From the NCBI RefSeq assembly GCF_037042905.1, contig NC_087252.1, forward strand, positions 868,001-932,000: DNA of 64,000 bases. Reading direction: 5' to 3'. This stretch comes from Lytechinus pictus (taxonomy: Eukaryota). The position numbers were made by a program, and so were the translations under genes. Below the pieces are notes generated by a model that saw only the letters and a list, made by a program, of their open reading frames with translations, had not been told where the DNA came from and searched no databases. This document shows, in pieces, positions 1 to 64,000 of this stretch (within the stretch, counting starts at the first letter, position 1; the number at the start of each line of letters is the position of its first letter).

Positions 1-1983
1 CGAAAAAAGGGGCGTTTGGAAAGACGTTTCTGCAGAATCACGTACGAAAATGTTCGAATAAACGATATCGTGATTTGAATCATGATTATATGACCTCACT
101 GTTGTGTCGGGCTACTTTTGGTTTGACTCTTACCAAGCTCAAGGCGCTCTTTTTGCTCATTGTATGTACATGATCATGTACTACGCATGCATTTCTTGTC
201 ATATTCAAATTCTGTGTTGGTCATTGCATCATCCACTACTTTTCATTTTTTTGGTCATGTCTTCAAGTTCTAGTAAATGAATTAACTGGACAGAAAATGA
301 TCTCAGTTGTTGTTGAGTACACCAATATCAAATTGGATCTACGCTGAAATTAACTCCCGAACACCATTTTGGATAAACTAACAAGATGAATATAAGCATA
401 TGGACCCTATATGATAGAAGTAAACAAAATGGGGGTATTTCGAGAGCCAAAACACGTGCGAAAAACTTCCTCTGTCAAACTGCGCACTAGTGATGCGCAC
501 TGGATTGGCCCGAATCTGAGGAGAAACAGCATTGGAATGATGGTCGTCTAAACGCTGATTCTGTGATATTGTGATTCATGTTTGTGTTTTGAATCATGAT
601 TCAAATCATGATTCAAATCATGATTCTGGCTTGAGGTCGCATAAACGCAGCCTAAGAGAGAGAGAGAGAGGGGGGGGGGGCCAGAGGAGGGGCCATGACC
701 GGACATCTGTGTCAGTATACCATGTACAGGAGAATGCGGCCGAAAATTTGGTCAGGAAGGAATTAGAGCCGGTTCTCGGAACACTATCGACCGGCGGATT
801 CAGAACCAATTTCTGTTCGGCAGATTTCGTTCTTAATTGCTATCGTTTCTCGATCTCCAAGCCGCACGGTACTCATTTCCTTCAAAATTATAGAGGACCT
901 ACAACTTTTGTTTATCTATTTTAATAGGAAGATAAATAATAAGAAAATCAAACCGCGGCAGCCCAGCAGATATGGTTCGAGTAAAGAACGATATCTGCCG
1001 TTTAAAACGATACCTGCCGGCGGATTCCGCCGGTGGAACAAGATCTGCTGCTTCACCGTCGAGACGTGGGCAACAATCTAGAAATCGGGAGCAAATCAGC
1101 AAATACAATTTCCTGAAGTAGTATGATCTAGTATGTTATTGCAATATTTTCCCCATCTTCCCTTTTAAAGAAACAAATAATTAGCTTTGCGTTAACTCGT
1201 AAGGATTGCCGAAATTGTTCGTTCTATTTCGACCGGTCAAAGAAAAAAGTCCAAACAATTTTTGCTAACATGCCCCGATACCCACGAACAAGTTCGAAAG
1301 TTTTCGCACATCGACGATGAATAAATCCTGAAACGTACATGTATATAGCAAATACAGGTCAAATCACAATAAAGTCTTTGTATATGGTCGGTGAATTGGA
1401 ACAGCAGTTTAGTCGGTGACTCCTGGACAAACGACATAATTATTGGCGATTTTTCTTTATATTTAGTTCCCACTTTCAAAATTCACATCACGATTCAAAC
1501 TGTGCTCTTAATCGTGTTGTAATCGTAATGATCGTATCAGATCAGTCGTGGCAATCGTATTGATCGTAGTAAAATATGGAATGGTTCAAATATTTTTGCG
1601 ATCAGTTACGAAAGGCCAATCGTGGTAACTGATCACGCGACAATTGGGATCGAGCCATCAGATCTGACACGACGGACGAAACTTCTGATCCGAGTCCACC
1701 AATCCTCAACAAAGACTTCATTTTGATTTGACTTTTGTATTTTCAATACATTTGCTAAGTTGTAGGATTCATTCTGCATGTTCTGCGTCCCAATGCTCTT
1801 CAAAACTCTTTGAAGACGATGTTGACGAAGTTTTGGCGAAGTTGCCGATTTGTTTTTTCGACAGTGATTGATCATCATCGAAACTACATCATACACAGTA
1901 AAACCGCTGTTTAAGATTTTATTCAACGCTGTTTACTATATGAACCTTACAGTATTTGTTTAACCGTTCAAACAATCATGTTT

Positions 1984-2430
1984 AATCGCTGATGTGGTTT
2001 ACGGTACACCATGTGAAGTGTTATAGAAACAGTGGATAGAAGAGAAGAAATGGATAGGCGAGAAAGTGGAGATTTGAGAGTAGAGTATTCTTTCTTGAAA
2101 GTAGTCCTGAAAAGGACTGTAAACCAGGAAAGATTGATGAGTTGAGAACAGCTTGAGTAGTAGAGCTAATGAGAAGATGCTGGCTTGAGTCGGCGAGTAG
2201 AGATGATGAGTAGTAGAGAGACTCGACGTTTCGGGCAGGTTGACTGTCCGTCTTCAGGAGTACTTTCAGGACTACTTTCAAGAAAGAATACTCTACTCTC
2301 AAATCTCCACTTTCTCGCCTATCCATTTCTTCTCTTCTTCTATCCACTGTTTCTATAACACTTCACATGGTGTACCGTAAACCACATCAGCGATTGTACA
2401 TACCACCATGCAAACCTTCAAACAACATCT
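1984..2430 (-). mobile_element. Penelope-like retroelement remnant (inverted pseudo-LTR structure)
   Basis: About 130-bp near-perfect inverted repeat (1984-2112 vs 2264-2395), an embedded minimal hammerhead motif, and a flanking direct repeat AATCATGTTT(AAT) at 1974 and 2431 as TSD. Confidence 0.75.
2221..2261 (-). ncRNA. Minimal type I hammerhead ribozyme (Penelope-type)
   Basis: Minus strand reads ACTC-CTGAAGA-C-GGACAG-TCAAC-CTGCCC-GAAA-C-GTC-GAGT: CUGANGA and GAAA cores, stem I ACTC/GAGT, stem II with one mismatch, palindromic ACGT minimal stem III, GUC cleavage triplet. Confidence 0.75.
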
Positions 2431-2691
2431 AATCATGTTTAATTTATTGAAAATTAGATATTGAAAATTAAACTTTGTTGCTTAAGATTTAAACAATTAT
2501 TTAAACTATCTAAACAATTACTGTAAGGTTCATATAGTAAACAGCGTTGTATCATTTTTTTTTTTACTGTGTATTCTCGTTTGGCTTTTGCGAATGATGC
2601 ATGATTATCGAAAACTCTAACGGTCAAATTCCATATTCTGTTTCTCATATGATAATTCTTTTTTTTTTATTGAATCATTTCCACGCAACAG

Positions 2692-3014
2692 GGAGACCTC
2701 GAATCTATCGGTCCGCTGAATCAGATGACAGCGACGAGTCTGGCGGGAGCAGTGACTCCTCGGAAGAAAGCAACAAACCAGCTAAAAACAAGACACCACC
2801 GCCAACCACCACCACCACGGCTAGTCCCACCACATCAGCCACCACCACTGCCCCGACCACAACACCCACAACCACCCCATCTACCACGACGACTGCAACA
2901 ACGACTACGCCAATGACAACGAATCCAACAGTACCTGTAGCGGTCTTAACCACATGTGTACCGCGTGGTGATATCGGGTTCGAATGTTTTCCAGTCACTC
3001 CTGGCAGATCGTAG
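2692..3014 (+). CDS. Terminal coding exon of a probable secreted Ser/acidic- and Thr-rich (mucin-like) protein; upstream exon(s) not located
   Basis: Acceptor TTTCCACGCAACAG ending at 2691 (phase 1); GC-rich open frame RPRIYRSAESDDSDES...PTTTTT...CVPRGDIGFECFPVTPGRS to TAG at 3014; AATAAA at about 3026. Confidence 0.6.
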
Positions 3015-3116
3015 TTCAAACGCTAATAAAACATTATAAAAGAGGTATGGGACGATCCAGACAGATGGTCCATGAGGAGAACATCATCTACAAAACTTGT
3101 TTAGATTTAAGAGCTG

Positions 3117-3342
3117 CACTCTAAAAGAAAATCAGTATATAAAAAAGAAATGGATAGTTAATCGGGTCAGCTGGATGCAACTGTAAATCTTATTTGAATA
3201 TTATTTTTCTGGTCGTATTTTACCAGAATATAGTCAATATTTCTGACTAGAATATGCGTCAGGATTGTGACTATAGACATCGGTTACACCCAGCTGACTT
3301 CTGATCTAGTCAGTTTGACTGATTAGTTTTTTTTTAAGAGTG
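3117..3342. mobile_element. CAC-terminus MITE with 2-bp TSD (CMC/EnSpm-like)
   Basis: CACTCTAAAA ... TTTTAAGAGTG termini, TG/TG flanks. Confidence 0.6.
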
Positions 3343-3525
3343 TGCATACACGAAGTATCAATCTACCCCCATCATTTCAATATTTATAATACAAACATAA
3401 TTATTTCCGTGGGGAGTGCATTGTCTGGGACGTAATAAGAAAGTTTCATCCAGTCATTTGCCATTGATTTGTGGACTAGCGCCATCTTTTGTCTCCGTCG
3501 TGTTCGTTTTATTTCGAAGACCATA

Positions 3526-3721
3526 CACTCTTAAAAATGTTGGGCAACATACGGTCCACACAACAATTGGTTAAAACTTTATCCAATTCTGGGTAGTTTT
3601 ACACCAATACTGTGTAGTTTTCACCCAAAGCACACATTATTGGTGTAAAACTACCCAGAATTGGATAAAGTTTTAACCAATTGTTGTGTGGACCGTATGT
3701 TGCCCAACATTTTTAAGAGTG
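3526..3721. mobile_element. Palindromic CAC-terminus MITE
   Basis: 84-bp inverted arms (3526-3609 / 3638-3721) that appear perfect, TA/TA flanks. Confidence 0.85.
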
Positions 3722-4659
3722 TACCACTGAGCTATCAATTTACCACTGATGTGAATACAGATCAGTGGCCAATACTTCCTGTTTAGGGAGGAATGAAAAA
3801 CTTTGTTTCAAGTTATAAAGAGCAAAAAATTAGATCTTCCATATTCCATACGATGAAATAGTGAGTGGGCGACATCATCGGTTCCTTTAATCGTTCGCAT
3901 ACAAACCAAGATGTGCATAAAAAGAAGAAAGAGAAAGAAGGAAATTCCTTATTATTTTGTTCACAGAAAGGCCTCTATTGGGCTTTATAGGCTGTACAAT
4001 GTTGAAATGTCAGAACGAGTAATCATGGTACTTAACATTTCCACAACTATTCCGGATGAAAGCTGTAATACCCAGTTCAACTTTATATTAGTGTGCATTT
4101 TCACATGGATGTTATGTTATTTTCAGGATTCACCCCTCACCATATCTCTTGATAGTTTTCCTCTGATGGTCTTTAGTGAGAGTTTACCCCCTTTGTAGAT
4201 ACACCCCCCTTGTCAATAATTTCCCCATATTTGTCAAGATCACTATACTGCATCCTCTTTAGAACGAGAGCCTTTCTCTTTGTTTTTGGCATGTCGAAAA
4301 GTTCGCGCCTCTTTATTTGGAAATCCTCGACCCATGCACCCCCTTCTGCCCTTGTGAACTTGGTTGATGATGATTGCTTGATTTATGTTGTAAAAATATA
4401 TGTGTATAATTGCTTAAGCTTCTGTATATTTCTATGTAATCGAATTGATTTACTGTGAATAAACGAATAAAAAAATGTATTAGGTTTCGTTATGAACTTT
4501 GTTATGTCATGTCATCATGAAGAGACTATAAGAAGACTTAAAGACAAAGAAAAAAAATAATGATCAGTCATGAAGAATTGCATTATGTTAAAACTGATAC
4601 GTGTGATAGAGGGGGTCGGGGGCTTCGACAGAATATCGAGAATATTTCGAGAGAGAAAG

Positions 4660-4872
4660 AGCGACAGAGAGAGAAGGAAAAAAAAGACAGAAATAAATGA
4701 TGTATAGTAAGAAAGAGAGAAAGAACGAAATAAAAAAGAAAGAGAGAAAGAAAGAAAGAGGATGATAGAAAGAATGAGAGAGAGAGGGGGAGAGAGAAAG
4801 AAAGAAAGAAAGAAAGAAGAAAAAAGAAAGGAAGAAAGAAAGAAAGAAAACAAAAGAAAGAAAGAACAGAAA
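4660..4872. repeat. Purine-rich (AAAG/AG)n low-complexity tract
   Basis: Directly visible. Confidence 0.9.
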
Positions 4873-6744
4873 ATATACATAAGCCGAAGGGTGTGTTCCG
4901 TCGATAAGAGCTTTTATACAGGGGCCGCGGAAACGGATCGGGGGGGGGGGGTTCTGCGGGGGCTTCCCAAACCGTGCACAAAAACGTAAAAATTACCATC
5001 TGATTATGATTTTGTGCATGGTCAGCCCCCCCCCCCACACTTTCGGCTTAGCCCCCCCCCCCCCCCCCCTTCAGAACCGTTCAGCTGCCCCTTATATAGG
5101 TTTATACTATATGCTATAAGAAAGGTTGTCAAGCATTGTCAAGCCATGTAGCTATTTTTAGGTCCATGTCCATCGATGTCAACCATTGTTAGACTTTGAC
5201 AGGCTAGGGGTGTCCATTGAAGATCTGAAAGGGGAATCCAGCCTTGGTCATAAGATGTCGTGTTTGATAGGAGAAAATAAATAAAACAGATTAGTGGAAG
5301 CTTGAAAGAAATCGGACAAGCACCAAAAAAATATGGCTGTTTAAAAATTGAGATCCCTAAGACAATGTACATTTCAAATTGGCGACTGGGTAAGTAAATT
5401 ATGACAAGGGACAAGCACAACTTTCCCCAAAGGCCATGTACTTTATTATTAGTTATTTGTGGTTTAATTCTAAGTACCCATTCCCCTGGGGTTGTAATCT
5501 GAATAAAACCTAAGTAAGTATATTGTTTTATGTCCTCATGAAAGAAAAATTTAACTTTGTGAAGTAAAACTTTTGAAAAAATGTATTTTTAGCATATTGG
5601 GCGACAAACATGGAAGAGTAGTCCTTGCCTTATATCATTATATATGACATCACATTTTTGGCCAATTTGAAGTATCCATGGTGTAGCTGCAGACTTGTTT
5701 GAGAGTTCAAATAAAACAAAGGCCTCAACGGGAATTTAAAGTTTCATGTCATTTCTTTATTCTTTATTGACTTTTCAATTCCTTGAATGCTTGAGACATT
5801 CCATGAAACCTTTCCATTCCTTTAATTCCATGAGAACAATTAAATTTCGTGAAAACTGTAGGTTGAAACAGAGTACAAGAAAGTCATAAGTACAAAGAGC
5901 AACATAAATACTTTACATCATCTATGATTTTAACCATTGTGATACAATAACTATCTTACTCTGAATGCAAATTATCACAATCCAGCTCAAATGGCATAGA
6001 CGACCTATTTAGCAATGAAAGGATATTTGTCATCAAATGCATACAGCTCAATAACCTTGACAATTGGCATTCAGTCTAAATTACATAATTATGTGGCATT
6101 CATGTATTTAAAACCAACACACAAGTTGCTCATAAGATGCATGTCTTATCATCATTTAAAATTACTCTATAACATTATCGGGTGTTTACCTTTCAAGTGA
6201 TATGCATTAATTGACACACATACTTTCTGCGTAAACTGGTTATGTACGTTCACATACATTAATGCATTAAGCTTACTTGTGCCATGTCAATATGCAAATC
6301 AAAATAAATCAGTCTTTCTTGTAATATACATTCATAATTCTTAAATACATATAAATCAATGTTTTAACTAACCTCTTTGCCTCCAAAAATCTTCTTATAA
6401 AAAGTAATCCCGTTTAGGATGCTTCAGATTGATGTAGATTTTACTCCCAAAACAAAATCTCCAGCACTGATTCCATTTTATCACCTCTATCACCTCAGTT
6501 GACCAAGAGATGGCGCTAACAATAGAAACCTCAGGCAAGGCATACACATCACATGCATTAAACATGTGCTGTGTGCACTATGTACAATATATGCAAAGGT
6601 GTGTGTTCTCACCCAAGCACATTACATAGAACAAGCATATCAAATACAATTAGTCTGATCCTGAAACCCAAGGAGATTCATTTTAAACTGTTGATGGTTT
6701 TTTAGAAAAATTAACAAATTTTGTACTCAAAACAGCTTTCATAA

Positions 6745-7467
6745 AGCCCCTTTCACAATTGACGTACGACCATTTGCGACCTTTTGGTCGTGCGTCAGGC
6801 TGCAACAGGCATCAACATGATCAATCGCTAGTCATCTCATAAGATCGCACAGATGCTTTCACAGTTGCAACAGCTGTCGTACAACAAAAACAACCAGTAA
6901 ACCCCGTTGCACGAGTAAGTCGCATATGCTCTTATTGTGCTCGTGCGATCACATGCGAGTGTTGCACGAGGGATTGCGAGTGGAACGGTCGCATACATGC
7001 GAATGAAACGGTAGTGCAATGTTGTAAGCCGTTGCGATCGGTCTTGCAACAGTCTTATGGCCCATATTATTATCGCAACCAGTCGCAAGACAGGTCTCTG
7101 TACATGTAGGTCGCTTTCACATGTGCAAGTGTTGTACGACCTCCAGTCAAGTAAATGCGACTACTTAGTTGTGCCACCTCTCGCACCAAGTCGTACAACG
7201 TTGAACAACACTCGCACGATGATCGCCCGAGCGATGGTACGACCCCGGGTACGGCCTGATGCGAGTGAATCAATCGTATTTGATCGCGTTTGGATTTTGA
7301 ACATGTTCAAAGTTCAGATGCGACCAGTCACGACCACATCGAGTTTGTGCGATCGTCTACAACGACTGCGAGTGCTCGCAAGACACCAAGGGATCGATCG
7401 TGCAACAACAAGAAAAAAATGTTGCAGGTGGTCGTAAACAGGTCGGACGTCAATTGTGAAAGGGGCT
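6745..7467. mobile_element. PIF/Harbinger-like non-autonomous element
   Basis: TIR AGCCCCTTTCACAATTGACGT ... ACGTCAATTGTGAAAGGGGCT, 3-bp TAA/TAA TSD, CpG-rich interior. Confidence 0.85.
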
Positions 7468-7984
7468 TAACATAACATAGCTTTTGTAACTGAACCGGAC
7501 TACCCTCCACTGTTCTTTTTATCGATATTTGTTAAATAAAACATGAATAAATAGTAAATAAATAAATAAATAAATAACACATGGGTATAGTGATTACCAA
7601 TATTCACAACACTCTTTTTGTTTGTCCGACATTGTTCAAACTTTCACCGATCAACTTGACTGATTTTCCTTTTTCCTCTAAAAGCAAGTTATGATTTCGG
7701 TTGGATTCCCCTTGTTTAAAACAGATGTTTTATCCGACAAAGTCTGTTTTATAGAGACGACAAAAATATAATTCATAAAATTAACTTTGCATAAACATAA
7801 ACTGAACCGAACCTACATTTTGTGGAAATGTAACCCCGCCCTCCCCTCCCCCATTCTCTCTCTCCCCATCCCCCTAGCTCTCCCTCTCTCTCTTCAGTCT
7901 TTCAGATAAACGGTCCATTTACATCAAACGAGTAGTTTCCATGTGACTGCAGTGACAACCAACAAAGTATTGTCTTGTACAATT

Positions 7985-8220
7985 CACTGTAAAAAAATAT
8001 ATTGGGTAAAATTTTAACCAGCACGAGGGTAATTGTGTCCAACCAATGCGGGAAGTACATTATCCAGTAAGGTTAAAAAAATAAGCTTAGCAGCAATTAC
8101 TTTAGAATGGGCAAAATTTTCACCACATTGGATAAATAAAAATGCCCAAAAGAAATGCCCAATGTTGGTTGGACACATAATATTACCTTCATGGAGCATT
8201 TTTACCCATTTTTTAGAGTG
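7985..8220. mobile_element. CAC-terminus MITE (degenerate)
   Basis: CACTGTAAAAAA ... TTTTTTAGAGTG with internal inverted TGTGTCCAACCAA / TTGGTTGGACACA. Confidence 0.6.
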
Positions 8221-8348
8221 TAGGCCTATAAACTTTTGATTCCAATAGGCTTATTTCACATGGTTGCATAAAATTCGATAGTATCTGCTGTCGTTATCAG
8301 CTATGTTTTGGCTTTTTTCTATCCGGAGTAATTACAGGCCCTATATTT

Positions 8349-8525
8349 CACTGTAAAAACGCAGTTTTTAAATTGTAAGCACATTTTTCAAGTCTGTCAC
8401 TCTAACAAAAATTTGTTAAAACTTTTAAACAATTTGTTAGAACTGCTTATAAAATTTAAAACAATTATTGTTAGAGTGACTGGTCTAAACAGCCTGATTA
8501 CATTTTTAAAGAGCATTTTAAAGTG
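8349..8525. mobile_element. CAC-terminus MITE (degenerate)
   Basis: CACTGTAAAAA ... TTTTAAAGTG with internal inverted GTCACTCTAACAA / TTGTTAGAGTGAC. Confidence 0.55.
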
Positions 8526-8794
8526 TATGATACTATCTAAAAGCAAAAAGCTGTTCTAGTCCCTATCACACTCTTCTCGGACTGATATAGGGACTGGAGT
8601 GTGAACTGTACATATAGAAACAGCCTATAATCTATAGGCGGACTGGGTGCAGTTCCCGGGGGGCCACTTCCATTGACAAGTGGATACCATGCGCGACCAT
8701 GGGGTCTCGAAAAGCACCCTAAACACGTATTTTCCATATTCTGAAAATGCACCCCTTAACAAGTATTGGCGTGTGAAACCCTACCCTTAACAAG

Positions 8795-10208
8795 TGTCAC
8801 TGCAGCAGTATGCAGTGAAGGTTTATGATTTTAAATGTACATGTTTTTGATTAATTCAGTTTTTCATTCTTTAAATGATATTAATTCAGTGGTTATCTAT
8901 AATGATATCTTCTAACTTGCTTTCAGTCTTCTGATTTTGATTATGTTTAGATATTGAATTTAGTCTTATTGGTGTATATCTAGTAGGCATATATAACATT
9001 TTTTTGTACATAAAGCTTTTCATATAGTATTCAATATGCTTGCATGTAGTAGATATATACTTGTACATATTTCAGTGTTATAAGATCGAGACACCCTGAT
9101 TAAAGAGAACTATGTTCTCTGTGAAGGTTCTATTCATTCCCAGAGGAGCAATTGTCTGGACCTTCAGACCTTTAGTACACAAACTTGGCCACAGTAATTG
9201 TAGAACAAAGACCCCCTTTCAGTTTGTGCAGCCCCCTTTTCTATAGTTTCAACTTGTACTGGTAGAGCTTGGCTTGGGTTTTAGCTTTTTGAGAAAGCCA
9301 AGTCATTACATTTCGGAAAGCCAGCGAGTTAACATCATATTTTAGACACCTCAAGTATTAAGTTCGATCTTTCGATACCTTCGATTCAGTTTCAACAGTT
9401 CAAAGCCTCCAATTGGTAAGAATAGTTTTATACTTCACTATTATAGATATCTCTATATTAATTTCTTTAAAGCAGTAGCAATATAGTAAACTTATATGCA
9501 TTTTTAGAACTCAGTTTAGGATATTTCTTATTGCAAAGTTGTAGCTTTATTTCGAGATCATCTTTATGATTAATAACTACATTACCTATATTTATCTTCA
9601 CTTTAAATGTTTTGATTCGCAAATTGTTAAGTGAGTTTATTAATGTCTTCATTAATTTCTGTGTTGTTTTAATTAGTTTATGAGACATATTTGTTAGTAA
9701 TACTTTCTTGAATATTTTGTTATTCATATTATAAGGAAATTCCATTTAGTTACATTAATTAGTCTGTACCTATGTAATTGATGAACTTATTATCTTAACT
9801 TATTAACTTATTTCTCCTTTTAATGCTAGTTACATAATCCAATTGTTTTGTGTAGTTTGTTTACTTTATTCATATTTGTTTCACTTATAGCTGTTAGAAT
9901 AGTAATTTAGCATACCTTTTCTTGTATATAGTCATAGCATAAAGTCGCGTTATTTGTTTTCTTTCGTAATATCATTTGTGAATTTGAATACTAAATGTTC
10001 GTTCTATTTGTTCTCTTTTTCTCGCAGTATTCTATCTACATCTACTTTACTTCATGTTACACGAGAGTTTTGCAATTAAAATCGAATCGTCATCGGTAAT
10101 TCTCTCTGTTCGGAATAAGTTTCTTTTGGAGTGCATTGTTCTTCGAACCACCTTCGATCTCGACCGAAACTCCTTACTTAGCATCTCGAGTTAAGTGAGG
10201 CAGCCACA
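8795..10208 (+). repeat. 5' LTR (1414 bp)
   Basis: TGTCACTGCAG ... GGCAGCCACA, repeated at a constant offset of 7032. Confidence 0.97.
9416..10027 (+). other. Predicted spliceosomal intron inside the LTR (612 nt; second copy at 16448-17059)
   Basis: Donor TTG|GTAAGA, very AT-rich body, branch-like TACTAAAT near 9990, polypyrimidine tract TTGTTCTCTTTTTCTCGCAG| acceptor. Confidence 0.65.
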
Positions 10209-10263
10209 ATAGAATACAAGGGACTGAAAATTCGTCGATGAAACTGGATTTCGTGATTTCGCT

Positions 10264-13200
10264 ATGGAGAATCAAACAGATGCTGTGAGTGTTGTCAGTC
10301 ATAAGTCAGCGCGGAGCAGAGCAAGTAGATCTTCTCGAGCAAGCAGTAGGAGTGATCACCTTATTCTACGTCGCCAGGAAGCTGCCATTAAAGCAAGTTC
10401 GGCATTCGATGAAGAAGAGGCTAAGCTGGAGTTGACACTTCGAAATTTAAGGACAAAAAGAAAGCTAGCTTGTCTTCAAGCCGAACAAGCTGTTCTGGAG
10501 GAGAACGCCGAGTCTGAGTTTTCTCATGGACCCGAAGACAACCACGATCTCAAAGACATTAAAGAGGAAAACGAAGCAGAAAGGATTTCACGTTTTCTTA
10601 ATCGCCAGGGAGAGGAGGAAACTCCAGTCGTTACACACCTAGAATTGGGACAGTCGTCCACAACCGTGAGTAATTCACCTGACGATATTCACAAGATCGT
10701 CTCCTCACTTGAGAAACTAGCACAGTCATCTCTCGAGCAAGGGGTGTTAAATCGACATATGTTGATTCAATCCCAGCTACCAAAAGTCGATATCCCTTTG
10801 TTTTCTGGTGACCCACTATGCTACCCTCTGTGGAAAAACTCGTTCGATGCAACTGTACATATAAAACCACTCGATGATGGAGCCAAATTGAATCTGCTTC
10901 ACAGCTGCGTCGCTGGGAAGCCGAAAGAAATTGTGCAGCACTTTGTTTTGATTGGCTCCCCGGACGCGTATGAACAAGCTCGGGAGACTCTTTCCAGACG
11001 TTACGGCGACCCGACGGTTGTAAGCTCAGCCTTTACTTCTAAGCTAAATTCGTGGGGACGCATCAACAGCCGTGACGCAACCGGACTTCAAGATTTCTCA
11101 GACTGCTTGGCAAAGGTCGTTGCTGCAAAGAAGTCAATAAAGAGCCTGGGGATTTTGGATTTTCCTCAAGAGAATTCAAAACTCGTCGAAAAGCTCCCCT
11201 CATACCTCGAAAGCAAGTGGAGGGATGAAATCGATCGCTACAAGGAAAGACATGGGAGACAAGAATACCCTCCTTTCATCGCCTTCGCTGATTTTGTGAG
11301 GAGAGCGGCGGACAAGGCCAATATCCCAGAGCTCAGTGCTTCTGTGCGGGAGCAGATAAAGCCAGTCAACCCGAAGTCAAGCGGAAAACACGCTCGTACT
11401 TTCGCAACTGAAGGAAAACCTTTCAAACCTTCAGGCAAGCCGTCCAAGGACAAGACCTGTCCATATTGTCAAGATAATCATCTCATCGAAGAATGCTCCA
11501 AGTTTAAAAATATCACCCTCGAAGAGCGGCGGGCATTCTTCTTTGAGAAGAAGTTGTGCTTTGGATGCGGGCTGCACATCAACCACAGGAGCAAGCAGTG
11601 TAAGGCCAGGCGCTCTTGTGCAGTTTGCGAAGGAAGGCATCTATCCTGCTTCCACTCGTGGCAGAAACAGCCAGTCAAGCAGGAAGAAGCAACCGCAAAT
11701 TGCACCTCGGTCTGCAGTCTCCAAGAAATTCAAGGAAAAGACCACTCGATGATTGTTCCTGTGTGGGTGAGGAGTGTCAATAACCCATCAAAATCATTCT
11801 TAGAGTACGCGATATTGGACGAACAATCCAATGTTAGCTTTATATCATGCAAACTGTACAATAAGCTAAACCTCCAAGGCCAAAAAACCAGCCTCAAGCT
11901 GACGACGCTGCATGATACTTCGATGATTGATACTTTCAAGGTGCAGGACTTGGAGTTGCAAGATCACAAAAGGCAAAACATCGTTCGCCTACCAGCTGCC
12001 TTTACCAGGGATGACATTCCTGCCACAAGGTCTCAAATCCCAAAGGCTCAGATCGCTGAAAGATGGCCTCACCTCATCCGCGTGGCAGAAGAGATGATGC
12101 CATATGACCAGACTGTTGAAGTTTCTCTTCTCATCGGAACAGACTGCCCAAGTGCGATTCGACCTCGAGAAATCGTCGCTGGAGGAGAAGCGGAACCATA
12201 TGGGCAGAAATCTCTACTTGGTTGGGGAGTTGTCGGACGAATCTGCAAGGATCCAATCGAATCAAGTTCAGCTAGCTGTCACAAAATAGCTGCTGAATTG
12301 TACCAGAACCTCGCATTCCCAACCAAGGCCAAGGAACTTCTCATCGAAGACAAGGTGATTAAAGCTCTGGAGACTGACTTCAAACATGACAACTCGAAAG
12401 AACCAATGTCCATTGAAGACCATAGATTCCTTCATCTCCTTGAGGAGGGAATAGTGAAGAGACAGGATGGGCATTATGAAATGCCACTTCCACTAAAGAC
12501 GGATAATGTAAGCCTTCCATCAAACCGACTAGTAGCTGAAAAACGATGGAGACAGCTTACAGCTCGTTTCAAGAAAAATCCTCAGTTCCTGAATGACTAT
12601 CGAGCCTTCATGGATGAAGTTATCAAGACCTATGCAGAGAGGGCACCAGTTCACAGTGTGGAAGGGATGGTCAACTATGTTCCCCACACAGGAGTGTACC
12701 ATCCTCGAAAACCGGGCAAGATTCGTGTCGTTTTCGATTGCTCGGCAAAATGTAATGGCATCTCCCTTAATGACCATCTCCTTCAAGGCCCGGACCTTAC
12801 TAATGGACTCCTCGGTGTCCTATGTCGCTTCAGGCAAGATGATGTCGCATTCATGGCCGACATCAAAAGCATGTTCCACCAATTCTACGTTACTGAGAAG
12901 CATCGAGATCTTCTTCGCTTTCTCTGGTGGGAAGACGGCAATCCAAATTCCAACGTGGTTGAATATCGGATGAAGGTGCATCTCTTCGGAGCGACAAGCT
13001 CACCAGGCTGTGCCAACTTCGGTCTCAAGAGGGCAGCAGACGACGGTGAAGAGGAATTTGGGAGTGAAGCTGCCAACTACATTCGTAAGGAGTTCTACGT
13101 AGACGATGGACTGAAGTCGGTATCGACATCGGAAGAAGCTGTTGCACTCCTGAAGTCAGCACAAGGGATCTGTGAAAAAGCAGGGCTTCGACTTCACAAA

Positions 13201-15435
13201 ATCATGTCGAACAAGAAGGAAGTTCTGCAAAAATTTGCAACAGACGACATGTCCAAGGGCCTAGCTGATGAAGTATCGTGTTCTCTTGTCATCGCTAAGT
13301 CTAGAGTGACCCCTCTCAAACACCAAACCATTCCAAGACTCGAATTAGCTGCTGCTGTTATCTCGACCAAGATGAGTGCATTTCTTCGCAAAGAACTGAC
13401 ATATCATGAGATTCGTGAATACTTCTGGACTGACAGCAAAATCGTGTTGGGGTACATCAGCAACGAGTCCAGAAGGTTTCATGTCTATGTAGCCAATCGA
13501 GTGCAACAAATACGCAACGTATCTGACCCTGCGTCTTGGTACTACGTAGACACTTCAACCAATCCAGCAGATGATGCTTCTCGAGGACTCACGGCAAAAG
13601 AGTTGTTGGAGAGCAGCACTTGGCAAGCAGGTCCAGGCTTCCTGCATGAGAAAGGACTGTTTCATCCTCCTGAACCCATTCCAATTAATGTGGAAGAAAC
13701 TGACCCAGAAGTGAAGAAATCAACAACGCTCTCATCTAGAGTTGAACTTCACAACACCTTCGACACCAGTCGGTTATTGCATCTCTCTAGCTGGAACCAA
13801 GCCAAGAGAGTAATAGCCTTGTGCGTGAGACTCAAGCAGCGTCTAAAGATGAGAGAGATCAAGCTCAAAAAATCGCCATCTTTGAAGAGACCAATACCCA
13901 GAATATCTCTGAGCGTTGCTGACCTCCAGGCAGCTGAGTGGGAAATTCTCAGCTTAATCCAGAAAAGGCACCTTGGTCGCGAGCGAGAAGTACTCGCCAA
14001 CCTGGATGTGTCAGCTGACAACAATCGACAGATTGCGAAACGGAGAAATGATGACATTAAGCCAACAAGCTCATTATATCGATTAGACCCATTTCTAGAT
14101 AGCAAAGGTCTAATTAGAGTCGGAGGTCGAATTCAGAGGGCAAATATCCCAGACTATGTGAAACACCCTGTCATCGTCCCCAGAGATGCTCATCTGACAG
14201 CACTTCTAATTCGGCATCACCATGGAGAAGTAAATCATATGGGCAGAGGATCGACTCACAATCAACTTCGTCAGGCTGGTTACTGGGTGATAGGTGGTTC
14301 GTCAGCTGTCTCATCCATCATCACCAAATGTGTGACCTGCAAGCGACTTCGTGGACCTCTGGAGAAGCAAAAGATGGCAGACCTCCCGAAAGACAGACTT
14401 GAACAGGCTCCTCCATTCTCTTACTGTGCTGTCGACTACTTTGGGCCATTCTCGATCACTGAGAAACGAAGCACAGTGAAGCGATATGTAGCACTGTTCA
14501 CCTGCATGGCATCCAGAGCTGTTCATCTGGAATCAGCCAACAGCCTCGACACCAGTTCCTTCATCAACTGTCTTCGAAGATTTGTTAATCGCCGTGGACC
14601 TGTTCGACAAATTCGCTCCGACAGAGGAACTGCTTTCGTGGGTGCTAGGAATGAGCTCCGAGACGCCTTGAAACAGATGGACCAAGACAAGATCCAGCAG
14701 TATCTTGTTGAAAATAACACTGACTGGATTCCCTTCGTAATGAATCCACCTCATGCATCACACATGGGCGGAGTATGGGAGCGCCAGATTCAGACAGTTC
14801 GTCGTGCTCTAGAACCCCTTATGATGTCTGCGGGAAAACAACTAGATGATGAGGCATTTAGAACATTTCTTTCTGAAGCAGAGTCGATCGTCAACTCAAG
14901 GCCTCTTACAACACAGAACCTGAGCTCGTCTGATGCTCCAGAACCATTGACACCTAACCATCTCCTGACTATGAAGGCCAAAGTAGTCCTCCCACCGCCA
15001 GGCAAGTTCCAGAAAGCAGACATGTATGCTAGAAAATGGTGGCGTAGAGTCCAACATCTTACCAACGAGTTCTGGACGAGGTGGAGGAAAGAATATCTAA
15101 CCGACCTGCAAACTCGGAAGAAGTGGGCTCGTCCTAGGAAAAGTCTTAAAGTCGGCGACATCGTCATCTCCAAAGAAGCAGATGATAACCGTGCTCAGTG
15201 GCCCCTTGGAAGAGTGTCGAAAGTGTATCCTAGCAACGATGGGCTTGTGCGCAAGGTCCAACTCGTCATGGCAGATTCATCGTTAGATAGCCAGGGCAAG
15301 CGTAAAAAACAACCCACCATGCTGGAAAGACCTGTACACAAATTGGTGCTTCTCTTGTCTCCAGAAGAGACCTCGGAAACTAGTGACACAGAAGACCAAG
15401 GGATTCCCCATCAAGGAGCCAACACAACACAATGA
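10264..15435 (+). CDS. BEL/Pao Gag-Pol polyprotein (1723 aa), apparently missing the RT thumb/tether and RNase H N-terminus
   Basis: Gag FSGDPLCYPLW; three Cys/His knuckles (CPYC..H..C, CFGC..H..C, CAVC..H..H); protease ILDEQS; RT RVVFDCSA, ADIKSMF, LFGATSSP, YVDD; RNase H C-terminal part AKSRVTP, IPRLEL, WTDS, NPADDASRG; integrase H-H-C-C, VDYFGP, SDRGT, GGVWER. Confidence 0.95.
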   Translation: MENQTDAVSVVSHKSARSRASRSSRASSRSDHLILRRQEAAIKASSAFDEEEAKLELTLRNLRTKRKLACLQAEQAVLEENAESEFSHGPEDNHDLKDIKEENEAERISRFLNRQGEEETPVVTHLELGQSSTTVSNSPDDIHKIVSSLEKLAQSSLEQGVLNRHMLIQSQLPKVDIPLFSGDPLCYPLWKNSFDATVHIKPLDDGAKLNLLHSCVAGKPKEIVQHFVLIGSPDAYEQARETLSRRYGDPTVVSSAFTSKLNSWGRINSRDATGLQDFSDCLAKVVAAKKSIKSLGILDFPQENSKLVEKLPSYLESKWRDEIDRYKERHGRQEYPPFIAFADFVRRAADKANIPELSASVREQIKPVNPKSSGKHARTFATEGKPFKPSGKPSKDKTCPYCQDNHLIEECSKFKNITLEERRAFFFEKKLCFGCGLHINHRSKQCKARRSCAVCEGRHLSCFHSWQKQPVKQEEATANCTSVCSLQEIQGKDHSMIVPVWVRSVNNPSKSFLEYAILDEQSNVSFISCKLYNKLNLQGQKTSLKLTTLHDTSMIDTFKVQDLELQDHKRQNIVRLPAAFTRDDIPATRSQIPKAQIAERWPHLIRVAEEMMPYDQTVEVSLLIGTDCPSAIRPREIVAGGEAEPYGQKSLLGWGVVGRICKDPIESSSASCHKIAAELYQNLAFPTKAKELLIEDKVIKALETDFKHDNSKEPMSIEDHRFLHLLEEGIVKRQDGHYEMPLPLKTDNVSLPSNRLVAEKRWRQLTARFKKNPQFLNDYRAFMDEVIKTYAERAPVHSVEGMVNYVPHTGVYHPRKPGKIRVVFDCSAKCNGISLNDHLLQGPDLTNGLLGVLCRFRQDDVAFMADIKSMFHQFYVTEKHRDLLRFLWWEDGNPNSNVVEYRMKVHLFGATSSPGCANFGLKRAADDGEEEFGSEAANYIRKEFYVDDGLKSVSTSEEAVALLKSAQGICEKAGLRLHKIMSNKKEVLQKFATDDMSKGLADEVSCSLVIAKSRVTPLKHQTIPRLELAAAVISTKMSAFLRKELTYHEIREYFWTDSKIVLGYISNESRRFHVYVANRVQQIRNVSDPASWYYVDTSTNPADDASRGLTAKELLESSTWQAGPGFLHEKGLFHPPEPIPINVEETDPEVKKSTTLSSRVELHNTFDTSRLLHLSSWNQAKRVIALCVRLKQRLKMREIKLKKSPSLKRPIPRISLSVADLQAAEWEILSLIQKRHLGREREVLANLDVSADNNRQIAKRRNDDIKPTSSLYRLDPFLDSKGLIRVGGRIQRANIPDYVKHPVIVPRDAHLTALLIRHHHGEVNHMGRGSTHNQLRQAGYWVIGGSSAVSSIITKCVTCKRLRGPLEKQKMADLPKDRLEQAPPFSYCAVDYFGPFSITEKRSTVKRYVALFTCMASRAVHLESANSLDTSSFINCLRRFVNRRGPVRQIRSDRGTAFVGARNELRDALKQMDQDKIQQYLVENNTDWIPFVMNPPHASHMGGVWERQIQTVRRALEPLMMSAGKQLDDEAFRTFLSEAESIVNSRPLTTQNLSSSDAPEPLTPNHLLTMKAKVVLPPPGKFQKADMYARKWWRRVQHLTNEFWTRWRKEYLTDLQTRKKWARPRKSLKVGDIVISKEADDNRAQWPLGRVSKVYPSNDGLVRKVQLVMADSSLDSQGKRKKQPTMLERPVHKLVLLLSPEETSETSDTEDQGIPHQGANTTQ

Positions 15436-15826
15436 ACATTTAATTTAATTTAATTCTTTGTCTCTTTGTTTTCCACTTTTTTGTTCTTGTCTTTCCTCTT
15501 TGCCATTTCTTTTTCCAATCTTCTCTTGATAGTTCGCTCGAGTAGACTTGTCAAAATTCAAGTGTTTTGATTCTTTGTTTCTGTATTTCTACTTTTCTTT
15601 TTCTCAACTACTTTCACCTTTTATCTCCTTTCTATTTCTCTCCTAATTTACTTTCATATTTTCGCTCAAGTCAGTTGATTTTAACTATTGTATCGTTGCC
15701 TTTTGTTTTAAAAGCGCCAGCTGTTTTATTCTTTTGATATTCGTGAATAATTTGCTTCGAAATTTATGAAAAATTGTTTTCGTTTAGCTTTCGATTGGTA
15801 ACTGCCTAAAGCAGTTAAAGGAGCCA

Positions 15827-17240
15827 TGTCACTGCAGCAGTATGCAGTGAAGGTTTATGATTTTAAATGTACATGTTTTTGATTAATTCAGTTTTTCATT
15901 CTTTAAATGATATTAATTCAGTGGTTATCTATAATGATATCTTCTAACTTGCTTTCAGTCTTCTGATTTTGATTATGTTTAGATATTGAATTTAGTCTTA
16001 TTGGTGTATATCTAGTAGGCATATATAACATTTTTTTGTACATAAAGCTTTTCATATAGTATTCAATATGCTTGCATGTAGTAGATATATACTTGTACAT
16101 ATTTCAGTGTTATAAGATCGAGACACCCTGATTAAAGAGAACTATGTTCTCTGTGAAGGTTCTATTCATTCCCAGAGGAGCAATTGTCTGGACCTTCAGA
16201 CCTTTAGTACACAAACTTGGCCACAGTAATTGTAGAACAAAGACCCCCTTTCAGTTTGTGCAGCCCCCTTTTCTATAGTTTCAACTTGTACTGGTAGAGC
16301 TTGGCTTGGGTTTTAGCTTTTTGAGAAAGCCAAGTCATTACATTTCGGAAAGCCAGCGAGTTAACATCATATTTTAGACACCTCAAGTATTAAGTTCGAT
16401 CTTTCGATACCTTCGATTCAGTTTCAACAGTTCAAAGCCTCCAATTGGTAAGAATAGTTTTATACTTCACTATTATAGATATCTCTATATTAATTTCTTT
16501 AAAGCAGTAGCAATATAGTAAACTTATATGCATTTTTAGAACTCAGTTTAGGATATTTCTTATTGCAAAGTTGTAGCTTTATTTCGAGATCATCTTTATG
16601 ATTAATAACTACATTACCTATATTTATCTTCACTTTAAATGTTTTGATTCGCAAATTGTTAAGTGAGTTTATTAATGTCTTCATTAATTTCTGTGTTGTT
16701 TTAATTAGTTTATGAGACATATTTGTTAGTAATACTTTCTTGAATATTTTGTTATTCATATTATAAGGAAATTCCATTTAGTTACATTAATTAGTCTGTA
16801 CCTATGTAATTGATGAACTTATTATCTTAACTTATTAACTTATTTCTCCTTTTAATGCTAGTTACATAATCCAATTGTTTTGTGTAGTTTGTTTACTTTA
16901 TTCATATTTGTTTCACTTATAGCTGTTAGAATAGTAATTTAGCATACCTTTTCTTGTATATAGTCATAGCATAAAGTCGCGTTATTTGTTTTCTTTCGTA
17001 ATATCATTTGTGAATTTGAATACTAAATGTTCGTTCTATTTGTTCTCTTTTTCTCGCAGTATTCTATCTACATCTACTTTACTTCATGTTACACGAGAGT
17101 TTTGCAATTAAAATCGAATCGTCATCGGTAATTCTCTCTGTTCGGAATAAGTTTCTTTTGGAGTGCATTGTTCTTCGAACCACCTTCGATCTCGACCGAA
17201 ACTCCTTACTTAGCATCTCGAGTTAAGTGAGGCAGCCACA
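15827..17240 (+). repeat. 3' LTR (1414 bp)
   Basis: Same length as the 5' LTR; no differences in the segments I compared; identical spurious ORF translations in both copies. Confidence 0.97.
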
Positions 17241-18029
17241 ACAAGTATTGGAAACAAAACGATACTCCTGGCAAGTATTCCCTGAAATGAACCCCTAAAC
17301 AAGTACAGCGATGTTTATGTCACGGGTCCGTCCGTCGTCGTGGTTTTACCTTTATACACCATTTGGTTTAGTACGGCCCCACAATAAAGATGTATACTAA
17401 TAACGCTTTTACGTTATTAGTATATATCTCTACGGGCCCCACCTTCCACACCTCGCGCAAATCATACTCTAAACACGTAGTGTTGGGGCAAAGAGGATAT
17501 CTTTATAAAACATTTTAATTTTGTTTATCATCCCCGCAAATTTGACCCTAAACACGTAGCTTTCCTAGCGAAATAGATACCCTTTTTTCATTATTTTTGT
17601 GTTTTTGACACCCTTATCACGTTACGTACGTAACGTACGTGCCCTATCTTGAAAAAGACATCCTTTTTACGTGTTTTTTGGTCGCGCATGGTATCCACTC
17701 GTCAATGTAAGTGCCCCCCCCCCCCCCCCGGGGTGCAGTTATTGTCTTTGTTGTTATTATGCTGAACGTAAGCGATACGTCTGATCTGGCAAAGACTACG
17801 CATTGCAACAATGTGTAGTCTTTGCCAGATCAGACGTATCTCTTGCGTTCAGCATAACAGCAAAGACAATAAATGCAGCCTCCGCCTGGATATAGGCTAC
17901 CTTAGAGAGTGCAAATGTGACCGAGCTACTATAAATTACTAATCACCAAACATGCAGGCAATGATTTCAAATATCATCCCGAGGTTTTTTTACCTGACTG
18001 CTAAGAAAGTACGAATGCCTGTGAGCAAG

Positions 18030-18172
18030 CAACCAGGGGACCAACGGCTTAAGGTCCTCTCCGAGGGACCTGGTAATGAGGATAAATGCCTTACCAAAGG
18101 GCACTTGGAAATCGAACCCGGGTCATCGGAATCCGAAACCCCCGCTCTATACCGACTGAGCTATCGCGCCTC
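18030..18172 (-). mobile_element. tRNA-derived SINE (5' part)
   Basis: Minus strand GAGGCGCGATAGCTCAGTCGG (A box) ... GGTTCGATTTCC (B box) followed by GCCCTTTGGTAAGGCATTTATCCTC core. Confidence 0.7.
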
Positions 18173-19560
18173 ATGGAGTAACATATACCACAATGGTTAG
18201 TTTCGGTCATATTCGTTCATTATTTTGGTTTACGTAGCAGACGATGCTAGCCTGCGAGTATATAGTATACTTACGCAGACCCTATTGCAAATCAAAATCA
18301 ATTCCGGACTCAATATTTGCTTCCTAGCTCAAACTGTAGCTATATCATAAATATCAGTAGGCAAAGTTTTATAATACAAGAACAATACTTTCAACATTAA
18401 ATGCGTTAATTAAGTATGTTTGGACTGTATTAATTGTTTCAAATGGAAAGGGTCTAGAAACAAAAACTATCATACGTTAGTCACGTGACGTTGTACACAG
18501 AAATATGCCATGTTCTGCCTGCTCGATCTCAAAGTTTGGGAGAAAAATAAGATGTAACCATTATACCAGTCATAAAGTACTATACATCAAACTGTAGGTA
18601 ATCTATTTAACATTGAGATGACAATCAATCTTGACATTTTTTACCCTTAGGGATCCCTTTAGGGATATTTCAGTGGGAAAACAAAGGTGCCAACGTCTCG
18701 AAAATATAGGTGGTTTTAGACCGTTTACCATAGCAAGAGTTGTGAACATGGGAACATGGACACTTTCAAATGAACAGCGAGACGTGAATAGTGAATTAAT
18801 TGTAATAATATTCACATCAAATTAATTGAATTGGACAAAATTTTCACACTATTATCAATCTGGTGTGAGATTATTAATAATTATAAAGATATACCCGGAT
18901 TTTTGCAATATTACGCTCGTGAAAACGACTGTTCCCTGTGTTGAAGCTGTGTGTGGGGACTTTTGGACACTCATGCACGCGACTAACCATTATGCATCAT
19001 TTTTGTCAGCATTAACCGATATTATTTTTGCTTCCTCTATGCCAGGATCACACAGTCAAGGGCGGAAATCTCTCCCCATAGGTAGGGAGGGGGGGGGGGC
19101 CAGGGGCTGGAAAATTTGACCAAAAAAAAGGTTATCAACCAAAAAGTAAGGTCATGCCAGGGGCCGCAGAACTGTTTTAAAAGTGGGGGGGGGGGGCTGA
19201 CCATGCAAAAAATCACAATCATATGGTAATTTTTACGTTTTTGTACATGGTTTTGAATGTTTTATTTCGATTTTAAATGATTGATTTTGTTCCATCATAA
19301 AAGACAAAAAATACTAGGGGGACATTTCATATTGTGTCCTACTATTTTGGGTAGGGGGACGCGACCCCCTGTCCTCCCTGGGATTTCCGCCCATGTGCAC
19401 AGTCCCGATGCAGACAGAGTAGAGGACCGAAACACAAGTTATTTTACAAAACAGAAACTTCTTCTCTCGTAATCTAAAAAAAAAACAGTCAGTATACCAC
19501 GTCGGATGACATAAATTTTCTGTCCTTTAATTAATTCCAACAAAAAAATATGGCCTAGAT

Positions 19561-19673
19561 CCCGGGGGGGGGGGCATTTACATTGACGAGTGGATACCAT
19601 GCACGACCAAAAAACACGTAAAAGGGATGTCTTTGTCATTATTCAATGGAAGTGCCCCCCCCCCCCCCCCGTG
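19561..19673. mobile_element. 113-bp deletion derivative of the hAT-like family at 8655
   Basis: Same TIR sequence (CCCGGGG..GCATTTACATTGACGAGTGGATACCATG), 8-bp TSD GCCTAGAT at 19553-19560 and 19674-19681. Confidence 0.85.
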
Positions 19674-19935
19674 GCCTAGATCTATATATATATATCATAG
19701 AGAGTATATATCTCTATGATATATATCTACTATAAAGTACATTCATTTGCGTCGCCTGACCTGAAATTATCGACATTTTTTATTTCACATTCCATATCCA
19801 CAGCTGAGTGCAACATGCGGTCGATAACTTCAGGCGCAGGAGTGTCGTGTCAAAAAAAGAAAAGCAGCGATCGACGGAGGCTTCTCCTTTCCCCCAAAGA
19901 ACTGTAATATAAAGGCAGGAGCAAGAGAAAGAAAG

Positions 19936-20344
19936 ATGGAATGCTATGAAAGTGACCAAGTATCGATGTCGACCAGCCCTTCGACTATCGCTTCGTCCAG
20001 TCCATCGATATATTATGCCTCAGATCAGAGTCCCTCTCAGTCCCAGTGCTCGTCGGGCAGCTCCATCGGATCATTCAGCATTCCCGACGCAGGTGGAACA
20101 GGCGATCGCGACCGAGAACGTCCGTGCCTGGTGTGCGGTGACCGCGGCACTGGGTGTCACTATTCAGTATTTTCTTGCGAAGGTTGCAAAGGGTTTTTCA
20201 AGCGAACGGTCCAGAAACAGCTCTTGTATTCATGCAGGGGACCCAGTAACATGGAGGGCGCCTGTGAAATCAACAAAGCAAGTCGGAATAGCTGTCAGTT
20301 TTGTCGATTTCAGAAGTGTTTGACAGCTGGTATGAAAACAGATG
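19936..20344 (+). CDS. Orphan nuclear receptor, coding exon 1 (Ser-rich A/B region plus the entire C4 zinc-finger DBD)
   Basis: [45 protein letters not shown]; first ATG after an in-frame TAA at 19825; donor G|GTGAGG at 20345 (phase 1). Confidence 0.93.
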
Positions 20345-20789
20345 GTGAGGATTCAGATTTCAGAAATAAAAATCTAGGGCTAGGCCTAGGCCCATTTATA
20401 TTTTGGTTTCCAGTTTTGGGGTCCAATTTCCTTTGTTTACATTTGCTGCAAAAGGATTAACTTGGCGGCAAATAAAAATGTGATAAGCAGATTCCTCATG
20501 AAAAATTACCCCTTTTCACCGTCTACTTTAAAAATTCACCGTCTACTTTTGTTTTGATAAGGATTTTTGTTGTCAATCACACACAAAACAAATGGGCTTC
20601 TGACCTCAGTGAGACAAAATTTTGGGTGGAAAAAATCATGCTTTTGTTGGTGTTGTTTCTTTTGTCGTTTTGCAAAGCAAGTCTCCAATGTGGGAGATTG
20701 TCTCCCCTATTGGAGAGAGTCTCCCATATTGGCCGTGCGCCTCTACTGTCAGTACTACTATATACTAGTACGTAGTTAGTAGATAGGTG

Positions 20790-21240
20790 GTGGCCGTCTG
20801 TTTGGAGGAGTTTTTTTAACTTTTTCAATTTCTTTTTATTTCTCCTCATACACAGACGGCTCGCGATCGTGCACCCGCCATTAGGGGGTTAACAATGCAA
20901 AATCCCCTGACGGGGCTCATCAATTTTTGTCTTTATTTCATAAAAATATATAAAAGGAACTGGACCAAAATAAAAATTATTCCGTCTTGGCCTGAAATGC
21001 ACCAAAACAGGAAAAAATAAACTCAGACAAAAGGAAAAAAAACAGTGACTTACTTTGCCTGTCACGCAACTCCCACTTCCCTGGTTTATCCAAACTTAAA
21101 ACATGGCCAGTGAGTCCCTGTACAGATCGATTTAGAACTTTGATCTCTGTAGTCTGTATTTGGAATTTTGGATTTGGTGAGTGGAGCCATCAGAGTTCAG
21201 CGGAATAACCAACATAACAGAGACCAAAGTTTTTGGTCTA
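20790..21240. repeat. Dispersed structured repeat, copy 1 (homologous to 46415-46775 plus 47264-47380)
   Basis: Shared blocks such as GCCGTCTGTTT..GAGGAG, GACGGGGCTCATCAATTTTTGTCTTTATTTCATAAA and TTTGGTGAGTGGAGCCA..ACCAACATAACAGAGACC. Confidence 0.85.
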
Positions 21241-21885
21241 GTTCTAGACTAATCACATATTGGTTCACTTTTTTAATCTGATTTTTTGCTTTCAAACTTT
21301 GTCACCTGAACTGAGAAGTGAAGTTCACCCTAGGCAGAGAAAGTTCTCTAAATTATGCAATCAAAATAATTTGACATTTTTAGAACTCGCAAGATCACAA
21401 TGTTCACTTTAAACTTCTGTTTCTCACTTTGTCTGTCAGATTATGGTATTTCATCAAATTTTACAGCAGTCTGTCTAGGCTAATACTTTAAATTGGTTGC
21501 ATTTGCAATATCAAAGATGGAGAAATAATTCATATTGCTATTTGTTTGCTTTCTTGAGACCAAGAGCACTTTTAATTCTGGGGGAAAAATAATGAGAAAT
21601 GAATCAAAGAACCTGTCCTTAAAATTTGAAATTTCAGTAACAAAATTTAAGAAATATGTCATGAATTCTGCAAAGTCAAAATGACCCATTAAGCGCAATA
21701 TAGACCTACGTAAATGTTGCATATTTGATTTGTTTATTATAAAGATAAGCTTTGTGTACAATGGCATGCACACATCACTATTGTGTATGTGTTTATGAAC
21801 AATAGACTTAAAGCGCTCTGTGTGTATTGTGAATAGAGTGTGACTTGAGTCGAACTTGGCAGTCTGCTGTGTGTGACTAGTGTTT

Positions 21886-22183
21886 GGAAGCGCCGTGGTG
21901 TAGCGGTTCTGACTCTCGCCTTGTAATCAGAGGGTCGTGTGTTCGAATCCCACCATGGCCTAGCGCCCTTTGGCAAGGCGTCAATCCACACTTTGCCGCT
22001 CTAGGTGCTAATTGGGTACCGGTAGGAAACAACCGTCATTGTGGTTGGTTTAGCAAGTTTTGCGCCTAACAGGCTGCTTGGAATGCTATGAATCCAGTGA
22101 CCGGGTAATAATAATTGTGAAGCGCTTTGAACAGTCGTAGATTGATAAAGCGCTATATAAATGCCAATTATTATTATTATTAT
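21886..22183 (+). mobile_element. Full-length tRNA-derived SINE
   Basis: A box TGGTGTAGCGG, B box GTTCGAATCC, central TGGGTACC core, L2-like tail AAGCGCTTTGA..AAAGCGCTATATAAATG, then (TTA)n. Confidence 0.85.
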
Positions 22184-22536
22184 AGTCAAACTATAAAGCA
22201 GGCAAAGAGTTAATGGGTAAAGAGGATAACGAACTGATCCTTGAGAGCCTGTATTGAACATGGAGTTTGGTGGCCCCTGAATTACAATGGAGTCTCCAGA
22301 CTTGAAACAGAGGAGAGGGTCGAGTGTTTAAATCCTTGCCATGGAGTCATAACCTTAAAAAAATGATCAACATGCACTACAGTCAACCCAGGTGAGGTAA
22401 ATCAGCATCTGGCAAGTTCTTTGAAATGTTTGCGCACTATAATTTAGAGGTGGCTAAAAATATTATGATCTGCATCCTGCACTATGATATCTGAACTTAA
22501 TATTATTGTTATTATTTTTATCATTATTTCCTTCAG

Positions 22537-22782
22537 CTGTTAGAGAAGACCGACTACCAGGAGGCAAGCCAAAGAACAAGAAACTCCGCAGTGATTCCAC
22601 AACTTCCAATCACAGCAGAACAGTTCCTTCTCCTGCTGGGTCAGAGTTCATTCAATCACCAACGAACGAAAACACCCAGACCGTCTATGATGGCATGATT
22701 GGTAGTGACAACGAACCTTGGAGACTGACCTTAAAGGCATTATGTGATGCCAGTCCCCATCTGGTTCCAGATGCTTCCAGTG
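22537..22782 (+). CDS. Nuclear receptor coding exon 2 (T-box/hinge, LBD helix 1)
   Basis: Acceptor TTTCCTTCAG|; reads AVREDRLPGGKPKNKK...LKALCDASPHLVPDASS in phase with exon 1; donor G|GTAAGT. Confidence 0.9.
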
Positions 22783-23118
22783 GTAAGTGATCATTATTTA
22801 TGACTTAATTCCCCATTTAGTTCCAGATATGTCCAGTGGTAAGTGATCCTTATTTCTGACTTCCCCATTTAGTTCCAGACATGTCCAGTGGTAAGTGACC
22901 CTTATTTATGACTTACTTCCCCATTTAGTTCCAGATACGTCCAGTGGTAAGTGATCCTTATTTCTGACTTACTTCCCTATTTGGTTCCAGATATGTCCAG
23001 CAGTAAATGATCCTTATTTCTGACTTACTTCCCTATTTGGTTCCAGATATGTCCAGCAGTAAATGACCCTTATTTCTGACTTACTTCCCCATATGATTCC
23101 AGATGCTTTCAGTGGCAA
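22755..23118 (+). repeat. 56-bp tandem repeat (about 7 copies) spanning the exon 2 splice donor
   Basis: Unit CCCCATTTAGTTCCAGATATGTCCAGTGGTAAGTGATCCTTATTTCTGACTTACTT starting at 22755, 22811, 22863, 22919, 22975, 23031 and 23087. Confidence 0.92.
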
Positions 23119-23634
23119 GGCACCTTGTGAAAAGTCAGAGCTGCATATATTTTTTTTTGTCTGCAGGCATAACACAAGCAGCTTTTCATTACTTATCTTC
23201 ATATTTCATCAGCTACAAAATAATGAGGATTGCAGAAAAGCTGCTATGAAGAGATGCATAGTGTTTATTCTGCTTTAATACGCAGCAGAGATTTTTAAAC
23301 AAAACCTATTTCTGATTAACTTCCCCCTCTGTGTCGTGTTTCACAAAGAATCCTTACTAAAACAAAATGCGCAATCACTACTACAGATTTATAATAATAA
23401 TGATATTAATAATAATATTTATATTAAAGAATAATAGTAATAATAATTATAATATGCAACATTTATATTACTAAATTATACAAATGTTTCTATAAGCGCT
23501 GCATACTATTACCCTGGCTTTGACATCAGCCAATCAAATAATTTCACTTGATTCACTTGTTTTAAATTCTTATTTCTTATTCTAACAAGTTTTTTGAAAG
23601 CAGACCCTTGGTCCAAGAAGCTTCCAGTATTTAA

Positions 23635-24379
23635 CCCTATCCAGGCCGGGGGGGGGGGGGGGCTCAGAGGCCCCCCCTCAACGATTCGCGCAATATTTTC
23701 GCCGCGCGAATTTTTTTTTACCGCGCCGCTCACTGACTTTTTACTTTCAAGTCTTGCGGAACATTTGAGACCAGTTTTGCGTCACCCGGGTACGCGGTTT
23801 CGAAATTACGCAACATTATGTAAGTGCATGTCAGACCAAAAATTGCTCAAAAACGTGATTTTGTGTACAAAGTCAATGCAAATTGTGTTTTCAACCAAAG
23901 CTCATAAATGTATGATTATTTTTAGTTTTGCTGGTCCAAATGTATTTAATTTATGCTATTTATGATTTCAGAAGAGTCCCCAACAAATTTCATGGAAAAA
24001 ACAATGAAAAACAAAAGGTCCAAAAAACAAAGAAATACATAAGAAATTGATCTGATATTGCAATTTTGTTCATGTACATTTGCTAAGAACACCACAAAGA
24101 GTTTCTAAACCAAAAATTAGAACATTTGGAGCTTTATTTAGGGAGTTAGAGGGAAAAGTATGATTTCGCATACTAATTACGCATAAATTAGCATAATCAC
24201 TTAATAGCAATTTGCATGAAATAAATTACTATACAATTTTGTAGATTATGTCCCAGACAACCTGCGTGCCAATTTTCGGCGCAATCGCGCGGCCAACGGC
24301 TGAGATCTCAAGGGGGGGCCTGGGAGGCCCCCCCCCCCCCAGCCATATGAACTCCCAAAATACCCCGGCCTAGATAGGG
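23635..24379. mobile_element. piggyBac-like MITE
   Basis: TTAA|CCCTATCCAGGCCGGGG ... CCCCGGCCTAGATAGGG|TTAA; interior homologous (inverted) to 32049-32815. Confidence 0.85.
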
Positions 24380-24465
24380 TTAAGAGACCCACCTTGCAGA
24401 CAAGCTTATTTCACTCACTGCGAGGCAACTAAATGTTACGGTACTCCTGAGTTATGATAGATTAA

Positions 24466-24887
24466 GGGCCTTTTCACACGTGAATCTTGAATCATCATTG
24501 TATTGATGATTCCAAGTAGTCTTTAGGATCATCGGACCTTTCACATGCTCACTCAAAAACTGATTTGAATTAGAATTCCCGAGCGAAGGCGGTATGTGTC
24601 CTTGGTGACTTGTCAATCAAAGCACTGCATCGATACGATGAGTGCATGACAATTGTATTATCTACGGAAGTGCTTGAAAGGAGACGTAAGCTCTTCCCCC
24701 AAAAATGTGTTTTGGAGGTCAAACCTTTCACTTGTAATATTCGTACTGTAATTTGAGTGAAACATAACTGGAATTCACCTGCGGAGTAGAATATGAATTC
24801 GTGATTGTGATTAGAAATTTGTCATTAGCCTTACTTTTCACTGGAATAATCATTCAAATTACGATTTTTTTACCATGTGAAAGGGTT
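24466..24887. mobile_element. Harbinger-like MITE (degenerate)
   Basis: GGGCCTTTTCACACG ... CATGTGAAAGGGTT termini, preceded by TAA. Confidence 0.5.
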
Positions 24888-25242
24888 GTCAAATCAAACT
24901 CAAATTATGATTGCTCATTGACTTACTAGTTTCCCCAATGATTGTGTTTGCAATATGTAGTCTTCTAATGATCCCATTCCTGACTTTGTCCAGTACTAAA
25001 GGCTTCTAATTTTGAAGACTGCAAGCCTATCTTGATCCACTTTCCGCAGGATCCATGTTTCTTCACTGTATAATGTAATAGGAAGAATGAGGGATTTGTA
25101 GATCCAGCATGTTTTTATGTATTGCACAGTTTGCTGTTTTTCAAATGTACATGGTGTTTATTCAATATCTTTTACATTGTCAGTCTCAGTCAATCTGCCT
25201 TTGAAATTTCTTTATATTTCATTTATTTTTTTTTCATTTCAG

Positions 25243-25501
25243 GACCCCCACCAGGCATGATGCCCCCAATGGACGGGATGCCAAACTTCATGCCCCCCTC
25301 CCCCAATGAGTTCTCACCTCCCCCGTACTCTGTCCGCGGTTTCACTATCCAAGACCTGATGCAGGGAGGGTTTCAAGAACTCTATATGATGGTCAAGTGG
25401 GCCAAGTCTATACCTATGTTCAAACAGCTATACCTAGAAGACCAGATGTCACTCCTGAAAGCCTCGTTCATGGATCTTAATGTCCTTCGATTAGCTTATA
25501 G
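25243..25501 (+). CDS. Nuclear receptor coding exon 3 (LBD helices 3-5)
   Basis: Acceptor TTTTCATTTCAG|; LBD signature VKWAKSIPMFKQLYLEDQMSLLK; donor AG|GTAAGA (phase 2). Confidence 0.92.
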
Positions 25502-25682
25502 GTAAGAGAGTGCCTTTATTGATTTCAATTGTTCCTCAGCAACTCATACATTGATCTTAGTAGCAAATCTAACATAATATTTAGATTGTTGGAAAGTCTG
25601 TTTTGTTTCTTTAATTTGTCTTTACTATTTTTGTACTAAGCTGCAAAAAAGGGCAGGCCTGCCAACTACTGCTTTTTTCCAG

Positions 25683-25953
25683 GGGCCCGTCTTACAAAGA
25701 ATTACGATTGATCCAATCAATCGTAGCTGTATGGAATTCCATCAGTGTCATAATTTTTTCTACAGGAAATTTGCAAAACGTCCTTCGTAAACATAGGCGA
25801 ACACATCAAATTGTCAAGAAAACAAAGAATTGATGAATATACTTCATAATCGTGAAAACACTTTTAACAAACATGTATTTTAGATGTGGATGTTGCTGGC
25901 TTTCCATAGTTGAGGTTGATCAAATCAATTGCATCACTTTGTAAGACGGGGCC
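25683..25953. mobile_element. Harbinger-like MITE (CWG target)
   Basis: GGGCCCGTCTTACAAAG ... CTTTGTAAGACGGGGCC, flanks CAG/CTG; inverted sister copy at 41146-41421. Confidence 0.7.
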
Positions 25954-27731
25954 CTGGTGTTACCCTGTTTTTAAGGTTTTTCATCAACCAGACAGGAGCG
26001 CTCCGTTTTTTCATTTATTTATGAAATATAGATCAGTCCGTGTATGTATTTTTGTGAGAGTAATATAGTGTTACAACACTTGTAATTTCTCAATGCTTTT
26101 ATAAGAATGTATGTCTTGATAAAAAAAAAGTGAGGGAGACACACCCGACATCGAGCAGAAAAATTCATGCCGCGCTTTGAGGACTCCTTACATGTATATT
26201 CAATTTCAAATGTCTGCAGGCCTGATAAGGCTCAGATTATTCCAGAGAGCGTCTTGTAACCCATCTAACATCTTGAGATGTGTGATATGCATATAATATG
26301 ATGTCCTCCTAAATCTATTTTACAAAAAAAGATTGCATCTTTTGGAATGCAAGGAATAGTTGTCTTCAAGCCTACATACCTTCTTTATGGTTCATTGATT
26401 GATTGATTTTGTCATTTATCAACGTCAACATTACATAACATTGTCAATTGGTGTTTATCATCCAGAGAACATGAGAGGATCATTACTTGCTGCAAGAGCT
26501 TGAAAATGGTGTCCAAAAATTTAAAGAAAAAGAAACAAACTACCGTAAATACATGTATTTACACATACATGTAGTATAATAATATGCAGCGCTTAGAAAC
26601 ATTCTAAGTGCTATATATTATGTTGCATATTAATTAATATCATTATTATTACTATACAAAGCTGAAGTATATTCTCACCTTGACGCAAAGAAATACCAGT
26701 GATTAAAAGCTTGCGAGAAGAAGTTGATTTCATTACAAGTTCAAGACTATACAATGAATCTTCAAGTTCAACACACGTGTGTATATTCATCACAAGTGCA
26801 ATAAAATACCAGCTCTGAGACATACGTCTCCCTCTCTTTCGTAGCTATACTACAGTGTATCTTCTGATTAAAATTCACTTTCCTTCCACTATTTATAACC
26901 TAATGTTACTCAAAAATATATACTGTAAAGGAACATTTAGAGAATTCTCTACCCTATGTTTCTCCTTGTCCGAAATTACATAAACTACTCTAGCCAATCA
27001 AGGCTCAGGACTGACTTACATGTATATCATAAGTTATATTATTCCTTATCTTGGGATGGATATAAAGGGATACATAGAGAAACTACTTGGAACCAATCAT
27101 CTCACAGGACCACCTTACATAAGCGTCGGGAGGTGCATTTAAAGAAATACATACAAAAACTTCTTTGGACCAATCACATCATGGGAGTTCCTTATAAAGT
27201 TGTTCCTTGTCGAGAGACACTCTTTTTGACCAATCACTGTTTAGTACTTTCTTACATAAACTTTGTTTTTCCAGATGGCGTAATGAATGTTAATCCCTCC
27301 CTTGACATTTGTATCAAGAACAAAGACTCCTGTAGAAAAGATTTTAGCCTATTTTGAGCCATGGCCTTAAGACTTGAAGCCATATGAACGTAAATCCTGG
27401 CATGTGAAATGGGTTGCTGTATATAATATTATGACTTTCACATGCCTACTTTAATCTCAGGTACACACCTATAATTTAGAAAGAATATAATTTAACTGTA
27501 GGCCTAAGGACTACTTCATCACAATTGTTATTGTTACTGTTAGTATTATTATTATTATCATCATTATTATTATTATTATCATTATTATTACTATTAATAT
27601 TATTGTTATTGTTATTATTATTATTATTACTATTATAATTGTTATTATTATAATCGTCATAATCATCGTCATTATTATGATTATTAAAAAAAACATAATT
27701 ATAATTATTTCTTTCTTTCTTTGATTTTTAG

Positions 27732-27916
27732 ATCATTAGACTGTCTACCTATGCTACAATTCACAACAAAATGTAAGCTGACAATATCAGAATGTAAGGA
27801 GATAGGCTGGGGAGAACTCACACAAGCAACTGTAGAGTTTTGCGCCACACTCAGGGATTTAAGTCTTGATGTCACTGAATTTTGTATCCTGAATGGGCTA
27901 GTGGTGTGTTTTCCAG
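27732..27916 (+). CDS. Nuclear receptor coding exon 4 (LBD to helix 8)
   Basis: Acceptor TTTTTAG|; reads SLDCLPML...LRDLSLDVTEFCILNGLVVCFP; donor G|GTAGGT (phase 1). Confidence 0.88.
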
Positions 27917-28262
27917 GTAGGTACAACCTCTCTTTTGAGAGGCACAATTAAACTTTGTAATGTATTTGTATTATCATTATAATTATCATTATTATTATTA
28001 TCATTACCGTATTATTATCATCATTATTATTATTAATAATGAAATGACGTTAAAACACAAGTGTGCCCCCCCCCCTTTTGAAAGTGAGGACCTTGTTTTT
28101 TTGTTTTTTTACTTGTCCCCCCCCCCCCCCCCCCCCCTTTGGAAAATCCTGGATCTGCCCCTGTGTACAACTGGTGCAGGGAAAATTCAACCTTATCCAA
28201 ATTCACAACTCAATTTACATGTGTGTCCGTCCCACCACCCCATTACTCAGAATACCTGTAAT

Positions 28263-31200
28263 ATGCTTTTCACACTGCACATATTTTCCCGGGGTTAAGC
28301 TTTATAGACCACTTCGTTTTCACACTACGTTTTAGCAAAGTGGGCTAGCACGGTAAATACATGTAGTAGAGCATGATCGGTTAAGGGTTAGCATTGGGGT
28401 GAATTTTTTTTTTTTTTTTTTCTATCAAAATTGCTTTTAAAATAATCTTTGATATCTCAGGTTTCAAAGAACTTAGTTTCATGAAGATTGATGATTCCGA
28501 AAGTGTACTGGAATAGTCCATTTTATTCATGGGGGTGCTGTTACCTCTCATCACGGACGGACATTTTTACTTAAATTAGTTTTATGGTTTTTAAAGTTAC
28601 TCTTATTTGGTTTGGATGTTCTTGCACTCTGAACAGTAATCTATTATCAAAAATAAATTAGTAGAAAAAAAATATTGGGAAGTAATTTTTTTTGGTAGGT
28701 CTTAACATTTCCATTTTGAAATTTCCGTCCGTGATAAAAAAAAAGATGAAAAGTTTTTTTATTCTTTATCGGAATAGAAATAAAAAATAAAAAGGTGTAG
28801 AGGTATCTCACTAAACACTGTACATCATTTTATTTGAACATAGCTGAAATCCATACATTTTATCCATATCATAAACTCAATAAAAAATGATCACGGACGG
28901 ACATTAATTTCATCACGGACGGACAAAAGTAAATTTACTCAAATTCAATTCACTCTAGTTTTATTGTTTTCAAAGTTACTCTAATTTGGTTTGGATTTTC
29001 TTGTACTCTGAACATTAATCTATCATCAAACGTAAATTAGAAGAAAAAAATATGGGAAGTAAATTTTTCTGGTAGATGTTAACATTTCCATTTTGAAATT
29101 TCCGTCTGTGATGAAATTAATGTCCGTCCGTGATCATTTTTTATTGAGTTCATGAATGGATAATATGTATGGATTCAGTTTTTTATTCTTTATTAGAATA
29201 GAAACAAAAATAAAAGTGTATAGAAGTATGTCACTAGACACTGTTCATCATTTTATTTGAACATAGCTAAAATCCATACATTAAATCAATCAAAAATGAT
29301 CACGGACGGACATTAATTTCATCATTAACGGACAAGTGAGCAATATAAGCTAATACTGTGGAAAGATCCATACAGGAAAATGAGAAATTTTGCTGAGCAG
29401 ATTACAAATTTAATTTTAGTTTCAATTTGCAGTGAAAAATGGCATTGAGAATTATTCAGGACTCAAATGGATGGAAACCTAAAACTCTTTACAATTTTTT
29501 GTGATATCTTTGTTTGGCTGTTATTGGGGCCAAATTGTTGTAAGGAAAAATTGTTAAACACAATTGGAAAGCAGAATTGCAGATACTTTGGAAAGCTACA
29601 TGTATGCCAAAAAAGCAGGAAATAAAGTATGGCAAGAACAAGTCCAAAACTGTAGATTTCATCAATACAAGGTTGCAGAAAGTGATGTAAAAGAAAGTAG
29701 AATGCATAATCTGATAAGCAGAAAAATCATTTTTTTTCCTTGTATAAACCTATGGATTCACAATGCTTAATTAACAGAACATGACACCACAGTCTTTAGG
29801 CTTGTGAAAAGTACAAGAATACCTTTTTTCAGAGTCCATTTTGGAGCTAATTTTATTAAAGCAAATTGCTTATCTGGTAAATTGAAAATGCATACTATTT
29901 ATAAAGCTTGTACTACATTGTTTAGGAAGTTTAATAAGCTTTTGATTGATATATGATTTATCAATTTCAATTTTGGATTCTGTCAGGGCCTAAATAAATG
30001 AGGGCTGTTGATGTTATGGGATGTTTCCCCTTTCATATGGGCAAAAGATGAATTAGAAGAAAGCCTCTGACAAGTGTTGTGGTCATACTTGATCCACCAA
30101 ACAAGCATAAGGATCAGCAACCTGTGAATCTTGGACCTAAAAAACATCTTTGCTCTTGGAAAATTAATTCCTAAAAATGTATTAACATGTATCATCATGA
30201 TATATATCATAAGATATTTGTATCAAGATTCAACATGATCATTGATCAACTAGATGTTGATTTGGTACCTACCGGTATTATATCATTCGAAAAGAAGACA
30301 ATGTGCATTAGGACATTCTTTAAATTTGATTTTGACAAGAAATGTGTTTAAAGCAATCATTTCTGCAGATTATACTGTGTGTCTAGCATAGAAATCAAGT
30401 TGCTACAACTTATCAAGTTGTAGCAACTTGATTGTGCAACTAATACTGTTTAATCATATTTAAAAATGTACAAATCATCAATACAATATCAGTTGTTCCC
30501 CAAAAAAGTAATAAGAACTTCTTACAAGGTACTTTCAATGTATTTTAATTGTGTCCGTCCGTGATGTCCGTCCGAGATGTCCGTCCGTGATGGAAAATGT
30601 TTGCAATTCTCTCAGAAGTTTGATATTGGTTAAGAATTCAATATGCTGAACATAGAAGCTATTAACATACATGTACCTGAGTATTAGTTGCATTAAAAAA
30701 TATTGGTCAATGTTAAGCTATTTAGATAGAAACAATAAAAATGTACAAAAATTCTGAAAACCACATTTCTATCATGTCCGTCCGTGATATGGCACATTTA
30801 GTGGATACCTATGTTTGTAGGTAACCATGGCAACAATCTTTTTTCATCATTCAGTAGACTTTGTCCTACCCTTCACTATAAAACACAAAGGAACCTTGTT
30901 CATCTTATTCCTAATTTGTTACAAGCCTTCAAAATTTCCTAAATCTATCAAATGTCCGTCCGTGATGAACCGATCACGCTCAGTACCGTACTATCTGGCC
31001 CTGCAAAAAAGCAGTGTTAGCCGGCTTATTGCGGTGCTAAGAGATGCAGTGTGAAAGACAACCAGGCTGAGCATTAGCCAAACATAGAAGTAAAAATTGC
31101 ACGTTAATCACGCTCTATATGGCAAAATCTTCAATATTCATGAGCTGTGCGATAGTCCGGGGTTAAGAAAGACAGTGTGAAACCAAAAAAAAAATAGTAT

Positions 31201-31265
31201 GGGGTTTAAGGATAGTCCGGGGTTCAGGATAGTATGGGGTTAAGGAAATGCAGTGTGAAAAGCAT
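28263..31265. mobile_element. MITE with ATGCTTTTCACACTGCA TIRs, hosting the Sola2-like insertion
   Basis: ATGCTTTTCACACTGCA at 28263 and TGCAGTGTGAAAAGCAT ending at 31265; GGGGTTAAG subterminal motifs. Confidence 0.6.
28369..30981. mobile_element. Sola2-like non-autonomous DNA transposon (2.6 kb)
   Basis: TIR GAGCATGATCGGTT / AACCGATCACGCTC, 4-bp TSD AGTA, about 12 subterminal ATCACGGACGGACA motifs in both orientations. Confidence 0.7.
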
Positions 31266-33419
31266 ACTAGTGTGCCAAAATTATTTTTCATATTTTTATT
31301 CCATTTGAAAAGTAGATCATGAACGTCTTGTTGTTGGTTCTGGGGTGGAGGGTCTCTTATTTTTCTTTAGTATTTTCCTTTCCCTCTCCTTTTTTACTAT
31401 CTATTTTTCCCCTTTCTCTCTTATTTTCTCTCTATCAATTCCTTTCTCACTCTCTCTTTATTTTCTGTAGCGTCATGGTTCCCCCTCTCTTATTTTCTAT
31501 CTATTTCTTCTTTTCTCTCTATTATTTTCTTTCTTCACTCCTGTATGGTTTCTCCATTTGCAATCCTCGTTTAGTCCTTTCACCAATGTACATGAATTTT
31601 CCATCTCACCCACCCCGCCCCCCTCTCTCTCTCTGTTTCTTACACAATTTCTTGTATTATTATGGCTTCCCTAATCATCTGTTCTATATCAAAATCCCTG
31701 CATCTTGTGCTATCGGCCTTCTGCTTTTTCTTTGTATCGCTTTATATGGCTTTTTACCCATGCATACATCTGCCCCCCTGTATTTGTCTTGATTGCATAG
31801 CAGACCCATGCATACATCTGCCCCCCTGTATTTGTCTTGATTGCATAGCAGTGTGAAAGACAACCAGGCTGAGCATTAGCCAAACATAGAAGTAAAAATT
31901 GCACGTTAATCACGCTCTATATGGCAAAATCTTCAATATTCATGAGCTGTGCGATAGTCCAGGGTTAAGGTGTTAATCTCGGCTAAGCAAATAGTATGGG
32001 GTTAAGAAAGACAGTGTGAAACCAAAAAAAAAATAGTATGGGGTTTAACCCTCAATCTCCCGGGGTATTTTGATTCTTGTCAATCCCGGGGGGGGGGGCC
32101 ATTATGGCCCCCCCCCCTTAAGATCTCGGCCGCCGATTGCGCGAGCGACGCAAAAATTTGTACACTGGTAGTGTGCGATATAATCTACAAGGCTGTATGG
32201 TAAAATTTTCCAAAATAATGAGATTTTATTTTATATGAATTAATTATGCTAATTTATGCATAAATCATACTTTTTGCTATAATTCACTAAATAAAGCTCC
32301 TAGAATGCTAATTTTTGGTAAAAAAATTCTTTGTAGCAATCTTAACAATCACAATTAAAAAAACTTCGGTTTGGAAATCAATTTCTTATGTATTTTATTG
32401 TTTTATGAATTTCTTATGTATTTCTTTGTTTTTTTACTTTTTGTTTTTTATTGTTTTTTCAATGGAAATCATTCCAGACTTAGTTCTGATCATAAACAAG
32501 GCAAAATTAATTCAGTTTATTCAGTAAAAGTAGAAATAATGATACATTTATGAATTTTGGCTAAATACACAATTTGCATTGGATTTGTACATGAAATCAC
32601 GTTTATGAGCAATTTTGGGTCTGACATGCACTTACATAATGTTGCGTAATGTCGTAACCGTGTACCCGGGCGTCACAAATTTGGTCTCAAAATTTGCGCG
32701 AGACTTTAAAGTAAAAAGTCAGTGAGCGGCGAGGTCAAAAAAATTTGCGCAGCAGATATATCGCGAAAATTGTCAAGGGGGGGGGCCATTATGGCCCCCC
32801 CCGGGAGAATTAGGGTTAAGGATAGTCCGGGGTTCAGGATAGTATTGGGTTAAGGAAATGCAGTGTGAAAAGCATACTAGTGTGCCAAAATTATTTTTCA
32901 TATTTTTATTCCATTTGAAAAGTAGATCATGAACGTCTTGTTGTTGGTTCTGGGGTGGAGGGTCTCTTATTTTTCTTTAGTATTTTCCTTTCCCTCTCCT
33001 TTTTTTTTCTATCTATTTTTCCCCTTTCTCTCTTATTTTCTCTCTATCAATTCCTTTCTCACTCTCTCTTTATTTTCTGTAGCGTCATGGTTCCCCCTCT
33101 CTTATTTTCTATCTATTTCTTCTTTTCTCTCTATTAATTTCTTTCTTCACTCCTGTATGGTTTCTCCATTTGCAATCCTCGTTTAGTCCTTTCACCAATG
33201 TACATGAATTTTCCATCTCACCCACCCCGCCCCCCTCTCTCTCTCTCTGTTTCTTACACAATTTCTTGTATTATTATGGCTTCCCTAATCGTCTGTTCTA
33301 TTCCAAAATCCCTCCATCTTGTGCTATCGGCCTTCTGCTTTTTCTTTGTATCGCTTTATATGGCTTTTTACCCATGCATACATCTGCCCCCCTGTATTTG
33401 TCTTGATTGCATAGCAGAC
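31046..33419 (+). repeat. Local tandem duplication of about 0.8 kb (copy A 31046-31805; copy B 31848-33419 including a MITE insertion)
   Basis: Near-identical sequence and near-identical spurious ORF N-termini (31319 vs 32929); GCAG microhomology at the junction; 48-bp local repeat at 31756-31851. Confidence 0.9.
32049..32815. mobile_element. piggyBac-like MITE
   Basis: TTAA|CCCTCAATCTCCCGGGG ... CCCGGGAGAATTAGGG|TTAA; the paralogous empty site GGGGTTTAAGGATAG is at 31201. Confidence 0.9.
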
Positions 33420-33620
33420 TATATAGCCTATAGGTGCCACTTTACTGATGGCGGCTGGCGTGCCAACATTGAAATCTTAACCAAGGTTTAGTTTTTGAAA
33501 TGTCATCAGAATGTATATGAAACTTGGACTGTCATGAGGGTATTATCACTTACCATCAGACATAAACTGCAAGTCACATGATCAAGGTCAAAGGTCATTC
33601 AGGGTCAACAAACTGACCAG

Positions 33621-33777
33621 GGGACCGTTTCATCAACATTTTCGTCTGACAAGTTGTCAGATCTGACATTTTTCCTTGATTCTGATTGGCTGAGAGGCAC
33701 TGTTACTATAGTAACTGTCGGATAAAATGGGACTTGTCGGATAAAACGTCCGACAAGTCCTTTCATGAAACGCTCTC
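33621..33777. mobile_element. Short Harbinger-like MITE
   Basis: GGGACCGTTTCATCAA ... TTCATGAAACGCTCTC termini after CAG, internal GATTGG. Confidence 0.55.
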
Positions 33778-34918
33778 CGGGTATCATCAAAAACTTATCG
33801 ACCGTTTAGGATTTTGAAATTTTAAGATAATTTTGCAAGTATAAGTTCCTATTCCATAAAACTATCATGTAATGTTTATTATGTATAGGCAAATGAACAA
33901 ATGTGATTGTGGGTCACTGAGCAAAGGTCAAAGGTAATGTCAAGCCAGCGAACAAGGGATTTTAGTTTCAAATAAATGTTTGTTTTTTCCTCACTTTTTG
34001 AAATATTATTCACCTTTAATTTGTTTTGAAAATCAGCACTGCTGCTTTTATTGGATTGTATTAAATACTGCAGGCGAGACTGCCAAAGGCATTCTTCTTG
34101 TCTCTCTCTCTCTCTTTTACGCTCTCTTGATTCATTTCTTGCTCTTTGTTGTTTCTTGTTTAATATGGCCTCCTCATTAATATCACTGTATACATTCTTC
34201 TTTGATAATGAATGCTTTTTCTCTATTTCTATTTCTGAATCATTACAAAATATATGAATCTTTACAAAGAATAGTGCAGGTCTGAGCATACATGTAGTAC
34301 CTTTCGCAAGCTCATCTAAAAATGATTAGGTTTGGTGAAATTATTAATGATAATAAATGTGATTTGTAATGCGCCAAATCCACTCTGCAGAGTGCCCAAT
34401 GCGCAGTGAAAGAAAGAAAGAAAGAGAGAGAAAAGTAAAAATACAATGATAAATTAAGGAACAATTAAGAAGCATCGTAACATTTATTGAGATTGTCATA
34501 GGAAAAACCCAGCAAAATTAAGGTAAGATTCATTAAAAGGACATCGAACCAGCACCCCACCGGCTCCACCTAAAGTCCTCATAACACACAGCTGATGAGA
34601 GATGATACACAGTGTTTGTCTGTTCCCCCTTTAGATGGATAGGGTGGGTAGATGTATTAATTGGCTTTAGATTTGAAGGATATACCTTTATTTCCCAAAG
34701 TAGTTGCCAAGTCATGACGAGGGCAATATGGGTCAACTGAAGGTACTAAATATATTTGTGATATCTCCTGAAAATTAACACCAGTGAATATACCAGTCGA
34801 AACGCCCTCAGCTGGCCGTGATCCAAAGGTGTGTTTAATAAAGTCTTAATGCTTTCAAGATTTGTATAATTTGTAATTCAATTCAATAATAATTCAGTTG
34901 TTATTTTAGATGCTCCTG

Positions 34919-35026
34919 AGCCCTGTTGCCATGGTAATAATGCTAATCAGCCAATCAGAATAAAGGATTTCAGGGCAGTTACCATTGGATAGTTTACTAT
35001 GATAGTAACTTTTATGCAACAGGGCC
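34919..35026. mobile_element. Short Harbinger-like MITE inserted in a ghost exon copy
   Basis: AGCCCTGTTGC ... GCAACAGGGCC, TSD CTG/CTG. Confidence 0.7.
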
Positions 35027-35118
35027 CTGGTAATGTCAATGTCAACAACGTAACAAAATTTAGAAGACTTATCTTGATTATTTATATGACATTATCAATA
35101 ACGAAATTATTGTTCTAG

Positions 35119-35363
35119 ATGCTCCTGGTCTTGTTGATGTCGACAGCGTAACAGCGCTCCAGAAGACCTACCTGGACTGTCTGCAAAAGTACATTGCCAC
35201 TGCCTTCCCGAACCAGCCCAAGCGATACGGTAAGATCCTGATGAGACTGCCGACCCTGCGGAAGGTTAGTGCGAAGGCAATGGAACAGTTTATGGGTCTG
35301 AAGCTTGCCGGGAAGATCCAGGTCCCGGGTCTAGTGGAAGAGATGATGAACTGTACCATCTAA
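35119..35363 (+). CDS. Nuclear receptor coding exon 5 (LBD helices 9-12, AF-2, stop); missed by the ORF track
   Basis: Acceptor TTGTTCTAG|; reads DAPGLVDVDSVTALQKTYLDCLQKYIATAFPNQPKRYGKILMRLPTLRKVSAKAMEQFMGLKLAGKIQVPGLVEEMMNCTI*; the five exons total 1344 nt = 447 aa plus stop. Confidence 0.92.
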
Positions 35364-35875
35364 TTGGTCTACATTCGCTTGGTCTATTTTCCGTTTGGTC
35401 TCATCCTACATGTACATGATCTACATGTGATTCATCTACATGTATATTCCGTTCGGTCTAATCTAGGCTGAAAAATCTACTGTGTCAGATGCGTTTTTTA
35501 AACATTTTCTTATTTTTCTCAGTCCTCCTCCTATACAGATGGAAGACTCCCATAATTGCGGTTCGCGCAATGCTCAACTACAGCATCTTTGGGGAAAATG
35601 GTGCGCCCTCTCACCCTCTGTGATTTCTCCTTAAATCCCACTTCTAATGGGAGAAAAAAAGTGCTGGAATGAAAATTACCTTTTTATGAAGACAATCAGC
35701 TTACCAGTTTCTCACAATATGCAATGTCAGTTCCAAAATTTCGATTCCAAGCAGACAGGGTCAAGTTAGTAATGCAACTATAACATACCAACGCACCTGC
35801 CGATCACGCTCATGTTACCATCATTGCATGATTTCTACTACCACCACTGCAATGTGTATGGGAAACTATGGTCTG

Positions 35876-36118
35876 TAATAATGAATAAATAATATGTCCA
35901 TTTATATAGCGCAGTTACTATGTGCATACACTCAACTGCGCTCTGATACTTGGTATCATATTATTACCCAGGCTGTATTTACGTGTAAGCCGCCATATTA
36001 ATAGGCGCTAAAACCGTTCAAGGAATAAATCCTACCGGGTCCCATTCACCTCACCTGGGTCGAGTGCAGCACAATGTGGGTAATTTCTTGCCGAAAGGAA
36101 ATTACACCATGGTTGGGA
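35876..36118 (-). mobile_element. tRNA-derived SINE, 5'-truncated
   Basis: CCCATTCACCTCACCTGGG core and ATTTATATAGCGC tail shared with the copies at 36235 and 63213. Confidence 0.75.
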
Positions 36119-36234
36119 TGGAGGGAGGGGATGCTGTAAAACCAGATGAAACCTCAGCGGAGCATATCCTGATCGAAATGGGTCTAATCCTACATCATCA
36201 GTCCGTTTGGTCCCAGCTTACATGGTTCAATCCT

Positions 36235-36517
36235 AATAATAATAAAAATATGTCCATTTATATAAAGCGCAGTTATACTCAACTTTGCATTGATATTTGG
36301 TATCACATTACTACCCTGGCCATAGCTGAGCCGCCATATGGGCGCTAAAGCGTTAAGGAAGAAATCTTACCAGGTACCCATTCACCTCACCTGGGTCAAG
36401 TGCAGGACAATGTGGGGAAATTTCTTGTTGAAGGAAGGAAAATACGCCATGGCTGGGATTCGAACCCACGTCCCTCTGAATTAAAGACGATAGTCGTAGA
36501 CAGACCACGATACCTCC
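36235..36517 (-). mobile_element. tRNA-derived SINE
   Basis: B box on the minus strand (plus reads GGGATTCGAACCC), GGTACCCATTCACCTCACCTGGG core, (TTA)n tail. Confidence 0.8.
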
Positions 36518-36697
36518 TTCATCAGTTCATTGCTTCTCATCTCTCATGGTATAATCCCTATTCATCTACAACCAATTCTTTACATTGTTCTATCCATTTG
36601 TTCTTATTTCCATTTAGCACACTTACTATTTTTTCTCATTCTCAGTTTCGGCTAAATACCTGTCTGATCTAATATCCACCTAGTCTAACACCATTTG

Positions 36698-36958
36698 CAG
36701 GTGCTTTGGCTCAGTGGATCAGTCTCTAGACCTTGAACCACAAGGTCCGGGGTTCAAATCCCACCACAGCACTTGCGTCCTTTAGCAAGGTGTTTATCTA
36801 CATTTGCCACTCTCCACCCAGGTGTAGTAAAATGGGTACCCGGAAGGGAGGAATTCCTTAAATGCTTGATGCGCCCAATAGGGTAGCCAAGCTAAGACTG
36901 GGGTAAGAGTATGCAGCGCTTAGAAACATTGTAATAAGCGCTATACTGTATAAATGTT
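36698..36958 (+). mobile_element. tRNA-derived SINE
   Basis: A box TGGCTCAGTGG, B box GGTTCAAATCC, AAATGGGTACC core, GCAGCGCTTAGA..AAGCGCTATA tail. Confidence 0.8.
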
Positions 36959-37810
36959 GCAAGTCCGTATTGTTAGATGAACTGTTTATGAACCACATTC
37001 TTATTCAACATAGTGCAAATAGTAGAAAGAGGGGATAATAGACTCTTGGCATTAAAGACTAAAATGAGGATTAGACTGAAAGTGGGTATGGGACCAAGAG
37101 TAGTTATTTTCCTGACTTTAGATTCCTTTTAACTGCCACTTTATTTTCAGCATTTGTGTTCATCTTCATACCTTTTCTTTAAGAAAAATCACAAAAACTG
37201 TCCATTTAAAATTTTTAATGCTGCCATATACTGTAACAGGCAAAAGCTGGAAATATTCTCAGAATCCAACTCGTGCGTTCTTGCCAATTTGAAGGTGAAC
37301 TCAAAAACACAGATTCTATACTTAGACTTTAATAGCCGAGCATTGTAATAAAACAAACTAGTTAGCGATTTTCACAGACAACCGGTACTTTGTGCTGAGT
37401 CAACCTGAGGCAACAATTTTAGTAGCTTATAACAAACTTTGCCAAAGGTCTGAATTGATCTCCTGTTATTCCTTAAAATTGATGAGAATGATCAAGTGTT
37501 GGCCCTTTTCCGGGCAGTTGGTGTGTGTGGGGGGGAGGGGGGGTTTACTGCCACTACCGGGGAGTGGATAGCATGCGCAAGAAGAAAACATGGAAAATGT
37601 TATGTTCGCGCAGGTAGGCACGGAATGTGAGGAGAATGTTAAGAACGCCCCAAATGGCCCGAATTCACAAAGTTGGTTTTGAGTAAAAATAGGCTGTGCA
37701 AATCAAGGACATCTGCGCAAAATCTGCTTTAGGGGTGTCCTAGTGGCCTGCCCTTGAATCCTTGTTTAGAGTATTTGTTTCAGGATACTGCCCACTCTTC
37801 AAACCTCCTA

Positions 37811-38025
37811 CACTGCATAAACACTGGTGTTAATTTTACACCTGCCTGGTATCTAATCTATATTGGAAAACACCAGAGAGGCATTGACACAACATCAGAT
37901 TGGTGTTAGGCTTACACCAATTAGTGTTAAACTAATTCTAAAGTGGTGTTGTTTCAACACTTCTTTGGTGTTTTCTGATATAGATACCAGGCTGGTGTTA
38001 AATTAACACCGGTGCTTTTGCAGTG
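37811..38025. mobile_element. CAC-terminus palindromic MITE
   Basis: TA|CACTGCATAAACACTGGTGTTAATTT ... AAATTAACACCGGTGCTTTTGCAGTG|TA. Confidence 0.75.
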
Positions 38026-39248
38026 TAGGGCCCTTTTACACGTTTTAATTGTCATAATCATTTTCATCAAGTTTGTTGAAACAAATACGTAAAAAATATA
38101 CTAAAAGTTACACCGCTGAGCTCATTATTGTAATCGTCTTTTTCTCAATTAAATATTGTGACAATGATTATACAGGGTTGTATATTTTTTTATCATGAAA
38201 TGATATGGAATTGCTTTTTCCCGGTCTACATGTTATTTGACTTAATTGCGGTTTTGATAATATTTTGAGTGTGTGTGTAGTTCTCTTGTACGTACATGTA
38301 TGTCAGAATTGATGTATATTGAATTGATTTGCTCTATGGTAATGATGTGTAAATGGCATTTCAAAAGAAGTTTTTTACATATACAGTATCCAACTTGTAT
38401 TTTCAGATGTACTTCTATATCTGCGATGATTTGAATATTTGTGATAAGATACATGTATTTTTTTGCGCAAAAATTTATACAGTAATTCTATTAAGAACTC
38501 TAATGAAGCTTGTAATTTCTTTTTTATTTGAACACTGGATTTTTGAATCTTTTTTTGCTTGGAGAAAATATTCCATTTTAGTTATGAGGAACATTTTTTT
38601 TATGATTTTAAACAAAGTTGCACTGTAGTTAGTTGTATATTTCTGTTTGATCTAAAAATTAAATATGTTTTCTTTTGTTTAAACCATTACTGTTCAAAAT
38701 CTATGGGAATCAAGTAATTTGCTGAAATGGATTGAAATAATTATTGAAGATTGAGTATCAAGGCCCCGCTGCTTTGCCATGCAATGGTAAATGCATGGAA
38801 TCCTTGATTTTGATTGGCTGTTCTTCAGCGTTACCATGGTAGTTACCATTGAATGGCAAAGTTACAATAATTGTAACTTTTATGCAGTGGGTCCCTGAAG
38901 CAAAACCACTTTACTTTGTATAATGAGCATGACCGTCCAATGCTTCATAAGCGTAGCATCACAGTGATTTTATTTCCATGATTTTTTATTTAAGAAATAA
39001 TTCAAATCGGCAAGTCTATTGTTACATTATGTATGTGTGTGAATGAGACTGAAGTGGGAATCCCACTAGAGTCTATTACACTGTTATTAAGCACTTATCT
39101 CACCATGTAAAGCAACATATGAATACAAATATAGCATATTTTGGAATTGCCAACTTTTCTGACAACGTGTTACATAGTCTTATATAGATATTTGTTTGCG
39201 ATATCAAACTCTATTTGCAAACTGCTTCAAAACGGAAATAAATATATA

Positions 39249-39761
39249 CAGTGTGTCCCACAAAAAAGGAAACAAATTTTCAGAGAAAGATTTCACAAAA
39301 TATGTTTTTACTATAAATTTGATACTCATGGCAAGAGTGGAATCTCATCTCTAATTTGAAACCAAGAGCTTAGCAAATTGTTCTCGCATGGCAGATTACA
39401 ACTATAAATATAGAGACATATCAGACACATTTTGAGCAGAAACTCACATGTGAATCTAAATCCACTCTCATTTTAAGGATCAGTGAGGGAAACTTAACAA
39501 AGAATACAAAAAAAAACGCGAATGAGCCAAGCACGGTCATCGTATCACGAACCAATCTTGTCCAATTTTCTGCGCAACCTGATATTGACATTAAAATTTC
39601 AAACCCGTCTTTCTCATTAATGCATGAAATGTTTGTCTCATATTTGGTATCAAATTAAGAGGAATAATTTAATCATATGATTATGTAAATAAAATATAAT
39701 TTATTTGCATTTGAAGAAAAAAGACATGGGAGTCCGGGTTTCCTTTTTCTGGGATGCACTG
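39249..39761. mobile_element. Tc1/mariner-like MITE
   Basis: TA|CAGTGTGTCCCACAAAAAAGGAAAC ... GTTTCCTTTTTCTGGGATGCACTG|TA. Confidence 0.75.
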
Positions 39762-40164
39762 TATATTATGTTCAAAAATTTTCAATGCACTATTTGTATA
39801 ATTTATGGGTCGATTTATACATTAGCCATGTGGTGATTTGTTTGCTTTCAGTGGCAAAAGTGATATTTTGTCATGTTGTCACATGTGTATACTGTATTGT
39901 AAGCTTGCAACACTGTCAACTATTTTGTGATGTACATGCACTTGATTATGTTTACAGCATAAAATTTAGGCCATTTATCACAGTACTTCATTAAAATCTA
40001 TAAAATTTTGAACGAAAAATAGAGATGCTACTTTCACAAAGGAACAACAAAAGCAAAACAAGGTTGAAATGTAATTCTTAGAGATTATTGAGGTACCTGT
40101 ATTATATCATAATCTGTGGACAGATTTGGTACATTATATCTAGAGGTCCATGTTTCAACGTAAT

Positions 40165-40500
40165 TCTTGATATCATTATCATTGTTAATATTTTATTCTT
40201 CTTGTTATCGTAACAATAATAACAAAACAACGCAGTTTAACTTTAAATTTTTGTTATTATTATTATCATTATTGCAAATTTTTTATCATTATTGTTATGA
40301 TAACATAATAGCAAGGCAGTTTACATTGTTATTATTATTATTGTTATTAATATTACTATTATTATGATTGTTATTATTCTCATTATTATTGTTGGAATTA
40401 TCATTATTATTATCATTCTTATTATTATTATTTTTATTATTATTTTTTTTATTAATATTATTACTATTATTATTATTATTATCGTTACTATTATTATATT
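40165..40500. repeat. Degenerate (ATT)n microsatellite (similar tracts at 27525-27685 and 27965-28040)
   Basis: Directly visible. Confidence 0.9.
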
Positions 40501-41145
40501 CTTACATTGTTATGAATAATGATGATAAAAATGAATTTGTATAGTGCTTCTATGAAACAATTTATTAATTTCCATGACAGAACAGATACCTCTTAAATTA
40601 AGATCTGAATATATTATCATTATCATTTTTATTTCATATTCTTGTTATAATGATCAAGCGACGTATATATTCTCTTTGTTTCTATGTGTATTCATACAAG
40701 CAAATCAATGTAGTATTTCACATGTTTAAACACTGAAATTATGTGATCTCAAATGAGTTGGAGTGGGTTCTCCAATATAATTCATTTACAACTTACGATT
40801 ACTCAAATATTTTGCATTGGAGTGGTACCAGTTGGATGTTTCATGAAGCTATTTGTAAAATACGACTGAATCTACGCAAGACTGGTGATCCTTTCATGGA
40901 CTGAATGACTTATTGCTATGTAGCTGACTTGGCACATAAAAACATGTTCCAGTTGTGCGTAAGTCATTTGTAACTTTACAAACAGCAACGGATCAATCTG
41001 ACCATTACCCTGCCTGAATAAGAGCTGTGAAGAAATTTGATGCAAAATAAAATTGTTATCAATCTTGAATTCCTATCCCTAATGTCTAAACTACACAATT
41101 CGACTTTGATTCAAATCTCACATCTGCTTGTGATACGAGGCCCAG

Positions 41146-41421
41146 TGCCCCATCTTACAAAGAGTTGTGATTGATCCGATCCGATCGACCACAACTATGG
41201 ACGGCCAGCAACGTCAACTTCTAAAGTGCAAATTTGTTCAAAATATTTCCTAGATATGATGTATATTCATACATTCATCATTCTCTTGAAGATTCAGTGT
41301 GATTCTCTTTGTTTAGCTAAGGAGATTGAGCAAATTTCTTTTAGAATGAATTATGGTATGGATTGATTTCCATACGGTTGAGATTGATTGGATCAATGGT
41401 AACTCTTTGTAAGTCAGGGCC
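41146..41421. mobile_element. Harbinger-like MITE (CWG target)
   Basis: TGCCCCATCTTACAAAGAG ... CTCTTTGTAAGTCAGGGCC, TSD CAG/CAG. Confidence 0.7.
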
Positions 41422-41754
41422 CAGATTACTCTGGATAGTTAATCGTGGCAAGCCCCTCCCATCCAATGAATGCTTAGAATGTACTGTCACCACCACTTAG
41501 TAAATTCTTGATCAAATACTTATAACCATGTTTCCTGTGATCATCATCAAATATTTTGAAATAAAAAACAAGTGCAATTTAAATTCATATAAGAAGAGCT
41601 GTCTTTATGTTGTGTAAATGTGACATTGTATTATGTGGAAGAGGTTCTATTCCTGGTAAATAAATGCTTTTGACGGAATATTCTGTGATATTCTGTGGGA
41701 AACGATAAAAGTCATGACTTCCGTCTTCATTTCTTATGGATACAATGGTGTAGA

Positions 41755-41995
41755 TAAAGAGATAAAGAAAGAGAGAAGAAGGGGGAGAAGAAGGCAAAGA
41801 AGAAGAAGAAGAAAAAAAAAGAAGAGGAAGGAGAAGAAGAAGGAGAATGAGAAGAAGAAAAAGAAGAAGAGGAAGAACTAGAAGAAGGATCGAGGAAGAG
41901 GAGAAGAAGGAATAGAAGAGGGGGAGGAGAAGCTGAAGAACGGATGAAAGGGGGAGAAAGAAGAACAAAAGAAAAAGGGGCAAAAGGAAAGAGGA
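41755..41995. repeat. (GAA/GGA)n purine-rich low-complexity tract
   Basis: Directly visible. Confidence 0.9.
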
Positions 41996-42002
41996 ACTGG
42001 GA

Positions 42003-44675
42003 CGGGGGGGGGGGCAGTCAAATGTATTGCTGTACACATGCGTGACCAAATTATTTCCAAACACCCCCTAAATGAGTTTTTTCTCTGTGTGCAAAATAAC
42101 CCCCTACACAAGTTTTTGCGGGCTTTATTTACACATTTTGGCCCCTAAACAAGTTGTCGCCAGAATATGACTCCGGGGAAAAAGCTTTGGGGGAAAATAT
42201 ACCCTAAACACGTTTGGCTAGTCTTAAAAAAAAAGTAAAAAAAAAAACATACCTTAAATACGTTTGACCCCGCGATTGGCAATTGACCAGTCTTTCAAAA
42301 CCACCCCTTTTCTTGAAAATTTGTGTTTTTGATATCCTAAACGAGTGCACGCGCGGCCCTCGTCCAAAATTGAAAAAAAAAAACACCCCTTTAACAGCTG
42401 TAGGTATGAGCTGATTGTTCTCCTTATCTGCACTAACTTCAGATCCGATGTGTTATATTATGAAGCTAACTTAAACTGGAATTATTGCATGACCAATTTT
42501 TAAATTCCTCTACAATTTCAAAATACTTAACTCTGTAGTGCTGCAAAGTATGACGAATAGACCCCGAGTTTGAATAAAAATTAATGTAGAGTGGTTTGAA
42601 AATATTTTTCCTCATAATATAAAGCTTTTCGGCGCGTTTTAGGGGGTTTAGTAAGCACATTTGCTTTAATAAAAGTGCTGATAGTTTGAATACAAGCACA
42701 TGAACCCATATTTTTTAATGTTTTCACCTCTAAGTTATACCTTCCTCTACACCTTTGCAAAGATTGGTGAAAATGACGTGGGTTTTGAATAAAGTGCAGC
42801 ATTTCTTTTACTTCTATACCAACTTTCATATTCTTTGAGGTTGAGTTTTTGTTGTCTTTCGTGCAATCTCTGAGAATTGAGAATGCTGTTAAACTTAAAA
42901 GAGCAAATACCAAAATAAATAGATTATCCATCATAAGGATACTATTATTAATTATAATGCGAAAATTGATGAAATTTTCATGGATTTGACTGAGTAAGAG
43001 AGCTTTAAACTTTTTGTTGTGATCTCGTGAGGACTAAAAAATGCCAAAGTCTTTGGAATGCGCAATCTATTTGGGTGAACTTTGAAGCTATAGCAAAAAA
43101 TGAAGCACATAGACCCATGCTAATTTTTGCATATTTGGAATATTCAGGTGCTAAAGTATGTGCAAAGTATGATGAAAATGCAATGGATTTTTTATGTTTT
43201 AGAGCAAGACCACGGAACCATTCGCATTTTAGACGGTATTATCAAACTTTTGCTTGCATGTTTTCGGCGCATTTTTGGCTGTTTCAAGCCAACTCGCAAT
43301 ATTTTGGACACTGATAATTTAAGAACGAGCACATGGACCCTATATTTTCAATATTTTAACGTCTTCAGAATAAAGTTCCTTTACAAATCTAGAGAGTAAG
43401 ATGAAAATGACATGGATTTTGAATGTTTGGGAGCAGAACTACGTAACCATTCGTATTTTAGACATAATTATTAATTGGACGGTATATTAGACTAGTGCCG
43501 GTTTTGATAGGCGCATGTTACAAGCCATCTCGCAATATTTTGGACACTGATAATTTAGAAAAGAGCACATGGACCCTCATATTTTTATTATTTCAACGCC
43601 TTCAGAATATATTCCTTTATTCATCTGGAAATTACGATGAGAATTACATGGATTTCGAATGTTTGAGAGCAGAACTACGGAACCATTCGTATTTTAGACA
43701 TTATTTTTAGACGGTATTATAAAAATTTTGCTTGCATGTTTTCGGCGCATTTTGGGCTGTTTCAAGCCAACTCGCAATATTTTGGACACTGATAATTTAA
43801 GAACGAGCACATGGACCCTATATTTTCAATATTTTAACGTCTTCAGAATAAAGTTCCCCGACAAATCTAAAGAGTAAGATGAAAATGACATGGATTTTTA
43901 GTGTTTGGGAGCAGAACTACGTAAACCATTCGTATTTTAGACATAATTATTAATTGGACGGTGTATTAGACTAAAGTGCCGGTTTAAAAGGCGCATGTTT
44001 CAAGCCATCTCGCAATATTTTGGACACAAGATAATTAAAAAACGAGCACATGGACCCTATAGTTTTAACTTCCCTACATCTTCCATAATATACATTCCTC
44101 TATAATTTAGCCGAATTTGATGAAAATGACATGGATTTTGAAAAAAAGTGCAGCTTACAAAATAATTTTTTTAATTTTTGAGTAGATTCACGTCTTTGAA
44201 GATTTGTTTTTTCCGAGTTTATGCACCATTCTTGCCAAATGGGGGCGCTGTTGACTCCAAATAGATATATTTTTACCAATTAAAAGACTTTCTCTTACTT
44301 TGGTATACACTTTGTTGTATATCTTGAAAATTTGATTAAGTTTGATGCGGTATCCACTGAGTAAAGATGATTTAAACTCATTTGGTGAATTCGTGAGGTC
44401 TAAGAGAGGCATAATTCTCATGATTGCGCAACATTTCATATTATTCAAATACGGAGACTTTGAAGTCCCGTAGAAAATAAATAAGCACATGAACCTATAT
44501 TATTTTTTGCATTTTCATGATGCATAGATACCAAAGTTACTCTCTGCAAAATTTGGTGAAAATGACATGGACTTTTAATTCCTTTTAACTGTGGAACGTC
44601 CTTAAACGCGTTTTTTTTTTGGTCACGCATGTGTACAGCAATATATTTGACTGCCCCCCCCCCCCCCCTCCCCGG
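42003..44675. mobile_element. hAT-like non-autonomous element enclosing a tandem array
   Basis: TIR GGGGGCAGTCAAATGTATTGCTGTACACATGCGTGACCAAA versus TTTGGTCACGCATGTGTACAGCAATATATTTGACTGCCCCC; CCCTAAAC subterminal motifs as in the 8655 family; TSD not cleanly resolved. Confidence 0.7.
43070..44140. repeat. About 240-bp tandem array with alternating A/B units
   Basis: TCGCAATATTTTGGACAC recurs at about 43294, 43530, 43772 and 44010. Confidence 0.85.
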
Positions 44676-46414
44676 TAAGCTGGGGGCGGGGGATTTGGCA
44701 ATTTCTTTGAAAATGAAGTGGTGTCTTGCATTTCTGTTTTCTGCTTAGAAGCACAGAGGGCGCCCAACCAATATACACTAACAACGTTTCGAGACTACTT
44801 CTGAAGTTTCGATTCCACTTAATCTTTTTATTAACCGAAGTCACGCTTTGCCAAGTTATCGAAACCACTTTTATTTGATTATGTCAAAATGTCATAAAAA
44901 TAAATATTGCGTTAATGTTTCCTTGGTTACATGAGTTGCGGTTTCAAGAAAACCCCAGCAATAGAGAAAAAATTAAACAAAGATGGAGCATAACGCTGAA
45001 AATTTCATCAAAATGGGATGTATAACAGGAAAGTTACAGTATTTTAAAGTTTGACTTATTTTCCACCAAACAGTTATATGCACATCTCAATAAATGTTTC
45101 ACAGGAAAACGGGGAGAAAATTAAAATATTTCATATAACAGAATGAGTGAGTGACTGTCATTCGTCCCCTCGTTTGCTCACTGTGTTTTGTGAAATTAAG
45201 CAGAACTTACAAATGTCATTAAGCTTTTTTTTTTATCTTAACTGATCCAAATTTGGAAATTTGCAGTGGTATGCTCGTTGGATTTTTATAGTTTTATTAA
45301 AATCAACTTATTTGGAGGGTTAGGCCCTACTCTTCATTTGATAAGTTGATATATTTTTCTTCTCTCTTCCCCTTTCTATCGAGGCTCCCCCTCTCTCTTA
45401 ATTATCTTTCTTTCTTTCTTTCTTCCTTCTCGCCTTTCCTAATTGTTAGCACGAGAAAAGGTCGGATGACAGGGTGAATCGGGCTGTCTGGACCTGCTGC
45501 AGTGCGATTAGGCTGAAAAGTTATAAAAAATAAAGATATAAGAAGCCAAGCACCCCCCCCCCCAAAAAAAAAAAAAATCAGGAAAAAAAATATATTTTCA
45601 TCTTTTAATTATTTCATCATCCTTTATGGCTCTGGTTTATACGTTCTGTCCTTTTTTATTTTTAATACTTTCTCTAGTTTTGTTTTGGGTCTATAACTTT
45701 ATCATTTCAATCTATTGTTGATTTCTTATGAATTTATAACTTAACAAGAACATAAATATAATAAAAACAATGAAGATCTTTGTGTAGTATGCATGCCATA
45801 TTCTTGTCTTATTTAGTCTACATGTACAGACCCGTATAAGTATTTGATTGTGAAGGAGAATAATAAACAAGCTTTACATAGAATAGTTGGAAAATTTAAG
45901 GAGATTCAGAAGTATGAAATTTAGATAAACAAATTAATATGAAAATAAAGATATCATCATGTACATAAATATTACTTTGGTTTTGTATAGATGTTATATT
46001 GACTGGACTTTAAGACTATGCTATGAGTCATCTTGTCATCATATTCGGGGAACTCGTTGGATGAGCTTCACCAAGAGGCAAGAGAGAGACGCAGACGCTG
46101 CAATCTTCGTGGTAAGTTGACTGATTTAATTCCTTATGTTCATGTGAATGATGCATTTATCCATCATAAGGAGTGTAGTGATTTATTGAAATGTTTCTTA
46201 TTTGTGTAAAGTGAATGAATGATAGGGATCATGGTGATTAGTGATGCCGTGAATGACAGATTGGGAGAAAAGCACGAGAGCGGGAACGGGGGACTCAGAC
46301 ACCGGGGTTTGTCCGCTTGAACACTCGGGCCGAGAGCTGCTAGGCAAGGCCAAGGCGCGGCGGCCAGTGTTTCCATGGCATAACAATGAAATGGCCATGG
46401 TATGGCTACACAGC

Positions 46415-47380
46415 TGGCAGCCGTCTGTTTCGAGGAGTTTTTCAACTTTTTTTAATTTTTTTAATTTCTCCTCGTTCACAGACGGCTCGCTAGCGTGTCG
46501 CCGCCATTAGGCATGTTATGGGAGGTACAATGCAAATTCCCCCCGACGGGGCTCATCAATTTTTGTCTTTATTTCATAAATATACCGGTAGGATATATGA
46601 AAATAAATGGACAAAAATGCGAATTGATATTCCCTCTTGGAATTAATTGCCAAAAACGAGGGAAAAAATAAAGTTAAAAGGAAAAAAAACAGCGACTTAC
46701 CTCGGCTGTCGTGTAGCTCCTAGTCCTACTCCTAGTTCACTCGTTCATCCGAAGTCGATATAACACACAAACATTTGCCGTTGGAAGAACTTCGGGGTCA
46801 ACTGCGTATCAAAACCATTGGCCAATCAGATCATCTCTTTTACGTCTGGTTTATGAATACTAAAATTCTAGACGTTTTTTTCCCTTTTCCTTTATCTCTT
46901 TCTCTTTCGTTTTCTCTCTTTTTTGTTTTGCTTTTCTTTTTATTTTTTATTTCCCCTTTTTTCTTTTGTTTCTTTAACTGCTCCTTTCTTTTCCCCTTCT
47001 GTAATGTGTGACGTAAAGGTCATGGGGCGGAGTTTGACTTTCGTCGGCCACTTTTTCATGAATTATTCATTACCAAGATGGCTGCCCACTAGTCCGAGTT
47101 GCAAGTGTCAACTTTCAGAGTTAATCCCCTGATTGCCAGTTTTAAAGCGGGAATTTAGGGTAAGAAACTGTCGTTACTTATACATTTTCAGCTATAGGTG
47201 CATATGAATGAACTTTTGGTGGAAAATATCGCAGTATCGAGGAGAAAAACAAGAAATTAGCGGTGGCCATTGAGCCCCTGTACAGACGACGGTTTAACTT
47301 CGGTCTATGTATTTGGTGAGTGGAGCCAACGGAGTTCAGCTGATCAACCAACATAACAGAGACCGAAGCTTTTGGTCTAT
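46415..47380. repeat. Dispersed structured repeat, copy 2, containing a promoter-like core
   Basis: Homologous to 20790-21240 with about 490 extra bp in the middle. Confidence 0.8.
46690..47170. promoter_or_regulatory. Probable bidirectional TATA-less promoter
   Basis: ATTGGCCAAT (46817-46826), TGACGTAA (47009), GGGGCGGAG (47024), YY1-like CAAGATGGCTGC (47074), E2F-like GCGGGAAT (47147); outward-facing donors GAG|GTAAGT (minus, 46700) and AGG|GTAAGA (plus, 47160). Confidence 0.55.
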
Positions 47381-48244
47381 GGCATGGCATAATCCATCAT
47401 CATCATCACGGGTACACAGCAACAGAACGAGAGTTCCATGACGCTGTGGATCCTTCATTCCTTGGACTTTGTAAAAAACTTCTGGCTGGGTATTTGAATT
47501 GTTTATTTGTAACTTTTGTCTGCCCTGGAAAAATTTACTTGCATCGGCTGTCCCAATGCCATGGCAATGGGGGGGGGGGGGGGGGGGGGGGAGAAAAAAA
47601 ATCACAATTCACAGTCACACACAATGACACAGCACAGGGAAAGAAAACAGCAACACAAGAGAAAACTGTTAGCCTCTTCAAGGAAGAGGTACAGAGCATC
47701 CTGCTTTGCTAATAGAGGGGCATGGTTTTTTACATGTACAGCTACACGTCTTAGTAACTTTTTAGAATCTTTTAAAATGGCACTGTACATACATGTACTC
47801 CACACCAGATCAGACCTGCCAAATATACATGTAGTATGATAATACACCTGATGGTGAACTGTAATTCAGAAGAAGAAAACATATGATACACAGTGAGCAA
47901 CTTGCCATTTTGTAACCCTTTTTATTTTTCTTTTAATAACCCTCGACATTTTTTTGAATGGTTAGAAAATGGCAAATTTTGTCTATCTTGTACAGTTTTG
48001 CTCATTGTTTAAAACTGATCTTAGGGTATTTTGGGAGGAGTTTACATGTATCTAAGCTAACACAGATAAACAAGAAATGATTTTTTTTTAAGAGAGTGAA
48101 AATAGAAATATGATGTTTCTCTTGATATTTTTTCATTGAAATCTATTCCAAATGCAATTTTTTTTTATTATTCAAAAGGTCAATTTTGCCCATAAAATAA
48201 TGTGACTGGCATGGCACCCTCAAAACTTTTGGCTCATGCTATTT

Positions 48245-48470
48245 CTGGATCTGGATGTGTACGATGCAGGGCCCTCCTGGGCATAAACGCATCGGGTGAG
48301 AGAGGGCGGAGTGAGGATTAGAAGGTTCTGTCAATGGCCTTCTTAAATGTGCTTGTTGAGTTGATGACGGCGTCACTCAGGTGATTCCACTCAATGATAG
48401 TGGATGGGAAGAACGAGTTCCTGTATTGTTCAGTTCGAGCTCTGATTGGATTATAGCACTTGTTATTATT
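48245..48470 (-). mobile_element. 5'-truncated CR1/L2-group LINE 3' end
   Basis: Minus frame PIRARTEQYRNSFFPSTIIEWNHLSDAVINSTSTFKKAIDRTF* (stop at 48318) carries the typical ORF2 C-terminal SFFP..W..L motif; short 3' UTR ending in TCCAGA repeats. Confidence 0.8.
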
Positions 48471-49040
48471 TGTCACTTGCCTATCTATGATATTTGTAGT
48501 GTCACAGTTTTCAAATTGTTTGGCACGGATACGTCTTTTAGATTTTATAGGTTGAGCAAATGATATTTATAAATTATTGTACATATATATAGGAAGCTGT
48601 TTTACCTTTGTTGGGGAAATGTACATGTATGTACAGAGGATACATTTGGAAGGACCAGTTACATGTTTTGTTTTTTTTTTCTTCAAAATATGTATCTCAC
48701 GTTACAATCAATACAGAGGTTTATCATATATGTGCATGGTTCAGGGCACTATATGTTTGGAGATTCATATATGTTTGGACGGGATGGAAGATTTTTTTTA
48801 GCATAAATTACATATCAACCCCTTTAATAGTACATGTAGCCTGGCAGGGAAATCACTAAGGGTCTGGGGGCGATTTATCCCCTGAAATGCTCAAAAGAGC
48901 ACTGGAAAACCCCATTTATCGTAATGTTATCAAATGTTGCAGATTTAAACAGTTGTGAAAAGGAGCCCAACCCCCCCCAAAAAAAATATGTAATGGGCAG
49001 GAAGATGCAGCTGCTCAGAGTAAATGCTTTCCGTGATTAA

Positions 49041-49606
49041 AGGAAAATGAAACATTTGGAACAAGATATCTTGTGGGAAAACAGAAGAACCAGAGAAACA
49101 GAACAACGAAAGATTAAGAAAAATTGAGTAAATAAAGTTACGAGCATTTGAAATTAATAGATCATTATTGTATAAATGTAGATCATCCCATTGGCAATGT
49201 GACAAAGATGTGTGATGACACATGAGAACAACTTTCCCATTACTTTTGTATAATTTACCTTAAACTACCTGGTTTATCTGATCTATCATTAGATCATATA
49301 TTCTTTCGATAGTACTAGTAGGGCAAGTAATAGAGGTAACCAAAGAATTATGGATAAAGAGTTTGTATCACCAAAAAAAAAGAGCTAAAAGAGACATTTT
49401 GAGGGTATTTTATAGTCCATTACAGGGAAAGTTGTTCACATGTGACTTCACACATCTTTGTCGCATTGCCATTAGGAGGATGTCCATGGCATTAATAGTG
49501 TTTGCAATATTAATATTCGTCCGATTTTTCTCAACCTTTCTTCGATCTTAGACTTTGATTTTTCTGTTTCCACACAAGCCCACTTATTCAAAATTTTTAA
49601 TTCCCT
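49041..49606. mobile_element. Kolobok-like non-autonomous element
   Basis: TTAA|AGGAAAATGAAAC ... TTTTAATTCCCT|TTAA with inverted TTGTGGGAAAACAGAA / TTTCTGTTTCCACACAA. Confidence 0.65.
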
Positions 49607-51727
49607 TTAATTTTTTGCTAATGTCTTAACTTTCAGAAAACATACATCATTGCCCGATTATAGTTATTCCCATCATGTGACTTGGTGATGTCATATCCAG
49701 ATTTAGAAAACAAGAGAGATTTGTTTTATAAAAGATAATAAATAATTTTCTGTTTTGCCAAAGAGAAACTTCACTAAACTGTAAACAGGGCGAGGAAGAC
49801 TGTTAGGAAATGGATGTCAAGGGTTTTTTTTTTTTAATGACTCTGACTCACCTCAACACTCTACAGTTCGTTCCAAAATGAATGCTTCCTTTTGAATCAG
49901 ACTCGTATCCAAAATTTTGTACATTTTTATTAGAACAAAACATCCCATAATCACTTGTTATTCATTTGAGTTGGTGCAGTGTTTGAATGTTTGTAATTTG
50001 ATATATCTGTGCAGGGGGGGCCTTTTCAACATATGCAACTTTCAAAGGTTGTTTTGCAAATGATAAAGAAAGTCAGGAAAAACAAAAGGACATAAAAACA
50101 GCAAAGACAAAAAAGTTGTCATTTTTAGCACATTACCCTTACCCTTACCTTTTTTTAAATCAATATTTGATAAAAGGGAAGGGGCTGTTTTGGTCATTTC
50201 ACTTTCAGTGGCAACATTCTGAATTGTGCTAGGCTTCTACAGCAGGTGCTTTTCCACTTTCATTCTCGAGTGCTCAATTGTAGGGTCCTGAACAAGTACT
50301 TGCTTTTCATGTAGATTCATACATGTAGTTTAAATCGACATTGGAGATCTACATGTGAACACACCCCTGTGTGTTTTCCACATTGAAGATTGTTTTACTC
50401 AGTATTGGGGATTTGTGTGAACACAGTTTTGTAGTTTACATGACATCTGTTTTCAATTTTGGGGATTTGTGTGAATGTGACTTTATACAAGAATACCACA
50501 CATGTTAGTATGTAATAGACAATTGTTTGAATCAATGTTTGGAATTTGTATTTGATCATACATGTACTGCTCGTACATTTTAATGGAATAGACAAGAGTT
50601 TGAAACTTTGAATCGATATTGAGAATCAGTGTAAACACAGCATGTATGTATAAATGTAGCTGATCCACTTGATGGTTATTGTGTTGCCAAAAGCACATTC
50701 CATATTATTGACTTGCAAATTACATTTACCTAAAGTGACTTCAAGTGTGAAATAAAATACTCTACTGTCTACATGTAGTGTCGACCACTTGGCTGAGAGC
50801 AAAGAAATTTCATAGGACACTTCCTTTGCAAAATTATTTGTTCGCATTTCATACAGCTGGTGAGCTTTCATGAAACATTTTATCAGCGATGTTCCCTGAC
50901 AATATTCATAAGTTTGCTGATATCCTGGCATCTGATTGGCTGAAAACAATTTGTCATTGAAATTCACTGACAAGAGGTTTTATGAAATGCTCCCCTTACA
51001 TACTTACATTCCTCCTTCTGATCTAGAATTACTTGTAGTGTCTAAAAAATAAGCTTTTGAAATCTGACTTGACTGTTGATTTAATTTTTAATGTCTTATA
51101 TGATTGACAGTATCACAAAGCTTTGTGATTGATTGTAAAGTTTATTTGTGTGCTTCATTGCACGTACTGTACTTGTAGTCCTCAATAAATGCTTTGAGTA
51201 CGATCAAAGTTTTGTGTTACATGGCCTAGAATGTACATGTACAGTGTAGTTCAGAAAATATCAAATTTTGACGTACATGTATTTGTTCATGAAGTATAGT
51301 GAAGGTGTATTGGGCCTGAAATGAATTTATGTATTTTTTTTATTCAGTCAGATAATTGCCTATAATAGATCAAGGAGATTTTAATCTCCTTGAATAGATG
51401 GAGACAGATTATGTTTGTGTCAGGAGTAGTGTAAATGACAGCTACATGTACACGTTGGCCTACATCTTTCTATTGTATTGGAAATGTCACTTTTCCCATT
51501 CCAATTTTCCATATTCTTTTGCCAGAGTACAGGCAGTGGCATTTTTTTTATCCATAGAGGAATTAATGAAATTATCCTTGATCTCGACCTTGAACTTGAC
51601 CTTGAAACTTGTGTGACTGGTTACAAATTTTAATGTCAAAAGCAATTTGGCTGCTTGTAAAAGGTTAATCCTACCATTAGCCCGTTATCCTTTAATAATA
51701 GTTGAATAGTTTTTAGGGGAAGTCCAG

Positions 51728-51856
51728 GGTCCTGTAACACAAAGGTTAGCGATTGATCGTACACTTGATTTTCACGATTGATTGTACATTGTAGTCAATG
51801 GAATCAGTCGTAAAAAAATGTTCGACAATCATTGCTAAGTTTTGTGTTACAGGCCC
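51728..51856. mobile_element. Short Harbinger-like MITE
   Basis: CAG|GGTCCTGTAACACAAA ... TTTGTGTTACAGGCCC|CAG. Confidence 0.75.
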
Positions 51857-54800
51857 CAGCAGGTTATCTTTCCTGAATGTACATGTAAAGTTTACATTTG
51901 GGCCTACATGTACATGTACAAATGCTCTCTTGTGCAAAATAGACAGAAAACAGGTATGCAGCTCAACGTATTTTAAAGTTGGTTGCTTTTTTAGTGAAAA
52001 TTTGATTGAAAATCGACAAGGAATGTATTATACAGTATTCAATGATACTTGATAGAAGATTCAATCAAGATAGTCTTTAGAGCTTTTCTATAAAAGACTT
52101 TGGTATAAAAAGGATCGTAATTTGCGCTCTAGTAGTATTATTTTGTGAAATGGTACTACAGTGTATTATACATGTATGGAGAGCTATTGAATTTTTGTTC
52201 AGCTGCATATTTTCTGTGAAAATTGTAATATCTAGCAGACACTGGTCTGAACTCTGAATAGCGCTTTAGCCTGAATCAGTCTACATGCAGATGACTCATA
52301 TTCTTACATGTATGTTCTTTGGTGCCTTCAAAATCACTGATTCATAAATCACAGTAAAGTACAAAGTGTATGTGCGATATAGTGTTCAAAGGGGTGAAGC
52401 TTCACGCAGACTACCACTTTCCAATTGTCAAAAATAAATCAAGATTTATGATACCTTTCTCTGATTTGATACCTGACGGTAAAGGATTACTAACTTTTGT
52501 GCGGCAACGTGTGTTATCATGAGCTAAGTACATGTAGTACAAAATTATACTATAAACTGACTACTGAAATATGAGCTAGAACGAAATACAGTACCTACAT
52601 GTAGGCCTAGATCTATTGTCATGAATATCACAATATCTCCAGTTTGCTTTTCATAGCCAAACTTTTAAAATGTTTAAACCTCATAATAATCTGCTTTATG
52701 AAATTAAATGACTTTTTTTTTTGGGGGGGGGGGGGGTCGGGGGGCTTGCACAATACTGTCTGACAATTCCTGATGAGAAATCGGCATCTCCTTGGTGGAA
52801 ACAAAAGCTGCTGGAATCATTGCATGTGATAAGGAAAATTAGTAGTACTAAAAATTATTGACACAATTGAACAATTTTCATGAAAAAGTCACAAATAAAA
52901 ACAAGATTTCCCTTACAATTAAAGAGTCATAAATCACAACATGATGTAGAGCTGCATACATTTTTACATAGTGTACATGTAGTATGTACCTGTACATTTA
53001 GGCCTATATAGTGCTCAGTTTTTTCCATGCAGCCCATTCATTTCAAAAATTAAAAAACAATGATATCAGAACCTGAATTTGATAGTGGATTTCAAATGTG
53101 ACCACAGTCACCTATTTTTGTGTGCCTAACCCTTGAGAAAGGCCCCATAGCTGAGAGTATGTCAAAGTGTGCTCAATATAAATAGATCTATCTACTTCAA
53201 GACTTTTGCCTACAGGTAGATGTAGATGTACATGTAGATGTGCTCATATGTAGAATTCAGCAGTCGATACTCTAGAAAGAAAGTGTTCTACATACATTTA
53301 CCTTTACTTTATATAGATGTTTACAAATGCACTGTACATCAGGGGAAGTCCACCTCAACAAAAAGTTCATTTGAATATGAGAAAATCCAACAACGCTGAG
53401 AATTTAATGAAAAACATGTAATAAAGAAATATTTTGAATTATTGTTTATATTTCACCAAACTACAGTATATGTTTTGTCACTTTTTGTGTACTGTGTAGT
53501 GTATAGTATAAAGCGTCTACCACATTTGCACACTAACCAGGTTGTGCATACAACTGTTTAAAATTGAGTTACATTTTGGAATATACATGTACTTGTATGG
53601 TTGAAATTTACCATTTTTAATTATTATAGGACACCTAATTCATTTGTCATTTTACAATTAATCAATATTTTTTATGATTGATGAATTCCCTTTAAACCTC
53701 AATCTCCCTCTTCAAGCCATGACAGGTGCCAGGGATATGTACAGCTGTAATGTGACTGCTGGGGGATAGGAATGTTTTACACGAGAGTAATTTTATTTGA
53801 TATAATTTTTTTTTTCAAGTGATCGTTATTTATGATGGGATCTTGTTTCCAAAGAATTTTGTGTAAAACACTGATTGAATTCTACATTCATATAAATATG
53901 ATAAGTCATGGAAATAATTTCACATCTTTCAAATTATGCAATCATGAGATACTGAAAAAGAATTATTTTGATTTTAAAGAACCATTGACAACATTGGCAA
54001 CATTGCCGATATTATGGTGTGTATTTTGACATTAGCATCTACATGTATAGGCCTTACAGTTCAAGGTGCTTGTATCATAAATTTTGCTGGTGTTATTGTA
54101 CATATGTGCAGGTGCAACAATGATCAAGTAGTTGGATGCACAAATTTAGCTATTAAAATGTATAGCCCAGTCATTAATCTTTTGTTCACATTTATCACAA
54201 TAGTTCCCACTTCCGAATCAAAATTTATTCTGTAGTTGAAACACCATTTGTACACCCGTCTGAAATCCCTATGTGAGTCATTCCATAACCTTCCTTGCTG
54301 CACTACATGTAAAAAATACTGCATTCTTTTCAGAATGGAGGTACAATAGGTTGTTTCAAACCGCCTCGATCATTAATTATTCCTGCATTCACACCGCCCC
54401 GAAACATACCCTTCGGGATAAGTCCCTGAAGTTACAAACATGCGCAGCATGGTCTAATAAGCAGGCAAGGCGCGAGATTCAAAACCACTAGCCCAGCAGC
54501 CACCCACGGCGCCCGCGCCCAACGACACGCTTGGCTAAAAGTTCCCGTAAATTGCTTTCACATTGCCAAAATACCTGCGACCTTGGAAAAATCCCGAGAA
54601 AGTTCTCGTAATTTTGACAAGTACCTACTATTTAGTGGGTATTTTCTTTCGGGGGGAGATAACGTGTATTTTGCTTTCACATTGCCAATATTACCTGGTA
54701 TTTTCTGATTGGGGTAAATTTCCCGATCAGAAAATACTTGGAACTGATGAACTTCGAGGTAGTCTGAAACCACCTATTGTAGCTAGGTTGATTGTTGAAC

Positions 54801-57544
54801 TGCCTTTTCCTATTAAACTACATAGTTTACATAATGCACCACAATAAAGCCTTTACTGCCTTACAGGTGTGTATTTTTTGGTACTGAGAGTTTATTGGAG
54901 CATGGACCTGTCAGAGTAGTAGGTCCATGATTGGAGAGAACTGTAATCGTCTGATTGATTCTGATCTCAGTCACTGCTCACCTACATGCATTGTAGGCCT
55001 ACAGTGTAGATTCATGAGTACAAGAATTCCATCTTCAATCAGATCATGTTAAGATTTGCACTGAATATCTTTCTTTAAAATTTGTTCATTACTTGAAAGC
55101 AAATGTACATGTAGGCCTATATACATGTACATGTATTGTGTTCTCCTGAACACCATTCAAGTTTTTGTGATCCAGATATATGATTGAATTGAACAATCTT
55201 TTGCTTGCTTGGAAATTGAAAAAAAACCTGATGTTATCTACATTATAGATAGATTTGATAATTGTCAATCTATTAAACATGTATTGTGGAGGCTGGTACC
55301 CTTTGAGCATGGTCCATACTTCGACTGGATCAACTTTAAGAAAAGAACAGAAAATCAGGAAAGCCTATTGAGAAAGAACTGGAGAAATAGAAGCATGTGG
55401 ACTGTGGAGAAAAGGGGGAAAATATACTCTTTTTCATTCACTTTCCTTCTCTCTGTATGTCTCAACGCACTGTAGGAAGTGTTTATTGTTAGTCCGCTAT
55501 TAGAGATTTCCCTGTTTACATTGCATTGCACCAGAGTCCAGCAAACCAACTGTTTCTGCTCCTTTTTGACTCCAAAGAATTTATAAAGAAAACTGCAGGC
55601 AAAATAAATGTCATATTTTCTGGCAGTCTTGGAGCATGTAGGTCAGGGATGCATCCATGTTTTTCCAAATCGGTGGGGGGGGGGGGGGGGCACTTTCCCA
55701 AGAAAATTTTGACAAGCAAAATAAAAAGGTTTTCACACAAAAAAATAAGGTCATTTTGTCCTGCGTAAGTAAAATTTGACAAGCAAAAAAAAAAGGTCCT
55801 CACTTGTGTATGAATGACATATTCCCATTAAAAATATTTGCTGTGACTCTCAATGAGGGGGGGGGGGGGGACAACCTATTTTATGTACATTAACAATATT
55901 GACTACCGGTAAATGTATGTCTCTCATAAGGGGGGGGGGGCATGTGCAGGAAATTCTCCCCCCCCATCCCTTGGATCTACCACTGATGTACATGTACATG
56001 TAGGTGATGACACATTGGAAGATGGCATCTACATGTACCTCATCCAAGGATGTCCTGCTTCTGGACGTCCATTTAGTGGCCTTGACCGTATTGATTTTGA
56101 ACCGCTTGACGAAAATACAGCAGATCGATTAGTACAATTATTTCATGCACTGTATGTCCAAATGTGACGAGGTAAATTAGGTTACTACAGCATGGTGTAT
56201 GCAATGAGCAGAATAGTCTGTTTTAAGGGGAGTAGGGGACGCTCACCCTAACATATTGATTTTGTTAAAAGCCAAATAAATATAGAAAATATTGGTTAAG
56301 GCTTGACGAAAGTCTGTCTAAGAATAATGGAGTTGCTTTATGATTCTTTTTTTCACTGAAAACAACATTTTCGGGAACAAATTATTAATCTCAAACACAC
56401 CTGTTCCTTCAGTCTTCATTGAGCATCATTGTTTTATTTTTTAAAGAATAGAATGAGAAATGATGCAAAAGAGCAAATTCTATTTAAAAACATCCTAAAA
56501 TTTTGATGTGTGTACAATGTACATGTATATTGTTCACACATGAAAAAAAAATCAAATTCCTGCAGTGATGCTCATTAAAACAGATTTGTACTTGTTTTTG
56601 TGAATAAAAATCATTTGATTTATCTCTTGGGGAGATTAATACACATGTCATACTAACACTTTACAGAATGAAGTCCAGAAGATCTCTCCAGTCAATTTAT
56701 TTTCCATCTTTTGAAGTACTATTTATGATTTTGGTTGACATTTTCAAAGCATCTGCTTTACAACACACAGATGAGACACTGCAACTCAGAGTTTTCAAAG
56801 AATTATCAAGACCAATTCTCCTCTGCAGGCCTCAAATTTTTTTCGTATGAACACATACTCAACTTGCATCATTTCAAAACTAAAATATGATCATTTTCAT
56901 TCATCTTTATGAAATAAAAACAAAATAGAGTGATTCATTTTTTCAATCATTCACTGGTTATCTTTGTTCGCAAATCACTTTTATGACTATACATGTTTAC
57001 CAGTACACCTAATTGAACATCCAAAATTGTTGTTCACATACAGTGTAGAAGTTGATTTTGATTTGTAGTCTTTTGAATTTTTTTTTTCAAGTTTTTGAAT
57101 TTACAAAATATATTTATGATTTATACTACTTAAATTATTTACCTGAATAATGAGTGAAAATACATGTATGTGAAGATACCATATGAAAGCATAAAAACCT
57201 TTATATAAAGGAATTGAATCTCACATGATGGAACTGAATGTGTGAAAGTCTTCAAACAGGTTGAATATTTGAGCACGAACTTGACAACTTTCTTTAGACC
57301 CATCTCAAAAGAATAATGCATGTAAACTGATGCGGTAATTGAGAACTTCAAAACGCACTGGCTATGGAGGAGATTCGCCGGGGAAAGGCGTCTTAGTTGA
57401 ATTTGAATCAGGAGAACGGGTGAGGCACGTACAGAGGGATTGTGAGGGGCTGAGAGGTGGGAAAGAAATATAAAGATGTATTGATTAGCGGGATTGAGAG
57501 AGATTTGAAAGATAGAAAGATGGTGAGTATAGAAAAGGATTTCT

Positions 57545-57885
57545 ATGGAGGAAGGAAAGGGTGAAGGCTTGGTGGAAAGAAGAGAAGGAAAAGGAGGAGA
57601 GAGAGAAGGAGAAGGGGGAGGAGTAGAGGTGGAGAAGAAGAAGAAGGAGATTGAGAATAATAAAAAGGAAATGGCAAAGGATGAGAATAAAAAGAAGAAG
57701 AGGGAAAAGGAGAAGAAGAAGAGGAAAAAGGAAGGAGGGGAGGAATAATAATAATAATAAGAAGAAGAAAAGAAGAAGAAGAAGGAGGAGAAGAGGAAGG
57801 GGGGGGGGAGAAGAGGAGAAGAAGGAAGAGGAGGGGGGGGGAGAGGAGAAGGAGGAGTCTTTGAGAGAGAGAGAGAAAAAAAAAG
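57545..57885. repeat. Purine-rich low-complexity tract
   Basis: (GAA/GGA/AAT)n mix; source of the spurious 255-aa and 162-aa ORFs. Confidence 0.9.
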
Positions 57886-60800
57886 AATATTTAAAAAAAT
57901 GCACACACAAAATGAAACAAAAGAAACAATATTTCTGCTTTAATTCCATCCAAGAGTTGAAAAAGTAGACCACTTGGAGCTGAACAAAAGGAGGAAATGA
58001 ATTGCTATCAAAATAGTGTTAATAATGAATTTGACATTTTCCTGTTTGATCTTGATACTTGGCAACATTTCAAACTCAGGTCTAAGAATAAAACTTGGGA
58101 AATTTGGATTACAACTTCAATATCAAACTTTGCATAGTTTTGCACATTGTAATGACACTACATTTTCTTTTATAATAATGTTTGAATAGTTAAGCATTCA
58201 TTGCAGTGCGTTTGTTATCAGCCCTTGGCACACTAATGTTGCAATCTTGCACATTCGTACATGTACATTTAAGTTCAACAATCGTAATAGTTTGTTTTCT
58301 CTTTTGCCTTTGTACTGGAGATTCTAACAAATTGCCAAAAGTTTCTTGGGTACCATCTATTCAATAATTCTGTAACAAAAATGCAGTAGGAAATCTCGTG
58401 TTTTGCAGATTCAAGTTCCAATGCAATTGTCAATTATCCCCAGGTACATGTATTATTATTTCAGCATGCAATGAGTTAAAGACTTACTTTCCAACACTGA
58501 ACTTTTCAAGTATTGTCCAATCTGCATGCAAAGTTAGGTTTCAGATTTCAGCATTTTTTCCTTTAAAAAAATCAGATTAAATTTATTGTTCATGTAGGTC
58601 TTTTATAATCTCCATGACAATGTGCAATATAAAAAGAATAAAAGGGAGCTGTGGTATGTAATGCTCATGTGACCTTTATATTACAGTATCTTGGAAATTG
58701 TTTTTATTATGAATGAATATGATAAATTAAAGGGGTTAACAGAGTACATGTACATGTATCATAGTTTGGAACGCTTCTCAGATCATCCCATATTTCATAC
58801 AAATGTATATTTATGAGGGGATTTGCTTGTACTTTAAGCCGCGCGGGGAATGATACAAGATTAGAGCGTACGCTGTCAATATGGGATTGCCCTTACATGT
58901 AAATGCTCTTATCTTGCGTCTATTGGATTCTAATGTAGACAATTCGCAAAGGATGGTAATCCTAAGATTAGAGCACTCTACCCTTAATGGCCTCATTCAC
59001 ACAGAGAAAAAGTTATACTGGTAATTGTGAAAAAAATGTACATATTGTCAATTTTAACTGTCTGTGCTCTGAAAGGAAAAGAAAAACATTGAAGAAAAAT
59101 TAATAAATGTTTTTATTAGTTTTAATAATAGAATTAGAAAGAACTTTTGAAGAATAACTGTCATGCCCTGAATGACATAGGGCCTACATGTACGCCTATA
59201 TTCTACAACTACATGTATCGGTCCATGTTTTACAGACACTCATTCTTTCTGCAGATGCATATTTTGGGGGGAACAATTGTAATTTTGCTATAAAGTATTC
59301 AATATTTCCCTCTTCCCACAAGTCCCAAGAAAAACAAAACAATACATGTATACTAGAGGAAAAAAAATCAGTAACTTACAGTATGATCCTGATGAGGTTC
59401 ATCAGGGGAGAATTCATGAGACAAATCCTTGTTATAAGCTACTGAAATCTGTGCACCTGATTGGAGCAGATCAATTTTGCAAGTGAAAATCAATGAAAAG
59501 ATGCTTTATGAAACACCCCCCCCCCCCGATTGGCATTTACATGTACATGTATGAGAAAATGTTTTTTTTTTATTTCTTGAGTAATCAGGGAAATTTACAC
59601 AGAGTGAGATAACACTTGAATAAATATCTATTGAACTTGTATTTACACCTGTACAATGCATGACCAATATCTAGAATTGTCACAGGAAATGCCTTTTCCT
59701 GATGTGATAAAAGTCTTCCCATTGTCAGAGATGCCCCCATTAAAAGGAGAATAATGAAATAAACATACATGTACTTGTACTGTAGCCTATATGTTTTCCT
59801 CTTTTAATGTTTTTCTGATTGTATGTTTTTGTGCATATCTTCATATACTGGATATGTTATACATGTACATCATACATGTGTATTGATTGATGCAATGTCA
59901 GACAAATGCATTAAATAATAAAAAGTGTTTGCTACATAAATCTGCCCTTTTTAAGCCCCACTTTTCCAAGGAATTCCTCATGTGAAATAGAATGCATAAT
60001 TTGATTCATCATTCATAAATTTCAATCATGGTCCTTTGTCTTGCTTTGAATACATACTACTTGTACATGTAGTTGATTGTAGTTGGGTGGGGGGCAAAGG
60101 ATTGTGAAATCAAATTGTTGTGACGTTTTGGATAAATGCTGTTTACATGTATGCTGGTAATCTAGGTACTTGGTTCTTGCACTGTACCATGATTTATTCA
60201 CCTCGTCTGAATGGGACTAGGGGATTGCAAATCAAATCATTATCGGGACGCAGTCTCTGCTAAATGTGGCCTACTCAAGTACATTCATAAAGTAATTGGT
60301 CATAGCCCAGCATACAGCTGACTTTGGACGTACCGTGGGAGGTAGTGCTCTCTTTGTTTGCTCGCCAGCAGGTATTACTTTTTTTTTCTTCTCTCGTTCA
60401 TTGTTCTCTTGTTTTCATTGTTGCCTCAAATCATATTTACATTCCATATTAAAAGAATGTTAAGTCAAAGAATAAGCGTGACTCATTTCATAAAATTGTT
60501 TTCTTTGAAAACTATGCATTTGTATAAAGACAGGTTTTAATGGTATTTTGGAATGCCTATTGTGGTGTAGCAACAATAGCTGGTTCATATTTTTGTACTT
60601 TTCTCTGTTTATGAAGTATTTTTCTTCATTGTTCTATTGTCCTTGTGTTGTAATTTGTAAATATTTTTGTTACTGTACAAAATAGAAAAAATACCCCCCC
60701 CCAAAAAAAAATATATACCCCCTGTATATAAAATATGTAACAATCAATTTTGCCTGACACTGGTCAATCAGAATATGTGAAATAGTTGTTCAGTATACCA

Positions 60801-60947
60801 ATTAGAACTGTCGTATTCTGGTTTAAAAATTGAGCATGAATAAAGGGTCCACATTGGTACAAAACTTAAGACTACAATGTACAAAGACTTGGAGAGGGTG
60901 CATTGTTTTTTTTATACATGTATGTATTATACATTTGTAGCTATTCA

Positions 60948-61438
60948 ATTGCACTTTGGTATGTATTGCCTCAAGAGTTAGGATGTGTTCACGTTTACAT
61001 CTAGTATTGCACTTTGGTTTGTGTTGTCTGGAGTCTAAGGGTGTGTTCACATTTGCAGCTAGTATTGCACTGGTTCATGTTGTCTGGAGTGAAGGGGTGT
61101 GTTCATGTTTACAGTTTAATACTGAGTTAGTATTGCACTTTGGTTCGTGTTGTCTGGAGTGAAGGGGTGTGTTCATGTTTACAGTTTAATACTGAGTTAG
61201 TATTGCACTTTGGTTCGTGTTGTCTGGAGTGAAGGGGTGTGTTCATGTTTACAGTTTAATACTGAGTTAGTATTGCACTTTGGTTCGTGTTGTCTGGAGT
61301 GAAGGGGTGTGTTCATGTTTATAGTTACTGAGTTAGTACTGCACTTTGGTTTGTGTTGTTGAAGTCTAGGGGTGTGTTCACGTTTACAGCTAGTAATTGC
61401 ACTTTGGTTTATATTACCTTGGGGCTTGTGTTCACATT
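60948..61438. repeat. Minisatellite: 70-bp core units flanked by shorter degenerate units
   Basis: TGTCTGGAGTGAAGGGGTGTGTTCATGTTTA at 61081, 61151, 61221 and 61291. Confidence 0.92.
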
Positions 61439-61839
61439 TAAGTTTGTAGGGAGTTCAGTTTCATTCAACATGTTTCCAGGACTGAAAGAAGGCCTGTAGT
61501 CAAATCAGCATTGAGATCTCTGTTGCATTCAATAACGTCAGTGGTTCTGCATGGATTGACTTTCCAAAAATAAATCTTTTCAGTGTTTTTTGTTTACGTT
61601 TTGAAACATGTTTATTTTCTATAACTGAGGAACTGTCATTTGAACAAAACATTTAAAAGAATTTGATCTACGGAATTTTATTTGACTGTATATAGTGTAG
61701 GTATGTTTCATCCTTGGTAGACCCTGGAAAGTATTATCATTTTGATATACCTATCGCTGTTTTTAGAAATGGCAAAACATTTATGGGCCACTCTGGCACT
61801 GCTGTGTTTATTACAGTATTTCTTTATATTGGTTTTCAG

Positions 61840-62134
61840 CAGTGGCATACGTAGGGGGATGGGGGGGGGGGGGGTTACAGGTGTTCAGCCCCCCTTAAAT
61901 TTTGTTAATACCCCTCTCTAAAATGTTGAATACCTTTTTTATGCATGTCAAATCTGTGTTTGGGGAAAACACCCTAAAATTTATGGTGAAGACCTTTTTT
62001 TTTTGCTTGTCAAATTGTTGTTGGTTACGAAAGAAACGACTTTAAATTTGTGTCGAAGACCTTTTTTTTTATTTGGTTGTCATTTCTTTCACCTTGAACC
62101 CCCCCCCCCCTCAAAAGTCCTACATACGCCACTG
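61840..62134. mobile_element. hAT-like MITE
   Basis: CAGTGGCATACGTAGG ... CCTACATACGCCACTG, 8-bp TSD GTTTTCAG. Confidence 0.85.
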
Positions 62135-62540
62135 GTTTTCAGTGTAAGTCATCTCTGTCTGAATGGGGGGCTTCTAGACTTGTAATATTGAAATGCGTTG
62201 GGAACTTTAAAGCCTGGTAACAGGATAGAAGCAAACCCCTTTACACCAATAAGGATATTTGAATATTCCTGCAGGGTAGGGATGGTAAAGAAGTACAAAC
62301 ATCCTCAGAGTTCAATCAACTTTTACATTTTTTATTTAAAACTGCCATGGCTTTTACACTTTACAGCCCAGCAGTGGATGGTGAACCCAGTGGATAGGCA
62401 AAGCTTGGCGTTCTACTACTTGCTTCCATTTAATAAACCTCACTTTAATACATTTTGTACATTGATAGATCTAGATGAGGGGGTCAATAGTCCCATTACA
62501 ACAATTAAAACAACAGCACTTCTTGTTCATAGTTTTATAA

Positions 62541-63037
62541 AGGGGAAGTTCAACATGGCAAAAGTTTATTGGAAATTTTTTTTTTTTTAAAGAAAATAAT
62601 ATTGCAGAAGTTATGAGAAAAATCCATCAAAGAATTAAAAGTTATTAGAATTTCAATTATTCAATTTGTGACGTCCATATACAGTATGTGAGCAGCATTT
62701 CTACATAGTGGATGGTAAGAAAATCAATGAAACGTCATCTAAGAAAATTGAAAATGTTGTTTACTGTACGTTTTGTATACAGTATCAATAGACAAATCAT
62801 TTCACACCTGATCATACATAGAAAACAAAAATAAGTCAAAGGAACCATAAAAAATATAATTCATGCATTTTATATTACATAAGGAGCAGCTGCGCGTTTA
62901 TGACATCACAAATTCAAAACTTAGAATTCTAATAACTTTCTTAATTCCTAACGGATTTTCCTCAAATCTTTACCAATATTTTTTATCATTTTTCTGCTAT
63001 TTTTATGACAAACTTCTCTTCAGGGTGAACTTCCGCT
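62541..63037. mobile_element. Kolobok-like non-autonomous element
   Basis: ATAA|AGGGGAAGTTCAAC ... GTGAACTTCCGCT|TTAA, inverted AAGTTATTAGAATT / AATTCTAATAACTT. Confidence 0.65.
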
Positions 63038-63212
63038 TTAAATGTCTTGAGATGTTTTACCGGGGAAAGTTTCTATTGGTTTAAAAAAAAACCACAAGAG
63101 AATATGAAAGAGAAGCAAAACATTGATGATACATTACATCAAATTATAATATAATATAGGCATCTATCTACATGTACATGTAGAAATAATCTATTCCAAC
63201 TTTTTACAAGGC

Positions 63213-63428
63213 GTATTATTATTATGATAACCCTGGGTTTTGCTCGAGCTGCCTTTTAATAGCGTTCTTGCATTCAAGGAATTCATCCTGCCAGGTACCC
63301 ATTCACCTCACCTGGGTTGAGTGCAGCACAATGTGGGTAAATCTTTTGCTGAATTGAAACATGCCATGGTTGGGATTCGAACCCTAGTCCCTCAGATTGA
63401 AAGACGAGAATTGTAACCACTAGTCCAT
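63213..63428 (-). mobile_element. tRNA-derived SINE
   Basis: Plus strand reads GGTACCCATTCACCTCACCTGGG and GGGATTCGAACCC; same family as the copy at 36235. Confidence 0.8.
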
Positions 63429-64000
63429 ATGCATCATTTAGGCCTATATAGTGCTTGTAATAAAAATGTTTCGCAAACAATGAATGATGAAAAAATAAAT
63501 TATTTCATTAAACCAGATTTAATCCTCTCTACAAGCTTTCACTCTGCAAGAAGGTCCTTACTGCCATCAGCTGCACTGTAAAACCGCCTTCTTGCACTGA
63601 CCAGATATTTTGATAAATCACATAATCAAGCCCTCGTATTAAAGCCTATATAACTTCATTTCATCCTCCATCAATGGACCAATGATGCCTTTGACTTTTT
63701 GATTTATTCCACACGGACAAGAAACCCTGCAAAGTTATGAATATTCTATTGGAATTGTATCCCATCCTGACCCGCAGTGTAATCAACCTATCACGTGAGG
63801 AGCTGTAATCTGAGCCGTTCATGTGATGCCGCTGATGCATCTGATGTGCATTTTGATAGTTTCTGTCCATAAAGTTGCATTTTGTAGGCTCATGTGATGA
63901 TGAATAATGTATTTGTATTGCCATTATGAAATACTTGTAGGAAGTCTAAGGACGTTTCATATGATTTTTTTGTTATAATAGGATTAATGCCCTTGGGGCC

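Follow-up and report, generated by a model that had tools for sequence, protein, structure and literature searches.

A BEL/Pao retrotransposon of Lytechinus pictus with a post-LTR site complementary to a splice junction inside its own LTR: a candidate for splicing-dependent self-priming

Introduction

How is reverse transcription primed in an LTR retrotransposon whose 5' LTR is not followed by the TGG expected of a tRNA-binding site? The question is raised by a BEL/Pao element of Lytechinus pictus located in a window of 64,000 nucleotides (assembly GCF_037042905.1, contig NC_087252.1, positions 868,001 to 932,000 of the forward strand), to which all coordinates below refer. A preliminary description of this DNA had put forward the idea that the site downstream of the 5' LTR pairs with a splice junction of the LTR itself, allowing self-priming independent of tRNA. 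This core idea gains support from two-sided covariation in 16 of 16 families and from intron-less copies in four families, and we estimate at about 80% the probability that these elements use Tf1-like self-priming with a primer assembled by splicing.

Results

General structure of the element

The order of the Pao-type domains in gag-pol, with an integrase placed after the protease and reverse transcriptase domains, identifies a BEL/Pao LTR retrotransposon, and the element is young (Table 1). Pfam matches are, in order, DUF1759 (residues 180-322), a weak RVT_1 (857-979) and Peptidase_A17 (1002-1058), followed by the integrase region, with Integrase_H2C2 (1310-1361) and DUF5641 (1592-1697) in the C-terminal part. 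Compared with its sister copies, this gag-pol lacks about 142 amino acids between residues 979 and 1002. The TG..CA ends and the 5-bp duplication ACAAG agree with the TG..CA ends and target duplications of 4-6 bp that characterize BEL/Pao elements.

Table 1. Features of the element, with positions in the window and strand
Feature	Position (strand)	Remarks
Target-site duplication ACAAG, 5 bp	8790..8794 (+)	right copy at 17241-17245
5' LTR, 1414 nt, TGTCAC...GCCACA (TG..CA)	8795..10208 (+)	100% identity with 3' LTR
Exon-1 motif AAAGCCTCCAA, conserved	9402..9412 (+)	adjoins the pairing bases on their 5' side
Last 3 nt of exon 1, TTG	9413..9415 (+)	5' part of predicted primer; pairs with CAA 10217-10219
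LTR-internal intron, 612 nt	9416..10027 (+)	donor GTAAGA; acceptor CAG preceded by a pyrimidine tract
First 8 nt of exon 2, TATTCTAT	10028..10035 (+)	3' part of predicted primer; pairs with 10209-10216
Putative R for first strand transfer	10036..10133 (+)	holds two poly(A)-type signals
ATTAAA signal	10075-10080 (+)	within putative R
Second signal, AATAAG	10114-10119 (+)	part of a motif conserved among relatives
Downstream motif TTTCTTTTGGAGTG	10120-10133 (+)	common to three class A families (this element's, L032, L034)
Predicted U5 hairpin	10170..10203 (+)	ends 5 nt short of LTR end
Predicted primer-binding site ATAGAATACAA	10209..10219 (+)	begins at first post-LTR base; no TGG
Single gag-pol ORF, 1723 aa	10264..15435 (+)	Pfam matches mark BEL/Pao
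Candidate polypurine tract AAAGGAG	15817..15823 (+)	just 5' of 3' LTR; putative function
3' LTR, 1414 nt	15827..17240 (+)	second donor 16448, intron, acceptor 17059, primer word 17060-17067

Complementarity between the splice junction and the post-LTR site

Joining the TTG that ends exon 1 (9413-9415) to the TATTCTAT that begins exon 2 (10028-10035) yields the exact reverse complement of ATAGAATACAA over 11 nt, whereas unspliced RNA matches the site contiguously over only 9 nt (10027-10035). The observations on which the preliminary description was built could all be retrieved in the sequence: the 5' LTR ending at 10208 is followed by ATAGAATACAA and not by TGG, the LTR holds a GT..AG intron with donor, pyrimidine tract and CAG, the pairing of the spliced flanks starts precisely at the LTR boundary, the unspliced pairing is limited to 9 nt, and an ATTAAA lies just downstream at 10075-10080.

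Considered on its own, the window leaves some room for chance complementarity in an A+T-rich LTR containing a fortuitous GT..AG pair. Shuffling the LTR 2000 times produces a 9-nt anchored complement on 66 occasions, TTG stands before 2 of the 79 upstream GT dinucleotides and one of the two GTRAG donors, and the two bases that splicing adds to the nine contiguous ones are not significant on their own within the window. The case becomes decisive because the three-part match is repeated in 16 of 16 families and because intron-less copies exist, both lines of evidence coming from outside the window.

Survey of BEL/Pao families in the same genome

Fifty BEL loci from the same genome were surveyed, and the resulting family table contains one representative for each of 16 families, all from this one genome, with gag identities down to 24% and three primer classes (A, B and C). 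At 42 of the 50 loci, the post-LTR word has its complement 86-280 nt upstream, directly after a pyrimidine tract and CAG. In every family (16/16), the spliced junction is a perfect complement of the family's own post-LTR site over 11-14 nt, and the primer word is split in genomic DNA by an intron of 203-1115 nt. The junction 11-mers are of 13 distinct kinds among the 16 families, and when words that differ are compared across families (232 pairs), the longest complement is 10 nt. The chance reading, refuted by the family table and the pair statistics and confronted in addition with the intron-less copies, can for practical purposes be discarded.

The complementarity, its boundaries and the two-sided covariation extend across deep divergence. 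The exon-1 ends that match their own site are as diverse as TTG, TTCG, ATTTG, AGAG, GAAG, GGAG, TGTT, TGAC, CGTT and TGAT, and each is directly followed by a GTAAGT-like donor. Pairing at positions 1-11 is of the Watson-Crick type in 176 of 176 cells of the 16-family alignment, with no wobble; two to four types of pairs occur at 10 of the 11 junction positions, the bases on either side of the intron having changed in a compensatory manner. Beyond this stretch pairing is limited to 6, 7 and 7 of the 16 families at positions 12, 13 and 14, and the base following the primer word is unable to pair in all 16, such that pairing ends sharply at the 3' end of the word. Perfect pairing devoid of wobble is consistent with renewal of the site from its own primer at each cycle. 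The covariation of post-LTR site and LTR splice junction, which the preliminary description had proposed to look for in related BEL families, is present in all 16.

A reading closer to the classical Tf1 type dispenses with splicing: transcription would start at the CAG (initiator-like CAGT), the word would be the 5' end of the unspliced mRNA, the intron would be spliced only in read-through 3' UTRs and the match of exon 1 would be incidental. TCAGT-type initiator motifs are known, to which the acceptor CAG with its following T or A is similar; moreover, unspliced RNA of classes A and B does offer 9 contiguous complementary bases. Class C, however, offers only 7, the last G of the intron being unpaired. 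Without splicing there is no explanation for exon-1 ends of 3-7 nt that fit the site of their own family in all 16 cases, at least 8 differences being compensated. Pyrimidine tracts and matching GT donors are present at all 16 sites. We consider this reading very unlikely.

The distance between LTR end and site also distinguishes the classes. In classes A and B, with LTR ends determined by genome-wide matches, the spacer is 0 nt (the ends of classes B and C were checked by match tables in one family each). In class C the site lies 4-6 nt past the CA of the LTR, which counts against self-priming as the integrase would need more trimming than usual, and an ATTAAA is found 6 nt before the acceptor, which places the primer word where cleavage would be predicted. 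Five of the six class A families have a predicted hairpin that ends 4-5 nt short of the LTR end, with stem sequences that differ; none was found in classes B and C. Motifs related to AAAGCCTCCAA (GCCCAA, GGCAA) occupy the same location in all three primer classes. LTR lengths range from 1.4 to 1.6 kb (1414 nt here, 1615 nt in the L031/L065 family).

This design is missing from eight of the 50 loci. No convincing version was seen on inspection of L046, L056, L058 and L060, the LTR-end motif is absent from L027 and L044, and L042 and L043 possess the site with no matching word within the short upstream DNA examined. The donor of the L029/L066 family is ambiguous and could not be assigned.

Searches with gag in viral contigs and with a gag alignment in metagenome contigs recovered no relatives. 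Among 119 metagenome loci matching the pattern GAGGCAGYCACAATA, three had the 8-nt word upstream, which is about the level of chance; the one inspected, L170, resembles a bacterial coding sequence with a signal-peptide-like start.

Host RNAs as candidate primers

In the ICTV profile, priming by tRNA is given for the family as a whole (PMC8742986), and an 18-nt site for tRNA-Tyr is described for an olive-fly BEL/Pao element (PMC4580426). Both speak for a host tRNA, tRNA half or other small RNA priming at ATAGAATACAAGGG. The 18-nt site complementary to a host tRNA 3' end that is listed as a BEL/Pao feature is nevertheless absent here and there is no TGG; moreover, the site differs from family to family and yet complements each family's own LTR. 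ARAGORN detected no tRNA in the 64-kb window or at any of the 11 other genomic loci that share a 14-mer with the site, and no Rfam match was obtained in 7000-19500. A host tRNA matching the site as well or better, an objection foreseen by the preliminary description, was thus not encountered at those 11 loci, and a host-RNA primer of this kind is highly improbable. The tRNA-site feature describes the family as known and is no phylogenetic criterion, and BEL/Pao membership by protein homology stands.

The helix formed by junction and site could alternatively be structural or regulatory, with a role in packaging, dimerisation, translation control or 5'-3' circularisation, while some host RNA would do the priming. 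Retroviral helices near primer sites serve packaging, and DNA synthesis starting from the junction is predicted here from sequence. A purely structural helix would hardly need to start, as it does in classes A and B, at the first post-LTR base, where the 3' end of a primer defines U5, nor to consist of 176 Watson-Crick pairs out of 176 with no wobble. In addition, there is neither a TGG nor an alternative conserved site for another primer, no tRNA lies at the 11 other genomic copies of the 14-mer, and the existence of 13 different primer words rules out one shared host RNA. This alternative seems unlikely to us, and we infer that the helix serves to prime and not solely to fold the RNA.

Intron removal and intron-less LTR copies

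The exact exon-exon junction can be read in intron-less LTRs of three families: that of the present element (L010), L020 (L069) and L059 (L071). L010 is a solo LTR of the family of the present element, with its own 5-bp duplication, from which the intron is precisely absent. In an old, diverged copy of the L050 family (L070, about 79% identical) the intron is also absent, to within about 3 nt of alignment, and an element on contig 9 carries the junction in both its 5' LTR (L067) and a 3' LTR fragment (L068). The introns are really removed, and the presence of intron-less LTR copies in four families implies that spliced RNA gets reverse transcribed. The intron is kept in about 9 of 10, 29 of 30, 33-35 of 38 and 15 of 16 LTRs of these four families. 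A route in which the spliced 5' leader is copied to its end is excluded, as most LTRs keep the intron; this majority retention fits a template that is cut.

The preliminary description had further suggested that the intron is re-copied from an unspliced 3' LTR. The retention of the intron by most LTR copies agrees with re-copying, while the unspliced state of the 3' copy is called into question by a contig of run X1 that joins 9415 to exon 2 in 3'-LTR context, in a run that is only guessed to be RNA, so that the joined contig may be RNA or DNA; the absence of depth over the intron in X1 does not count as evidence. If X1 is RNA, splicing can also affect the 3' copy, and on this basis alone intron-less progeny would be expected to be more frequent than is observed.

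Transcription and folding of the leader

The raw RNA runs X19-X21, which bear the same species label, contain almost no reads on the element; X21 has a few sense-strand reads, some of them inside the intron. A scan for TATA-like boxes upstream of the donors of the 16 families revealed no positional enrichment. Strong boxes were located at -29 and -35 from the donor in two families, while 7 of 16 have them at -205 to -256. An exon 1 of only 5-6 nt was rejected as unsupported. The position of the start matters because transcription from downstream of the donor would give a 5' leader unable to form the junction.

With a short exon-1 tail, the junction:site helix is part of the minimum-energy fold of all 16 spliced leaders and is complete in 12; when 60 nt of exon 1 are included, only 5 of the 16 leaders retain it in this fold. 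Pairing of the exon-1 motif with TTGGAG- or TTGGG-like words in U5 was also considered and dropped, no consistent covariation being apparent by eye.

Discussion

Proposed mechanism

In the self-priming that we propose, transcription would start upstream of the donor, so that the leader contains it. Removal of the LTR intron would join the last 3 nt of exon 1 to the first 8 nt of exon 2 into an 11-nt primer word, and the spliced junction would anneal to the 11 nt directly following the 5' LTR. Cleavage where the duplex ends (after 10035), as in fission-yeast Tf1, would leave a predicted primer RNA ending in ...UUG/UAUUCUAU, whose 3'-OH at 10035 would prime minus-strand DNA synthesis. Primer and template could be the same molecule (in cis), or a spliced RNA could prime a co-packaged unspliced RNA (in trans).

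R would extend from 10036 to the poly(A) site. As the template would be severed at the cut, a short strong-stop DNA, made of U5 and the exon-2 part of R, would be transferred to an RNA 3' end, and the sequence upstream of the cut, intron included, would be derived from the template's 3' LTR region. An unspliced 3' copy would produce progeny that keep the intron; a spliced one would produce progeny in which both LTRs have lost it. Should exon 1 be long, the primer would carry a 5' tail, and plus-strand strong-stop synthesis would need to end before reaching this tail; no signal for such a stop is known to us.

A broader proposition, which we hold to be reasonably probable, is that a large and ancient branch of BEL/Pao depends on splicing as an obligatory licence for reverse transcription, the primer being assembled by the spliceosome from two LTR exon ends, absent as such from both the DNA and the primary transcript, with the intron surviving through an unspliced 3' copy.

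Implications

No published description of a splicing-assembled primer in LTR retrotransposons was found in our literature searches. Reports of self-priming have until now concerned the Tf1/sushi branch of Ty3/gypsy, and here a set of BEL/Pao lineages appears to be self-primed. If this holds true, the textbook view of Belpaoviridae as tRNA-primed is incorrect for many members, and the history of an RNA in nuclear processing would directly gate retrotransposition, giving a retroelement a new way to discriminate among its own RNA species and to couple replication to nuclear processing. Self-priming of this kind would also explain the unusually long, intron-bearing LTRs and predict intron-less LTR copies as a by-product of replication, and LTR-finding pipelines that require a tRNA site would mis-score these elements. 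The covariation table supplies falsifiable predictions for the mapping of RNA and cDNA.

Comparison with known systems

In Tf1, an 11-nt duplex is cut between nucleotides 11 and 12 in an RNase H-dependent step, and the duplex proposed here has the same length. A U5-IR-like stem is reportedly present in Tf1, of which the class A hairpin beside the site is reminiscent. Tf1, Tf2, Tj1 and the Tf1/sushi group resemble the present elements in having no tRNA site and a site after the 5' LTR that complements RNA derived from their own LTR, and their self-priming needs a cut at the duplex end to provide the 3'-OH (PMC4600332, PMC5341516). The primer site of Tf1 starts with ATAAC (PMC11042837), a start found in three of the six class A families. 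The complementarity of about 11 nt to the element's own LTR RNA that typifies self-priming is present in 16 of 16 families, only after splicing.

The superfamily of the present elements is BEL/Pao and not that of the Ty3/gypsy chromoviruses; Pfam gave no gypsy or chromodomain match in gag-pol, which places the element outside the Tf1/sushi group in phylogenetic terms. The primer word of Tf1 is the 5' end of the mRNA and is contiguous in the DNA. Here it is split by an intron in the DNA, is formed only after splicing and would lie in the 5' leader. In Tf2, the choice of transcription start decides whether the self-primer is present, and hence whether reverse transcription starts (PMC5341516). 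The RNA isoform would likewise decide on the presence of the self-primer in the BEL/Pao elements, with splicing as the switch in place of promoter choice.

According to ICTV, Belpaoviridae (Semotivirus) have LTRs of 0.2-1.2 kb and an 18-nt site for host tRNA-Arg or tRNA-Gly, with priming by host tRNA (PMC8742986). The elements described here share with canonical BEL/Pao the DUF1759, Peptidase_A17, integrase and DUF5641 domains, the TG..CA LTRs and the 5-bp duplication, and depart from the ICTV profile by the lack of a tRNA site, by LTRs of 1.4-1.6 kb, outside the stated range, and by an intron in each LTR.

A last parallel concerns retroviruses, in which the major splice donor separates genomic from subgenomic RNA and splicing removes the packaging region, with no role in making the primer. 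We know of no retrovirus with an intron wholly inside its LTR. In both retroviruses and the present elements, the splicing status of an RNA would assign it to its role in replication.

The BEL/Pao element and its post-LTR site

The element in the window is a very young BEL/Pao insertion, since its two LTRs, found by BLAST of the region against itself, are 100% identical, an ACAAG pentamer is duplicated on both flanks of the LTR pair, and its open reading frame carries a Pao-type domain set: DUF1759, a weak RVT_1, Peptidase_A17 ('Pao retrotransposon peptidase'), Integrase_H2C2 and DUF5641. The LTRs start with TGTCAC and finish with GCCACA, and the 5' copy is followed by ATAGAATACAA GGGAC with no TGG. 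A preliminary description had reported that the site following the 5' LTR is complementary to a splice junction within the LTR itself; this was confirmed on the window sequence, where its coordinates and its counts of 11 nt for spliced and 9 nt for unspliced RNA proved right. By itself, the match in the window is not much evidence. Shuffling this A+T-rich LTR 2000 times produced a complement of at least 9 nt anchored at the first post-LTR base 66 times; of the 79 upstream GT dinucleotides, 2 are immediately preceded by TTG, as is one of the two GTRAG donors. Relatives were needed as a test of the claim.

Coordinates of features in the window (window positions) and at two other loci of assembly G000
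Feature	Position	Remarks
Insertion target	8700-8794; 17246 onward	
5' LTR	8795-10208	1414 nt
CAGTT words	9387; 9396	candidate transcription starts
Conserved exon-1 motif	9402-9412	same place in L020-L065
Exon-1 end	9413-9415	TTG, then GTAAGA
LTR intron	9416-10027	ends in pyrimidine tract and CAG
Exon-2 start (primer word)	10028-10035	TATTCTAT
ATTAAA	10075	
AATAAG	10114	conserved downstream motif
Post-LTR site	10209-10219	
ORF	10264-15435	1723 aa, between the LTRs, single frame
Polyprotein deficit	13198-13270	ORF residues 979-1002
3' LTR	15827-17240	1414 nt
Arrays of 9-15-nt periodicity	27477-27740; 40251-40553	12.7 kb apart
Duplication	31196-33419	roughly 1.6 kb
Three-copy repeat	43227-43924	~240-nt spacing
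Intronless element, contig 9	~18873700-18882850	
Locus L033, contig 3	~40209750	L032 family

The open frame of the window copy measures 1735 aa versus 1877-1879 aa in sister copies, a deficit of ~142 aa, and its Peptidase_A17 match does not begin until profile position 105; an in-frame part of the RT/RNase H region is therefore lacking. A shortened polyprotein, yet with identical LTRs and an intact target duplication, suggests that this copy was recently mobilised using proteins from other copies.

Pairing across families

The window belongs to contig 8 of an 812-Mb assembly, and all loci compared come from that single assembly; no relatives turned up in the viral and metagenome collections searched. 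Three further full copies, located on contigs 25, 4 and 5 with 91-93% identity over the query, are uninformative on covariation, because their donor, acceptor and post-LTR site are all the same. A gag search gave 101 matches, of which 50 loci (30 + 20) were examined. In 42, the complement of the post-LTR word lies directly after a pyrimidine tract and CAG, 86-280 nt upstream of the site. The LTR-end motif was not found in L027 and L044; L042 and L043 have the site, the word not being found in the short upstream DNA examined; and L046, L056, L058 and L060 showed no convincing design. The families fall into three classes by primer word, ours being class A.

Primer words and exon-1 ends of the three classes (number of representatives in brackets where more than one, or where noted)
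Class	gag identity to ours	LTR end and site	After acceptor CAG	Exon-1 ends
A	41-52%	GGCAGYCACA, then ATA.....	TATTCTAT; AATGTTAT; TATTTTAT; ATTGTTAT; TATATTAT	TTG (3), TTCG (2), ATTTG (1)
B	32-37%	...ACA, then GTGAAAAC or GTAAAAAC	TTTTCAC or TTTTTAC	CAAAGAG, AGAG (2), AAGGAG, GAAG
C	24-29%		ATTGAAC; GTCGAAC; ACTGAAC, pairing with GTTCAAT; GTTCGAC; GTTCAGT	TGTT (2), TGAC, CGTT, TGAT

For exon 1, one representative per family was compared (n = 16), leaving out same-family duplicates and L029/L066, whose donor is ambiguous. In these representatives the complementarity is carried on by the bases preceding a GTAAGT-like donor of the same LTR, across introns of 203-1115 nt. The covariation expected of related families was borne out, site and junction matching family by family in 16 of 16 over 11, 11, 11, 12, 12, 13, 14, 11, 13, 11, 12, 11, 11, 11, 11 and 11 nt. 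Unspliced RNA offers 9 nt in classes A and B; in class C the last intron G is unpaired, leaving only 7 nt versus 4 + 7 = 11 at the junction. The representatives carry 13 distinct junction 11-mers, and pairing a site with a different word from another family never gives 11 nt (232 pairings, maximum 10). Positions 1-11 are Watson-Crick in all 176 cells, and 10 of the 11 positions vary, with 2-4 pair types each. Beyond them, pairing occurs at position 12 in 6, position 13 in 7 and position 14 in 7 of the 16, and at the other end none of the 16 allows a pair between the base following the word and the base preceding the site.

Genome-wide match tables show the site directly abutting the LTR end in the L020 (class A) and L050 (class B) families. 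The LTR of the L059 family (class C) has the end ...CGCCACA, with six bases (TCTACA) before the site, and by inspection 4-5 bases separate the two in other class C families. At L033 the acceptor reads CAA in place of CAG, which probably prevents splicing of its intron. The pentamer ATAAC starts three of six class A sites (L039, L065, L020). The Tf1 primer site likewise begins with ATAAC (PMC11042837), a likeness that may reflect convergence or be coincidental.

All three classes have a conserved motif immediately 5' to the bases that pair: AAAGCCTCCAA in ours, elsewhere AGGCCCAA, GAGCCCAA or GGAGGCAA, with GCCCAA found in class C and GGCAA in class B. At the junction, A occupies position 13 in 16/16 and position 12 in 13/16, and the motif shows no consistent covariation with U5. 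Start site, cut signal and splicing signal are its candidate roles.

Intronless copies

The tenth LTR copy of our family, L010, is a solo LTR on contig 17, flanked by a 5-bp duplication of its own (ACAAA), and the intron is precisely absent from it (...CCTCCAATTG|TATTCTATC...). Exact loss of a GT..AG unit with consensus donor and pyrimidine-tract acceptor is, judged from the sequence, the hallmark of reverse transcription from spliced RNA. Some matches in the tables of the L020, L059 and L050 families also start exactly at exon 2. Their intronless loci L069 (L020 family) and L071 (L059 family) have the exact junction; L070 (L050 family) is old and diverged, ~79% identical over exon 2, with its junction placed to ~3 nt. 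On contig 9, a 5' LTR with the junction (L067) continues into the site and gag, and the 3' LTR fragment (L068), truncated by unrelated DNA 45 nt upstream of the junction, has it too; this element is old, its two LTR pieces being 94% identical. In both pieces the last base of the primer word is changed from C to T with the post-LTR site unaltered, giving a terminal G:U. Intronless LTRs are a minority in each of the four families: 1 of 10 close copies in ours, 1 of ~30 in L020, 3 to 5 of ~38 in L059 and 1 of 16 in L050.

RNA data and host RNAs

Reads from three raw RNA runs were almost absent from the element. The insertion target is a high-copy sequence heavily covered on both strands in the same runs (depth 300-460 versus 0-5 on the element), with read joints that 'go back' 43-69 nt; it has no Rfam match and no tandem repeat within the window itself. 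In run X1, a 967-nt contig of depth 154 joins the end of the internal region and LTR positions 8795-9415 to 12 nt of exon 2, placing the junction in a 3'-LTR context. As X1 is only guessed to be RNA, the contig comes either from spliced RNA or from one more DNA copy that lacks the intron.

A host tRNA or tRNA fragment matching the site as well as or better than the junction was the alternative raised by the preliminary description. The 14-mer ATAGAATACAAGGG occurs 15 times in the genome, in four element copies, six copies of an unrelated repeat and five single sites; ARAGORN found a tRNA at none of the 11 non-element loci. The 64-kb window contains no tRNA genes, and positions 7000-19500 have no Rfam matches. 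One host RNA priming all families is ruled out by the 13 different words.

Proposed priming mechanism

The two-sided exon match in 16 families and the intronless copies support the splicing-dependent self-priming put forward at the outset, and we consider it probable (roughly 0.8) that the spliced junction acts as the minus-strand primer. The helix is at least 11 nt long, starts at the U5 boundary, has sharp limits at both ends, exists in spliced RNA only and is perfect, without wobble, despite many changes. It thus has the appearance of a primer:site pair re-copied from the primer in each cycle.

A cut after 10035 would place a 3'-OH opposite 10209. Strong-stop DNA would then copy 10208 back to 10036 and transfer via the exon-2 part of R, and the region upstream of the cut would be copied from the template's 3' LTR region. 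Primer and template could be the same molecule, or a spliced RNA could prime an unspliced partner. With the upstream part supplied by the 3' LTR region, the progeny would not inherit the 5' leader's splice state and most of them would bear the intron; for the same reason the intron could be lost from both LTRs together, as on contig 9. A route copying the spliced leader to its 5' end would leave all products intronless, which is not what the copies show.

ATTAAA and AATAAG downstream of the primer word likely mark the poly(A) region. In three of five class C families (L059:3700-3730, L062, L063) the acceptor AG is preceded, at a distance of 6 nt, by ATTAAA, and no canonical AATAAA occurs in exon 2. 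Were this ATTAAA their poly(A) signal, it would sit within the intron with cleavage just past the primer word, and it would be removed whenever the 5' copy is spliced.

Predicted folding is only partly in agreement with the helix. When 6 nt of exon 1 are included, the minimum-energy structure contains it for 16/16 spliced leaders (complete in 12) and, at just 7-9 bp, for 8/16 unspliced ones; with exon 1 extended to 60 nt, it is present in 5/16.

Comparison with known systems

BEL/Pao elements are described as tRNA-primed: the ICTV profile gives an 18-nt site for tRNA-Arg or tRNA-Gly, with a host tRNA as primer and LTRs of 0.2-1.2 kb (PMC8742986), and Achilles of the olive fly has a tRNA-Tyr site (PMC4580426). 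The full text of the main survey contains none of the terms PBS, tRNA and intron (PMC3118150), and a term search of the Sinbad paper found neither PBS nor tRNA (PMC554778). The BEL/Pao, Belpaoviridae and Semotivirus literature searched, outside subscription papers (e.g. on Cer, Suzu and Pao) where an older description is possible, yielded no self-priming or LTR intron. Our comparison supports self-priming in this superfamily, with a primer that would be built by the spliceosome. The self-primer of Tf1 is 11 nt long. In Tf1, Tf2 and Tj1, a 5' mRNA segment anneals to the site and is cut off as primer by the element's reverse transcriptase (PMC4600332, PMC5341516). These elements, primed by a segment of their own 5' mRNA, are the nearest worked-out parallel.
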